Below are positions 1-64,000 of a stretch of 64,000 nucleotides of DNA, one piece after another. The notes beneath the pieces were generated by a model. It did not search any database. It was not told the DNA's origin and saw only the letters and a list, made by a program, of their open reading frames with translations. Origin of the DNA: Eukaryota sp. TZLM1-RC (lineage: Eukaryota; Protista; Metamonada: BaSk clade). The stretch lies in contig JAUPSS010000002.1 of NCBI GenBank assembly GCA_040285825.1, forward strand, positions 1,426,001 to 1,490,000, read 5' to 3'. A program made the position numbers and the translations under genes. Each line of letters opens with the position of its first letter. Position 1 is the first letter of the stretch.

Positions 1-240
1 GGGTTGCACTTTTTTGAAAATTTCAAAAGTGTTACTGAATAGGTCTGGTAAAACAATGAATTCCACTTTCGGGTAAAATAGAATTGTTTTTTGCATTTTC
101 AAGTCTATTCCAACAATGATTTCAAAGGCACTTTTAGCTATTGGTGTAGAATATGAACGTAATGCTGTGAGTAGGTTTAGTAATAGTGAAGCTTGTTTGG
201 AGGATATTGAATTCTAGATGAGTTTGATTCTTATTTCAAT
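1..240 (+). mobile_element. 3' end of RLE non-LTR retrotransposon, family B (frameshifted)
   Basis: Encodes ...IVFCIFKSIPTMISKALLAIGVEYERNAVSRFSNSEACLEDIEF*, near-identical to the C-terminus of ORF 42998..43705 and to 15010-15143; followed by TCAATAAA. Confidence 0.85.
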
Positions 241-439
241 AAATTAAATTTTATTCAAAAAAAAAAGATTTTGATAGAATCAACATTCTGCTTTTTTGCC
301 TTTTGCTTTTTTCGTTCTGTTGTTGGTTTGCACACTCTACTAAGTTGCCATTTATCCAACGCTGAAGAAAGAAAATAAAAAAAATGAAGAACCGTTGACA
401 CATTTTGGTAGAGTCGAACACCTGAAATATCAGTTTGTG

Positions 440-690
440 ACGTTTGTTTTTTCTCTTTTTGGCAATGTTGGGCCTACTGGATTGCATTTCTTTGAAAATT
501 TCAAATATAGTTTTGCAAACAAGGTCTTGTAACTAGTTTAACTTTTCTTTCTGGTTAAATGAAGTTGTTTTTTTCACTTTAAAATCTATTCCAACAATGA
601 ACTTTAAAGTCCTTTTAGTTATTGGTGTGAAATATGAGCGAAATGTTGTGAACAGGTTTAGTAATTGTGATGCGTGTTAGAGGATATGTT
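440..690 (+). mobile_element. Degenerate second copy of RLE family B 3' region
   Basis: tctattccaacaatga...ttttagttattggtgtgaaatatgagcgaaatgttgtgaacaggtttagtaattgtgatgcgtgtt aligns to 103-200 with substitutions. Confidence 0.75.
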
Positions 691-706
691 CTTGGATTGA
701 TAAAAC

Positions 707-884
707 AATAGTGAGAATTGTCAATTTAGTAACAATTCTTCACAAAAGCTTTTCTATACAACTAAGCTCATTGTAATAGCTGAAGCCGGAATGAGAGGTA
801 ATGGAAGGCCTCAGTATCTGTGTAGTAGATAGATTTTGTAATTATTCCACACGAAAATTGATTGTGTATTTATGGCCAATTTCC
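707..884 (+). mobile_element. Fanzor family-1 3' end / putative omegaRNA right end, ending about 16-25 nt before the WW-gene ATG
   Basis: gctgaagccggaatgagaggtaatggaaggcctcagtatctgtgtagtagatag...aaaattgattgtgtatttatgg matches the end of the Fanzor at 11319 (minus strand) and 22465-22561. Confidence 0.85.
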
Positions 885-899
885 TATTTAATCTCTCTA

Positions 900-2753
900 A
901 TGGTTGATTGGGTTGCAGTAGTGGACAAGTCATCATCCCGTCTTTACTACTACTCACCCAAATCTCGTCAAGCCAGATGGCTCAAACCAGAGTCTGATTC
1001 TGTGTTGTATAGTCCTGAAGCAAAGTCTCTGTTATCAAGCACTACTTCGCTTTCATCCCCACCTCCTCCTTCTTCATGCTCACCTTCAGCTCCACAGTCT
1101 AAATTATCCATTGATCTCTCGCACAAAATCAAGGCTGCCTTCTTTAAATCATCAATAGGCCAGATAGGATCTTTGATGTCACTTTTCCTCTCTCAACTTG
1201 AAGAACGGTCGCTTCCTGAAATCCAATGTTTTTCTGGTACCTTCTACAGCCACTGGAACGCATGGTTGAAACGGTGCTCTCCATCACTGACTTTGCAGTT
1301 TATATCTCGCTTTTTAGAGTTTTCTTTTTCCCTAGCTTGCTCTCTCATTTCTTGCATCGATAATGCTGAAATTAATACTGATTTTCACTCTCCACCACCA
1401 GAGAACATCTCTTATGTAATTACTCTATTTCAAAGTGTTTTGAATTTATTAAAACAACTTTATTCGGCTGATTTGTTTACTCTTTTTTGCCAAGGCCAGC
1501 TTCACCTATCAGATTCTCTTTCTATCAACACCTTACAAATTCCTAGTAATTCTATACTGGGTCGATTTCTTTCTTGTTTTGTTTCATGTATTTGTTGTTG
1601 TAATGATAATAGTGAATTTAATTCAATAGCTTCCCAATTAATTAAACTTATATTCATCAAAATTGATTCACAATGGACAGGAGCTTTATTTTCAAAGATT
1701 TTTGTTGATTTTATCGTTGATTGCTGTTTAGAATCATTTTTGGATCAAAAAACTGCTATTATGAACCTTTTTGAGCTTGTTGATTGTGATTTTTCAATCA
1801 ACTTTGATGGTTTTGATTCTTTAATTTCTCTTGTTTGTGAACTACAACTAAATTCAAACCCCCACGATTCAGCAGATTTGAACAGAACCCCATCTATTTG
1901 TTCCCCACTAAGGCCAAGTACATTTTCTCCAACATTGTCTCTATCACCAAGGCCACCTCCTTTGGTAGAGAATTGTTTTCACTCATTTGTTCACAGGAAT
2001 TCAACAGAAGGGGTCATTAATCAGTTGACTTTGGTTGACTCCTTTTCTCTTGCTACTACTGGACGTCTTTCTGATGATCTTTTATTGGGGATGTGTCCTG
2101 CTTCTGGTACTTTTTTTGATTTGAAATCCCTTGTTATTTTTGTTTCAGAGAATGAATCCAATACTTACTCTCTACCATCATATACAAATTGTGCAAAGGT
2201 TTCTATTCCAAATCCCGTAGTTCCAGTCTCAAGAATTCTGTTGACTAGGTCAAAAAGCAACGTGACTTCCCCATCATTTTCTGATTTAGATATTGTTTAT
2301 ATAAAGCCAACCCACAAATTAAAAGCTAATCTGGAGTTTTTTTCTCATTTAAATAGTGTATTGCCTAAAACCAGTACCACTAAACGGTTAGTCATTCTTT
2401 CCTTTCTCTTGGACCCTTCCACTGATTCTCCTTCTGCTGCTATTGGTCTCAGATCTGCACATTCAATGGTTAAATTATCAAAGAAATGGGAGGAAGGTCT
2501 ACGGAAATCATTTAAGCAGTACAGAAAGCAGACTTGGATTAGAGAGTGTAATGTTGCTAAAAAAGAAGGATCAACTTTGCCAAAAAAGCCAGCTGACAAT
2601 GAAAACCCTCAAATGACTGATTTTGAGGAAGATTTGTTAAGTTTATTAGTGGATTTAGAGGTTGAATTATCAAAATTTAAAGAATTTGTTCTGAATCAAG
2701 AATGTTTTTTAGATAGAGTTTTCAACGGTGAGTATAGCGATTGCCTAGCTTAA
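900..2753 (+). CDS. N-terminal WW-domain protein, otherwise unknown
   Basis: WVAVVDKSSSRLYYYSPKSRQARWLKP fits the WW consensus. The ORF-track extension 801-899 is Fanzor-end DNA, so ATG900 is the likely start. Confidence 0.7.
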   Translation: MVDWVAVVDKSSSRLYYYSPKSRQARWLKPESDSVLYSPEAKSLLSSTTSLSSPPPPSSCSPSAPQSKLSIDLSHKIKAAFFKSSIGQIGSLMSLFLSQLEERSLPEIQCFSGTFYSHWNAWLKRCSPSLTLQFISRFLEFSFSLACSLISCIDNAEINTDFHSPPPENISYVITLFQSVLNLLKQLYSADLFTLFCQGQLHLSDSLSINTLQIPSNSILGRFLSCFVSCICCCNDNSEFNSIASQLIKLIFIKIDSQWTGALFSKIFVDFIVDCCLESFLDQKTAIMNLFELVDCDFSINFDGFDSLISLVCELQLNSNPHDSADLNRTPSICSPLRPSTFSPTLSLSPRPPPLVENCFHSFVHRNSTEGVINQLTLVDSFSLATTGRLSDDLLLGMCPASGTFFDLKSLVIFVSENESNTYSLPSYTNCAKVSIPNPVVPVSRILLTRSKSNVTSPSFSDLDIVYIKPTHKLKANLEFFSHLNSVLPKTSTTKRLVILSFLLDPSTDSPSAAIGLRSAHSMVKLSKKWEEGLRKSFKQYRKQTWIRECNVAKKEGSTLPKKPADNENPQMTDFEEDLLSLLVDLEVELSKFKEFVLNQECFLDRVFNGEYSDCLA

Positions 2754-2861
2754 TTAATTTTATTGACTTTAAAAGTTACCTTTGATTTCAATTTTCCCCA
2801 TGATAAAATCCTTTAATTTCAGAATAAATATGTACAATTTTCAAAAAAAACAATAGTTAGA

Positions 2862-4320
<1,459 letters not shown>

Positions 4321-4399
4321 AGAGATTTCTAAAGTTGCAAAGTGGAAAGTATCTCACATTTTGTTATATAGCATAGATCTTAAATTCTTTGGATCTCGA

Positions 4400-4600
4400 A
4401 TAATTTAACTAATTTACGAAAATAAATGCTGAAGAAAAAAAAATAGTGATTAGTTTTGGTGACTAGATTGTCAAAATCCATCGTGAAGAGAGAACAAGCT
4501 CCATCAGAGGTCTAGAACTGAGGAGAATTCTAACAAACTATTAGTGTTGAATTCTACTTGGAAAAAGAGTATCCTAGAATAGTATCAGTTCAACATGTAA
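4400..4600 (+). pseudogene. Degenerate Fanzor remnant, opposite strand
   Basis: IVISFGD* and SSIRGLELRRILTNY* resemble the ILMADY...PTRGIGWIQFL segment of the Fanzor at 11319-11864. Confidence 0.4.
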
Positions 4601-5204
4601 TGAATTCGTTCAAATGCGATGGAGCGACTAAACACAAAAAGATGGTTAAAATGAATCTGAACAATAGCTAAAAAGCAGCACTAAGATGCCATTAATTATC
4701 TTGAATTTCAATTCAAGAACTCAAACAAAATTGAAGTCAGAAAAGGGAAATACTCCATGACCACGGATTGCTGCACTGATAAAACAGTGACTATGGCGTC
4801 TTTTGGGAGAGGGATGCAAACAGTGCTGTACAAAAACCAAATGAATTACAAGGAGCAGTGAATATTGAAAAGACAGTTTGGAGAATTGTACATAAATAGT
4901 TTATCATTGGATAAAAAGATGCACTTCTTGAGGTTCAACTCTTTTCATTTGTGTACACATGTATGTACACTGGTTTACAAGGCTGGTCCAATTTACTGCA
5001 TCAATATTGATGATTGCAGGCAAAATTCAAACTAACACTGATGTAGTTACGAAAACATTAGTAAATACAATGTCTCAAATAAAAATTTATAAGTTTGAAA
5101 ATGCAACAATCAATTACTGACAAAAATGTGTCCCAAAAGAACTAGTTTCGAAAATTTCATAAAAGCACACAAAACACCAAAAAATAAATAAAAACAGAAA
5201 AGTT

Positions 5205-6164
5205 TCAATTAGGTAAATTATTTTCAACTTCAACCCAAAAATATTTGTCAACTGGAACTTCAAAATTTCCCACAAACACAAATCCACTAGAACCATTAGA
5301 ACTAAAATTCCAACTCAAATCAGCAAGATACAACTCTTTTAAAACTTCTGCTTCTCCATTCAAACCCAGTGGTAATCTCTTCTGCATGGAAGCACGTATT
5401 AACCTCTCCATTGGCCATTCAAATGGCTTGCCCACCTTGCTAAACATTATTTTTCCTGGTGCAAAATGGTGACCTGGATCAGTAGGAGAGGGGAAAAACG
5501 ACACCTCATAGCGAGAGTTCATATCTTCCAGGTACAGGACGGCTGATTCAAGTTTTCTGGAGAATGATATCAGTGGATCATCCAAAAAACTTTTCAAATC
5601 AAACTTGTAGCAAGGGTCGTTGGATAAACTCCACATGATTGTGAGCTTGGGGACAGTGTAGGTAACCTCACAGTGGGGTTTATATTGAAAGTTCAGTCCC
5701 TCTACTTTGAACGCTATTAAAAAAGTATCGCTAATTGACCTACTTTGAATATTATTTCTAGTTGTGCCATGAAATTCTGGCAATGGTCCATGAATTGACA
5801 AACCAACAAGAACACCGTGAAGATCACAGGGGACGGTCTTTCTGAGCTTCAAATATCCGAGATGAACTAACACAGCTACAAGATCAGAATCAGCAGTGTA
5901 GACATCTGATCCCCATAGTTGATGGTATAAAACATTTGGGTTGGAAGGTGTAAGGTATTGTCTATCTATAAAGCAGTAAACATGATGTCCCTCAGAAAGC
6001 TCGACCAAATCGGATATGAGGTACCCAGGTTGATAGACGAAAACAAGCGTTCCAGCATTTAAAGATTGTGCAAAATGGGCCGAATCCCTGTTGATGAAGT
6101 ATGATCCGAGAGTGCTTGTAACAGAACGATCGAAGTGTTGTGGTTCTCCATTTTGGTGATCCAT
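5205..6164 (-). CDS. Rxt3-like histone-deacetylase-complex protein
   Basis: QLWGSDVYTADSDLVAVLVHLGY and FHGTTRNNIQSRS Rxt3/LCCL-like motifs; WSLSNDPC as in plant/protist homologues. Confidence 0.8.
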   Translation of the reverse strand: MDHQNGEPQHFDRSVTSTLGSYFINRDSAHFAQSLNAGTLVFVYQPGYLISDLVELSEGHHVYCFIDRQYLTPSNPNVLYHQLWGSDVYTADSDLVAVLVHLGYLKLRKTVPCDLHGVLVGLSIHGPLPEFHGTTRNNIQSRSISDTFLIAFKVEGLNFQYKPHCEVTYTVPKLTIMWSLSNDPCYKFDLKSFLDDPLISFSRKLESAVLYLEDMNSRYEVSFFPSPTDPGHHFAPGKIMFSKVGKPFEWPMERLIRASMQKRLPLGLNGEAEVLKELYLADLSWNFSSNGSSGFVFVGNFEVPVDKYFWVEVENNLPN

Positions 6165-6499
6165 CAAAATCTATCTAATGTTTATTGTTGTATCTTTAAG
6201 AAAAGTGTGCCAGATTTGATTGACAGAATCAATATTTACTTATTTTTGACCATTTCCATATCAGCTTAATGGAAATCAACTTGTATCTCACACACAGTTG
6301 CACTTAAAGCAACTCATTATGATCATGTTGTTTAAAACTTCATCTGTTCATTTCAATTGCGTAATGTTTGGTAGTGTGTTTAATAACAAGAGTAACTGGC
6401 TCTCCATTAGAGTAGTTTGCTCATGTTGGAGGAATTTTATGGACTTTCACCATACCAAAATGTGCACTTTCGATTTAACTAGCACTGCCTTCTAAATTC

Positions 6500-7261
6500 T
6501 CTGGATGAACCACCGAAAAAGAAACGAAGATTAAAAAAAGTGAACATGATGCCAACAAAACCAGAGAAACATAATTGAAGGGCACTAAAAAATGCCCCGT
6601 CGAAATTATACCTGAAAGGCCCCTTATTGGCGTTGATCTGGGACAATCTAGATTATGTGGTTACTTCATAAATGATTATCAATGTGGAATTATCCCTTGT
6701 CCAACTGGCAGAAGATACGGGACAAGACCTTCACCTAGTAAACACTCCCCCAACCAATATTCCGTTCAAAATTTCAACCAATATTTGAACCATTGGAATT
6801 TGGTCAGGAGGAAAGTGTACTTGGAAAATAATCGCAGGAAATGGAAAATAATTAAATTTAATAACCGCAGACGAAAAGAGAGACGGTTCCGAGAGAGTCT
6901 CATCAAATTTCAAAGGCTGGCTGGACATCCTGAAAAACTCTACCTTGCTAAGGGTTCTGCTAATTTCCCTTCTCATTACCGAAAAGTCAATCGATATGGA
7001 TCAGCATGGGCTTTCAGAAAATGGTTGTGTTATCAAAACGATGTGAAGCACTTGTCAACCAGTGAATTTAATACAAGCAAACTGTCAAGTTGTTGCATGG
7101 CCGAGAATATTCATACAGGCTCATGGCAGATGCGTATTTGTACTGAGTGTCAAATAGTATATGACAGAGATATTTCCGCTACAAAAATTATTCAAATAAA
7201 GAAGAAAGCGGAGTTGTGGCCGGAAAGATACAATTGCCCAGAAGCGCTGTTGAAGAGATGA
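6500..7261 (+). mobile_element. Fanzor family-3 nuclease, 5'-truncated or frameshifted; RuvC triad intact
   Basis: ORF 6575..7261: IGVDLG (RuvC-I D), SEFNTSKLSSCC (RuvC-II E + Zn), ICTECQIVYDRDISA (Zn + RuvC-III D). An NLS-like PPKKKRRLKK lies just upstream in another frame. Confidence 0.85.
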
Positions 7262-7363
7262 GTGGGGAACCTGAGCATACAGAAACAAAAACTTTGGAAA
7301 AACTGATATTTTATTTTGATTTTTTCATTTTATTTTAATTTTTTTGGAAAAACTTTTGAGACC

Positions 7364-7707
7364 GATTTACAAATGCCTTAGTAGCATTTGGTAGATCCAC
7401 TTAGATACATCAAGTCGCGAGGCTTTGTTCTGTGAAAGCACTAGGTGTATTTAAGTGAGGTAGCCCATTGATGAAGATCATGATTGTCTTTGTCAAATGA
7501 TGCTACATGTCTCTTACAGCCTGTGAGTAGACATTGAGAAAGTTCAAAACAGGGGTGAATTTCACAGGGGAATGCATGATTAGTGAAATTCACAGTGGGA
7601 AGTTTGAATGAAGGTATCAAAAAGTATTCTGATGTTGCAAAATACTCTGTTCCTTTTCATTAGTGTACAAGACACCTATACCATTGTTATAGACATTACC
7701 TGTCAGA
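7364..7707 (+). ncRNA. Putative structured omegaRNA / right end between the Fanzor stop and the PSMD9 ATG
   Basis: Successive inverted repeats: 7364-7376/7384-7397, 7398-7411/7444-7457 (G-U compatible), 7507-7519/7521-7534, 7555-7565/7583-7593 (perfect 11 bp). Confidence 0.55.
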
Positions 7708-8304
7708 ATGTCTAACATCCATCTAGTAATCCAACAACGTGATGAAAAGGAGGCCCGTATCAAACAAATCATAAATCAACTAGAATCTAAATCACTAGGA
7801 GGAGGTGTTGATGCCCCACTAATTGATCAAGATGGCTATCCTCGGTCTGATCTTGACTTATATCAGGTAAGAAGTTTGAGAAATGAACTAGCGTGTCTAC
7901 GTACAGACGTAGAGCATTTAGACGAACAATTGTACATAGCTTTGCAGACATCGCTTCCTCCTTCATCAGAGGCCATCACAAATGATACCATACCTATAGA
8001 TGAAGAGGAAGAGTCTTTTCATGATCCTCCACTTTTTAAAATTGGAACTGTGGAACCTGGATCACCTGCTGCGGCTTGTGGATTACAAGATGAAGACATT
8101 GTTTTGAAATTTGGTTCCCTATCCTATTCATCATATTTAAGCTATTCATCTGTTGTTGCATCAGTGAGGGATATTGTCAGTAATAGAGTTGACAAAACTA
8201 TTGATGTGAAGGTCAAGAGAAACAATAGAATCTTAGATTTAGTTTTGCGACCTACAAAATGGGAAGGTGGAGGGTTTTTGGGTTGTCAAATAAAAACAAT
8301 TTAG
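7708..8304 (+). CDS. PSMD9: 26S proteasome assembly chaperone PSMD9/Nas2 (p27)
   Basis: PLIDQDGYPRSDLDLYQVRSLRNELACLRTD (Nas2_N), PDZ-like VEPGSPAAACGL, C-terminal PTKWEGGGFLGC. Confidence 0.95.
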   Translation: MSNIHLVIQQRDEKEARIKQIINQLESKSLGGGVDAPLIDQDGYPRSDLDLYQVRSLRNELACLRTDVEHLDEQLYIALQTSLPPSSEAITNDTIPIDEEEESFHDPPLFKIGTVEPGSPAAACGLQDEDIVLKFGSLSYSSYLSYSSVVASVRDIVSNRVDKTIDVKVKRNNRILDLVLRPTKWEGGGFLGCQIKTI

Positions 8305-8608
8305 GTGGTTAAATAGTTTAAATTAAAAGAACAATAATAGAAATAAATAGGTAACTTATTTCAGATTGGCTAATCTCCTCTTGCTTGTCGAAATGAACAA
8401 TATTTATGATTAAAATGGATAATATGCTGAATTCAGGCGCTGAACAAAAACATAATTGAAAATAAAAACTAATACAATCCAACAATCTTGATTCCACATT
8501 TTAGAGAACCCAAATACTTGTTTCATCGAATATCTACCAAATTCAACTAATTCAATTCACCACATAATTAAAAAAACTCTATTAAATGAACAAAAACAAA
8601 CTCTACAT

Positions 8609-10123
8609 TCATTTATTTTTCTTACCTTTCTTCTTTATTGTTTCAATTGTGAGATGTTTTTTCGGAAAGCCAACACCTAATAGCAGATCAGCAACTCTAT
8701 CAACTTGATTACCTTGAATTTGGACGACTTCTTGACCTTGAAAAGTGGTAACATTAGCAGCAACAGAAAAGGATTTTTTAAACATGTTGGCCATTTCCTC
8801 CAAGTTTAAAAGAAAAATATTTAAATTCGTTACTACAGTCACCACATGACCCCTAATCTTGGTAGTCTTGACTTGAACATTTTCTAAACTTCCCTTTTTA
8901 AAATAATTCTCCCCATTTTTCACGACCAGATAAAACTTTTTAGACCTTTGTTTAACATCATTCAGAAAAACATCAAAGCTAATGGGTGATGCAATGTTCA
9001 CCTGTATGCTGAATACATCGATCAATTGATTGACAATCACTTTCCTTTTGTCTTCTGGGAGTCTAAAACTCTTACAGATTTGTTCCAAGACTCTTTTCAA
9101 ATTAACTGCTGAAATTAATTTGTCATTTGTGAAATATTCAGAGTAATTTTGAAAAATACTATAATGAAATGGAGGTAAATAAAACTGCTCAACATTAGTG
9201 ATCAATGAAGTATCTTGAGGGTTTGATTCGACTGGGTCAAAAATCTGTTTGAATTCCAACGACTTTTTCTTAATTAATGACAAGTTAGACAAATGAATAG
9301 CAATCACACCATCAGAATTGGTTAAATCAAGCAAATTTTCAAGTTTCAGTGATTCGATTTGTCCCATGAGCTCCTTTTTCGAAAATTTCAATTCATCATC
9401 CAAAATTTGATTGTAAAGACTGACAAAACTTGACATTAACAAATTATTTGAAAACTTTTCATTCGCCTTAACCAAAGAAAAACAAAGAGCAGACAATTTT
9501 AATTCTTCAGTAATTGTAACAGCTTCTAAAGATTCATCTTCGTCTTCACCGAAACATTTGGAAGTATGAACGAATTGAAAATACTCACAAAAAACGTCCC
9601 CTACAACATTAACCACTATCAACAAAGTGCCACTCCGCTCATGAATCGCTTGCCCTCTTTTCTGGAGTACCCCCACCCCAACTGGTTGTTCAATGGACGG
9701 AAGGGTAATTGAAATGGGATAGTTGAAGGGCAGGGTGGTAGAGAGAGAAGTGAGGTCATGAACACCTTTGCTGAATAGATTAGCCCCGTTTTGAAGGTAT
9801 TGAATTGTTGCAGGGTTTATAGTAACTCGAGGCAGAAGCTGAGGGAAAAGAGAAAGAAGTGGAAGTGAAGGAACATAGCAATGTTTGTTGAATTGAATAA
9901 AAAGAGGTAAAGGTGAGGTAAAGCGTTCCATGGCAGCGACTACAGGGATTGGGGACGAGGACGACTTTGGTAGAGCTTCGAAGAGTCCTAACTTCTCTTT
10001 TTTGCATGGGAATAATTGGTTAACAGTTTCCTGATCAAGGTTGAGGTACGACTGTATTGAGAAGACATAATTCTTAAGGAAAGAGCCTTTAAGTGGATGA
10101 TTAAAGTGGATTGTGTGAAACAT
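8609..10123 (-). CDS. EIF2D: eIF2D/ligatin-like translation factor (PUA + SUI1)
   Basis: YVPSLPLLSLFPQLLPRVTI...LQNGANLFSKGV (pre-PUA/PUA) and C-terminal SUI1 VQIQGNQVDRVADLL; likely start MFHTI at 10123. Confidence 0.85.
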   Translation of the reverse strand: MFHTIHFNHPLKGSFLKNYVFSIQSYLNLDQETVNQLFPCKKEKLGLFEALPKSSSSPIPVVAAMERFTSPLPLFIQFNKHCYVPSLPLLSLFPQLLPRVTINPATIQYLQNGANLFSKGVHDLTSLSTTLPFNYPISITLPSIEQPVGVGVLQKRGQAIHERSGTLLIVVNVVGDVFCEYFQFVHTSKCFGEDEDESLEAVTITEELKLSALCFSLVKANEKFSNNLLMSSFVSLYNQILDDELKFSKKELMGQIESLKLENLLDLTNSDGVIAIHLSNLSLIKKKSLEFKQIFDPVESNPQDTSLITNVEQFYLPPFHYSIFQNYSEYFTNDKLISAVNLKRVLEQICKSFRLPEDKRKVIVNQLIDVFSIQVNIASPISFDVFLNDVKQRSKKFYLVVKNGENYFKKGSLENVQVKTTKIRGHVVTVVTNLNIFLLNLEEMANMFKKSFSVAANVTTFQGQEVVQIQGNQVDRVADLLLGVGFPKKHLTIETIKKKGKKNK

Positions 10124-10173
10124 TGAAACAAAACGGGAAATTCCCATAAGTACACAATCTATTTTCGTACAGA

Positions 10174-11294
10174 TAATGTATTTATTGAATTTGCACACTT
10201 AATTAAATTAAATCATAACTAATGGGACGACTATCATTGAACCAAGATTTCCTCTACAAAATCTTGATTTGCTTGCTGTCTAGCTAAAGCTTCTCTAATT
10301 CGATTGAAAAACCGCGGTAATCTATTAATAATGGCAAATTGAATCCGTGAACGCCATAAAAAAATATCAAATCTTTTCATTGTTTTTTCTTTCACCATTT
10401 TTTGGAAGTCATCCAAAAAAGTTTCTGCTTCAACTGATAATCTTCCATTTATCGAAAATGGAAAAGCAATAAAAACCAGCTGTGTATTTCTATCGATATT
10501 TGCATCTTCAATTTCTTTATCATATTTTCTATGTTTTTCTTTTGCTTTAAAATCCAGAGCAGCCACAGGATTAAGTTTTCTTCTGTGAACCAAAGTATCG
10601 TTTGCAACATTACATGAGACAAAGTCAACAATAGCTTCAGAATTATCAATCCAATCACAGTATACATCACCTCTATCATCAGAACCAAAATTATTCAGAG
10701 AAAGTGTTTCTTTCAGCAGGGGCTCTTTGATACACGATATCCTTGCAGTTTGTGCCATATTGAAAACAGTGTCTCTAACAGCATCATGTAATGAAGAACG
10801 ATAAGTTATCAATTTAGAGCAATTTAGAGCATGGCGCAAAGTGAGTTGAGGTGAATTCGAACAAATACATTTTTCTTTTGATAATAATTGGTTAATGGGG
10901 ATGTTCAAATATAATCTCATTTTTGTTACAAATGCTTCATTAGTAGCACACAATCCAAATCTTCGTGGTACAATGGTTACAAAAAGTGAAGAATCTGACA
11001 CCTTGTTTTCACAAACACCCTTTTCCAATAACAATGAGTGAAGATCTTGATTTAAAACAGCCGAGCTGCAAATATTATTATAAAGATCTTTTTCATACAT
11101 TCCAGTCAATCTTTTCTGTAATGTTCGAAGAGTGTACTTCAAATTTAAAACATTTTTTTCTGGAATATTGCCATTGAATGATTGGGGAAAACATCGACCC
11201 CATTTTTCTACATCAATTCTTGAAATTTCTTCATTTAATGCAAAAACAGTGGAACTTTGCGTTGTCATCAATAAATCTTCCCAATCTGCAAATC
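10174..11294 (-). mobile_element. 5'-truncated RLE non-LTR retrotransposon family A, inserted in a Fanzor right end, 11-bp TSD
   Basis: ORF 10234..11271: CxC...HALNC (Zn), RSSLHDAVRD, KEP, RGD..., VDF, KEKHRKY, FPFSINGRL = PD-(D/E)xK RLE domain; TTTCGTACAGA at 10163-10173 and 11295-11305. Confidence 0.9.
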
Positions 11295-11318
11295 TTTCGT
11301 ACAGAATATTTACAAAAA

Positions 11319-13590
11319 CTATTTACTACACAGATACTGAGGCCTTTCATTACCACTCATTCTGGCTTCAGCAAATGCAAACATATTCAGACAAGCCAGC
11401 TTATTTCTATTGAAAAGCTTTTTTGAGCCTTTGTTACTTCGTTTGCAACTCTCACTGTTACAAGCTAATAAACCATGACATGTAGTAACAGCAGTTGTTT
11501 CTCTTCTATAGAATCTGGGATTTGATACTCTCAAAAACGTAGCAACTTTTTCAAAACAAACAGGACACTTTGCTGTGAAAGCTCCATTAATCATCAATAC
11601 TTCAAATCCATTTCTTTTCAGAAATTGAATCCATCCAATGCCTCTAGTAGGTCTCTGATGTTTCAAATTCTTAGAAATTCTTTTACCATAATCAGCCATT
11701 AGTATTAAAGTGTCTTTTGGGTTGCCAAGCTGCTGAACAAAATTTTTTAACAACCAACTTTCAGTCTTTTGCTTGTGAACAAAAGCTTGCATTTTATGAA
11801 TGCTCCACAAGTCAAGACTGTAAATGTCAATTGTCAAAAAAACTTGCCGAAGTTTGGCAACCACAAAGTTGGAAAAATCTGTAAAGTTGCTGAATTGGCA
11901 ACAAATGTGGATAATTCGGTGTTTGTATCTTCAATTGTCATTTCGTTAGACTCTATCATTTGGTTCCTGTCGTAATCTACCTCAGTATACTTTGTCCCCC
12001 ATCGTTTTTGTTTTTCTTTCATCCTACTTTTCAAAGCCCAGGACATCTGATTCATTCTCAACCATTTGTACTTCTTGTCTTGATTCATCACCCGACTATT
12101 TCTTTGCTGTTCGGTTTCATTCTGAGGAACCATGGCTTATTCTTGATCAGTCTTTTTACTCCCAGACTATAATAAATCACGTTTTCCAGGATCACAAACA
12201 ACAATTCGTTTGCCTAGTGAAGTATCAACATCAACATCATTAATACATAAATCAGAAATACTAGCATTGTTGTTTGGCTTATATTTCTGACCTTGTAAAT
12301 CCCGACGAACAAATTCTACTGCAATATTAAATCCTTCTGTGTGTATAATGTTGTTGAATTTGTAAATTCTTTGTTTGAACATTGGTTGGTTTAAATCGAG
12401 AATATTAGACCATAAGTCAAATTGCTCAAATGGTTTGAATCTATGAACTTGGGCTTGTGTATTGACCATTTTTAATTTCTCTACAGACAACAAATCGTCC
12501 ATAAGTGTTTGGCTAATAATTGTCCATATTGTTCTTGTGTTAATAGGAAGATATCCTGGATCTACAGTGGTTGAAACAGGAGAAATATGATAAGGTTTTT
12601 TCTCTCTACTGGAAATATATTGGGCAATTGTAATTTCTGGTTTTAGGAATAATTGAGGATCTTTTTCAACAGCGTCTGCAGGAAAATGTATATCCACTGA
12701 AATTATGTTGCCAACTAAATTCTCGTCAGTGACCAAATTCTCAATCTGACAAGTAAAAGGCTCAATAAGACCTTCAAATATGTTTCTACGTTCATTATCT
12801 CTTATATCATGTTGTTCACATAAATCGAAAAAATCATCATTCAGAAGTTCTGAAATATTTTCAGGATGATGAAACAAAGAACTCAAGCAATCTCTATCAT
12901 CAACTAAAAAGATGTTTTTGAATTGACGAAGCCTAAATCTATATAGTGAAATAATGGTAGATAATGGCGTTGAGTACCCACCCAGCTTGTGCATTTCTGA
13001 TAACACATTTTCCACATCTACCTTGTCAAAATAATCATTAATAAATCGATTAATTTGTTTTTCATAATTTAATTTCAAATTATTCTCAAAATTGGCAAAC
13101 ATTACTGGGGCCATATACTCAGGTCGTCTACTGAAGCCATCAGTTGGAAATTGTGGAAACTGTTCAGGCTTGTGTCTTGAGTCATCAAGATAACTCAATG
13201 CTTTGTTTAACTTTTGTTGCTCAAAGGTAGTTCTCAAAGTATAAACTCCTTCACCATAACCAAAGTCTTCAAAATCCTGTGGAAATGCACTTCTTGGTTT
13301 TACCATTTTTTGCCCATAAAACTTAGCATAAAGCTTAGGAATATATAAAGAATTCTGGCCATTAATAATTCATATAATTTGACAGACATTCGTGGTAGTA
13401 ATAAACTACGTTCAAATCGGTACTGTAAATACAACCTTAAGCAACATGTGGTGTGAATTCGTAATTGTTGAAATTTTGAAGCAGTTTCTCTTAATTTGAG
13501 TATCACATTTGAATGTTTAACCATTGAGTTGACGGTTGCTCGTATGGTTTTGTAAGATGATAAAATCATTTTATCTTTCTGAAACAGCAC
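11319..13590 (-). mobile_element. Near full-length Fanzor1 family-1 pseudogene (frameshifts)
   Basis: Segments 13300-13590, 12167-13306 (IHTEGFNIAVEF WED motif; IVVCDPGKRDLL RuvC-I), 11834-12133 and 11319-11864 (ILMADY, PTRGIGW, CPVC, HGLLAC..C, FNRNKLACLNM, GNERPQYL). Confidence 0.9.
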
Positions 13591-14099
13591 GAAAAGTTTT
13601 AGACAAAAGATACAATCATGAAGCCCATATTGAATTAAATTTTTGAAATTACACCATCAATTGTATTTTTTAAGCAATAATTCCTCAGCCTTTTGAGTCA
13701 TATGAAGATAAAGTTTTCGTCGTTTCTGTCTAGCACATAGATTTGACGGTAAACTTTTAACGAACTCCTTGAATATTACATTTTGTTCTGTATCAATTGG
13801 TACAGAAGTTGAATCAATGCTGGGTGAATGGCCACTTTAATGGTTAGTACAGGGTTTCCCAGCAGTTTTTGAGGTAAATTTTCCGCTTTTTCCTGCCTGA
13901 GTTCTTGTCTTACAATTTTTGAAGGAGGGGTTGACTTTACCGTTGACTTTCTCTTTTTGAGCCTACTATTGTCACTGAGTGTATCACTGAACTGGTTTGG
14001 ACATAATGTTATTATTGCATAATAATCAATTTCTTCTTAGTTCTGTAGCATTTACACCGACAGTGATTTCGGTCCCTGGCACAATCAGGGACAAATATG

Positions 14100-14590
14100 T
14101 TTTCATATATATAGATAGGAGAAAATTTTGAATACAATGCAACACGTATAAGCCACTTTCATTGGGGGTTTGTCGTTCTCCTACACCCATTGCACAAGAT
14201 CAAATATCGTGAATGGTCAAATTGTTTTACATTTTCTAAAGTATTTTAGACATAACAATGATCCAACCAAGGGTCGAAAAAGATGCATTCTTTCTGCTCA
14301 ACATCAATAATTGCTAAAGTTCAATATAATTCATAACAGGCTTGTTGATCTAGTGCATCATCCAATGGTATGATTCGGAGTTTATTTTCAAAAACAATTC
14401 GATCAATTGCTCATAAGCATTGGAGATGATCTTTGATTTCATACCTTCAGGGCTAATGTAAACAATGATATCCAAATTATTATAATTATTCAATAGTTGC
14501 TCAGCCCAAAAATCCATCACATCATCAGCAATCCATGTTCCTGGTTTTAAACTGTCTTAATTAGAAAAATATATGTTGACAGGATCAGGG
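14100..14590 (-). pseudogene. Ulp1/SENP (C48) cysteine protease remnant upstream of the Fanzor
   Basis: Manual translation: SLKPGTWIADDVMDFWAEQL, RIIPL, Y*TLAIIDVEQKECIFFDP, matching the LxPxxWLxDxVIxF and HWxLxxID...(Y/F)D motifs. Confidence 0.6.
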
Positions 14591-15009
14591 TTTGATTCAA
14601 CGTCTTTATCTATTGTTAAAGCAACAGAAAAAAGGGTTGATTGACAGTAAATCATCGTTAACAAAGGTTGAAATATTTACGACTCTGAATGCAGTATTAA
14701 GGAAGGAAAATAAAAGGCCAATCAAGTTTTCAGAAAATTCATCAAAATAATCAAGCCATCCACCAAAAGTTGTGTTACCATTAAACAACTTATTGATTTC
14801 ATGTAAAGTAATATACACATATATCTCAAGCTGGATTTTATAGACAGTTACAACAGCTGTAGAATTACGGTCAGGATAAGCAAAATCAAAATTAAACCTC
14901 CAAAATTGATCAATTGACACATGAAACAATTATAGAGTTCAGCAGAAAGGGAAGAGGTATCCACTGTAGAGTTAACAATATTTAAAACAGATTCTCAAAA
15001 CCTAGTTTT

Positions 15010-15170
15010 GTTTTTTGCATTTTCAAGTCCATTCCAACAATGATTTCAAAGGCACTTTTAGCTATTGGTGTAGAATATGAACGTAATGCTGTGAGTAGGT
15101 TCAGTAATAGTGACGCTTGTTTGGAGGATATTGAATTCTAGATGGTTATTTTTATCTCAATAAATATTCC
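15010..15170 (+). mobile_element. RLE family B 3'-terminal stub
   Basis: About 135 bp near-identical to 87-219, ending DACLEDIEF* followed by TCAATAAATA. Confidence 0.85.
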
Positions 15171-15659
15171 AGTTTTTTAAAAAAAACCTAGTTTTATGAG
15201 AATTAGCAACCTCAGCTTGTTGAAATTGGTTTAAAAAGGTGTTATTACAACCAATATTGGAAATGTCAATATAAGTTGTAGCAGCTTTAGTATTATCTTT
15301 AATATTGAAAACGTTATTTTCAATTCCTTGGAATTTGGCATTATTTAAAGTCAAAACAGTTTTGGTTAACTCAAGGTGACCATCAGTAGCATAACTCACA
15401 AGTTCTAAATCAATAATAGAATCAATAGTAAAAGTTGAAACATCAAAATCAACAATATATTTAACAAGGGTAACCAGAGATGAATTGTTAATACCAACAA
15501 GAGTTTGGGACAAATGACCAATAAGTAAGGATCCAGCCAAAGTAATCTCTCAATTATCAACAGTAAATAGGGGATCACTAACTGAACAAATTACAGTGGG
15601 GGTGGTGAATGGCGATTGGTGGGTAGAAAAGAGAATGGAGAAATCAAGGAGGGGAACTT

Positions 15660-16450
15660 TGTCCATATTTTTAGGAGAAATTTTTGATCCGCATTTGCAA
15701 ATCAATTTATGGAGCACGTAATCGGGCCAAATGAAACATCGAAGGCGCACTGTACAATAAAATGTAGTATTATCTGAAAGAAGACCATAAATTTGAGGTA
15801 TTTGAGTAATTAAACACGAAGAGGAACTGTTTTGGACATCTAACAAAAAATTGCGAAGGCGGGATTATTATTTTTGGCCGAGCCAAGACGAACATCAAAA
15901 TCCAATCCTCGAAAAACTATTGTAAATTTTGTTGCAATTTTTTAGCACAATATTTCAAAAGTGTTTACTGGCAAAACAGGATTGTATTTTCTATTTTTAA
16001 GGAAATGGTAAAACTAATTCCTGATTCATTCTCTTCTTTTGGGAAATTTTCTGAATCTTTAGCAATAAATTGTTTTGATGTAGGGGAGACAGGTTTTGAG
16101 GATGTGGAGTTTTATTGTGTATTTTATGTTTTCATATTTCTTGCTGAATGAATAAAATAAACCATCAAGTTCAAATAAGATATTCAAATTTACTAGCGTC
16201 CTAAGTGGTATTTCCTTTACATTATCAGGAAAGCATTTGGTTCAAATTTCAGGGGGCAAACAATCAAGAACTTCTCCAAGGTCTCTTAAATAGTTATTAC
16301 TTGTAGAATTCAACAAGTCAAGATCATTTGGAAAACAGTTGCAAAATTCAAAAACAAATTTTTCCCTCCACAAAGAAAAGCAGCGTGACAGAGAATAGAC
16401 GATTTAGTGAAATTAATACCACCAAAATTGGATGAAAAAATACATGACTT
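15660..16450 (-). mobile_element. Degenerate RLE retrotransposon fragment (post-RT region)
   Basis: FSSNFGGINFTKSSILCHAAFL at about 16440-16375 and SSSCLITQIPQIYGLLSD..VRLRCFIWP..LICKCG, homologous to the family-B MRCFLWP..LICRC motif. Confidence 0.6.
15961..16142. repeat. About 185-bp dispersed repeat, second copy at about 34279-34461
   Basis: gtgtttactggcaaaacag...gatgtagggga...ggttttgaggatgtggagtttta...ttttatgttttcatatttctt is shared, roughly 85-90% identical by eye. Confidence 0.8.
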
Positions 16451-16567
16451 CAAATTAGATCAGGATTGACATCAATCAAAAATGGAAAAATATTTGTTCT
16501 TAGATGGTTAAAGGATTGCTCAAAAACTAAAAAAAACTGCCAAGTTCTTTTTCTCCCAAACTTTCAA

Positions 16568-17752
16568 ATGTTTCTTTCTCGACGAATTGCCCGTTATTTT
16601 GAGAATGTCAACAAGGCTAAGAAAACACGGATGCTGCTCACACGATCATCTCAAATGACCAGAGATCAGACAATTTCTATCCTTTCCGATGTTTTCAGTG
16701 CTAACATGCCCAGTAGAGAACTAGATCTATCCCTTTCTCTCTTGATTCAACTCACCACAAGTCCAGTGGACTCTCGGTTTTCTTTCTTCCCTCACACAGT
16801 TATCCCTCTTTTCCATCGATTTGTATCAACAGCATTAGATCGAAGGCTCCTTTCTTCTCTCTTTTGCGTTATTGGTAACATTGGAGCAGATCAACCAAAG
16901 CTCTTATCACCCATTTTTCCTTCTCTACTTCCAGAACTACTCTCTATATTCGATGTCTTTTTCGCTACTTACCCCACTCAAGTCTTTAATTACATTCATT
17001 GTCTCAGACTAGTTTACCTAAATGTAGAGGATATTTCTAGGGAAGAGCACCTGTCGGTTTATAAGATAATTAAACAGTTATTAACCACCAGGAACAACTT
17101 CCCGACCCTCATGCTGACTTTGGCTTTCCTTTCAAAACTGGTTATGATTAGTCCTATGCTTTTTGCTGAAAATTTTGAAACTTCTGAATTTTTAACAGAT
17201 TTGATTTTCTTGTTAGATTTTGTTTCCATCTCCAAAAGTGATTTTGTTGATGAAATTACCTCCTTTTCCTTTCAAATATTAATAAGTTTGGTTGACAGAA
17301 TTGATTCTATCAACTTTTCATCTTGCACATTAGAGACTTTAATTTCTGTTTTAAAAGTTCAAACTATCTCCAATGTTGTTAAATTTAAACCACTTTTACC
17401 AATGATTGTAGGGTCCTTATATTCTAAGGTCAACAAATTTCCAAAACATTTTATTTTATTTTTTGCCAAGGAGATGTACAATCAATTAATCCATAATCAA
17501 GAATTATTAAAACCAACTGCTTGGCTGTTGACCCATATTGAACCTATTAATCTTTACAGTGAATATGTTTTGAAAATATTAAAAATACTAATTGAAAAAG
17601 GCGACTCCTCTTTTTCCAATGTTGGAAAGACTTTGGTAATGAAGCTATTGTCAGAATGCCACAACACCAATACTAATGTTGAAGAAGTAATTCTGTCTTT
17701 GCAGAATGCGCACCTGCTAGAACATTTTCAAGAACAAATAAGATTTAGTTGA
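16568..17752 (+). CDS. Helical-repeat (ARM/importin-alpha-like) protein, divergent
   Basis: 395-aa Leu-rich helical ORF; basic N-terminus and CVIGNIGAD ARM-like motif. Confidence 0.5.
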   Translation: MFLSRRIARYFENVNKAKKTRMLLTRSSQMTRDQTISILSDVFSANMPSRELDLSLSLLIQLTTSPVDSRFSFFPHTVIPLFHRFVSTALDRRLLSSLFCVIGNIGADQPKLLSPIFPSLLPELLSIFDVFFATYPTQVFNYIHCLRLVYLNVEDISREEHLSVYKIIKQLLTTRNNFPTLMLTLAFLSKLVMISPMLFAENFETSEFLTDLIFLLDFVSISKSDFVDEITSFSFQILISLVDRIDSINFSSCTLETLISVLKVQTISNVVKFKPLLPMIVGSLYSKVNKFPKHFILFFAKEMYNQLIHNQELLKPTAWLLTHIEPINLYSEYVLKILKILIEKGDSSFSNVGKTLVMKLLSECHNTNTNVEEVILSLQNAHLLEHFQEQIRFS

Positions 17753-17790
17753 AAATAAAGGAAAATATGGAATTAATCATTTATAATTAA

Positions 17791-18894
17791 TTAACCATGT
17801 ATAATTAATCCTGATAAATAAGGATGATTTAATATATTCTGATCAAAATCCGAATTATTAACAGTATTCAAAATAGATTCGTTCAAAATTTGCAAACTCT
17901 CCACCGAATCACACCATCTCAATCTTTTTGATTCGGCAATCCGACATTTTTGATTACTGGAAAAGGAAAAAAGGAAATCAATAGGTTGAGATCTTCCATA
18001 ATCATCATTAGTAAGTGGAAAGCAGATATTTGAAAGGCCAAGTAAATCAATAAATTCAGTAGGAAATTGGTCAAAAGGGATGATAAAACTGAATGTTTGT
18101 TTTAAATAATTATATTGTTCCTTATTTATTGGGGATAATAATTCAAAATTAAAATCACCACCGAGAATTATTGGAATATTGACCTGTTGCGACCAGCAAT
18201 CAACCAACTTGAGTAAACTGATGACTTGATCCATTTTACCAAACTTGGTTAATCCTCTATGAATTCCGTGATAATTAAATAAAATGAAATTAAACTCTCC
18301 ACAAGAAACCTCAATTATTAAAGATCGATGTAATAAAATTGACAATGTTTCTTGAGAAATAAAGCTTAAATCTGGATTTTTTTGAATTATTGATTTGAAA
18401 TATGCACTATTTAAATCATATCTATTATTAATTTCAAAGAAATCGCCGAGTAGGATTACTGAATTTGTCTTACCGACTATCTTTTTCTCAACCCCATCAA
18501 TTACTTTGAGTTTTGGATCAAAATGTGGCGATAACATCCGCGATAAACGTTTTATTCCAAAAGATTCCTGAAGAAAAAGGACATCCACGGGCCTGGCACT
18601 TATAAACTTATCAATAATTTCAACAAAGACACTAGAGTGTTCCGATTTAGCTCGATCACCAATATTCCAGGTACCAATAGAGTGGAGAGTCGAAGTGTTG
18701 TGGGCAATGGATTTCACAGTCCTATATTGACTTCGTTGTGCAGTATTGATTTGGGCTGAAGTAAATGAAGTGTGGGTTGAGCCTGATTCATTGTATAAAG
18801 GAAGAGGAAGTGTTGAATGTAGGACAAAATTAGCAACATCATCATGAGGTTGTCTGTGAGGAAAGCAGCAACAGAACAACCTTCTGAAAAGCAT
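17791..18894 (-). CDS. Endonuclease/exonuclease/phosphatase (EEP) family protein
   Basis: IGTWNI, DVLFLQE, NYH, IILGGDFN, PIDFLF, NHP motifs; N-terminal LFCCCF is a possible palmitoylation site. Confidence 0.8.
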   Translation of the reverse strand: MLFRRLFCCCFPHRQPHDDVANFVLHSTLPLPLYNESGSTHTSFTSAQINTAQRSQYRTVKSIAHNTSTLHSIGTWNIGDRAKSEHSSVFVEIIDKFISARPVDVLFLQESFGIKRLSRMLSPHFDPKLKVIDGVEKKIVGKTNSVILLGDFFEINNRYDLNSAYFKSIIQKNPDLSFISQETLSILLHRSLIIEVSCGEFNFILFNYHGIHRGLTKFGKMDQVISLLKLVDCWSQQVNIPIILGGDFNFELLSPINKEQYNYLKQTFSFIIPFDQFPTEFIDLLGLSNICFPLTNDDYGRSQPIDFLFSFSSNQKCRIAESKRLRWCDSVESLQILNESILNTVNNSDFDQNILNHPYLSGLIIHG

Positions 18895-18955
18895 TCCAAT
18901 TGAATTGAGGAAATTCCAATTGTTCTTATCTCGACTGCATCCTTACCAACTTTAA

Positions 18956-20716
18956 ATGTCTTATCATGAAGCACAGCAGCTTCGAAATCTAGCTCATACC
19001 ATTAAAAAAGTTCATCGTTCAGAAAGCCGGTCAACATCACATGAGCGCGAACGGTCATTGTCAGAGGCCACTTCACTTTTAGAAGCTGCTATTTCTAAGT
19101 TATCATCTCATAACGCACCTCCTCCACCGAAACGCCACAATAAAAACCACATTTTTGATGAAGCTGCCACCATAGCCAAAACCCCTCCCCGTACACTCTC
19201 ACATGCTAAAAGGTTTGTCTCTGGTGCTTTGAGTGACAATGACGACGATTCTGTTGATGATATGTGCTCATCAATCCTTTCAGCTGCCAATGAAGTTGAA
19301 AGGGATGCTACCAAGAAGCTCTCAAAACTTGAGAACCGTCAGGAAAGTCTTGAACAGTCCCTGGACTCTCTTTCAAATGTCCAATCAGAAATATCCACGT
19401 CAGTGGCCTCGCTCTCCGACCGATACTCTTCTCTTGATTCAGAACTTCATTCCCTACAGTCTTCTATATCGTCACTAGGTGAAGTGTTGTCGCATATCAA
19501 TGATTTTGACTTGAAATCATTCTCCTCAAAGTTGAATCAAAATGAATCAGATTTAGCCAAATGTGTTGAGAAAACAGATAATCTATCAAAAGTCATGGTT
19601 CGTCATGGGGAAGTCGTCGAGAGTCTTCCAGGTCTGCTAAAGTCAACAACTGAAAATAGTATCAGAAAGATTTGCAGTGAGTATGATTCAAAGATTAATC
19701 AACTTTGGTCAGAGTTAGGTCAAAAAGATGACGTGATTAGGTCAAAATTGTCAAGTGAAGTCTCTAAAATATTGGAAAGTTACTCCACAAAGGATCATCT
19801 TGGTTATAATATAAGTCAATTAGCTTCTAGAATTGATGAACTTTCTGCAAGTAATTCGAAATCAATAAAAAAGATTTCCAAATCGACAGAATCGATGGTT
19901 AATGAACAAGTTTCTTCGTTGGAAAGAAAGGTATTTGATCAAATAGAGGAGATCAAAAGAGCTCAAAGAGAAGTATCAAAAAGAGATCAATCACCAGTGT
20001 CTGAAAATTTTGTACAGGAAGTTGTTGAAAAATTAACCAAATATTCAGGTTATTTTAAGGACGTTAAAAGCACCTTAACTCACCTAGATTCCAATCAAAA
20101 ACAGTTCAGTTCTGATTTGGAACGTCAGGCCAATCAATCATCAAAAATGATTGATGATGTCATTAAAAGGGTAAGTCGAGTCGAGGAGGTTCATAATGAT
20201 CAAGTTAATGCTTATGAAAGCGCTTTTTCCGCCATTAAAGATCAAATATCAATCCTTTTTCGCCGAATATCTGATCTAGAAGAGCAGAAAGTCAATGATA
20301 GTCATGGAGATTTGATTGAAACTTTGGTTGAACGGGTTGTGGATAAATTGGATGAAAAACATTCACGAGAAGAAAAAGTTAAAAAAAGCAAGAAAGTGTC
20401 AAAAATAGCCTCTACCACTAGAGAAGTTCAGAATCTTTTGAATTCAAGACCAGCTTCAAGACCAAGAGATAGCTCTGGTTACAGAGAATACAGCTCAAGA
20501 ACAGCTCAGAGCCCAAATATTTCTGATTATTTGACAAGTTCTGCTGATGTTCCAGTGCAACGTCCCCAGCAAGAATCTTTTTTGAATTTTTCACCTCGAA
20601 AAACAAGACCTGAAGCCCATCCAGCTGATTTCACTACACCCCAATTGTTCACAAAGTCAAGTGCAGATTTTGAATCAAGGGTGGCCGATATTCGAAAAAA
20701 TCTTGGTCAATTGTGA
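18956..20716 (+). CDS. Coiled-coil protein, unknown function
   Basis: 586-aa ORF with heptad-rich S/E/K/L composition. Confidence 0.75.
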   Translation: MSYHEAQQLRNLAHTIKKVHRSESRSTSHERERSLSEATSLLEAAISKLSSHNAPPPPKRHNKNHIFDEAATIAKTPPRTLSHAKRFVSGALSDNDDDSVDDMCSSILSAANEVERDATKKLSKLENRQESLEQSLDSLSNVQSEISTSVASLSDRYSSLDSELHSLQSSISSLGEVLSHINDFDLKSFSSKLNQNESDLAKCVEKTDNLSKVMVRHGEVVESLPGLLKSTTENSIRKICSEYDSKINQLWSELGQKDDVIRSKLSSEVSKILESYSTKDHLGYNISQLASRIDELSASNSKSIKKISKSTESMVNEQVSSLERKVFDQIEEIKRAQREVSKRDQSPVSENFVQEVVEKLTKYSGYFKDVKSTLTHLDSNQKQFSSDLERQANQSSKMIDDVIKRVSRVEEVHNDQVNAYESAFSAIKDQISILFRRISDLEEQKVNDSHGDLIETLVERVVDKLDEKHSREEKVKKSKKVSKIASTTREVQNLLNSRPASRPRDSSGYREYSSRTAQSPNISDYLTSSADVPVQRPQQESFLNFSPRKTRPEAHPADFTTPQLFTKSSADFESRVADIRKNLGQL

Positions 20717-20776
20717 AAATAAATTGTAAAATACTCTCAAAAAAAGAAAAAAGTTTGTTTTATGTACAAAAGAACA

Positions 20777-21415
20777 CTAAATAACAGAATGGTTAATACT
20801 CGATTTCCTAGTCCAAAAGAACATGACAAATACAACAAAAACAACAATCAGAGCCAATGGATACCTTTTAGATGTTCTACGAGTGACTACCGCAACTTCT
20901 TCTATAGTTTCTTCCTCTGGTGATGAATCAATTTCTCTTGGTTCCAAATCTTCTGAGGGAAAGACATCAGACATTATTCCACACACATGACATTGCCACG
21001 ACCGTGACTCCTGTGCTAGACGTCTTCTTGTCTGGGGAGGGGAATCAATGCTTCCAATAGCACCCCCTCCTTTTTCTGTAAATAATGACCTTACTGCCAA
21101 CAACATTGACGATATAGTCCACGAAGGGTTCCATGTAGATTCGTGATAACTCGTCACGTTGAGGCATATGCGAACACCTGGTTGAAACCTTCCATTGGGA
21201 GTGTCAAAGATAATGTCTGGAGGCTTAAGGGGATATTGAGATGGTAGAAGAATACGACCATGGTAGATACCTCCTTGAAAGTCACTTTCCAAAGGACCTA
21301 ACATTGTGAAATGCCAATTGAAGAGATTACCTTCATTTGGAGATGCTTTGATGCCTTCTGGGGGATTTTTGGCTAATTGGGACGCTTCTTTGAGAAGTCT
21401 TGACCTAGAAGACAT
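20777..21415 (-). CDS. UBE2J1: Ubiquitin-conjugating enzyme E2 J / Ubc6 (tail-anchored)
   Basis: WHFTMLGP...GGIYHGRILLPSQYPLKPP...TPNGRF...ICL...YHESTWNPSW; C-terminal transmembrane segment. Confidence 0.9.
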   Translation of the reverse strand: MSSRSRLLKEASQLAKNPPEGIKASPNEGNLFNWHFTMLGPLESDFQGGIYHGRILLPSQYPLKPPDIIFDTPNGRFQPGVRICLNVTSYHESTWNPSWTISSMLLAVRSLFTEKGGGAIGSIDSPPQTRRRLAQESRSWQCHVCGIMSDVFPSEDLEPREIDSSPEEETIEEVAVVTRRTSKRYPLALIVVFVVFVMFFWTRKSSINHSVI

Positions 21416-21900
21416 CAGTTAGAACACTGATGAAATAAATCAAATTTCTTTTTCAAAACTTGAGGCCTTTCTTTTTTTAACTCCTATAAAGAATTTGCGA
21501 CTTTGCTCTCTTGCAGGGTCTCGCGCTAGGTACTCTATGTTTCTTTATATTTTCATCTTCTTTTTCCTCAATTGCAATTCTACATTGTGAAGAAAGTTGT
21601 TTGTTGCATTGCATTGCATTATGATTGTAAATTTTCATGGTTCAGAGTTTTCTTTCAGAAAATTAATTGTAGCTCCCTATCCTTAACCATTTTGTTTTGA
21701 TAAATCCATGTATTTTGCTTTTTACAATTTCTGATTGGCTTTGTTCAGAGTGTTTATCATTTTTTGGGGAAACCTATATTTTAAAAGTGAATTCCCTAGG
21801 TCTTGATTCCTTGATTTCACTTGGGGGAGGATTTTGTATTGATCTGAAGTCGAGAATCTTGTCCATAGTTGTTCAATACCTTGAAATTATTCAGATCCTC
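21416..21900 (-). mobile_element. Fanzor family-2 remnant with shortened right end abutting the UBE2J ATG
   Basis: EEKEDENIKKHRVPSARPCKRAK and RPQVLK match the remnant at 4058-4320; DNA 21500-21570 aligns to 4210-4281; upstream limit approximate. Confidence 0.75.
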
Positions 21901-22079
21901 TGGTGAGCTTTAGTCAAGTACGGACCAATTTCATTTTAGGACATCTTATTTTTTAATTTCATTTTTAAATTCATTTTAAAGAATACTGTGCTAAAATATA
22001 ATTTATTCTTTGGATTAGACCTAAATTTACATGGGAAGTGCATAAATGTAGATTATCATATGATTATACGGTTTAATAT

Positions 22080-22570
22080 TAAACGAACTGCAAGAATCTT
22101 ATGTATCAAAGAGCCTCTGCTAAAAGAAACACTGTCATTAAATAATTTTGGTTCTGATGACAGAGGTGATGTATACTGTGATTGGATTGGGAACTCTGAA
22201 GCTGTTCCTGACTTCGTCTCATGTAATGTTGCAAATGACACTTTGGTTCAAAGAAGAAAACTTAATCCTGTAAGTGCTTTTGAATTTACAGCTAAAGAAA
22301 AACATAGAAAATATGACAAAGATATCGAAGAAGCTAATGTTGATAGAAATAGACCACTTGTTTTTATTGTTTTCCCATTTTCGATAAATGGAAGATTCAG
22401 TAACAAAGGCTCAACAAAGCTTTTCAATAGAAATATGCTGGCTTGTCTGAATATGTTTGCATTTGCTGAAGCTAGAATGAGTGGTAATGAAAGGCCTCAG
22501 TATCTGTGTAGTAGATACTTTTTGTAACTATTCCGCACAAAAATTGATCGTGTACTTATGGGGTTTTTCT
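22080..22570 (+). mobile_element. Chimera: RLE family A endonuclease fragment fused in frame to Fanzor family-1 C-terminus and right end
   Basis: ORF 21988..22527: ARILCIKEPLL...FPFSINGRF (family A) joins SNKGSTKLFNRNMLACLNM...GNERPQYLCS (Fanzor) at about 22398. Confidence 0.85.
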
Positions 22571-22938
22571 CCTACTATTAGCAAAACATTGGCTTATTCA
22601 AAAACATCCCTTTCATTGAAATAAAGTCAATCTCTTGTATCTCGTCATTGATATAGCTGTAAAGTTTCATTTAGCACTCTGACTTAGAAGTTAACGCAAG
22701 GCAAAGAACCCTAACTAACCATTGGAAATGTTCAAATCTTGAAGGAGAATTCCGGTATTTAGCGATGTCCTTCCAAAGTTGAAACCATAGTGAACTCAAG
22801 AGTTGAGGCAATATTGTGTAGTCAGTTATTGCTACGCACATTGATTTCATTGTCAGTGAAAATTGTAATCATTTTAAAATAATAAAAAACATTCAATATC
22901 AATTCATAAACAAATAAACTTTATAATAATACAAAAAA

Positions 22939-24750
22939 TTACAAGCTAGAGTTAGTTTCTTGAGTAACAGATCCTAAATTAGAGTCTCCAGCAGGCAGAT
23001 TATAGCCTCCAAAGCCAGGATGATTAAGCGCGACCAAATACCTAAAAGCTTCAACCCAGGAATCTCTTTCTTCTTCAGATGCAGCCTCAAGGTCAAGGGT
23101 TCTGTCACCAGCAATGAGTGAAAAAGACAGATTCTCCCGTCCAGGATTTCCACTTCTCCTTCTAAAAATAGCAGTAGTTTGGCCAACGCAGACATCAGTA
23201 ACAGAATCAGCATGTAATGCATCACGTACCTTGGCTTTAGAAGGATCTCTCCATTGAATAAGCGAGAAGTCTGGTGAAATCCAGATAAACCGGTGGTGTG
23301 GCTTTCCTTTCTTTCCATGTTTCAGGAAAATAGTACCCTCTATCAACTTTGCGCGCAGCCTAGTTTCCATTTCTTTTAATTCCCTTTGCTTGCGTCTTGC
23401 ATCTCGCAATCTTCGTTTGTCTTCTTGAATCAATCGTTTCTCGGCAATTCTCTTGACCCTTAAAGACTCTTCTTCTTGCTCAACTTCATCATGTTCAACT
23501 TCCATTTCAGCTTCCCTTTTAGCAATTTCTTGTCTGATCAATTCCTTTTCCCTTTCAATAAAGTCGTCCTCCAGCCCTTCAATAGTAGATTCTCTAACAT
23601 TTTCTTCAGCTTGACGAAGCAACTCTTCTGCATCTTTTATAGATTGTTCTCTTTCTTCTTCTAATTTCTCCTGGCGAAGTTGAGTGAGTGTCTCAAGAAT
23701 TTCAGCTCGTTTTGATTGGATTTCCGAAAGAAAAGACAGATGTTGACCATTGAAGAAACCATCAGACTCAAGACGATTAGAAACGTCATCAGCCATCATC
23801 ATAAACTCTTTTTCCACAGCCAACAAGGCTTCCCTTCTCTCCCCTTCCTGTTGACAGTCATGGAACAACACGGCATGGCAATCACTGGACACCCTTCGCC
23901 AGAGGTCATTAAGAGTGTCTAATCTGATTTGTTTAAGGGTAGATTCATAAATGAAACCTTCGTCCATTTCGACCCTCAAGTTATCAGCAATCGGGTAAAA
24001 ACCTGGAAACTGATCAGGGTAATCACATTCAAATTGATTCCAATCAAATGATTCGCCTTCCGTAACGTTCCACACATACTCTAATTGAAACTTCCACAGA
24101 GCATTCTCTCCACCTAATCTAAAGCAATCAAAGCAATCAAGTCTTACAAATTCAAACTTTAGGTCAAAATGATTCCGTAGCAATCCCTCAACATCTCTAG
24201 TCCAAAGGTCCTTCATTATGTCAATTTGCTCTTGAATGGTGGTTCTAGCTTGCTCCTTTCTGAATTTAGCATTTTCAGCCAATCTTTTTTGATGGTCTAG
24301 AATTCTTTGTGCTTCTGCTTGTTTAAGACGCTGCTCCACCTTCTTGAATCCCTTCTCCCTGGCTTCTCTTCTTAATTTCTCAGTCACGGAAGATAGCAAG
24401 GGGGACAAGGGCTGATTAGGGGAGCGAGGAGGAGTAGACGGTAGATTTCGAGATTGGGCAAGGTTTACACGGAGTTGATGGAATTCTTCTTCCATTTGGC
24501 TGCGAAGGTCATCGTACTTTGAATCAGCAACTTCTAAGTTCTCTTGGATTCGAGCAAGAACCCTGTCTTTTGTTTCAAGTTTCTTGTGTTCGGCCCAGTC
24601 AGACATCACCTGACGGGTATGAGCGGCGACAAGAGCCAATCGGTCTCGATAAAGTTGCTCTGTGGCGGCTGAAAGAATTGACACACTAGAGGGATTTCCT
24701 TCAAAATCATTATGTGATCTTGAAGGGGATGTAGAAGGAGAAGAAGTCAT
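22939..24750 (-). CDS. Coiled-coil protein with C-terminal PH domain (PLC/Mcp5-type)
   Basis: GTIFLKHGKKGKPHHRFIWIS...IQW...GQTTAIFRR...SFSLIAGDRTLDLEAASEEERDSWVEAF. Confidence 0.85.
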   Translation of the reverse strand: MTSSPSTSPSRSHNDFEGNPSSVSILSAATEQLYRDRLALVAAHTRQVMSDWAEHKKLETKDRVLARIQENLEVADSKYDDLRSQMEEEFHQLRVNLAQSRNLPSTPPRSPNQPLSPLLSSVTEKLRREAREKGFKKVEQRLKQAEAQRILDHQKRLAENAKFRKEQARTTIQEQIDIMKDLWTRDVEGLLRNHFDLKFEFVRLDCFDCFRLGGENALWKFQLEYVWNVTEGESFDWNQFECDYPDQFPGFYPIADNLRVEMDEGFIYESTLKQIRLDTLNDLWRRVSSDCHAVLFHDCQQEGERREALLAVEKEFMMMADDVSNRLESDGFFNGQHLSFLSEIQSKRAEILETLTQLRQEKLEEEREQSIKDAEELLRQAEENVRESTIEGLEDDFIEREKELIRQEIAKREAEMEVEHDEVEQEEESLRVKRIAEKRLIQEDKRRLRDARRKQRELKEMETRLRAKLIEGTIFLKHGKKGKPHHRFIWISPDFSLIQWRDPSKAKVRDALHADSVTDVCVGQTTAIFRRRSGNPGRENLSFSLIAGDRTLDLEAASEEERDSWVEAFRYLVALNHPGFGGYNLPAGDSNLGSVTQETNSSL

Positions 24751-24822
24751 CGGCTAAAAGCACACCAATGTCAAATAGTAGTAAACCAGTTGAGAATACT
24801 GGTGGATGAAGATGAAAATGGA
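24751..24822 (-). mobile_element. Solo Fanzor family-2 right end abutting the PH-gene ATG
   Basis: Aligns to 3978-4057, including exact aatgtcaaatagtagtaa at the same 16-nt offset from the start codon, and ggatgaagatgaaa. Confidence 0.85.
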
Positions 24823-24832
24823 TTTTTACAAT

Positions 24833-25272
24833 CAGTGTTTTAAAAGCCATGGTCTCATCAATCTATTTCCACCAATCTCTTCGCCCGAACGTTCGGCAGC
24901 TTTTGATACGTCCGGTTAGTTGGGCTTCTCGGTTAGTTTCATTAATATCAAACCGCTGTTTCTCTCCTCCTTCCTTATACTATTACACTATATATCAACC
25001 AATAAAGAAAACTTTTATTCAAATTGATCTACAACATCTAAATCTAGGTCATCAACCTGACTTGGAGACAAGGTGCTTTGGCATTGAAAGTTGAGGTAAA
25101 AAAGAGATTTATGTGTGAATACAGATTTTTAAACAAATAGATATACTGCAGTAGTTGAAATAGGGGTTTGGAAAAACGTTTTCGAACAACGTGTAAATGA
25201 ACAACAACTACAGTTCGGCCGAACATTCGGAAGGGTTGCGGACGTTCGGAATTCTAACTTTGGTTTCCACTG
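24833..25272. mobile_element. Possible degenerate hAT-like MITE
   Basis: CAGTG...CACTG ends with clusters of TTCGG/CCGAA near both ends; no clean TSD. Confidence 0.3.
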
Positions 25273-26131
25273 TTTAATCTGCTTAACCTTCTTTTTATTC
25301 ACAATTTAAATTAAAGGGGAAGCCATCATGTCAGGTAAGAGAACAATCTCTCATATTCGAAGTTCATGCACAACAATTGCAAAGTGTTCCCAAAAGTTGA
25401 GGTGTGGTTATTACCAAAGCAGAAGACGTACTGTGATAAATGTGCTGTAAAAGATTAGCAAAAGCAAGATACTTTTCTGTGCCACGCCAAGGATGACATC
25501 AAATTCCAAGCTATCAGAATAATCCTTGACACTTTTTGTTCATTGTTTTACAACTTCAAATTCACAGGAGAATTGTTTGGAATTTCGTGTATTCATAGAG
25601 GTTAATAATTCACTACATCACTTTAAAACATTGGTTTAATGGTTCAATTACAAATTCAACAAATAAAGTCGTTTCTAGTTTAATTAATGTTACTGTTACG
25701 GTGACCATTGTTCTGCCCTCTCTTTTGATGATAACGTTAAGCATTTGACTAGTCAATGCAATTGACAACCATTGGTCAATGAAGCAACTCAATCGATCAC
25801 ACAACTGATCACACCGATGAACACTCAAATGACCACTAAAACGATTCTGAAACCACAATTGTTATATTGATTGTCGGAAAATGGACTTTAAAGATTTGAC
25901 CAATGATTGTAATAAACAACCATTGGTCAATATACGAAACTAGGAATTTCATATGAGCCGTAGTGAATCGTATCAAAAACAATACTTTTAATCTTGAAGC
26001 AAGAGTTTTATATGCTATTCGATAATCTTGACGAACATTTAACAGGGGTGATCTGAATTGTATTGTTCAAAATATATGTAGAAATGCAATTTTTGAGTTT
26101 TCTGAAAGATTTTGAGCAATAGAATTTTTAT

Positions 26132-26863
26132 TTACACCAGGCTCCAAGCATTATCACTCACCAATGATTCATTGACAGACCCCAAACACAAAGACAAAGA
26201 CAATCTTCTATAGACCACTACAAGGGACACATGTTGCAGCTCAAACTTTAACGAAATAAAGAATAACAAAAGCATCAGAACACTAACATATTGGAGAAGT
26301 GCTGCCAAATTGTGAATAAATGGTGAGTCACCAAGAATTAAGGGAACCAACACAAAAATTAGTATTGAAGGAACCATTATAAACAGTACAGCAAGTCTAA
26401 ATTTAAGCCACCGAGGTACACAAAAGGCACTGGGATTATGGTGTTTAAAAGTCTTGATGGAAACAGTTGTTACTATGAAACTAACAATCATCAACGAATG
26501 AAAGAATGCATGTGCAAAAACTGTATGCAGAACGGGAGCTTGGTACAGTGAGACCACTGATAATAAGGAGAGACACACAGAACCAATAGTACCTAATATG
26601 TTAATAATTCTATTAATTTGGCCAGTTTTGTGGGATGACTTTGAGTAAACAGAGCTCCAAATTCGTAGACAAATGTATATGATAAATGCACTAAGTGATA
26701 AGCCAAAGCCAAAGAGTGGTAGTTGGGGATACTGGGATCCGGATTCGGAGATGTAAATGAAATAGTGGTCATATTCATGGACAAAACGGGCAGACACTAA
26801 ACAAATCACAATTGTAGAAATAGAAATAGCTACGCCGTAGAAAGGGAGCTGACAGAGCCGCAT
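26132..26863 (-). CDS. Frag1/DRAM/Sfk1 family multipass membrane protein
   Basis: YISESG...P...LFGFGL, LHTVFAHAFF and LQY motifs; about 6 hydrophobic segments. Confidence 0.8.
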   Translation of the reverse strand: MRLCQLPFYGVAISISTIVICLVSARFVHEYDHYFIYISESGSQYPQLPLFGFGLSLSAFIIYICLRIWSSVYSKSSHKTGQINRIINILGTIGSVCLSLLSVVSLYQAPVLHTVFAHAFFHSLMIVSFIVTTVSIKTFKHHNPSAFCVPRWLKFRLAVLFIMVPSILIFVLVPLILGDSPFIHNLAALLQYVSVLMLLLFFISLKFELQHVSLVVVYRRLSLSLCLGSVNESLVSDNAWSLV

Positions 26864-27031
26864 TCACTCAGATGTAATACAAACAGTGAATCATGAGTGT
26901 ATTCAGCTATCTGAAAACTAGATATCTGGAGCAGTGATGACGACTGTTTATGAGTGATATCATAATGAGACCATGTGTGATGCTGCACAGTAAATACTTA
27001 AGCTTGATAAATCCATTGTATTCAAAAAAAA

Positions 27032-27355
27032 TTACTTAAGAGCTACAAGTTCCATATCGAAATGAAGAGTAGCATTTGGGGGGATAACTCCACCAGCACC
27101 AGCACTACCGTATGCCAATTCAGGAGGGATAATCACTTTGCGGCGCTCACCAACTTGCATTTCCAGAACAGACTGGTCCCAGCCCGCGATGACCTGACCA
27201 GCTCCGGCGTTGAATTCCAAAGGCTGACCTCTTTTGCGAGAGGAATCGAAAACCTTGCCATCTGGAAAGGTTCCAGTATAATGTACAGCAACTTTTTGCA
27301 TCTTGCGAGGCTTGGGTCCATTTCCAGGAGTGATTATTTCGTATTGAACTGGCAT
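27032..27355 (-). CDS. FKBP12: FKBP12-type peptidyl-prolyl isomerase
   Basis: [22 protein letters not shown]...GQVIAGWD...IPPELAYG...[13 protein letters not shown]. Confidence 0.97.
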
Positions 27356-27390
27356 CTGAATTTAAAAAAGTTGGGTTTTCAAATCCTTTT

Positions 27391-27720
27391 TTGAAATGGT
27401 GTATTCGAAAAATGCAAAGATATGATTGTACCAAAAAGGTAGAATGTGGACTTCTTCATACACTCATCAACATGTATGGTACCCCTGAAGAAACAAATAT
27501 TATTTTAGGAGATAATGACAGAAAGAAAAACAATTTAAAGCATGACAATAGTACACTAGGTTTTTGTTGGTGTAAATTCTTCACAAGATTTGGATTCACT
27601 GTCTTACTTTCAGAAGAAAAACAAACATCATAGAAGTGTCCAAGTTGTGAAGAAAATGTTCCAACGTTCTGGAAGATACAGAATCCAAGATGATGGAAAA
27701 ATGATGAAAGGAAGTATTGG
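27391..27720 (+). pseudogene. Fanzor family-1-like remnant
   Basis: YGTPEETNIILGD..KNNLKHDNSTLGFCWCKFFTRFGFTVLLSEEKQTS*KCPSCEENVPTFWKIQNPR parallels 11319-11864. Confidence 0.75.
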
Positions 27721-28029
27721 GGTTTATTAAAATGTCAGTCAAAAAATTATCTAAGTGGAAGAGAAGGAGAACCTTGTTTTTGGAAAACGAATCAGGTGGC
27801 ATTTATTAACTTCAAGAAGAGAGCTGATGTTGTATTAGAAGGGAGAGGGACATCAGTTTATTTGTACTATCTGAGCTTTTCATTTGAGATGCATACCTTC
27901 GCCAAGCATCATTCATATTTATTACAAGAACTTTCATGCTTGGTGAGATCGTCCACAGACGTTCTAGAATCCTCGAATAATTGGCCACCAATCTCAGTGA
28001 GACCATTTCTCCTCTAGAACAATACGTAG

Positions 28030-31000
28030 TTTTGAAGCTGGTTTCTTTGTGGTCTCTGGAACGCTTCTGGTCTTGTTCCATAGTAGTCCTCACTAATTGC
28101 AATTTCAACCTATTTCAGTGATGCAGAAATGTCTCTAGACCATACTTGATTACATTCCGGACAACTGAAATAGGCGTTGTGAACTTTAACTTCACCATCA
28201 ACTTCTCGATAGATCTTTTGGTTTAGCATCTTGCAGCAGTTCACCTTTGCAGATGTCATACATTCATCTACCTTCTTCACATTAGCAAATGAACGTTGTA
28301 ACAACTTGAGAAACGCCTTGTGGGGTGTTTTCACTTTTTGACGTGGTGTACCACCTTCTCCATTGCCAAACCAAACCTTTACTTCTCGAGCGTCTGCAAA
28401 TTTTCTTTTTTTTTTCACTTTGTTGATAATTGAGCTGAATCTTTTCTGTTTTCTTATAAAGAAGCCAAATGTGTTTCTCCGCAAATCTTTTCGAGCACTC
28501 AGATATAATTGCTGCTTTAGCAATCATCGTCTTACGTTATTACTTTCATAGTCCTTGTAGTCACCGATAGTTGATATTTCAAGCAGATAATGGTTCAATT
28601 TGTGCACGTCATCAACATCTATTTAGATGAGTGGGTCAGTGAAGCGGAGTGATTGATTTTCCTTGCTTTGGTGCCATGAAGATATTGGATACGGTTGGCC
28701 CTGAACATGTTCCAATGCTGGAACCGCATAGATTTGAGTGGTTGGGGTCGATGGCCCAGAACACCATTTCCGTCTCATCATCAGGTGCCTGCCACTCAGT
28801 AGCTTTTGGTTTCTGGCGAGGTCTTGGCCGTTCAACCTTGGCTTGCAGGGTATGTTTTCTATTCTGGGTGGTTTCGTAGTAATCAAGTTGCCGTCTGGAT
28901 CTCTTATCAGCAGGGTTGGGCAAAAGCTAACGTACTAACACTAAACTACAAAGTACTTTAGTTGCACTAAAACTACATTATGCACATCTTAGTCACACTA
29001 AGGCTAAACTAATCTTGATGTTAGTGTACTAACGCTCAACTAACTTGGACTAAACTAAGACTAATATGAAAAAACAAGAAACAATTTAATAAAAAAACTA
29101 CTATTAGAAATACTGACAAATAAATAGTCATTCCATATTCAAATCAAAATCATTTTCCAACCATGATTTTAGACACAATTGATTTCTAACCATGTCATCA
29201 GACAATCTGTTTCGTTTGGCAGAAACAACATCTCCTGCAATCGAGAACATTCGTTCACAGGATACTGATGTGGGCTGTATAGCTAAAAAGTCTTTTGCAG
29301 CGGAAGCTACTGAAAGGAATCTATTTTCATTGGTTTTCCACCACAAAATTGGATCTTCACACCAATCGATGGGACCTTCGTTCAGGTACCTCTCCAGTTC
29401 ATCACTACATTTCATACCTTTCTCGAGTTGCAACTTTTGAAGAAAAGAGACCTTTTGAGATACATTTCTTGATTGTTGATTCTCCTGTTGCTGCTTTTGA
29501 GACACTAGCGATTTCAACTGCTCTTCAAACTCACTTCTATGAAGTAAAGAAGACGCATCTGGTCTTTTAAAACGTGGGTCCAGTACTGTGCCTGTATAAG
29601 CTGAGAAGTCATACAACAAAGCAATATAACTTTGAAACTTGTCACACATACTGTTCACAGCTGTGACAAGCCATTCAGCGGCGTTTGATGAATAAAAGTT
29701 CAGCAAATGTGTATTTAAGTGGTCTAAAATGGTTAAGACCAGGGCAATAGTCGGATTGCTCTGCTTAGATAAAGTGACAGTCGCGTCATAAAACGGCTTC
29801 AAGAGACCAATAATATCGTCCAGGACAACTAGCTCGTTCTCGTCCATAATTAAGTCAAATCTATTGTTCATATATTGTTTTGTTATGTTGTTTCCCAATT
29901 TCTCTGGCTAGTGTTCTTCTAGAAATTGATTCAGCAGATGAATTATAGAAGTTAAGTAAACTGCGAAATTCAGGTGATTCGACAAAGCCCAAAGGAAGAC
30001 ATTCGAGAATAATGAGTCTTATTAACTGACGACGAGCTTCTTTTCGTTCATCTGACGTGAGGCCTAAGGAAGGAAGTTTACGGCGAACAAATGAATTAAG
30101 AATTGGTTGGGCAGATCGGGTTTTCTCTCTCCAGGAAGGATGGAACTTGTCAAGATGGTATTTAAGCGACGATTGGGAGGTTTTCACTGACATTGAAGCG
30201 GGATTTCGGCACAGACGGCAGTACTTCTTATCATCAGCGACGTATAAAAGTTTGTGGCCATCCCATGTTTGTCTAGGAGAAAGCGGTGCCAGCTCAGTCT
30301 GAGTACCACTAGTGCTCGTGGTTGTATCATCATCCGATACTTCGATTGGTGAATCAGTTCTGGGTAATTTGGTGGGGTTTGGGAAGTTATCACCTGATTC
30401 CATAGTTGAAGGGGTACAAAGTGTATATTTTCAACCAATAGTCTTTAAAGTTGAAACTTATTTCTCATATTCCTGAATTTAGCAGTATCAGATCACTTGA
30501 AATTTATGTGTTTAATTGTTTTTAGTGTAGTGCGAGTTAACTTAGGTTTTGAATAAATAATGTGCTAAAGCTAAACTATGAGATGTCTTAGTCGCACTAA
30601 AACTAGACTAAAGAAATTTCAGTCTTTAGTGCACTTAAACTTAGTTTGGTTGAAGGTTACCGGACTAAGTTAACCCAGTGCCCAACCCTACTTATCAGCC
30701 AAGGCTTCTCCAGACAATTTCACTCGTGTTGCTTTTGGGTGGGGTGAGAAAGTTATACGGACACTATCACCATTAGAAGACATGGTGTAGTCATTAGGTT
30801 TTGTTCTAAAAAATAAATAAGGGTTTTTCAAAATTGTTTGTGATGTTTTTTTGGAGATAAAATGGTCGAGAACCCATGTGGAAAAGGGAACAAAAGCAGG
30901 CTTCAAGCTAGCGATAGGGGTGAGTCTATGTCGTTTAAAAGTATGTGGAAGGGCTTGATCGAGATGGTTTTGGATTGTTAATCCGCAACGAAAGATGTAG

Positions 31001-31696
31001 GTTCTATTCCCTTGATTAAGGGTCACTCTTCGAGAAGAAAGAAGAGTGTTGTACCTTTGCGGATCACCAACCAAGAAGCTAAATACAGTAACAGCCACTG
31101 TATGGTGTGTGTTGAAACAAGAAGGAAAAGGTTGCGAAAGTTCATGTTGTTGTGTAGTACAAAGCCAGCACAAGTGGCTGGTACAGGGCAGTTATGACCG
31201 ACTGCATACGAGCGGAAGAAGTTGAGCTTCCAAGACACAAGAGTATCAGCTAACAGTTACTGGTAATTGCCTTGCAGTTGGTGGCACTTTGCACCCACTA
31301 GTTGTTGGAGAGGCCTACTAATGGGTAGCGCATGCTTAAGATTTTTTCTTGAAACGAACAAAACTGCAAACGGCCATGATGTACAGATTCGTTGGAGCTT
31401 CACATACAAATGACGTTTGCCACGTCTTTTGAATCGATGTCTGACCTTTGGCTCAGAGACCGCCACATAGTCAAGACACTGATCCAGAATTGATGTTGGG
31501 TCAGGAAATGATTGTCAACAGGGAAGCACGCAACAAAAACTCTAGCATAAAAACTGCCCTGGTCAGCCATGGTGTTCATTTTGGTCAGCTGTCCATCAAT
31601 ATAGTGACTCACTGGCTGCTCAAGGAACTGATGAAGGGAGCAGACACATGTCATGACTGCATAGACCTTACTGAAAACGGAAGGTGTACAGACCAT
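28030..31696 (-). mobile_element. Fanzor family-4 pseudogene interrupted by a hAT element
   Basis: N-terminal part 31400-31696 and 30688-31173 (YTMSSNGDSVRITF); after the hAT: WAIDPN (RuvC-I), VDECMTSAKVNCC (RuvC-II), CPECNQVWSRDISAS (RuvC-III), then *VEIAISEDYYGTRPEAF. Confidence 0.85.
28911..30690 (-). mobile_element. Internally deleted hAT DNA transposon (Ds-like), 8-bp TSD
   Basis: TIRs CAGGGTTGGGCA (28911-28922) and TGCCCAACCCTA (30679-30690); TSD CTTATCAG at 28903-28910 and 30691-30698; BED finger (CRLC..HLDKFH) in 29861-30403; hAT dimerisation motif WWK..AIQPTSVSCERMFS in 29128-29898; subterminal CTAAACTA-like repeats. Confidence 0.95.
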
Positions 31697-31894
31697 CCAA
31701 CAAAAATTGGTTTCAACTTTGATTTGTAGTATGAATTTCTATCAAAACACATTTCAGGATTTTGACTAATTCATGCAATTTTGATAGACGTTAAGCATAC
31801 TTTAGAACTATCATTAAATGATATCACAATCAAATGATAGTTAAAGCAACAACATCATAATACGTGTACAGGTACACAAAACACGGAAAAACAT
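31697..31894 (-). ncRNA. Putative omegaRNA / right end of the upstream Fanzor, ending at the ATG of the next Fanzor
   Basis: Perfect 10-bp inverted repeats 31806-31815/31833-31842 and 31738-31747/31779-31788. Confidence 0.55.
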
Positions 31895-33749
31895 TTACCT
31901 AAAGGGCCCCCGGAACGCCTTCGGTCTTTTATTGTCGTAGTGCTCACTTATATCAATCTCCATCTGGTTTCTGGAGGCTGAGATGTCCCCGACCGGAGTG
32001 TCTAACATTAAGGGCAAACAAACCTTATTGTTCACCCTCCCATCATCGTTAGACATCTTTTGATTGAATACATTACAGCAATTCGTTTTAGCAGATGTGT
32101 AGAATTTATCTCCATTAGGTTTCACATATGTAAAAATGTTTCTGAATGTCCTTCAAAAAGTGCTTCCTTGGGGCTTTCACAGGTCGTTTTGATCGCCCGT
32201 CATTTCTACCTCCAAACCAAATAATGGTTTCTTTTCCATTAGCTATTAGTTTAATTCTCTCATTAAATCCCATTATATTTTTTGTCTTCTTATAAAGAAC
32301 GCAAACTTGTTGCGGCGCAGGTTTCGGCGATCTCCATTTATCAGCAGTTGGTCTGATATAAGTGTCAAACGGAAATCGGGATTGCTGATTTCTTCCTGTG
32401 TCGGTACCCACATCAAAGGCATTGCTATTTCATACAGATATTTGCGAAAATTGTGTAGGAAATAGCAATTTGGTGATCCATGGGTCAAGACAGGTGGTTG
32501 AATAATCTTTTTTGCCTTCAGATTTGAAACAAGGCCCAAAAGTTGATGATGAACAAAGTTAATATCTATTTTTGATCCAATTGAATACTCACACAAATTG
32601 GTTAGGATCAAATGTTGCACAAAATGTTCAATATTTAATAACAAAATATTCAATTGGATCAACTGGAGGAGGCTCATAGGTGTCGTCAGTTCTTCGACGT
32701 TGCTTTGGATGGACCTGTTGTTGAACTCTGGAGTTGCGTTTTCGACTCTTGGCAGGCATATCGTGTTGTCCACTGGCTTTGGCAGTTTCAAATTCTCTGG
32801 CTGAGCGGCGATTCTTGGTTTTCTAAGGAGCTGTTGAAAATGTTACCCTGAGAGATAAACCATCTGATGCAAGAGTATACGTGGCAAAGTTTTTTTTGTT
32901 GAAATGCTTGAATGAGTTTCTCAGTAATGGTCGGTTTGGATTTAAACGCAAGAAGTGTGTTTCAAGTTGTTGACTGGAAAAAATAAAACCTGGAAAGTAG
33001 CTTGCGGATGGAGCGAGAGCGTGTCTCTTCATTGTTTCACCGGCCATTTTCTCCAAGAAGGGCAAAATACGGAGGCCGGTAGAGGAGATAAAAGTCATCG
33101 AATCAGCGTTCAATTGGATGTCAACTCCTGCTAGGAGGGCTTGGAACCTAGCAGAGTCACCTACTTGTTGATTAAATAAATCAGTTATGTGAGCATGATG
33201 TTGCTCATACCAACCAAGTAGCTGTTCTGAAACCGCGTAATCTTTAAGAACGGCAGCAGCATATCCTTTAGGAGCTGGACAGTCAAAGAAAACTGCCATT
33301 GTTTTGTAAAAAATAAGTTTCCATACAAATGGGCCATCTGTCATTATTTGACAGAAGCTGCTCCCCATTTGGAGTGCGCGAAAGTTTTGGATGTCAGAAT
33401 GGCACCAGTTGTCAGTCCTTTTGTCATGACCCAGAGGGACGAAGGGACACCTGGTTGGGTCAAAAGCATAAGAAAAAGTTTCGTAAATTTCTCAGTGGTT
33501 TTCAAAGGGTTACTGGACTGGAGGACTGGCCATCATTACAAAGTTCTGGCATTGATACCAGAACTGTTGATAATACAGCCAATGGGCCATGTTTGAATGC
33601 ATCAATATAAAATACTGAGCAAGACGACAGGCCAAGACGCTGACAGTTCGTATGTAACGAAACTGTCGCTTCATTGCATTTCTTGCAGCACTGGTGAAGA
33701 ATTTGGTAGCTGCTGAGAATTCAACAACTGCTGCAGCAACGGTTGTCAT
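31895..33749 (-). mobile_element. Fanzor family-4-related pseudogene (multiple frameshifts)
   Basis: YTLASDGLSLRVTF (WED), ATFDPNQ (RuvC-I, alternate frame), RRNKFAFFIRRQK, IIWFGG, FYTSAKTNCC, DISASRNQMEI..RPKAF; collinear with 28030-31696. Confidence 0.85.
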
Positions 33750-34489
33750 TTTTTTCAGGACGCCTAACCTCCCAAGGGAATCATCACAATTAGTCTATCA
33801 GTTTATCAGTCTATTTTATTGAGTATCTTCAGTTGCATGGTTCCTAAGAGTACGTATATCGGTTTCAATGTTGAGAAGCATATCATACATCGAACCCATA
33901 TCCACTAGAGCAAAAAGAAGTATTTTGTATGGCAATTTATTGTGTGGGAAATGGATTTGGTGGAAATCCATTGCAGAATATCCATTTATTCATTTAGTTA
34001 TTTGTATAGTTTTACTATTTTAGATGCCATGTCCATTGACCCTTGTTATTCTTCTAACGAACATTTCATTAACGCAGATGTAGATAATTCTTTTCTTGTT
34101 GGCGAAAAAATAAAATTGTTAAATATGCGAAACCCATTTTCTCAGTTAATGAAAATTCTCATGCCCAATATAATTTATGTCCCTTTGTTTTTTCTTTGTT
34201 AAGATCTCTAGGTAAGGCTGCTTTTCCTTGAGGATTTTTTTGTAGTTGTAAAGGAAAGAACTGGAAGAATTTTCAATCGTGTTTACTGGCAAAACAGAAT
34301 TGTATTTTACATTTTTAAGGGAATGGTAAAACTAATTTCTGATTCACTATCTTCTTTTGGGAAATTTTCTGATTCTTTAGCAAATAATTATTTTGATGTA
34401 GGGGAGGCAGGTTTTGAGGATGTGGAGTTTTAGTTGTGTGTTTTATGTTTTCATATTTCTTATTAAAGAGTATTTATAAAAATTTTCCG

Positions 34490-35480
34490 TATTTATTGAA
34501 TTTGCACACTTAATTAAATAAACTCAAAACTAATGGGACAACTATCATTGAACCTTATTAAATGAATAAAATTTCTTTTTTTTGTATATTAATTTTATTA
34601 ATAACCTATAAATCAACATCTAAATAATCCACCTCTCCCAAAACAAAAACCCTAGAAGAAATTCCAAATGGGCCTGCTGCTTTTCCTTTTGGCAGTTTTT
34701 GAATAGAATTAAGAACTTCAATTGTAGAAATTGGATTTTCGATCCAAAAAGGACAAACATCAGGCTTGCTGCACCTGATTTTTTTGAGGGTGTAACTTTT
34801 GAAGTTTTCAAGGGTTTCAGAATTTGCATCAGCCAAAGAAGAGGAAAACAAAGACTGTTTTGCAGTTCCATAACGATCACGTACTTTCGGATAACTTTTG
34901 ATTTTACAATTTTTTATTCCAAAGTTTTTTTAAAACAATTTTTGTTTTTTCTAGCAAAATATTTCCAAAATGATGAAATATTCCACTTATTATTTTTTAA
35001 TTCAGAAGTAAAACGTCGCATCTCTATTGAGAAGGGAATTGTACTGGCGGGGCTAATTTCTACTGGAATCTGAATCGGAGGTCTAACGGTATCCGCAGCT
35101 TTACAATTGGGGCAAAACAAAAGTGTTCGACCATTTCTTGAATCTTTCACAGCTTTTCTTGCAAAATGGACAACAAAGATTAATGGTTTCAGAAGGGGAA
35201 GAGAGTGAACACCAGAAGCATTTAACTGAAGATCGTCAGAATCATTGTTTTCAGAACAATTTAAATCGGCATCAACTGGAATGGAACATTGGAGAATTTG
35301 CTGAGCAGATTTTAATTCAATTTCTCTTTTTTGTTTTTCAGGGCATGTTTTCGAATTATAACCATTTATACCACAAATCGAACATTTTTTAGAAACTTAT
35401 AAACAATTTGGTTGTGATCCAAGATTTAAAGGACCCATTTTTTCTTTTTGTTCTTGAGAATTTTCAGCAACTGACTCTTT
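34490..35480 (-). mobile_element. Deleted RLE retrotransposon: N-terminal zinc-knuckle/RT-start fragment next to a family-A 3' stub
   Basis: CSICGINGYNSKTCP knuckle-like motif (about 35385-35341), CPNC, ISTIEVLNSIQKLPKGKAAGPFG (RT domain-0 motif); 34490-34554 matches the family-A terminus tatttattgaatttgcacactt. Confidence 0.7.
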
Positions 35481-35539
35481 TATCTGAATAGAAAAACGAA
35501 AAACAACATGCCAGCCATAATGAATGCTGTTATTTAAGC

Positions 35540-36746
35540 CATAATTGTTGTTGGTGGTAGATTTTTGGCTCTTTCCAATTTTGGCAGGTGAAAACAGTTT
35601 TCGAGAAACGGAGTTGTTGATAGAGCGCGCAACAGAACGTAAGGAACGAAATTGTGGCTCCTGTGTGTTTTTTCCGGCAGAGTGATCAGTCCCTGATTGA
35701 ATCGAGTTCTTCTCGCGCTTTGACGTTGTCGATCATTTGCAGCGCTACACGATAGTCTGCTTCGTTTACAGCCTCTGCTGCTTCCCATATATAACCTTCC
35801 AGGCCTTTTTGCTTGTAATGTTTGCAGAAGTTTGCACACAAATGTCTCAGACAGTAAGCATGCGCTACATCATTTTCAAATACCTCGTTTACAGTTTTTT
35901 AAATAGATGGGTGACGATCAGACACAATAACAAGATGAGGATCTTTTAGGCTTTCCTTCAATAAAGATAGAAAATACTTCCAGTTGACATCGTTTTCAAT
36001 ATCAACAATCGCATATGCAAGAGGAAACAGTTGTCCTTCTGCGTCAACAGCGGTGGCCGAGAGCAAGGTTCCCCCAGATGGACTGTGAAGATGAGCCCCA
36101 TCAATACTGACGAACTTTCTACTGTGTACAAAAGCCTTGATGGCATAGCTCATCATTACAAAACAGCGAACAAAAACTCCTTCATTATCTTCCACGTGAA
36201 AGACACTTCCTGGATTGGCATACAGCAATTCTTTCTTATAAGTGTTGAGAAGAGCAAACGATACTTCCACATTGCCAAACAGTCTCTTTTTAAGAAGAGT
36301 CACACTTTTCCATCGAACTGTGTAGGATTCGATTTCCACTCTGTAGATCATTTTAAAGTCAGTAAAGAGATTCGAGGCGTTGTAACTTCTGCTTAAGTTC
36401 ACTGTTTCGATGAAGAAAGGATGCTCGACAATGAAAACGGCATTAGCGTTTTTGTTCGTCAGTCGTTGAAGTTTTGTACAAGTATGAGGTGACAAGGAGA
36501 TGATTGTCCACTCTTCATCAGAAACCTTCTTGCACGTAACAGAGAATTCACAGGACATTTGGCAGCAAGAAGCTCGACATCGTAACTTGTCACTATGAGT
36601 GTATTTGATCTCACGTCTTTCAAGAAGACTGTCGTGTATAAGGCGTAGTTGAAAGTTTTTTTATCCTTGAATGTAGACTCTTTCTTCAGGGCAGCGATAT
36701 TTAAAGAATACATTATAGAGCAGCGGTGGTATAAAAACAATTATGG
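35540..36746 (-). mobile_element. MULE/Mutator transposase pseudogene
   Basis: CEFSVTC..HTC, NPGS, SIDGAHL, AVDAEGQLFPLAYAIVDIEN..W..FL, IVSDRH, then HAYCLRHLCANF after a frame break. Confidence 0.9.
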
Positions 36747-36782
36747 TGGAATGAAGGTAATTTTGAAAGTCTTTTAATGGTA

Positions 36783-37643
36783 TATTTATTGAATTTGCAC
36801 ACTTGATTAAATTAAATCATAACTAATGGTACGACTATCATTAAACCAAGATTTCCTCTACAAAATCTTGATTTGCTTGCTGTCTAGCTAAAGCTTCTCT
36901 AATTCGATTGAAAAACCGCGGTAATCTATTAATAATGGCAAATTGAATCCGTGAACGCCATAAAAAAATATCAAATCTTTTCATTGTTTTTTCTTTCACC
37001 ATTTTTTGGAAGTCATCCAAAAAACTTTCTGCTTCAACTGATAATCTTCCATTTATCGAAAATGGAAAAGCAATAAAAACCAGCTCTGTATTTCTATCGA
37101 TATTTGCATCTTCAATTTCTTTATCATATTTTCTATGTTTTTCTTTTGCTTTAAAATCCAGAGCAGCCACAGGATTAAGTTTTCTTCTGTGAACCAAAGT
37201 ATCGTTTGCAACATTACATGAGACAAAGTCAACAATAGCTTCAGAATTATCAATCCAATCACAGTATACATCACCTCTATCATCAGAACCAAAATTATTC
37301 AGAGAAAGTGTTTCTTTCAGCAGGGGCTCTTTGATACACGATATCCTTGCAGTTTGTGCCATATTGAAAACAGTGTCTCTAACAGCATCATGTAATGAAG
37401 AACGATAAGTTATCAATTTAGAGCAATTTAGAGCATGACGCAAAGTGAGTTGAGGTGAATTCGAACAAATACATTTTTCTTTTGATAATAATTGGTTAAT
37501 GGGGATGTTCAAATATAATCTCATTTTTGTTACAAATGCTTCATTAGTAGCACACAATCCAAATCTTCGTGGTACAATGGTTACAAAAAGTGAAGAATCT
37601 GACACCTTGTTTTCACAAACACCCTTTTCCAATAACAATGAGT
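36783..37643 (-). mobile_element. 5'-truncated RLE family A copy, 11-bp TSD
   Basis: Nearly identical to 10179-11039; TTTTAATGGTA at 36772-36782 and 37644-37654. Confidence 0.92.
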
Positions 37644-37728
37644 TTTTAATGGTACAGAACTAATTTTCCCAAAAATAAATTTCTGATTCAAAAAAAGAAT
37701 ATCCATTGTAACTTCCAATCACTCAAAC

Positions 37729-40700
37729 ATGCAGCAGCTCTTATTCTTGCTCGCATTCGTATGTGCTCTGGTATTTGCTGACCGTTTCGATGATCTTCTT
37801 CCAGCTCCAAGTGCAGAGCTTCAATCATTGTCTACCCGTGCCATCAATCTTCCTCCACTGGAGATTTCTGAAAAAATAGGAGGATTTGCTATTCATACCT
37901 TGCGATCCCAAAATCGCAAGTTGTGGCTAGACCCCGAGTCTACTGCTAACGGTTCTTTGACCCTCACCCTTGACGGAGGCCATACGGACAACTCCTTTAC
38001 TCCTTTTCGCGACTCTTCGATCAACTATACGTACTTTATTGGCCTCGGTTCGTTTGTCATCCCTGTTGTTGTGCTCATCGCCATTCTTTTGCTACTATTC
38101 ACCATCATTTTCATCAAAGCTCTGATCACCCTCATCCTGTCATTGTTTAATAAGAATAAGAATCCAAAATACGATGAAATTCCCTCGCTTCCAAAACTAC
38201 TTTTTAAATACACCCTCTTTTTGTTTGCCTTCTCTATCCTTGTTGCTTATTCAGGAGCCCTTTCTTCTCATAGATCATTCCGAAATATTATAGATATTTA
38301 TCCAAACTTAGATCCTGTGGTGCAAACTTTAATTAATCAAGGTTCTAAATCGTATTCTCTATCACAAGGTTTTATTGAAATTGTTGCTAATTTCATTGAT
38401 AGTCTTTGGACAGTGTTGCCAGACAGATTTGTGATTTCTTCAAACTTTACGTGTGCTAGTTCATTGTTGACTGACTTTCCTAATATGGATCCTTTGATTG
38501 ATTACATTGATTATGTCGATGATCACGTTGTGCTTGACGAATCAGCTCTTTTTTCCGAATTAACTCATATTTATGGTTTAAATGCAGAAAACAACAACTT
38601 TTCATCAACAAGTGGTGATTTAAATCAATTTATTAGCTCTTTACCTTCCACCTTCCAGAACTCTTTACTCTCTCTTGGTCACCATCTTTCTGATATTGAT
38701 TCTTTGATGAATCCAGTCGTGGCTGACTCACTCACCAATAGTGCAAGTGTAACAAGTGATTTAAACTTTATCTCCAGTTCAGCTTTATTAACCAGGTTGC
38801 CCACTATGAACAATCAACATGAATCAATTAATTTGATTGACCATTCTTCCCACAACACCTTCACATCATTGGACTCCCATGTGACCAGTGTTGACTCTTA
38901 CCTCTCATCAAGCTTAATCAATGACGTGTCCACAGTTTACAACAGATTAAATGAGTTGGGGAACGTCAATACTGAATCATTTAGATCCAATCTTGGAAAC
39001 TTTGATACTGCCAATGCAGATTCTGTGGAAAATGATTTGAGTTTCATCAATAATTTGTCTTGGCCCGATTTGAATAACTTAGAAAGTACCATTAACAACC
39101 TTGAAGCTGAAATGGAATCGGCAATTGATTTGACGGTGATTAGAGATGGGATTGAAAAGGTCATTAATGGTTTGACTGTCCTTGACTCTGCATTTTTAAA
39201 TAACTTTGAAACTGATTTTAATGATTTCTTATCAAGAGTTAATTCACTCGTCAATGTATTACCAACTTTTATCACCAGTTTGTCTGATCTTGATACCAAC
39301 ATCAATCAGCTTCCCAACCAATCAATCATCAAAGATTTGATGGATGTTGTTCACTCTTTTCAAGCTGCTGTGACCACCTTTGGAAGTAATTTTCTTGATG
39401 ATTTGGAAAATGATTTAATTATTGTTGGTGATTTTTTAAATAATTTACCTAATGTTGCCACTGACTTGTCTGACAATTATTCCATTGAATCTTCTAAATT
39501 ATCACATTTATTACAAGTTTTTTCAATTAATCCACAAATCCTTAATAATGTATTAAATCAGTTAGCAGACTTAATCAATGGAATTGATTGTTTAAGTTCA
39601 CTTCAATCATTTTTAGAACTAATTGATCTTGAAATATTGATACTTCCTGAATTAGTCATGAATGTTTCAGATTCTTTTTCTAATTTTACTGGAGTTTATT
39701 CTAATTTTAATATTGCTGAATTTGAAAGTTTTGTTTCTTATATTAATGGTACTGATCCCTATGCTACAGGTACCCTCAATCAGCCAGAGTTTATTAATGT
39801 TTTGACCCTTTTATATGAACTTCCCCACAATTATAACAATTTAAATAATTTTGGAAATTTTCTTTCTGAATTCAATTCCTTTGTTACTGAATACTATTCT
39901 ATTCCAAATGATTTTATTTCTGAATTTACCTCTTTCACGGAAGTTGTTGATTCTGTTCGTGATTTGACACATTTTGGCCAACAATTTCAAGATTTTAATA
40001 CGTTATTGTCTAATTTACCAGATTTAAATCCAATTTCGACGTTCATTTCCAATATTATAGGCTTGACAAATTCTCTATCAGTCTCTGATCTAACCAACAT
40101 TAGGAATGTGCTTGATGAGATTATCAATAATTACCACCCATTTGTTAGTAATCCTGATATTAATAATGAAATCGGAAGGGTTTTGGCTTTGGAGAACAAC
40201 CTTGTTTCCCAATACAGTACTTGCAGAGATGTTCTTTTGGAATGTGCATCTAATGGCAATCAGTGTGGGTCACACTCAAGTTGTGATTTGATTGCAAGTG
40301 CACTTGATGAGGTTGCAGTTATAAACCCTGATTACTTTCCTGATTTGGAAAGTTCATTGATCTTGTTAGAAAGTCAATACGATTCTTTGAATGTCGAGTT
40401 ACATTCCGCTTTAATTACCGATTACGATTCTTATATCAGCGAGTTTCAAAATATTCAACTTTATCCTGGCGACATTAATTCAGTCTTTGATTTTGTCACA
40501 AGCCTTTCTGATTATAATGATTTAAATGACTATTTTGTCAGTTTTGATGCTCAACTATCAAATATGTTCAACTTTGCATCATTTGGATCTGCTTGCATGA
40601 GCATGCAAGATTCTCTTCTTAATTTTCCTGATTTAAATATTTACGCTTCTTCAATTCAGAAAATTGGAAACCTGTTGGATTCTTTTTCCTGGAGCGATGG

Positions 40701-41859
40701 ACCACAACAAACAGCATTGGAATCTGAAATTTCCAATTTGGAATTATTTGTTTTTAGTTTGCCCAGTGGAAATTTTTTAAAGGATTTAGTTAATTCAATT
40801 GATGTTTTCCTTTTATCATTTCCTGATGATTTAAATGATTTAATTTCCATTGGTCAAGAATTGGTTGATACATATTACTCTCCTCAGTTAACTGACTATT
40901 TTATTGGAAATCTCACTAGTGAAGCCTCAAAAATTAAAGAATTCTTTATGGATGTAAATTCTTTTTGGAAATCATTTAATAATGGTAATTACCAGCAATG
41001 GATTAACGTACTAGCTGCTCTTGACATGTTTAGAGTGTTGGTCTCTCTTGTTCCCTTTTTCATTGCTCTAATTCCTTTTGTAATTGGTTACCTGGCTATT
41101 TCAGTGTGTAAAACAAGAAGAATATTTAAAGCATTCAATTTCTTTTTAGTTTTTGTTTTAATTCTTGTTTCAATTGTTTATATTCCGTTTGCTTTTATTT
41201 CTATTGGCGCTGTTGATTTTTGTGAATCTTTTGATAATACTTCATTGGTAAAGGGTTTACCAGATCTCAGTGTTGCTTATCCAATCAATTTGGGTGATTT
41301 TAGTCATGAATTAAATGTCAATTCCACTGAATTTTTCAATCATTTTCTTTATTGTGAAAGTGATTCTGAATTAAATACTGGGTTTGAATCTTTCTCTGAT
41401 TCTATTTTAGATTTTTATATATTCAACTTTTTTAATTCATCCTTTTTAGGAAGTGAGCTTTCTTTTTATGAATCTTTAAGGCCCCTATCTCGTGTATATG
41501 CTGATAGTATTTCTCTGTGGACCTCCCAAGAAGTCAAAACTTTTCTTTTGGAAACCTATCAATCAGTTTCAAACTGTTCGATGTATTCCCCATTAGTCGA
41601 AACCATTTCATTTGATTTTTGCACTGGTTTTGTGAATGGAAGTTCCTTGTATGTGACTGCAGCTTTAATTGCATTAATTTCGGGATTGTTTTTATTAATC
41701 TATGGAACTCTGTTTGTTTCCCCTAAAAAATTGAAAGCTGGTACAAAAAACGAGCAAAAACTTGAAAATAATAGAGATGTTCCAGTGACTTATTCGGTTG
41801 AACAAAGAAAAATCCCTGTAAATCAAGTTGCTGAATATATTCCGGGCCAAGTTGTATAA
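37729..41859 (+). CDS. Large membrane glycoprotein with prominin/tweety-like topology
   Basis: Signal peptide, 2 N-terminal TMs, about 900-aa helical ectodomain, C-terminal TMs with DFC and Cys motifs. Confidence 0.65.
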   Translation: MQQLLFLLAFVCALVFADRFDDLLPAPSAELQSLSTRAINLPPLEISEKIGGFAIHTLRSQNRKLWLDPESTANGSLTLTLDGGHTDNSFTPFRDSSINYTYFIGLGSFVIPVVVLIAILLLLFTIIFIKALITLILSLFNKNKNPKYDEIPSLPKLLFKYTLFLFAFSILVAYSGALSSHRSFRNIIDIYPNLDPVVQTLINQGSKSYSLSQGFIEIVANFIDSLWTVLPDRFVISSNFTCASSLLTDFPNMDPLIDYIDYVDDHVVLDESALFSELTHIYGLNAENNNFSSTSGDLNQFISSLPSTFQNSLLSLGHHLSDIDSLMNPVVADSLTNSASVTSDLNFISSSALLTRLPTMNNQHESINLIDHSSHNTFTSLDSHVTSVDSYLSSSLINDVSTVYNRLNELGNVNTESFRSNLGNFDTANADSVENDLSFINNLSWPDLNNLESTINNLEAEMESAIDLTVIRDGIEKVINGLTVLDSAFLNNFETDFNDFLSRVNSLVNVLPTFITSLSDLDTNINQLPNQSIIKDLMDVVHSFQAAVTTFGSNFLDDLENDLIIVGDFLNNLPNVATDLSDNYSIESSKLSHLLQVFSINPQILNNVLNQLADLINGIDCLSSLQSFLELIDLEILILPELVMNVSDSFSNFTGVYSNFNIAEFESFVSYINGTDPYATGTLNQPEFINVLTLLYELPHNYNNLNNFGNFLSEFNSFVTEYYSIPNDFISEFTSFTEVVDSVRDLTHFGQQFQDFNTLLSNLPDLNPISTFISNIIGLTNSLSVSDLTNIRNVLDEIINNYHPFVSNPDINNEIGRVLALENNLVSQYSTCRDVLLECASNGNQCGSHSSCDLIASALDEVAVINPDYFPDLESSLILLESQYDSLNVELHSALITDYDSYISEFQNIQLYPGDINSVFDFVTSLSDYNDLNDYFVSFDAQLSNMFNFASFGSACMSMQDSLLNFPDLNIYASSIQKIGNLLDSFSWSDGPQQTALESEISNLELFVFSLPSGNFLKDLVNSIDVFLLSFPDDLNDLISIGQELVDTYYSPQLTDYFIGNLTSEASKIKEFFMDVNSFWKSFNNGNYQQWINVLAALDMFRVLVSLVPFFIALIPFVIGYLAISVCKTRRIFKAFNFFLVFVLILVSIVYIPFAFISIGAVDFCESFDNTSLVKGLPDLSVAYPINLGDFSHELNVNSTEFFNHFLYCESDSELNTGFESFSDSILDFYIFNFFNSSFLGSELSFYESLRPLSRVYADSISLWTSQEVKTFLLETYQSVSNCSMYSPLVETISFDFCTGFVNGSSLYVTAALIALISGLFLLIYGTLFVSPKKLKAGTKNEQKLENNRDVPVTYSVEQRKIPVNQVAEYIPGQVV

Positions 41860-41907
41860 ATGTTTTGAATTGTAAATAAATAATAATTTTTTTAATTTAA
41901 ATAAATA

Positions 41908-42876
41908 TCACCTCAAACTAGCAAGCTGTGTGATAATTGCAGCTGACGTCACTCCTATCGATAGGGCAACAGAGCTCCAGAATTTGACAGTATCTTTTTT
42001 GTTGAAATGTTTACGTGAATGACTCAAATCAGAGTTGTCTTCAAAATTGTAGGGAAAAGCGGTTAAACATCTAAACAAAGGTTCCGGTAAATCTGCCCTT
42101 GAAATAACTTTATCAATAAATACTTGATTATTTAAATAAACCCTTGATTTGTCCATTAATAAAGTCCACGGGGTACATGAATCAATGTTGGAAAAAATAG
42201 CGTGGCAGGTTGTGAAATCTGGATCACCAGAAAGTAAAACAGACTTATTGTGCAAGATGACCAAAGCTGAAAGAACTGCGGGGGCAAGAGGTGATGATGT
42301 GATGAAGAAGTCAGTCAAACGGGTTCTGATTGTGATTGCATCAACAACGTGATTAAACCAGGTCAATACCCATGAAACTGCAAAAAGTGGTGGTGCTTGC
42401 ATTGAATCTTGCAGAAATTTAGCAACATTTGGGTCAATTTCTTCAAGAATGACATTCACTAATGACAAATAGGCAGTAGTGCAGGTAAAGTCAGGCAAAA
42501 GAAAGTGTCTGAGATGGAACTGGGCTAAACGGGTTAGTATTCGAGTGGTAACTTGGAGATCCTTGGTTGTGCGTAATACTGTTTCACCAATTTCATGGAA
42601 GCCTTGGTAGTAGTGCAGACCTTCCATGGATGACAGAGAGGAAAGAACAGCAGCAGAGAGGTCAGTTCTGAGTTGCTTTAGTTCAGAATCTCTCTTTTGC
42701 ACATTGGGATTGGATTTGTAAATGTCCCACATAGAGCGGTTCACATCACATTCTACTTGACGCTTAAAGCGGTCAGAGCAGCACTGACCAATGAATGTGG
42801 AGCGTGTATTATCATGGTGATTAAGGCAAAGAGCAGATAGCCATTTTTTGCTGAAATGTGACTTAATGTTGGCCAT
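41908..42876 (-). CDS. TBC-domain RabGAP, TBC1D20/Gyp8-like
   Basis: QVECDVNRS, LHYYQGFHEI, FAVSWVLTWFNH, RLTDFFITSSPL; C-terminal hydrophobic anchor. Confidence 0.88.
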   Translation of the reverse strand: MANIKSHFSKKWLSALCLNHHDNTRSTFIGQCCSDRFKRQVECDVNRSMWDIYKSNPNVQKRDSELKQLRTDLSAAVLSSLSSMEGLHYYQGFHEIGETVLRTTKDLQVTTRILTRLAQFHLRHFLLPDFTCTTAYLSLVNVILEEIDPNVAKFLQDSMQAPPLFAVSWVLTWFNHVVDAITIRTRLTDFFITSSPLAPAVLSALVILHNKSVLLSGDPDFTTCHAIFSNIDSCTPWTLLMDKSRVYLNNQVFIDKVISRADLPEPLFRCLTAFPYNFEDNSDLSHSRKHFNKKDTVKFWSSVALSIGVTSAAIITQLASLR

Positions 42877-42969
42877 GATAGGCCCAATAGATCAAAAAAG
42901 AAAGAAATGGTGTTGGAGAAAACACAACATTAATAATATTAATTAATTCAATAATTTTGTTTATTGACT

Positions 42970-43765
42970 AATATTTATTGAGCTAAAAAAAATCTATCTA
43001 GAATTCAATATCCTCCAAACAAGCGTCACTATTACTAAACCTACTCACAGCATTACGTTCATATTCTACACCAATAGCTAAAAGTGCCTTTGAAATCATT
43101 GTAGGAATAGACTTGAAAATGCAAAAAACAATTCTATTTAACCAGAAAGTGGAATTCATTGTTTTACCAGACCTATTCAGTAACACTTTATTGAAATTTT
43201 CCAAAAAGTGCAACCCTGAAGGTCCAATATTGCCAAAAAGAGAAATTGCAAACGGCACAAACTGATATTTCACATGTTCCACTCTACCTAACTGTGCAAA
43301 AGGTTCTTCATATTTTTTTATCTTCTTTTTTTCGGCGTTAGATAACGGCGAATCAGCGGAATACACTAAAGGAGCAGCAGAATTTTTGCAAACATCAACT
43401 GAGACAACATCTACAACATTGAGAACACCATCGATCCTTGGAGCTACTAAGACTGCCCTTCTTTTACCAAAGGAATCATCAGTTTGATCTGGAGATAGCT
43501 TACGTACTAATGGCTCAATAAATGCCTCTATATTGAAACTTTTGCACATGGCATATAATTGATCACGAACTGAGTCATGAACAATTGAGCGATAAGTTAT
43601 AAAATACTTACAGTTTAAAATATGGGAAAGCGTAACAACACTCTTGCAGCGGCAAATTAAATCATTTGGTAAAGAACAAGGCCATAGAAAACATCTCATT
43701 CTCATTGCAGTGGTTCATTGGTGATCATTAAGTAGAAGGCCATAAATGTTGGGAATTTGGGAGAT
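42970..43765 (-). mobile_element. 5'-truncated RLE retrotransposon family B
   Basis: ORF 42998..43705: CRC..HILNC, RSIVHDSVRD, IEP, VDVVSVD, AEKKKIKKY, FVPFAISLFG. Confidence 0.88.
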
Positions 43766-44193
43766 TCAATAATCAGCAATGAAAAATTGGAATCCTGTTT
43801 TAAATCATAGATAGCCCAATTTCTCACCCGATCTGAATAAATATTCCATTTAAAAAAAAGATCTGATGGAGTATAATCTAATGCATGTCAATACGTTGAA
43901 AGTAGTCTCACTAAAGTTCAAAAACAAACTTGATCACGGTTTTAGTTTTCCTGGCGTTAAGAGTAATGTTTTTTAAAATATGTTCAACGGAACTCTTGAA
44001 AAATATGCAGATATTATAAAATATATTGGTTAAACTGTCAAAAGATTAATATATTTATGGATTTGAATTATGCCATTCGAGTTTAAAATAAAGTAAACCA
44101 AAATATATATATTTACAAATATTTTACACCTCACTACAATCAGGCAACAACTGCAGGAAAGAATCAATTTCATGATGATAACTGACTAAATTT

Positions 44194-45801
44194 CTAAAAA
44201 GAATTAAAACTATTAAACAGAATTTCAAAATTATTAACTATTGAATATATTTTGGAAAACTTACTGAAATTGATGACTTCAGACGACACAATAGCATCTT
44301 GTGAAAGCAAAATAAAAACAACATCATTGACAAAAAGTCCAAACCAAGGAACGCAATAAGAATTTGCTTTTGATTTTGATAAATCAGAAAAAACTTGTCG
44401 AAGATTACAAAAATTATTTCTAACATCAAATATATCAAAAAGATTCGTTAATTTTGAGCGTTGCTTACGTGATAAAGACGACCATAAATGATTTTGTTTC
44501 TGAATTGCGGTGCTTTTTAAACCAGTAACAATTGCTAATAAAGAATTGTAATTGTTTAATTTGACTAATTCAAAAACAATTTCAATGATAAATTTGAATA
44601 ACTTTATCTGGTCGCTTTTATTAGAATTAAAAGTCTGAATTAAATGGACAGGCCAAGATACAAAACTTTCAAATCTTGTAACCAATAATTTATAAGAAGA
44701 ATTGTTTGAAATAGGGCGATTTAACGCTTTTTGTTGGGAAATTAACAATAGCAGTTTTGGCGGAAGTTTTTCAATCAAATCAATGTCGATGCGGGTCAAA
44801 AACCCTGCTACATGATGTGATATTTGATTGATTGCACGCTCTTTTAAAATAATATTGGCTAATTTCTGGAAATAAAGCTCTTTTTCAGCAATTGTTGGAA
44901 TAAATATATAATCTTCAAAAGGAAATTCACTAATGTTAAATTTCACAAATCTGTTGATAATTAATGTAAATTCATTGGAAATAGACTGTAATTTGAGAAA
45001 ATCAGCGACTGATTTGAAATCAGCAAGAAAATTCAAAAGAGAACGATCAAAATCAATCAAAGAAGGTTCAAAATGATCACGTAACCATGTCAAAATCAGA
45101 TTGAAACACCTTAGAACAACAGCCTTTGATTGAACATCAACTGTTTCTATTTTTGGAAACTGGCCTTCCTCCAAAACGCCCAGGGTACACTTAATTCTAA
45201 AAGACAATAGTTCAAAAAAATCAAATACCGATATAATTACTGGAATAGAATACAAGAAAACCTTTAAATCAAAAGAATCTGGTGGACTGGGCCCCGTTAA
45301 ATACTCAATCAACAAGTCTTCTGTGACCAAAAAGAAAGAACATCCAGTGCGAGAGCTGGTAGAGAAGGAACGTCTGGAGGTAGCAAACTGCCTGCTAGAG
45401 GACAGTCGATGGAGAGGTGCAGTGGGTGGAGAGATGGGGGCGGAAGAAGAGCGGTAAGAAGGCTCAGGGAGTGAATTATGGAGCAAATCATCTATATGTA
45501 CATCAGACTCGGTGGAGGGGGAATTACAAGGAGAAGGTAGGACTGGAAGAGAAGGAGAACTGGAAGAACTTGAAACAAAATTCGGGATGGTTGGTGGAGA
45601 AGGCGGTGTAAGCTCAGGGGAAGGAAGGTTAAAGAGACCACCATTTCCAGAGATTGTGGAAGATGATTGAAATGACTGGACGGTAGGGTTGGTTGTGGAA
45701 GAAGAATCACTATCACTGGGGGGATAGTCAAAGGTAAAGGAACACAGCTCAGTAATGGCTGACAGAGCTTCGTCAATAGCATGATCAGCTGTATTGTCCA
45801 T
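44194..45801 (-). CDS. RasGEF (CDC25-domain) protein
   Basis: REM-like region and LNNYNSLLAIVTGLKS..I...W, NFCNLR, CVPWFGLFVNDVVFI, INFSKF. Confidence 0.85.
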   Translation of the reverse strand: MDNTADHAIDEALSAITELCSFTFDYPPSDSDSSSTTNPTVQSFQSSSTISGNGGLFNLPSPELTPPSPPTIPNFVSSSSSSPSLPVLPSPCNSPSTESDVHIDDLLHNSLPEPSYRSSSAPISPPTAPLHRLSSSRQFATSRRSFSTSSRTGCSFFLVTEDLLIEYLTGPSPPDSFDLKVFLYSIPVIISVFDFFELLSFRIKCTLGVLEEGQFPKIETVDVQSKAVVLRCFNLILTWLRDHFEPSLIDFDRSLLNFLADFKSVADFLKLQSISNEFTLIINRFVKFNISEFPFEDYIFIPTIAEKELYFQKLANIILKERAINQISHHVAGFLTRIDIDLIEKLPPKLLLLISQQKALNRPISNNSSYKLLVTRFESFVSWPVHLIQTFNSNKSDQIKLFKFIIEIVFELVKLNNYNSLLAIVTGLKSTAIQKQNHLWSSLSRKQRSKLTNLFDIFDVRNNFCNLRQVFSDLSKSKANSYCVPWFGLFVNDVVFILLSQDAIVSSEVINFSKFSKIYSIVNNFEILFNSFNSF

Positions 45802-46088
45802 TGAATAGCATGGCGTATGCCAACTTTAAGGCGTGAAAAAGAAGGAAAAATTTGTTTGTTTTACTGAATCAAATGACTAACTGAAAATGCTAAAGGTTCA
45901 GAGCGTATATGAAAATAGACTGTCAATGTGTGATTTCTCATCAAGTTTACAACAACTGAGGAGGTATACATGATCTCACAAGGAAGAAACAAGTTTTTCT
46001 ATTTTAAGATAAACGGTTCAAGTTTTTCTGACAAACATTCAAATTGGTTTTTTAAATCAAAATAATAACATTAATAATATTTAATTTT

Positions 46089-47065
46089 ATTTTATTATTA
46101 TTATAGAGTGACAACATACAGCTAAGAGCTAGAACTTATAAGAAGAAAAATTCTCCACATCTACCCTTACACTTCTATATATCTTTTTGAATATCTGAGA
46201 CAAGTATTTGGGAAAGCTTCGAAATAAAGCAAAGATGATTCTATTACGCCAAATGGAGATGTTAAATAATCTGTTACGTTCAAGACATAACTTGGCAAAA
46301 GAATCAAGAAACTTTTGACCTATCTTACCAATACTTCCAAAAATCGAAATTGCAAAAGGAATGAAGACAAAAGAAGAGTATAAATTTTGATTAAGATTCC
46401 TCATTACTTCATCATACAACTGATTTTTACGTGCCTCCGCCTGACACAGATGCGAATTTTCATCATTAAAAACTGAAGACAAGTACACTTTTGCACAAGG
46501 GTCAACAATAGTAAAATCAACAACCGCCTGAGATGAGTTAGTAAAGGGTACAATCAAATCTCCACGACGACAATTGAAAATATCGTTATCACTGTAGTGT
46601 TTCAGTAGAGGTTCTATTTTCCCATTAAAACCATGACACCTAAACATCTCATATGTCACATCACGAACTGAATTGTGTAAGATTGACCTGAACTGAAGGA
46701 ACTTTTTACAACTGACAATATGTTTGAAATCAGCTTTAGGTCTTTTAACACAGCAACAAACACTATTATCCAATAGTTCTGAGGGAAATAATCCAAGGCG
46801 AAGTCGCATATTCACTTTCCACGCATCATTGTCGAGATGAAGACCAAATGGTCTAGGCTGTTGTGTGATAAGAGCACTACTTTGTTGTAAATCAATCAAA
46901 AAGGCTGCAAAAACGGGATTCTCTGACTTTGTCACACTAAGACGTTTAGCAAAATCCAAGTCCTCGAGACTATGTAAGATAGAATTTTGTAATTTAACAA
47001 CATAAAATCGTAAAGAATCAACAGATTCTCTCAGGAATATCATCAACCTTAGATGGAAAGCACTT
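46089..47065 (-). mobile_element. 5'-truncated RLE retrotransposon family C, candidate 12-bp TSD
   Basis: ORF 46129..47046: MRLRLGL, CCC..HIVSC, LHNSVRD, RRGDL, VDFTIVDP, AEARK, FIPFAISIFG; ATATTTAATTTT at 46077-46088 and 47066-47077 (AT-rich, could be chance); (TAA)n-like tail. Confidence 0.85.
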
Positions 47066-47229
47066 ATATTTAATTTTCATTAATATAAATTTATATTAAT
47101 ATAAAAGTCTATGGTAATTTGTCTCTATCAATATTCTTGAGCTGAGGTAAGCATGTGAGGCCATATAGTAATTGTAATTAATTGACCCCAGAATTGATGA
47201 TACAATTATTTGGCAATTCGATTCTTTCA

Positions 47230-48666
47230 ATGAACATCTTACTTGTCATAGGAACATTAGTTGTCTTTGTGTTGTTACTAATTATCAACAGCTCTCTTAT
47301 TCAGTACTTCCAACACTCAGATGACAAGGGTCAATCATACCTTACAAAGTTCCTTATACACCTGTCGTTTCTTCTGGCCGAGGGCGCAATTTTATTACTT
47401 CCAGTGGATATTATCAATGCAAGAGATCCTACCTTTCCCATGGACCTCATCTGGCAGGTTGTCTTTGTCTCAATGCTTGTACTTACCTCCTTCATCCTTC
47501 CATTCACCTTGTTTTGGTATGAATCCCTGGATGAACACGGTAAGACTCATGCTTTTAAAGCATTTTGCTTTGTTCTTACCACATTTTTCTTTCTTGCTCT
47601 TGGGATCTTTCTGCTATTCTCGTTCTTTGGTCGTGCATCAATTCCCATCAGCGTACTCACTTCATCCATGACCACTTCGCCTCCCTCTTCTTGTGAATGC
47701 ATCAACTGTGTCAGTGAGAACCTGAACATTGATTTTTACGTCACCTTCCCCCTTTACATTATTGCATGCTTCACTCTCCTTGGTTGGTTCTTGTTTGTTC
47801 TTTTCGGATCCATTGGAATCGCATCCCTACCAATGGACTTGCTCAATGCGTACAGAACACGACCAAGAAAGATTCTAACTAGACAATATGCAGAACTGAA
47901 GTCCCAGATAGCGGATAGGGCATCAAAGCTATTAATTATAGCCAATGCCATGAGTCAGGACGTTGATACTTCTACTGAGTCAAGAATGGGAAAGAAGGAA
48001 CTGAAATTGATTACAAAATTCAAACAGCAAGTTTTATTACTAGAGGAGGAGCACAAACACCTGCAGATTGCTGGTAATAAGCTCCAGTACCAACCTTTTA
48101 AATACTTTGGATACTTGGTCTTGGCCTTGCTAGGTCTGATTGTCTCTTTGGGTTGGGCAATCCACATTTTTGTATACGTTATGCCAAGTAAAGTTCTTCA
48201 CCCTTTTTTAAACACCATCTTGTTGAAATTAGATTCTAGTTTTCCTTTATTTGGCATCATTTTATATGGATTTTTTGCTTTTTATTTGCTATTGTGTGTC
48301 TATAAGGGAACTTTTAAATTTGGGTTTAGGTTCTTTTTTATCCCAATTCACCCAATGGAAAAAGGCAATACGTTACTTAATTCCTTTTTATTTAATTTGA
48401 TTTTAATTTTATTGACCATTTTCCCTGTCATTCAATTCTGCATTCTTTCATTTAGAGAATACGCGAGATTGACTTCTGTTTCTTCTTTATTTGGTGTCAC
48501 TTTTAACCATTTGATGGGATTTAGTTACTTTTGGGATTTCTATATATATGGACTAGTTGGTCTCTCTATCATTTCGTTTTTGTTTTTATTCTTTTTCCCA
48601 GGCCGCAAAAGTACAGATTTGATGAAGGAATTAGAAGATTCTTTCCGGACTAACCCTGATTTGTAG
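47230..48666 (+). CDS. LMBR1-like membrane protein
   Basis: YFQHSDD, LLPVDI, FILPFTLFWYES, GWFLFVLFGSIGIASLPMDL, IHPMEKGNTLLNSFLFN. Confidence 0.92.
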   Translation: MNILLVIGTLVVFVLLLIINSSLIQYFQHSDDKGQSYLTKFLIHLSFLLAEGAILLLPVDIINARDPTFPMDLIWQVVFVSMLVLTSFILPFTLFWYESLDEHGKTHAFKAFCFVLTTFFFLALGIFLLFSFFGRASIPISVLTSSMTTSPPSSCECINCVSENLNIDFYVTFPLYIIACFTLLGWFLFVLFGSIGIASLPMDLLNAYRTRPRKILTRQYAELKSQIADRASKLLIIANAMSQDVDTSTESRMGKKELKLITKFKQQVLLLEEEHKHLQIAGNKLQYQPFKYFGYLVLALLGLIVSLGWAIHIFVYVMPSKVLHPFLNTILLKLDSSFPLFGIILYGFFAFYLLLCVYKGTFKFGFRFFFIPIHPMEKGNTLLNSFLFNLILILLTIFPVIQFCILSFREYARLTSVSSLFGVTFNHLMGFSYFWDFYIYGLVGLSIISFLFLFFFPGRKSTDLMKELEDSFRTNPDL

Positions 48667-48680
48667 AATAAATAAAGTTT

Positions 48681-49634
48681 TTATGAGCTTTTATGCACAA
48701 ACTCTATGGAATAAGCATTGACATCAATCTCATATGGAAAATACTCCTCTATCCATCCCTTGTACTCTGTATCTATAGTTTTCGTCCATGATACACCTTC
48801 TGTGTTGCTTACGATCGGTGTAACTGAACTTAATGATACCAATCCTGTCCAGGCTGTTGTTACATTTATGAATGAATGGTCAACGTCTTGTTTCAGAACA
48901 GATCCTTTAATCAGATTATTTATGCTGACATCTCCTCTTTCAACGGACAGCTGTTTACTAGCTCCTGGGAACAGATGATCACATTGCTGATAATGAACCA
49001 CTGTGTCTACTAAAGTAGTGATATCAGCATTAATGTGTGCTTCATTGCTTCTCAACTTCTTAATGTCAAGCCTTGACCCATGGAATTCAAAGTAACATGT
49101 ATTGATGGTCTCAATGTGTGCATCTTTGGCCTCAATGTAGGTATTGAGGAACATGAGAGCCGTCTTTGGAATAAGAACAGTTAGTTGAGATTCGGTACAT
49201 GAAGGTAATATGAGGCCCCTTCTCCTGTGTTTTAGATCAAGGGTTAGACGTTGACCTGAAACATCAGGTAATACATGTGTGTTTTGTGTACTGGTTGTTG
49301 TTGTCTGCAATTTACCAAAGTAGGTTATTGTTTCCTGTACATTAAGGTTGTATTCTGGGTCATCCATAGCCATTATATACAGATCACCATCGGTCAGTAT
49401 TGTCATTGCAACAATGTCTGTCAAAGGAATAGTGTAGTTTTGCATGTGAACCTTCCATGTTTCATTCCCTGGACATTGATAGAACAGTATTAGTGCTGAT
49501 ATAAGTAGCAGGGAAGTAGGAAGTAGGACTGCCAAAATGGATGTAGTTGGACATCGTGTTCTTGCTTTAGCTGAAGCAAACTCTCTCTCTAACTGATATA
49601 CTGATGGTCTATCGGGCACAAATCTAACCATCAT
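48681..49634 (-). CDS. Type II membrane protein with beta-rich ectodomain, unknown
   Basis: 317-aa ORF with a single TM near the N-terminus. Confidence 0.6.
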   Translation of the reverse strand: MMVRFVPDRPSVYQLEREFASAKARTRCPTTSILAVLLPTSLLLISALILFYQCPGNETWKVHMQNYTIPLTDIVAMTILTDGDLYIMAMDDPEYNLNVQETITYFGKLQTTTTSTQNTHVLPDVSGQRLTLDLKHRRRGLILPSCTESQLTVLIPKTALMFLNTYIEAKDAHIETINTCYFEFHGSRLDIKKLRSNEAHINADITTLVDTVVHYQQCDHLFPGASKQLSVERGDVSINNLIKGSVLKQDVDHSFINVTTAWTGLVSLSSVTPIVSNTEGVSWTKTIDTEYKGWIEEYFPYEIDVNAYSIEFVHKSS

Positions 49635-49738
49635 TAATTATCTGATTCAGCCAAAAAGGCTAAAAAGCTGGGCAACTGTAGATCCAGATATCCTATGTTG
49701 AAAAAGCCTACTCCACCATACTGACACTACCTATTGAA

Positions 49739-51274
49739 ATGAGACAACAGATTTACTCTATATTTCCACATCTACATCTCCAGTGCCTTTTGAAATTGAG
49801 ATTAATCTCAAAGTCGGTCCAAACAGATGTACAACACTATCTTGAGCAACGAACCTCTTTTGACATGGGAGTTGACAGAATACCTGTAAACAAAGCCTCG
49901 TTTGTCGTTTCACTGATGCCTAACCTTCAATCCCTGGAATTGGGCTTGCAACCTGTCAATTTTTTTAGTGTTGAATCAAAGTCATTCGTCACCAAAGACC
50001 GCTTGCCTTTCGCTTCCAACATTCCTCCACGCAATGAGTTTTTTGTATGTGATCTCGATATTTCTGAGTATCACCACCAAGTCACCAACCTGGGAGTGGA
50101 TGTTACACTTCTATCCACACTATTTGGAACTCCAAAGCAGCTGCTGGCTGTTCACATGAGACCTCCTCTTCATTCCCCTTCATTTGCCTGCACTCGTCTA
50201 TTTCTCAACGTACCTTCAAGTCAGAATGCTTATGTTCGCCCTTTGCTGGAAATCGTCCCTAATGTAACTGAGTTACATGTCACTGGTGGAGTTCTTGATG
50301 ACCCCCATGCCTTTGCAAGCATGTCTGTCGCCCTCAAGGGCTTTCATTTACAGAAGTTTAGTATTATGGAACCCGCTACACTCTGTGCTATGTATCACCT
50401 TCCCTCTTTACTATCGTCTCTCCCCGTCTCTTCTTTACATTTATGTATGAAAGATGTACAGATAGAACCAAGCTTGATACCCCCAGATACGAACATTAGC
50501 ATTTTCGAGCTGTCATTAACCTCACCAGCTCCGCGAACTATCGAACGCCTTCCTCGAAACGTTCAAAAACTTGGCATCACTAACATTGTTGATGGTGTTG
50601 TGAGTGAAATACCTCCTTGTTGTCGGGAAGTTTATCTTGGCATCAGAAGTGATCACTCTATCAGCAGGCTTCCACATAATGCACAATGGGACACCTTTGT
50701 TGTTACAGGAGATCCCTCTTCTCTGACACCATTACCATTCATCCAAGAACTTCCCCATTGTCTTTATAGCTTAGTGCTATGTGATGTAGAAGTTCTTAAC
50801 CACACACTGTTCGAAGTTGCAGATTGCTGTCCCTATTTGGGATTTCTATCCATCCGACAATGCTGTGATGTGCAGCATAACTTATTTGGTGGAATAATTG
50901 CCTGTGTTTCCAACATTAAAACCTTGAAGTACCTAGAATTGGATAATGCAGTAATTTGTCAAACATCATTGGCGACGTCCCCTTATCCTTCAAGTGAGTT
51001 GAGAATGCTAAAAGACCTTTCATTTAATCAATGCCATGGTTCCTTTTCTCTGTTGGAAGCGCTCTTGCCACTCTGTACAGCTTTATCTGACTTATATTTG
51101 GTGAATTGTACTGATGATGCCTTATCTGGTATAATTGGAACCCTTTTACTTCAACAGCCTTTGGTAAGAATTGTTTTGAAGGGATTCAAGCATCACTCAT
51201 CTATCAATATGCCTGCTTTCGTTGGGAGTGTTGTCAAAAAGTGTGAGTTTGTGGATATTGTACCTTTAGATTGA
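49739..51274 (+). CDS. F-box-like / leucine-rich-repeat protein
   Basis: IFPHLHLQCLLKLRLISK (F-box-like) and LxxLxL repeats (CPYLGFLSIRQC, LKYLELDN, CTALSDLYLVNC). Confidence 0.65.
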   Translation: MRQQIYSIFPHLHLQCLLKLRLISKSVQTDVQHYLEQRTSFDMGVDRIPVNKASFVVSLMPNLQSLELGLQPVNFFSVESKSFVTKDRLPFASNIPPRNEFFVCDLDISEYHHQVTNLGVDVTLLSTLFGTPKQLLAVHMRPPLHSPSFACTRLFLNVPSSQNAYVRPLLEIVPNVTELHVTGGVLDDPHAFASMSVALKGFHLQKFSIMEPATLCAMYHLPSLLSSLPVSSLHLCMKDVQIEPSLIPPDTNISIFELSLTSPAPRTIERLPRNVQKLGITNIVDGVVSEIPPCCREVYLGIRSDHSISRLPHNAQWDTFVVTGDPSSLTPLPFIQELPHCLYSLVLCDVEVLNHTLFEVADCCPYLGFLSIRQCCDVQHNLFGGIIACVSNIKTLKYLELDNAVICQTSLATSPYPSSELRMLKDLSFNQCHGSFSLLEALLPLCTALSDLYLVNCTDDALSGIIGTLLLQQPLVRIVLKGFKHHSSINMPAFVGSVVKKCEFVDIVPLD

Positions 51275-51599
51275 TTTCTTCATTGATAAATACTTGTTTT
51301 TGTTTCTTTCAATTCATAGATTTTGCTGATTGGTGATAACAACAATGATATTTGAGATTTAAGTGTTACTCTACGACAGAATCAGTGGTCAACACGCTCA
51401 AACAACCCGTCTTGTTCTAATTACAATACTTTGCTTTGAATGCTCCACTGTTTTTCAGAAATTTACATCTGACTTTAAGTCTATCAGTATAATAAACGCT
51501 CATACAACAGATCAGGCCATTAAGAGACTTGAGTGGCGATTTTCAGTAGCTTAAGTAGTTCTGTTTCAGACACATTGAAGAAAGTGAAAATTGTCTATT

Positions 51600-51975
51600 C
51601 AAATACAAATTCAATCATTTGATGGAATTGGCCGATTACGTTTGAGATTACTGATTGATGATCCACCCGAACACGCAGTTTCTGAGGTCAAAAATGGTTG
51701 TTGAAAAAGCACCGAAGCACCAAAGGCAAATACTTTCCCAAAATTAACAACCAAATATCGATGTAACTGCTGCAATGTTTCACAAATTCCGTTTTTGCTA
51801 ACTTTTCAATTGATCTTAAGAAAGTAGCTCAAGTTGTCTCATCTCCTAGATTCCAAATGTTTATGGTTAATTGTTAAATGACCATCAATGGACAACTGCC
51901 CTGAGGATGAGGTGTTTTCTGTGGCCATGCGGTGTGCCAAATGATTTGATTTGTCGTTGTGGTCAGCTTATTATT
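51600..51975 (+). mobile_element. Degenerate RLE family B-like fragment
   Basis: Manual translation ESSSSCLIS*IPNVYG*LLNDHQWTTALRMRCFLWPCGVPNDLICRCGQL matches the start of ORF 42998..43705. Confidence 0.75.
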
Positions 51976-51980
51976 TTGAA

Positions 51981-53833
51981 TGTTGGCGCCCTTAGGCTTA
52001 TATCATATGAATAGTAAATAAATCAGGCTTTTCTTTATTACAATAGATTTTAGGCAACAATAATTATTGACCATTTTAAAATCAAAGATATACACAAATA
52101 ACCTCAGCACTCAACAAGAAACCAGCAAACCAGATATCTTCTTTATATCAGACATCTTCCAGAAAACTTTGACCTTACTCATTCACTACCTAATATGTAG
52201 CAACAGGATATATACACACAACAACATACATCTACAAAAAAAAGAAGGACGAGGAGGAAACAAACCCGGATCCCACCTCCCCCTTCAAGAAAGAAAGAAG
52301 AAGTTGAAAAAGAGGACGAGGTCCCTCCTTCTTCAGACGAGAAAGAGGCAACGAGAACGGACCCGGCTCCTTCTCCCCTCAAAAGAAAAGAAGAAACAGA
52401 TGAGGTAACGAGAACGGACCTGGCTCCCTCTCCCCTCAAGAATAAAGGATTGTCCACGGAGGCAGAGAGAACCGACCCGGCTCCTTTTCCCCTCCCAAAC
52501 ATAGAATCTGTCACAAAGGTAACGGATGGAAATTCCACCTTAGACACGTCTTCTTCACTAGGAGAGTATGAAAAAATTCAATCTCAACTAGATGAGATGG
52601 AAAATGAAGACGACTCATTTGAGGGATTCTATCAGCTTTTAAGAGAGGACGCGGAAGCCTACCTCGAGCCTATAGATTTCTGTCTGTTCGAGCAGCTTCC
52701 TACTTTATGGAGCACCATTCCAAAACGAGGCAGAAACGTTGATTTCCAGACCTTCGATATGGTCGAAATACCCAAAGGGTATTAGAAATTTCCCTTAACG
52801 AGAGGAATGAGCTCATTAAAGCTCTAGACAAATCAAGTAGAGAGACGTTCAGACGCAACGCAGTGCGTCGTCCGAAATTCTTTGGTGAGGACAAGAAGAT
52901 TAAAGAGATAATGACCCTTCCCATCAACGATAGATTGGATTGGAAGGCCTCTCATTTAGACCACCATGGCAGAAGAATAAGGTTTCTCTCCATCGAGCAG
53001 AGAAGTAGGACCGACTCAGAACACATCCAAATTGCTTGCCTGGTTTGATTCCAATTTCGATACGGAAATTTATAGTTACACGGAGTTAACAGAGGGTGCT
53101 CCCACATATTTGCGGGAATTCATGGAGCAGGAAGACAGTAGTAATCCGGACAACCTTGAACCAGTAACACCCTGGTTCGACGCAGACGCTTTGAACAATA
53201 TTCATACGGAACGATTATCTGTATCCACGTATTGGAGCCGTCCCAACAACTACGTACAACAACACGGTAACTCGTTCACGAAACAACGAGATTGCAGACA
53301 ATGGTTAACGGAAAGATCCATCCACATTTCTCCACCTTCCACAATTACCTGTTGTGGCTCCCCTAATTTCAGAAAAAAATCAACCTATACAGGTCAGCTC
53401 TATAGACAGCATTCCCGAACACGTTCCAACAGTGAACGTCCCGGTACCTGTAGTAAGACAAGACGTTACATCTCAGGAAGAAACAACTTTTTCTCAACCC
53501 ATGGAAAGCGAAATTGGAGAAGATACAGAGTTGAACGAACCAGTCGTTGGAGAAACGGCTCCTCCTCAACTTTCAGTAAGAACCTCTTCCTCTGACAGAC
53601 CCATGCGTATCGAGGACCTTCAATCCTCAAGAAGAGCTATCGACATGAGCATAGCCAGTAGCCTTCATAGACAAATTGACTCACGGTTTAAGGACATCGA
53701 CTATAAAAGACCTCGATTATCCGCTGATGACCCTATCAATAAAATGTCTATCATAGCTTTTCTTTTGAAATACCAAACTTGGGATAAATACGGGCAAAAG
53801 ATAGCTAATAAAGGCTTTAAAGCACCAGGTTAA
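51981..53833 (+). pseudogene. Frameshifted acidic/Pro-rich ORF of an unidentified element (possibly retroelement gag/ORF1)
   Basis: Chain of collinear plus-strand ORFs 52067-53833; begins after TGTTGGCGCCC where the RLE remnant stops; 3 x 57-bp repeats (RTD[P/L]AP[S/F]PL) at 52353, 52410, 52467. Confidence 0.4.
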
Positions 53834-56800
53834 TCATATTGGACCAGAGCCTTCATGATAGCTACCCAGCTTTTCGGAGAAGGTCAAACAGAGATAACCC
53901 AAGATAGAATTAAAGATCTCCCCAAACATATACGTGACGAGATCACAAGGGACACAACTCAGCCTTTGGTAAAAATTGACCCAGCTATAACAGATAAGCT
54001 CGATACGTCCCGGTACCTGTAGTAAGACAAGACGTTACATCTCAGGAAGAAACAACTTTTTCTCAACCCATGGAAAGCGAAATTGGAGAAGATACAGAGT
54101 TGAACGAACCAGTCGTTGGAGAAACGGCTCCTCCTCAACTTTCAGTAAGAACCTCTTCCTCTGACAGACCCATGCGTATTGAGGACCTTCAATCCTCAAG
54201 AAGAGCTATCGACATGAGCATAGCCAGTAGCCTTCATAGACAAATTGACTCACGGTTTAAGGACATCGACTATAAAAGACCTCGATTATCCGCTGTTGAC
54301 CCTATCAATAAAATGTCTATCATAGCTTTTCTTTTGAAATACCAAACTTGGGATAAATACGGGCAAAAGATAGCTAATAAAGGCTTTGAAGCACCAGGTT
54401 AATCATATTGGACCAGAGCCTTCATGATAGCTACCCAGCTTTTCGGAGAAGGTCAAACAGAGATAACCCAAGATAGAATTAAAGATCTCCCCAAACATAT
54501 ACGTGACGAAATCACAAGGGACACAACTCAGCCTTTGGTAAAAATTGACCCAGCTATAACAGATAAGCTCGATACGTCCCGGTACCTGTAGTAAGACAAG
54601 ACGTTACATCTTAGGAAGAAACAACTTTTTCTCAACCCATGGAAAGCGAAATTGGAGAAGATATAGAGTTGAACGAACCAGTCGTTGGAGAAACGGCTCC
54701 TCCTCAACTTTCACTAAGAACCTCTTCTTCTGACAGACCCATGCGTATTGAGGACCTTCAATCCTCAAGAAGTGCTATCGACATGAGCATAGCCAGTAGC
54801 CTTCATAGACAAATTGACTCACGGTTTAAGGACATCGACTATAAAAGACCTCGATTATCCGCTAATGACCCTATCAATAAAATGTCTATCATAGCTTTTT
54901 CTTTTGAAATACCAAACTTGGGATAAATACGGGCAAAAGATAGCTAATAAAGGCTTTGAAGCACCAGGTTAATCATATTGGACCAGAGCCTTCATGATAG
55001 CTACCCAGCTTTTCGGAGAAGGTCAAACAGAAATAACCCAAGATAGAATTAAAGATCTCCCCAAACATATACGTGACGAGATCACAAGGGACACAACTCA
55101 GCCTTTGGTAAAAATTGACCCAGCTATAACAGATAAGCTCGATACGTCCCGGTACCTGTAGTAAGACAAGACGTTACATCTCAGGAAGAAACAATTTTTT
55201 TCTCAACCCATGGAAAGCGAAATTGGAGAAGATATAGAGTTGAACGAACCAGTCGTTGGAGAAACGGCTCCTCCTCAACTTTCAGTAAGAACCTCTTCTT
55301 CTGACAGACCCATGCGTATTGAGGACCTTCAATCCTCAAGAAGAGCTATCGACATGAGCATAGCCAGTAGCCTTCATAGACAAATGACTCACGGTTTAAG
55401 GACATCGACTATAAAAGACCTCGATTATCCGCTGATGACCCTATCAATAAAATGTCTATCATAGCTTTTCTTTTGAAATACCAAACTTGGGATAAATACG
55501 GGCAAAAGATAGCTAATAAAGGCTTTGAAGCACCAGGTTAATCATATTGGACCAGAGCCTTCATGATAGCTACCCAGCTTTTTCGGAGAAGGTCAAACAG
55601 AGATAACCCAAGATAGAATTAAAGATCTCCCCAAACATATACGTGACGAGATCACAAGGGACACAGCTCAGCCTTTGGTAAAAATTGACCCAGCTATAAC
55701 AGATAAGCTCGATACGTCCCGGTACCTGTAGTAAGACAAGACGTTACATCTCAGGAAGAAACAACTTTTTCTCAACCCATGGAAAGCGAAATTGGAGAAG
55801 ATACAGAGTTGAACGAACCAGTCGTTGGAGAAACGGCTCCTCCTCAACTTTCAGTAAGAACCTCTTCCTCTGACAGACCCATGCGTATTGAGGACCTTCA
55901 ATCCTCAAGAAGAGCTATCGACATGAGCATAGCCAGTAGCCTTCATAGACAAATTGACTCACGGTTTAAGGACATCGACTATAAAAGACCTCGATTATCC
56001 GCTGTTGACCCTATCAATAAAATGTCTATCATAGCTTTTCTTTTGAAATACCAAACTTGGGATAAATACGGGCAAAAGATAGCTAATAAAGGCTTTGAAG
56101 CACCAGGTTAATCATATTGGACCAGAGCCTTCATGATAGCTACCCAGCTTTTCGGAGAAGGTCAAACAGAGATAACCCAAGATAGAATTAAAGATCTCCC
56201 CAAACATATACGTGACGAAATCACAAGGGACACAACTCAGCCTTTGGTAAAAATTGACCCAGCTATAACAGATAAGCTCGATACGTCCCGGTACCTGTAG
56301 TAAGACAAGACGTTACATCTTAGGAAGAAACAACTTTTTCTCAACCCATGGAAAGCGAAATTGGAGAAGATATAGAGTTGAACGAACCAGTCGTTGGAGA
56401 AACGGCTCCTCCTCAACTTTCACTAAGAACCTCTTCTTCTGACAGACCCATGCGTATTGAGGACCTTCAATCCTCAAGAAGTGCTATCGACATGAGCATA
56501 GCCAGTAGCCTTCATAGACAAATTGACTCACGGTTTAAGGACATCGACTATAAAAGACCTCGATTATCCGCTAATGACCCTATCAATAAAATGTCTATCA
56601 TAGCTTTTCTTTTGAAATACCAAACTTGGGATAAATACGGGCAAAAGATAGCTAATAAAGGCTTTGAAGCACCAGGTTAATCATATTGGACCAGAGCCTT
56701 CATGATAGCTACCCAGCTTTTCGGAGAAGGTCAAACAGAAATAACCCAAGATAGAATTAAAGATCTCCCCAAACATATACGTGACGAGATCACAAGGGAC

Positions 56801-59800
56801 ACAACTCAGCCTTTGGTAAAAATTGACCCAGCTATAACAGATAAGCTCGATACGTCCCGGTACCTGTAGTAAGACAAGACGTTACATCTCAGGAAGAAAC
56901 AATTTTTTCTCAACCCATGGAAAGCGAAATTGGAGAAGATATAGAGTTGAACGAACCAGTCGTTGGAGAAACGGCTCCTCCTCAACTTTCAGTAAGAACC
57001 TCTTCTTCTGACAGACCCATGCGTATTGAGGACCTTCAATCCTCAAGAAGAGCTATCGACATGAGCATAGCCAGTAGCCTTCATAGACAAATGACTCACG
57101 GTTTAAGGACATCGACTATAAAAGACCTCGATTATCCGCTGATGACCCTATCAATAAAATGTCTATCATAGCTTTTCTTTTGAAATACCAAACTTGGGAT
57201 AAATACGGGCAAAAGATAGCTAATAAAGGCTTTGAAGCACCAGGTTAATCATATTGGACCAGAGCCTTCATGATAGCTACCCAGCTTTTCGGAGAAGGTC
57301 AAACAGAGATAACCCAAGATAGAATTAAAGATCTCCCCAAACATATACGTGACGAGATCACAAGGGACACAGCTCAGCCTTTGGTAAAAATTGACCCAGC
57401 TATAACAGATAAGCTCGATACGTCCCGGTACCTGTAGTAAGACAAGACGTTACATCTCAGGAAGAAACAACTTTTTCTCAACCCATGGAAAGCGAAATTG
57501 GAGAAGATACAGAGTTGAACGAACCAGTCGTTGGAGAAACGGCTCCTCCTCAACTTTCAGTAAGAACCTCTTCCTCTGACAGACCCATGCGTATTGAGGA
57601 CCTTCAATCCTCAAGAAGAGCTATCGACATGAGCATAGCCAGTAGCCTTCATAGACAAATTGACTCACGGTTTAAGGACATCGACTATAAAAGACCTCGA
57701 TTATCCGCTGTTGACCCTATCAATAAAATGTCTATCATAGCTTTTCTTTTGAAATACCAAACTTGGGATAAATACGGGCAAAAGATAGCTAATAAAGGCT
57801 TTGAAGCACCAGGTTAATCATATTGGACCAGAGCCTTCATGATAGCTACCCAGCTTTTCGGAGAAGGTCAAACAGAAATAACCCAAGATAGAATTAAAGA
57901 TCTCCCCAAACATATACGTGACGAGATCACAAGGGACACAACTCAGCCTTTGGTAAAAATTGACCCAGCTATAACAGATAAGCTCGATACGTCCCGGTAC
58001 CTGTAGTAAGACAAGACGTTACATCTCAGGAAGAAACAACTTTTTCTCAACCCATGGAAAGCGAAATTGGAGAAGATATAGAGTTGAACGAACCAGTCGT
58101 TGGAGAAACGGCTCCTCCTCAACTTTCAGTAAGAACCTCTTCTTCTGACAGACCCATGCGTATTGAGGACCTTCAATCCTCAAGAAGAGCTATCGACATG
58201 AGCATAGCCAGTAGCCTTCATAGACAAATGACTCACGGTTTAAGGACATCGACTATAAAAAGACCTCGATTATCCGCTGATGACCCTATCAATAAAATGT
58301 CTATCATAGCTTTTTCTTTTGAAATACCAAACTTGGGATAAATACGGGCAAAAGATAGCTAATAAAGGCTTTGAAGCACCAGGTTAATCATATTGGACCA
58401 GAGCCTTCATGATAGCTACCCAGCTTTTCGGAGAAGGTCAAACAGAGATAACCCAAGATAGAATTAAAGATCTCCCCAAACATATACGTGACGAGATCAC
58501 AAGGGACACAGCTCAGCCTTTGGTAAAAATTGACCCAGCTATAACAGATAAGCTCGATACGTCCCGGTACCTGTAGTAAGACAAGACGTTACATCTCAGG
58601 AAGAAACAACTTTTTCTCAACCCATGGAAAGCGAAATTGGAGAAAGTATAGAGTTGAACGAACCAGTCGTTGGAAAAACGGCTCCTCCTCAACTTTCAGT
58701 AAGAACCTCTTTTCTGACAGACCCATGCGTATCGAGGACCTTCAATCCTCAAGAAGAGCTATCGACATGAGCATAGCCAGTAGCCTTCATAGACAAATGA
58801 CTCACGGTTTAAGGACATCGACTATAAAAGACCTCGATTATCCGCTGATGACCCTATCAATAAAATGTCTATCATAGCTTTTCTTTTGAAATACCAAACT
58901 TGGGATAAATACGGGCAAAAGATAGCTAATAAAGGCTTTGAAGCACCAGGTTAATCATATTGGACCAGAGCCTTCATGATAGCTACCCAGCTTTTCGGAG
59001 AAGGTCAAACAGAGATGACCCAAGATAGAATTAAAGATCTCCCCAAACATATACGTGACGAAATCACAAGGGACACAACTCAGCCTTTGGTAAAAATTGA
59101 CCCAGCTATAACAGATAAGCTCGATACGTCCCGGTACCTGTAGTAAGACAAGACGTTACATCTTAGGAAGAAACAACTTTTTCTCAACCCATGGAAAGCG
59201 AAATTGGAGAAGATATAGAGTTGAACGAACCAGTCGTTGGAGAAACGGCTCCTCCTCAACTTTCACTAAGAACCTCTTCTTCTGACAGACCCATGCGTAT
59301 TGAGGACCTTCAATCCTCAAGAAGTGCTATCGACATGAGCATAGCCAGTAGCCTTCATAGACAAATTGACTCACGGTTTAAGGACATCGACTATAAAAAG
59401 ACCTCGATTATCCGCTAATGACCCTATCAATAAAATGTCTATCATAGCTTTTCTTTTGAAATACCAAACTTGGGATAAATACGGGCAAAGATAGCTAATA
59501 AAGGCTTTGAAGCACCAGGTTAATCATATTGGACCAGAGCCTTCATGATAGCTACCCAGCTTTTCGGAGAAGGTCAAACAGAAATAACCCAAGATAGAAT
59601 TAAAGATCTCCCCAAACATATACGTGACGAGATCACAAGGGACACAACTCAGCCTTTGGTAAATATTGACCCAGCTATAACAGATAAGCTCGATACGTCC
59701 CGGTACCTGTAGTAAGACAAGACGTTACATCTCAGGAAGAAACAACTTTTTCTCAACCCATGGAAAGCGAAATTGGAGAAGATATAGAGTTGAACGAACC

Positions 59801-62800
59801 AGTCGTTGGAGAAACGGCTCCTCCTCAACTTTCACTAAGAACCTCTTCTTCTGACAGACCCATGCGTATTGAGGACCTTCAATCCTCAAGAAGTGCTATC
59901 GACATGAGCATAGCCAGTAGCCTTCATAGACAAATTGACTCACGGTTTAAGGACATCGACTATAAAAGACCTCGATTATCCGCTAATGACCCTATCAATA
60001 AAATGTCTATCATAGCTTTTCTTTTGAAATACCAAACTTGGGATAAATACGGGCAAAAGATAGCTAATAAAGGCTTTGAAGCACCAGGTTAATCATATTG
60101 GACCAGAGCCTTCATGATAGCTACCCAGCTTTTCGGAGAAGGTCAAACAGAAATAACCCAAGATAGAATTAAAGATCTCCCCAAACATATACGTGACGAG
60201 ATCACAAGGGACACAACTCAGCCTTTGGTAAATATTGACCCAGCTATAACAGATAAGCTCGATACGTCCCGGTACCTGTAGTAAGACAAGACGTTACATC
60301 TCAGGAAGAAACAACTTTTTCTCAACCCATGGAAAGCGAAATTGGAGAAGATATAGAGTTGAACGAACCAGTCGTTGGAGAAACGGCTCCTCCTCAACTT
60401 TCAGTAAGAACCTCTTCTTCTGACAGACCCATGCGTATTGAGGACCTTCAATCCTCAAGAAGAGCTATCGACATGAGCATAGCCAGTAGCCTTCATAGAC
60501 AAATGACTCACGGTTTAAGGACATCGACTATAAAAGACCTCGATTATCCGCTGATGACCCTATCAATAAAATGTCTATCATAGCTTTTCTTTTGAAATAC
60601 CAAACTTGGGATAAATACGGGCAAAAGATAGCTAATAAAGGCTTTGAAGCACCAGGTTAATCATATTGGACCAGAGCCTTCATGATAGCTACCCAGCTTT
60701 TCGGAGAAGGTCAAACAGAGATAACCCAAGATAGAATTAAAGATCTCCCCAAACATATACGTGACGAGATCACAAGGGACACAACTCAGCCTTTGGTAAA
60801 AATTGACCCAGCTATAACAGATAAGCTCGATACGTCCCGGTACCTGTAGTAAGACAAGACGTTACATCTCAGGAAGAAACAACTTTTTCTCAACCCATGG
60901 AAAGCGAAATTGGAGAAGATATAGAGTTGAACGAACCAGTCGTTGGAGAAACGGCTCCTCCTCAACTTTCAGTAAGAACCTCTTCTTCTGACAGACCCAT
61001 GCGTATTGAGGACCTTCAATCCTCAAGAAGAGCTATCGACATGAGCATAGCCAGTAGCCTTCATAGACAAATTGACTCACGGTTTAAGGACATCGACTAT
61101 AAAAGACCTCGATTATCCGCTGATGACCCTATCAATAAAATGTCTATCATAGCTTTTCTTTTGAAATACCAAACTTGGGATAAATACGGGCAAAAGATAG
61201 CTAATAAAGGCTTTGAAGCACCAGGTTAATCATATTGGACCAGAGCCTTCATGATAGCTACCCAGCTTTTCGGAGAAGGTCAAACAGAGATAACCCAAGA
61301 TAGAATTAAAGATCTCCCCAAACATATACGTGACGAGATCACAAGGGACACAACTCAGCCTTTGGTAAAAATTGACCCAGCTATAACAGATAAGCTCGAT
61401 ACGTCCCGGTACCTGTAGTAAGACAAGACGTTACATCTCAGGAAGAAACAACTTTTTCTCAACCCATGGAAAGCGAAATTGGAGAAGATATAGAGTTGAA
61501 CGAACCAGTCGTTGGAGAAAACGGCTCCTCCTCAACTTTCAGTAAGAACCTCTTCTTCTGACAGACCCATGCGTATTGAGGACCTTCAATCCTCAAGAAG
61601 AGCTATCGACATGAGCATAGCCAGTAGCCTTCATAGACAAATTGACTCACGGTTTAAGGACATCGACTATAAAAGACCTCGATTATCCGCTGATGACCCT
61701 ATCAATAAAATGTCTATCATAGCTTTTCTTTTGAAATACCAAACTTGGGATAAATACGGGCAAAAGATAGCTAATAAAGGCTTTGAAGCACCAGGTTAAT
61801 CATATTGGACCAGAGCCTTCATGATAGCTACCCAGCTTTTCGGAGAAGGTCAAACAGAGATAACCCAAGATAGAATTAAAGATCTCCCCAAACATATATG
61901 TGACGAGATCACAAGGGACACAACTCAGCCTTTGGTAAAAATTGACCCAGCTATAACAGATAAGCTCGATACGTCCCGGTACCTGTAGTAAGACAAGACG
62001 TTACATCTCAGGAAGAAACAACTTTTTCTCAACCCATGGAAAGCGAAATTGGAGAAGATATAGAGTTGAACGAACCAGTCGTTGGAGAAACGGCTCCTCC
62101 TCAACTTTCAGTAAGAACCTCTTCTTCTGACAGACCCATGCGTATTGAGGACCTTCAATCCTCAAGAAGAGCTATCGACATGAGCATAGCCAGTAGCCTT
62201 CATAGACAAATTGACTCACGGTTTAAGGACATCGACTATAAAAAGACCTCGATTATCCGCTGATGACCCTATCAATAAAATGTCTATCATAGCTTTTCTT
62301 TTGAAATACCAAACTTGGGATAAATACGGGCAAAAGATAGCTAATAAAGGCTTTGAAGCACCAGGTTAATCATATTGGACCAGAGCCTTCATGATAGCTA
62401 CCCAGCTTTTCGGAGAAGGTCAAACAGAGATAACCCAAGATAGAATTAAAGATCTCCCCAAACATATATGTGACGAGATCACAAGGGACACAACTCAGCC
62501 TTTGGTAAAAATTGACCCAGCTATAACAGATAAGCTCGATACGTCCCGGTACCTGTAGTAAGACAAGACGTTACATCTCAGGAAGAAACAACTTTTTCTC
62601 AACCCATGGAAAGCGAAATTGGAGAAGATATAGAGTTGAACGAACCAGTCGTTGGAGAAACGGCTCCTCCTCAACTTTCAGTAAGAACCTCTTCTTCTGA
62701 CAGACCCATGCGTATTGAGGACCTTCAATCCTCAAGAAGAGCTATCGACATGAGCATAGCCAGTAGCCTTCATAGACAAATTGACTCACGGTTTAAGGAC

Positions 62801-64000
62801 ATCGACTATAAAAGACCTCGATTATCCGCTGATGACCCTATCAATAAAATGTCTATCATAGCTTTTCTTTTGAAATACCAAACTTGGGATAAATACGGGC
62901 AAAAGATAGCTAATAAAGGCTTTGAAGCACCAGGTTAATCATATTGGACCAGAGCCTTCATGATAGCTACCCAGCTTTTCGGAGAAGGTCAAACAGAGAT
63001 AACCCAAGATAGAATTAAAGATCTCCCCAAACATATATGTGACGAGATCACAAGGGACACAAATCAGCCTTTGGTAAAAATTGACCCAGCTATAACAGAT
63101 AAGCTCGATACGTCCCGGTACCTGTAGTAAGACAAGACGTTACATCTCAGGAAGAAACAACTTTTTCTCAACCCATGGAAAGCGAAATTGGAGAAGATAT
63201 AGAGTTGAACGAACCAGTCGTTGGAGAAACGGCTCCTCCTCAACTTTCAGTAAGAACCTCTTCTTCTGACAGACCCATGCGTATTGAGGACCTTCAATCC
63301 TCAAGAAGAGCTATCGACATGAGCATAGCCAGTAGCCTTCATAGACAAATTGACTCACGGTTTAAGGACATCGACTATAAAAGACCTCGATTATCCGCTG
63401 ATGACCCTATCAATAAAATGTCTATCATAGCTTTTCTTTTGAAATACCAAACTTGGGATAAATACGGGCAAAAGATAGCTAATAAAGGCTTTTGAAGCAC
63501 CAGGTTAATCATATTGGACCAGAGCCTTCATGATAGCTACCCAGCTTTTCGGAGAAGGTCAAACAGAGATAACCCAAGATAGAATTAAAGATCTCCCCAA
63601 ACATATATGTGACGAGATCACAAGGGACACAACTCAGCCTTTGGTAAAAATTGACCCAGCTATAACAGATAAGCTCGATACGTCCCGGTACCTGTAGTAA
63701 GACAAGACGTTACATCTCAGGAAGAAACAACTTTTTCTCAACCCATGGAAAGCGAAATTGGAGAAGATATAGAGTTGAACGAACCAGTCGTTGGAGAAAC
63801 GGCTCCTCCTCAACTTTCAGTAAGAACCTCTTCTTCTGACAGACCCATGCGTATTGAGGACCTTCAATCCTCAAGAAGAGCTATCGACATGACCATAGCC
63901 AGTAGCCTTCATAGACAAATTGACTCACGGTTTAAGGACATCGACTATAAAAGACCTCGATTATCCGCTGATGACCCTATCAATCAAATGTCTATCATAG
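53436..64000 (+). repeat. Tandem array of a 569-bp unit, about 18.6 copies, running off the window end
   Basis: Unit starts ACGTCCCGGTACC at 53436, 54005, ...; MESEIGED ORF starts recur every 567-571 bp; units differ by only a few SNPs and indels. Confidence 0.98.

Follow-up and report, generated by a model that had tools for sequence, protein, structure and literature searches.

Ends of a Fanzor1 family lie just before host start codons in a Skoliomonas-like metamonad, with a possible role for the element tail as core promoter

What brings the end of a Fanzor to within a few nucleotides of a host start codon? The question arises near the left edge of a 64,000-nt stretch of DNA (the window; forward strand of contig JAUPSS010000002.1, positions 1,426,001 to 1,490,000), where the ATG of a host WW-domain gene (900-2753, plus strand) lies 14 nt after the AATTTCCT of a co-oriented transposon end. 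The window is gene-dense eukaryotic DNA of 37% GC in which transposon remnants are clustered, and its closest named proteins are those of Eukaryota sp. TZLM1-RC, TZLM3-RCL and GEM-RC1. TZLM1-RC appears in the description of Skoliomonas (PMC11603281), and repeats are given as 28-55% of Skoliomonas genomes (PMC11316075); the host was treated here as a Skoliomonas-like metamonad.

The remnant before the WW gene (707-887, plus strand; blastn, tblastn of P0005 and alignment) is a 5'-truncated copy of a Fanzor1 family, hereafter family 1, consisting of decayed last codons and a non-coding tail of ~55 nt that closes with a decayed terminal palindrome (872-887, plus strand). By blastn it matches 11459-11295 at 75% and 22395-22561 at 77%. 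The heptamer AATTTCC occupies 878-884 (plus strand), 15 nt before ATG 900, and the WW domain begins at residue 3 of the open reading frame that starts there (Pfam E 0.0012, below the curated cut-off). Another ATG, at 872 inside the palindrome, is out of frame and opens an 11-codon frame overlapping the WW start. On the minus strand the same end, co-oriented once more, precedes a host eIF2D-like gene (8609-10123; E 6.8e-6 against human eIF2D), whose ATG 10123 lies 11 nt after AATTTCCC and 12 nt downstream of AATTTCC (10142-10136). The terminal segment at this locus (10133-10173, minus strand; tail 10173-10135) retains an intact palindrome, with six of six pairs formed, one of them G.U. A second in-frame ATG at 10147, within the element end, is the start given in the database record, and the alignment with human eIF2D fits ATG 10123 and ATG 10147 alike.

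The copy at the eIF2D locus is a long broken element (~14620 to ~10133, minus strand), whose tail is split by a 5'-truncated non-LTR retrotransposon (10174-11294, minus strand) flanked by an 11-bp duplication at 11305-11295 and 10173-10163; this insert has no Pfam match, and its class was assigned from zinc-knuckle and endonuclease-like motifs. Beyond it lie the broken Fanzor1 coding region and the first part of the tail (11295-13644, minus strand; DPG, zinc finger and RN at RuvC-III), delimited by tblastn with full-length relatives, followed by upstream remnants of the same element (13905-14619, minus strand) that comprise a 2A-like peptide (14619-14580), Ulp1-like fragments recognised by eye only and a basic linker. 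These remnants align weakly with the relatives (tblastn E 0.49 and 0.01), and a separate search with them returned no significant match. A 130-aa open reading frame upstream of the 2A-like peptide (15157-15549, minus strand) may belong to the same element; neither it nor P0130 30-560 had a match in the protein atlas at a cut-off of 0.9. The third family-1 copy (22395-22572, plus strand; blastn and alignment), also 5'-truncated and with a decayed terminal motif, is an orphan: the next feature is the 3' end of a PH gene, which faces it from 366 nt away. All three copies in the window are thus broken. The first-pass annotation had described co-oriented ends just before the WW and eIF2D start codons and a copy near 22527-22570 with no gene behind it, and these placements, together with its coordinates for all family-1 ends, are correct.

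Its assignment of the family to the Fanzors also holds. A DPG at RuvC-I, a zinc finger and a Glu just before it are features given for Fanzors (PMC10711439); the open reading frame at 13369-12167 ends VVCDPGKRDLL, the DPG recurs in P0005, and a pattern search places the catalytic Glu before the zinc finger in 13 of 16 family-1 rows, the window copy having Gly and two rows being unmatched. Full-length relatives align over 13644-11322. Across 87 rows the RuvC-III position is D in 50, N in 13 and another residue in 2, with 22 unmatched; throughout the Skoliomonas clade the motif reads RN, not RD (window sites 11322-11420 and 4061-4150, both minus strand), and most non-Skoliomonas matches are RD-type Fanzor1-like proteins. 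A nuclease-dead reading of RN was rejected in view of GtFz1 (Xu 2024, PMC11423790), which is described as active with a D-E-N triad, that is, with the same Asn at the third catalytic position, a precedent by which RN is compatible with Fanzor1 membership; GtFz1 differs from family 1 in that the window copies of the latter are broken and known from sequence.

Several relatives contain a PolB-type exonuclease domain, some of them with Ulp1 and a 2A-like peptide in addition. A polyprotein ordered as Ulp1-like protease, 2A-like peptide, PolB-type exonuclease and Fanzor1 can be recognised in P0118, P0130, P0133 and P0023, relatives of the element at 14619-11322 (minus strand) of the window; our literature search found no report of this architecture. 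The full-length relatives are Fanzor1-like proteins of 600-1300 aa, which argues against an IS607/Fanzor2 assignment, and the window ORFs and relatives scanned contained no serine recombinase. Beside the Fanzor genes no Rep or helicase domain was detected except a DEAD-type helicase in gene model P0110. With left ends missing or disrupted, no TIR or TSD such as a DDE transposon (MuDR or Mariner, for example) would have was found at a plausible boundary (the longest flank repeat, 9 nt, lies inside an ORF), and no inverted match longer than 8 nt that could represent an ATIR was found upstream of any copy. The family-1 tail is conserved between copies in alignment, and Rfam returned no match for positions 1-30000. 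A pattern scan of metagenomes detected Fanzor1 at two loci (L001:2964-5204 and L002:2964-5204), each an intact 746-codon frame, with flanks that differ between them; the contigs are AT-rich, probably belong to giant viruses and have no blastn match to the window. A viral scan for Fanzor1 loci found 0.

How much DNA lies between the element and the gene depends on where the element ends. AATTTCC is the loop and 3' arm of the palindrome ATGGGA-ATT-TCCCAT, which in the eIF2D copy folds with a z of -2.1 (11 of 200 shuffles were equally good) and is decayed in the WW and orphan copies; shuffles of the entire tail fold as well as the tail itself (z -0.2 and -0.6). We compared the orphan end with public contigs (three DNA runs of low depth from one sample and one study). 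Among the matches listed (11 of 15 loose-end rows), seven rows lie behind the tail, and five of these reach the terminal motif, four as AATTTCCC and one as AATTTCTC, while two end before it; exact AATTTCC is present in four of the five readable ends. Two of the contig ends could be matched through four G, one continuing with four C and AT, which keeps the palindrome, and the other with three C, so that covariation is seen in one of two. Gene models read through the motif as well, P0001 as YGNFP and P0004 as YLWEFP, corresponding to two frames of the eIF2D end. A search for the 16-nt end motif with 3 mismatches allowed returned the eIF2D copy only. No empty site was found among these contig matches; one candidate, a contig starting at 22562, proved to be a plain match to 22562-22712.

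The first-pass annotation had instead ended the element at TTATGG and placed its insertion just upstream of a native, initiator-like AATTTCC. Some observations lean that way: GGAATTTCC occurs at the TE-free EEP gene, where, as had been pointed out, it lies at the same distance (18917-18909, minus strand, in a 61-nt spacer and 14 nt before ATG 18894), the TTATGG-AATTTC spacing varies by 1 nt and in base, and a C-rich promoter motif is known from a related group (PMC3916229). For this 9-mer, which was picked after the fact, the chance value is 0.005. Yet of the 13 genes without family 1 or family 2 before them only EEP has AATTTCC upstream (chance 0.075), 16 of the 19 occurrences in the first 53.3 kb lie elsewhere, the motif is complementary to the ATGGGA of the element, and the orphan, at no promoter, retains it in decayed form. 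An insertion upstream of a host AATTTCC is therefore disfavoured, and we consider it improbable; nor does AATTTCC stand as a recurrent, fixed-position motif of TE-free promoters, where, in this small sample, a looser CC is what recurs (10 of 13). Because the motif recurs in contig ends and gene models, follows nearly all readable element copies, pairs with ATGGGA and precedes only one of 13 other genes, AATTTCC looks like part of the element and not its host target, and we infer a boundary after the palindrome, at about CCCAT, 9-12 nt before the ATG.

Of the three family-1 ends, two are thus followed by a co-oriented ATG within 30 nt, namely at 11 and 14 nt. Since 1.0% of non-genic position-strands are this close, naive chance gives P(>=2 of 3) = 0.0003; insertion into native spacers gives 0.02 and insertion into promoter-containing native spacers only gives 0.13, so the proximity exceeds naive expectation but not the strictest null. 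Taking all Fanzor ends together, three of the ten located only by a stop codon or fragment end, 5 of 10 are within 30 nt (P 0.052 under the strictest null), against 0 of 9 non-LTR 3' ends, two of them placed approximately (Fisher P 0.022; for family 1 only, 2 of 3 versus 0 of 9, P 0.045). One somewhat unlikely explanation is survival only, in which insertion is blind to genes, short spacers and later deletions bring the ends close to ATGs, and the tail has no promoter role. It accords with native spacers of 14-304 nt in the window, with the value of 0.13, and with the orphan and four other Fanzor fragments that are not ATG-proximal, but it does not account for the absence of non-LTR ends within 30 nt in the same spacers, and a host promoter would hardly fit into the remaining 11-14 nt, which means that the gene must tolerate or use some part of the tail.

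The spacers themselves are unevenly occupied, TEs being present in 8 of 11 promoter-containing spacers and in 0 of 6 convergent ones in the window (P 0.009). The non-LTR element in the Fanzor tail has a second copy at 36783-37643 (minus strand), and the 99% identity of the two, each with an 11-bp duplication, indicates recent non-LTR activity; that this retrotransposon is site-specific for the Fanzor tail is unsupported, the second copy sitting elsewhere with a different 11-bp duplication. Further non-LTR families occur at 42935-43714, 46085-47076 and 15953-16156. Remnants of hAT and MULE transposases (29128-30430 and 35899-36660, both minus strand) lie within a 10-kb FKBP spacer, and a tandem array at 53300-64000 repeats a 569-nt unit ~19 times, with 98-100% identity between most units and a 110-aa ORF in many of them. 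A Fanzor/TnpB-like ORF at 6575-7707 (plus strand), with an RD motif and DLG, differs from family 1; the Nas2 ATG follows it in the same orientation after 446 nt. Three extra Fanzor fragments are found in 27397-28936 and 51390-51542, two of them tail to tail and one facing a gene stop.

A second family places its ends at start codons even more closely. All three family-2 ends stop at an ATG, namely those of a CDC5-like gene (3978-4315), a ubiquitin-conjugating-enzyme gene (21416-21570) and the PH gene (24751-24830), all on the minus strand, and this 0-nt gap in 3 of 3 cases weighs further against survival only. The genes behind these ends (3977, 21415 and 24750, minus strand) all begin ATG-(T/A)-CTTCT, and two of the ends fold into a hairpin that takes in the ATG, a hint that targeting may be sequence-specific or that the element may supply the start. 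Independent convergence of the two families on promoter-proximal positions had been proposed. The DNA ends are indeed unrelated (no blastn match), but the families have the RuvC-III Asn in common, and a C-terminal-region tree of 39 rows (4 of 43 candidates, which lacked the motifs, were dropped) groups family 2 with family 1 and the other Skoliomonas rows, with weak support (69/85); with both families in one weakly supported clade, independence is not established.

The exact placement of family 2 and the narrow family-1 gaps of 11 and 14 nt, possibly with 7 and 14 nt at contig ends, would also fit active targeting, in which open chromatin or initiation factors would draw a transposase to transcription starts, where it would insert in a fixed orientation, the palindrome still being the element end. 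Transposable elements that target transcription start sites with precision are known (PMC7337890). We regard this as quite unlikely for family 1, however, as its copies, 87-95% identical over aligned stretches, are old enough for selection to have acted, and the transposase is putative only.

Of 56 Skoliomonas gene models examined outside the window, 45 have the RuvC-III motif, and 3 of these run on by over 32 residues. In P0001 a family-1 C-terminus continues into a DHHC gene of the same orientation, 19 codons past the terminal motif, and if its Met is the true start the gap is ~58 nt, beyond the 30-nt limit and in keeping with survival only. P0087 extends into 700 aa of unrelated sequence and P0004 into a short tail. 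Two contig ends are followed by candidate starts, at 7 and 14 nt, and one end has no ATG in 21 letters; as an ATG falls within 22 nt of 31% of non-genic positions, these carry little weight. To the eye, one contig flank resembles that of P0001; the two may represent one locus. Among 14 candidate host gene models, none had an N-terminal extension from the element tail at E <= 10, which is a weak test. ATG-proximal Fanzor tails are a real feature of this DNA, in a sample that, at three family-1 copies, is underpowered. The literature search found no account of Fanzors ending at host start codons, the supplementary locus tables of PMC10432273 and PMC3627910 being outside its scope, and the sections considered of 10.1101/2023.06.13.544871 and PMC10530073 do not mention any.

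What, then, would allow such insertions to persist? Host leaders have a C content of 28-31% at -15 to -6 versus 12-23% elsewhere, and CC occurs at -20 to -5 in 10 of 13 (shuffle P 0.005, for an interval chosen after looking), but comparison with more distal intervals (14 of 26) gives no significant difference (P 0.15). In the diplomonad Spironucleus a C-rich motif lies ~10 bp before the start codon (PMC3916229). The CC of the palindrome ends at -12 and -16, where the host leaders carry this weak C-rich signal. We therefore favour, with a probability of about 0.42, the reading that family-1 tails persist since the tail replaces the displaced core promoter of the host gene. The element would have inserted into a very short 5' leader, and the palindrome would have put a C-rich run at the core-promoter position, so that the insertion was tolerated; the simplest account is that a short leader can absorb an insertion whose tail supplies the promoter signal. 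As only 11-14 nt of host DNA remain, transcription would have to begin within them or in the element tail, and it probably starts in or just after the palindrome, since the out-of-frame ATG 872 would otherwise disturb WW translation; that the tail ATG is in frame at eIF2D but not at WW likewise points to a start downstream of it. The element body may later have become a landing pad for other transposons.

Promoter replacement may also be coupled to homing. Fanzor RNAs reach 14-15 nt into the variable flank and may serve restorative homing (PMC13565253, PMC10432273). In an intact copy that behaved like the tested Fanzors, the guide would consist of the host leader and start codon, and a guide covering these would direct the nuclease to cut an empty allele and restore the insertion. 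Extended to Fanzor1 in compact eukaryotic genomes, metamonads and red algae alike, such elements would occupy 5' leaders as an intron-like safe harbour, provide the core promoter from their 3' tail, re-invade empty alleles with a leader-and-ATG guide and make housekeeping genes dependent on them, a generalisation that we consider speculative and unlikely.

Comparison with described elements sets family 1 apart in several respects. Like Fanzor1 elements in general (Bao & Jurka 2013, PMC3627910; SpuFz1, Saito 2023, PMC10432273), it has a DPG at RuvC-I, a Glu just before a C4 zinc finger, a short conserved non-coding tail after the stop and many partial copies; unlike them, it has no TIR or TSD that we could find, an Asn at RuvC-III and polyprotein relatives, and its ATG-proximal placement has no mention in the pertinent sections of those two papers. 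The Helitron2-Fanzor1 elements CRe-1/2/3 of Chlamydomonas (PMC3627910) likewise have a surplus of 5'-truncated, 3'-intact copies, and their 3'-terminal hairpin recalls the 6-bp palindrome that is intact in one window copy and decayed in two; this is a resemblance only, as no ATIR, RepHel gene or TSD was found for family 1 and its putative hairpin is shorter. CMe-1A of Cyanidioschyzon merolae is similarly an unclassified, TIR-less Fanzor1 of a compact genome, but it belongs to a different eukaryotic supergroup, and its section in PMC3627910 is silent on gene-near placement. Transposons that target transcription start sites (PMC7337890) also insert near Pol II starts and do the gene little damage; they were shown by de novo insertions, whereas family 1 is known from old fixed copies in fixed orientation. 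Insertion close to transcription starts is thus already known for other TEs, to which Fanzors that end at host start codons would add a further case.

Judged from its sequences, the exonuclease-fused Fanzor1 clade with the Asn triad may in its own right be of interest as a source of genome-editing enzymes. What Fanzors do biologically is given as unknown in the sections of PMC10432273 and PMC10530073 that address it. If the tails act as promoters and the guides cover gene starts, this would explain how Fanzors persist in gene-dense genomes, a cultured protist that carries many copies could be used to test Fanzor homing directly, and a first handle on the core promoter of the Skoliomonas-like lineage would be gained.
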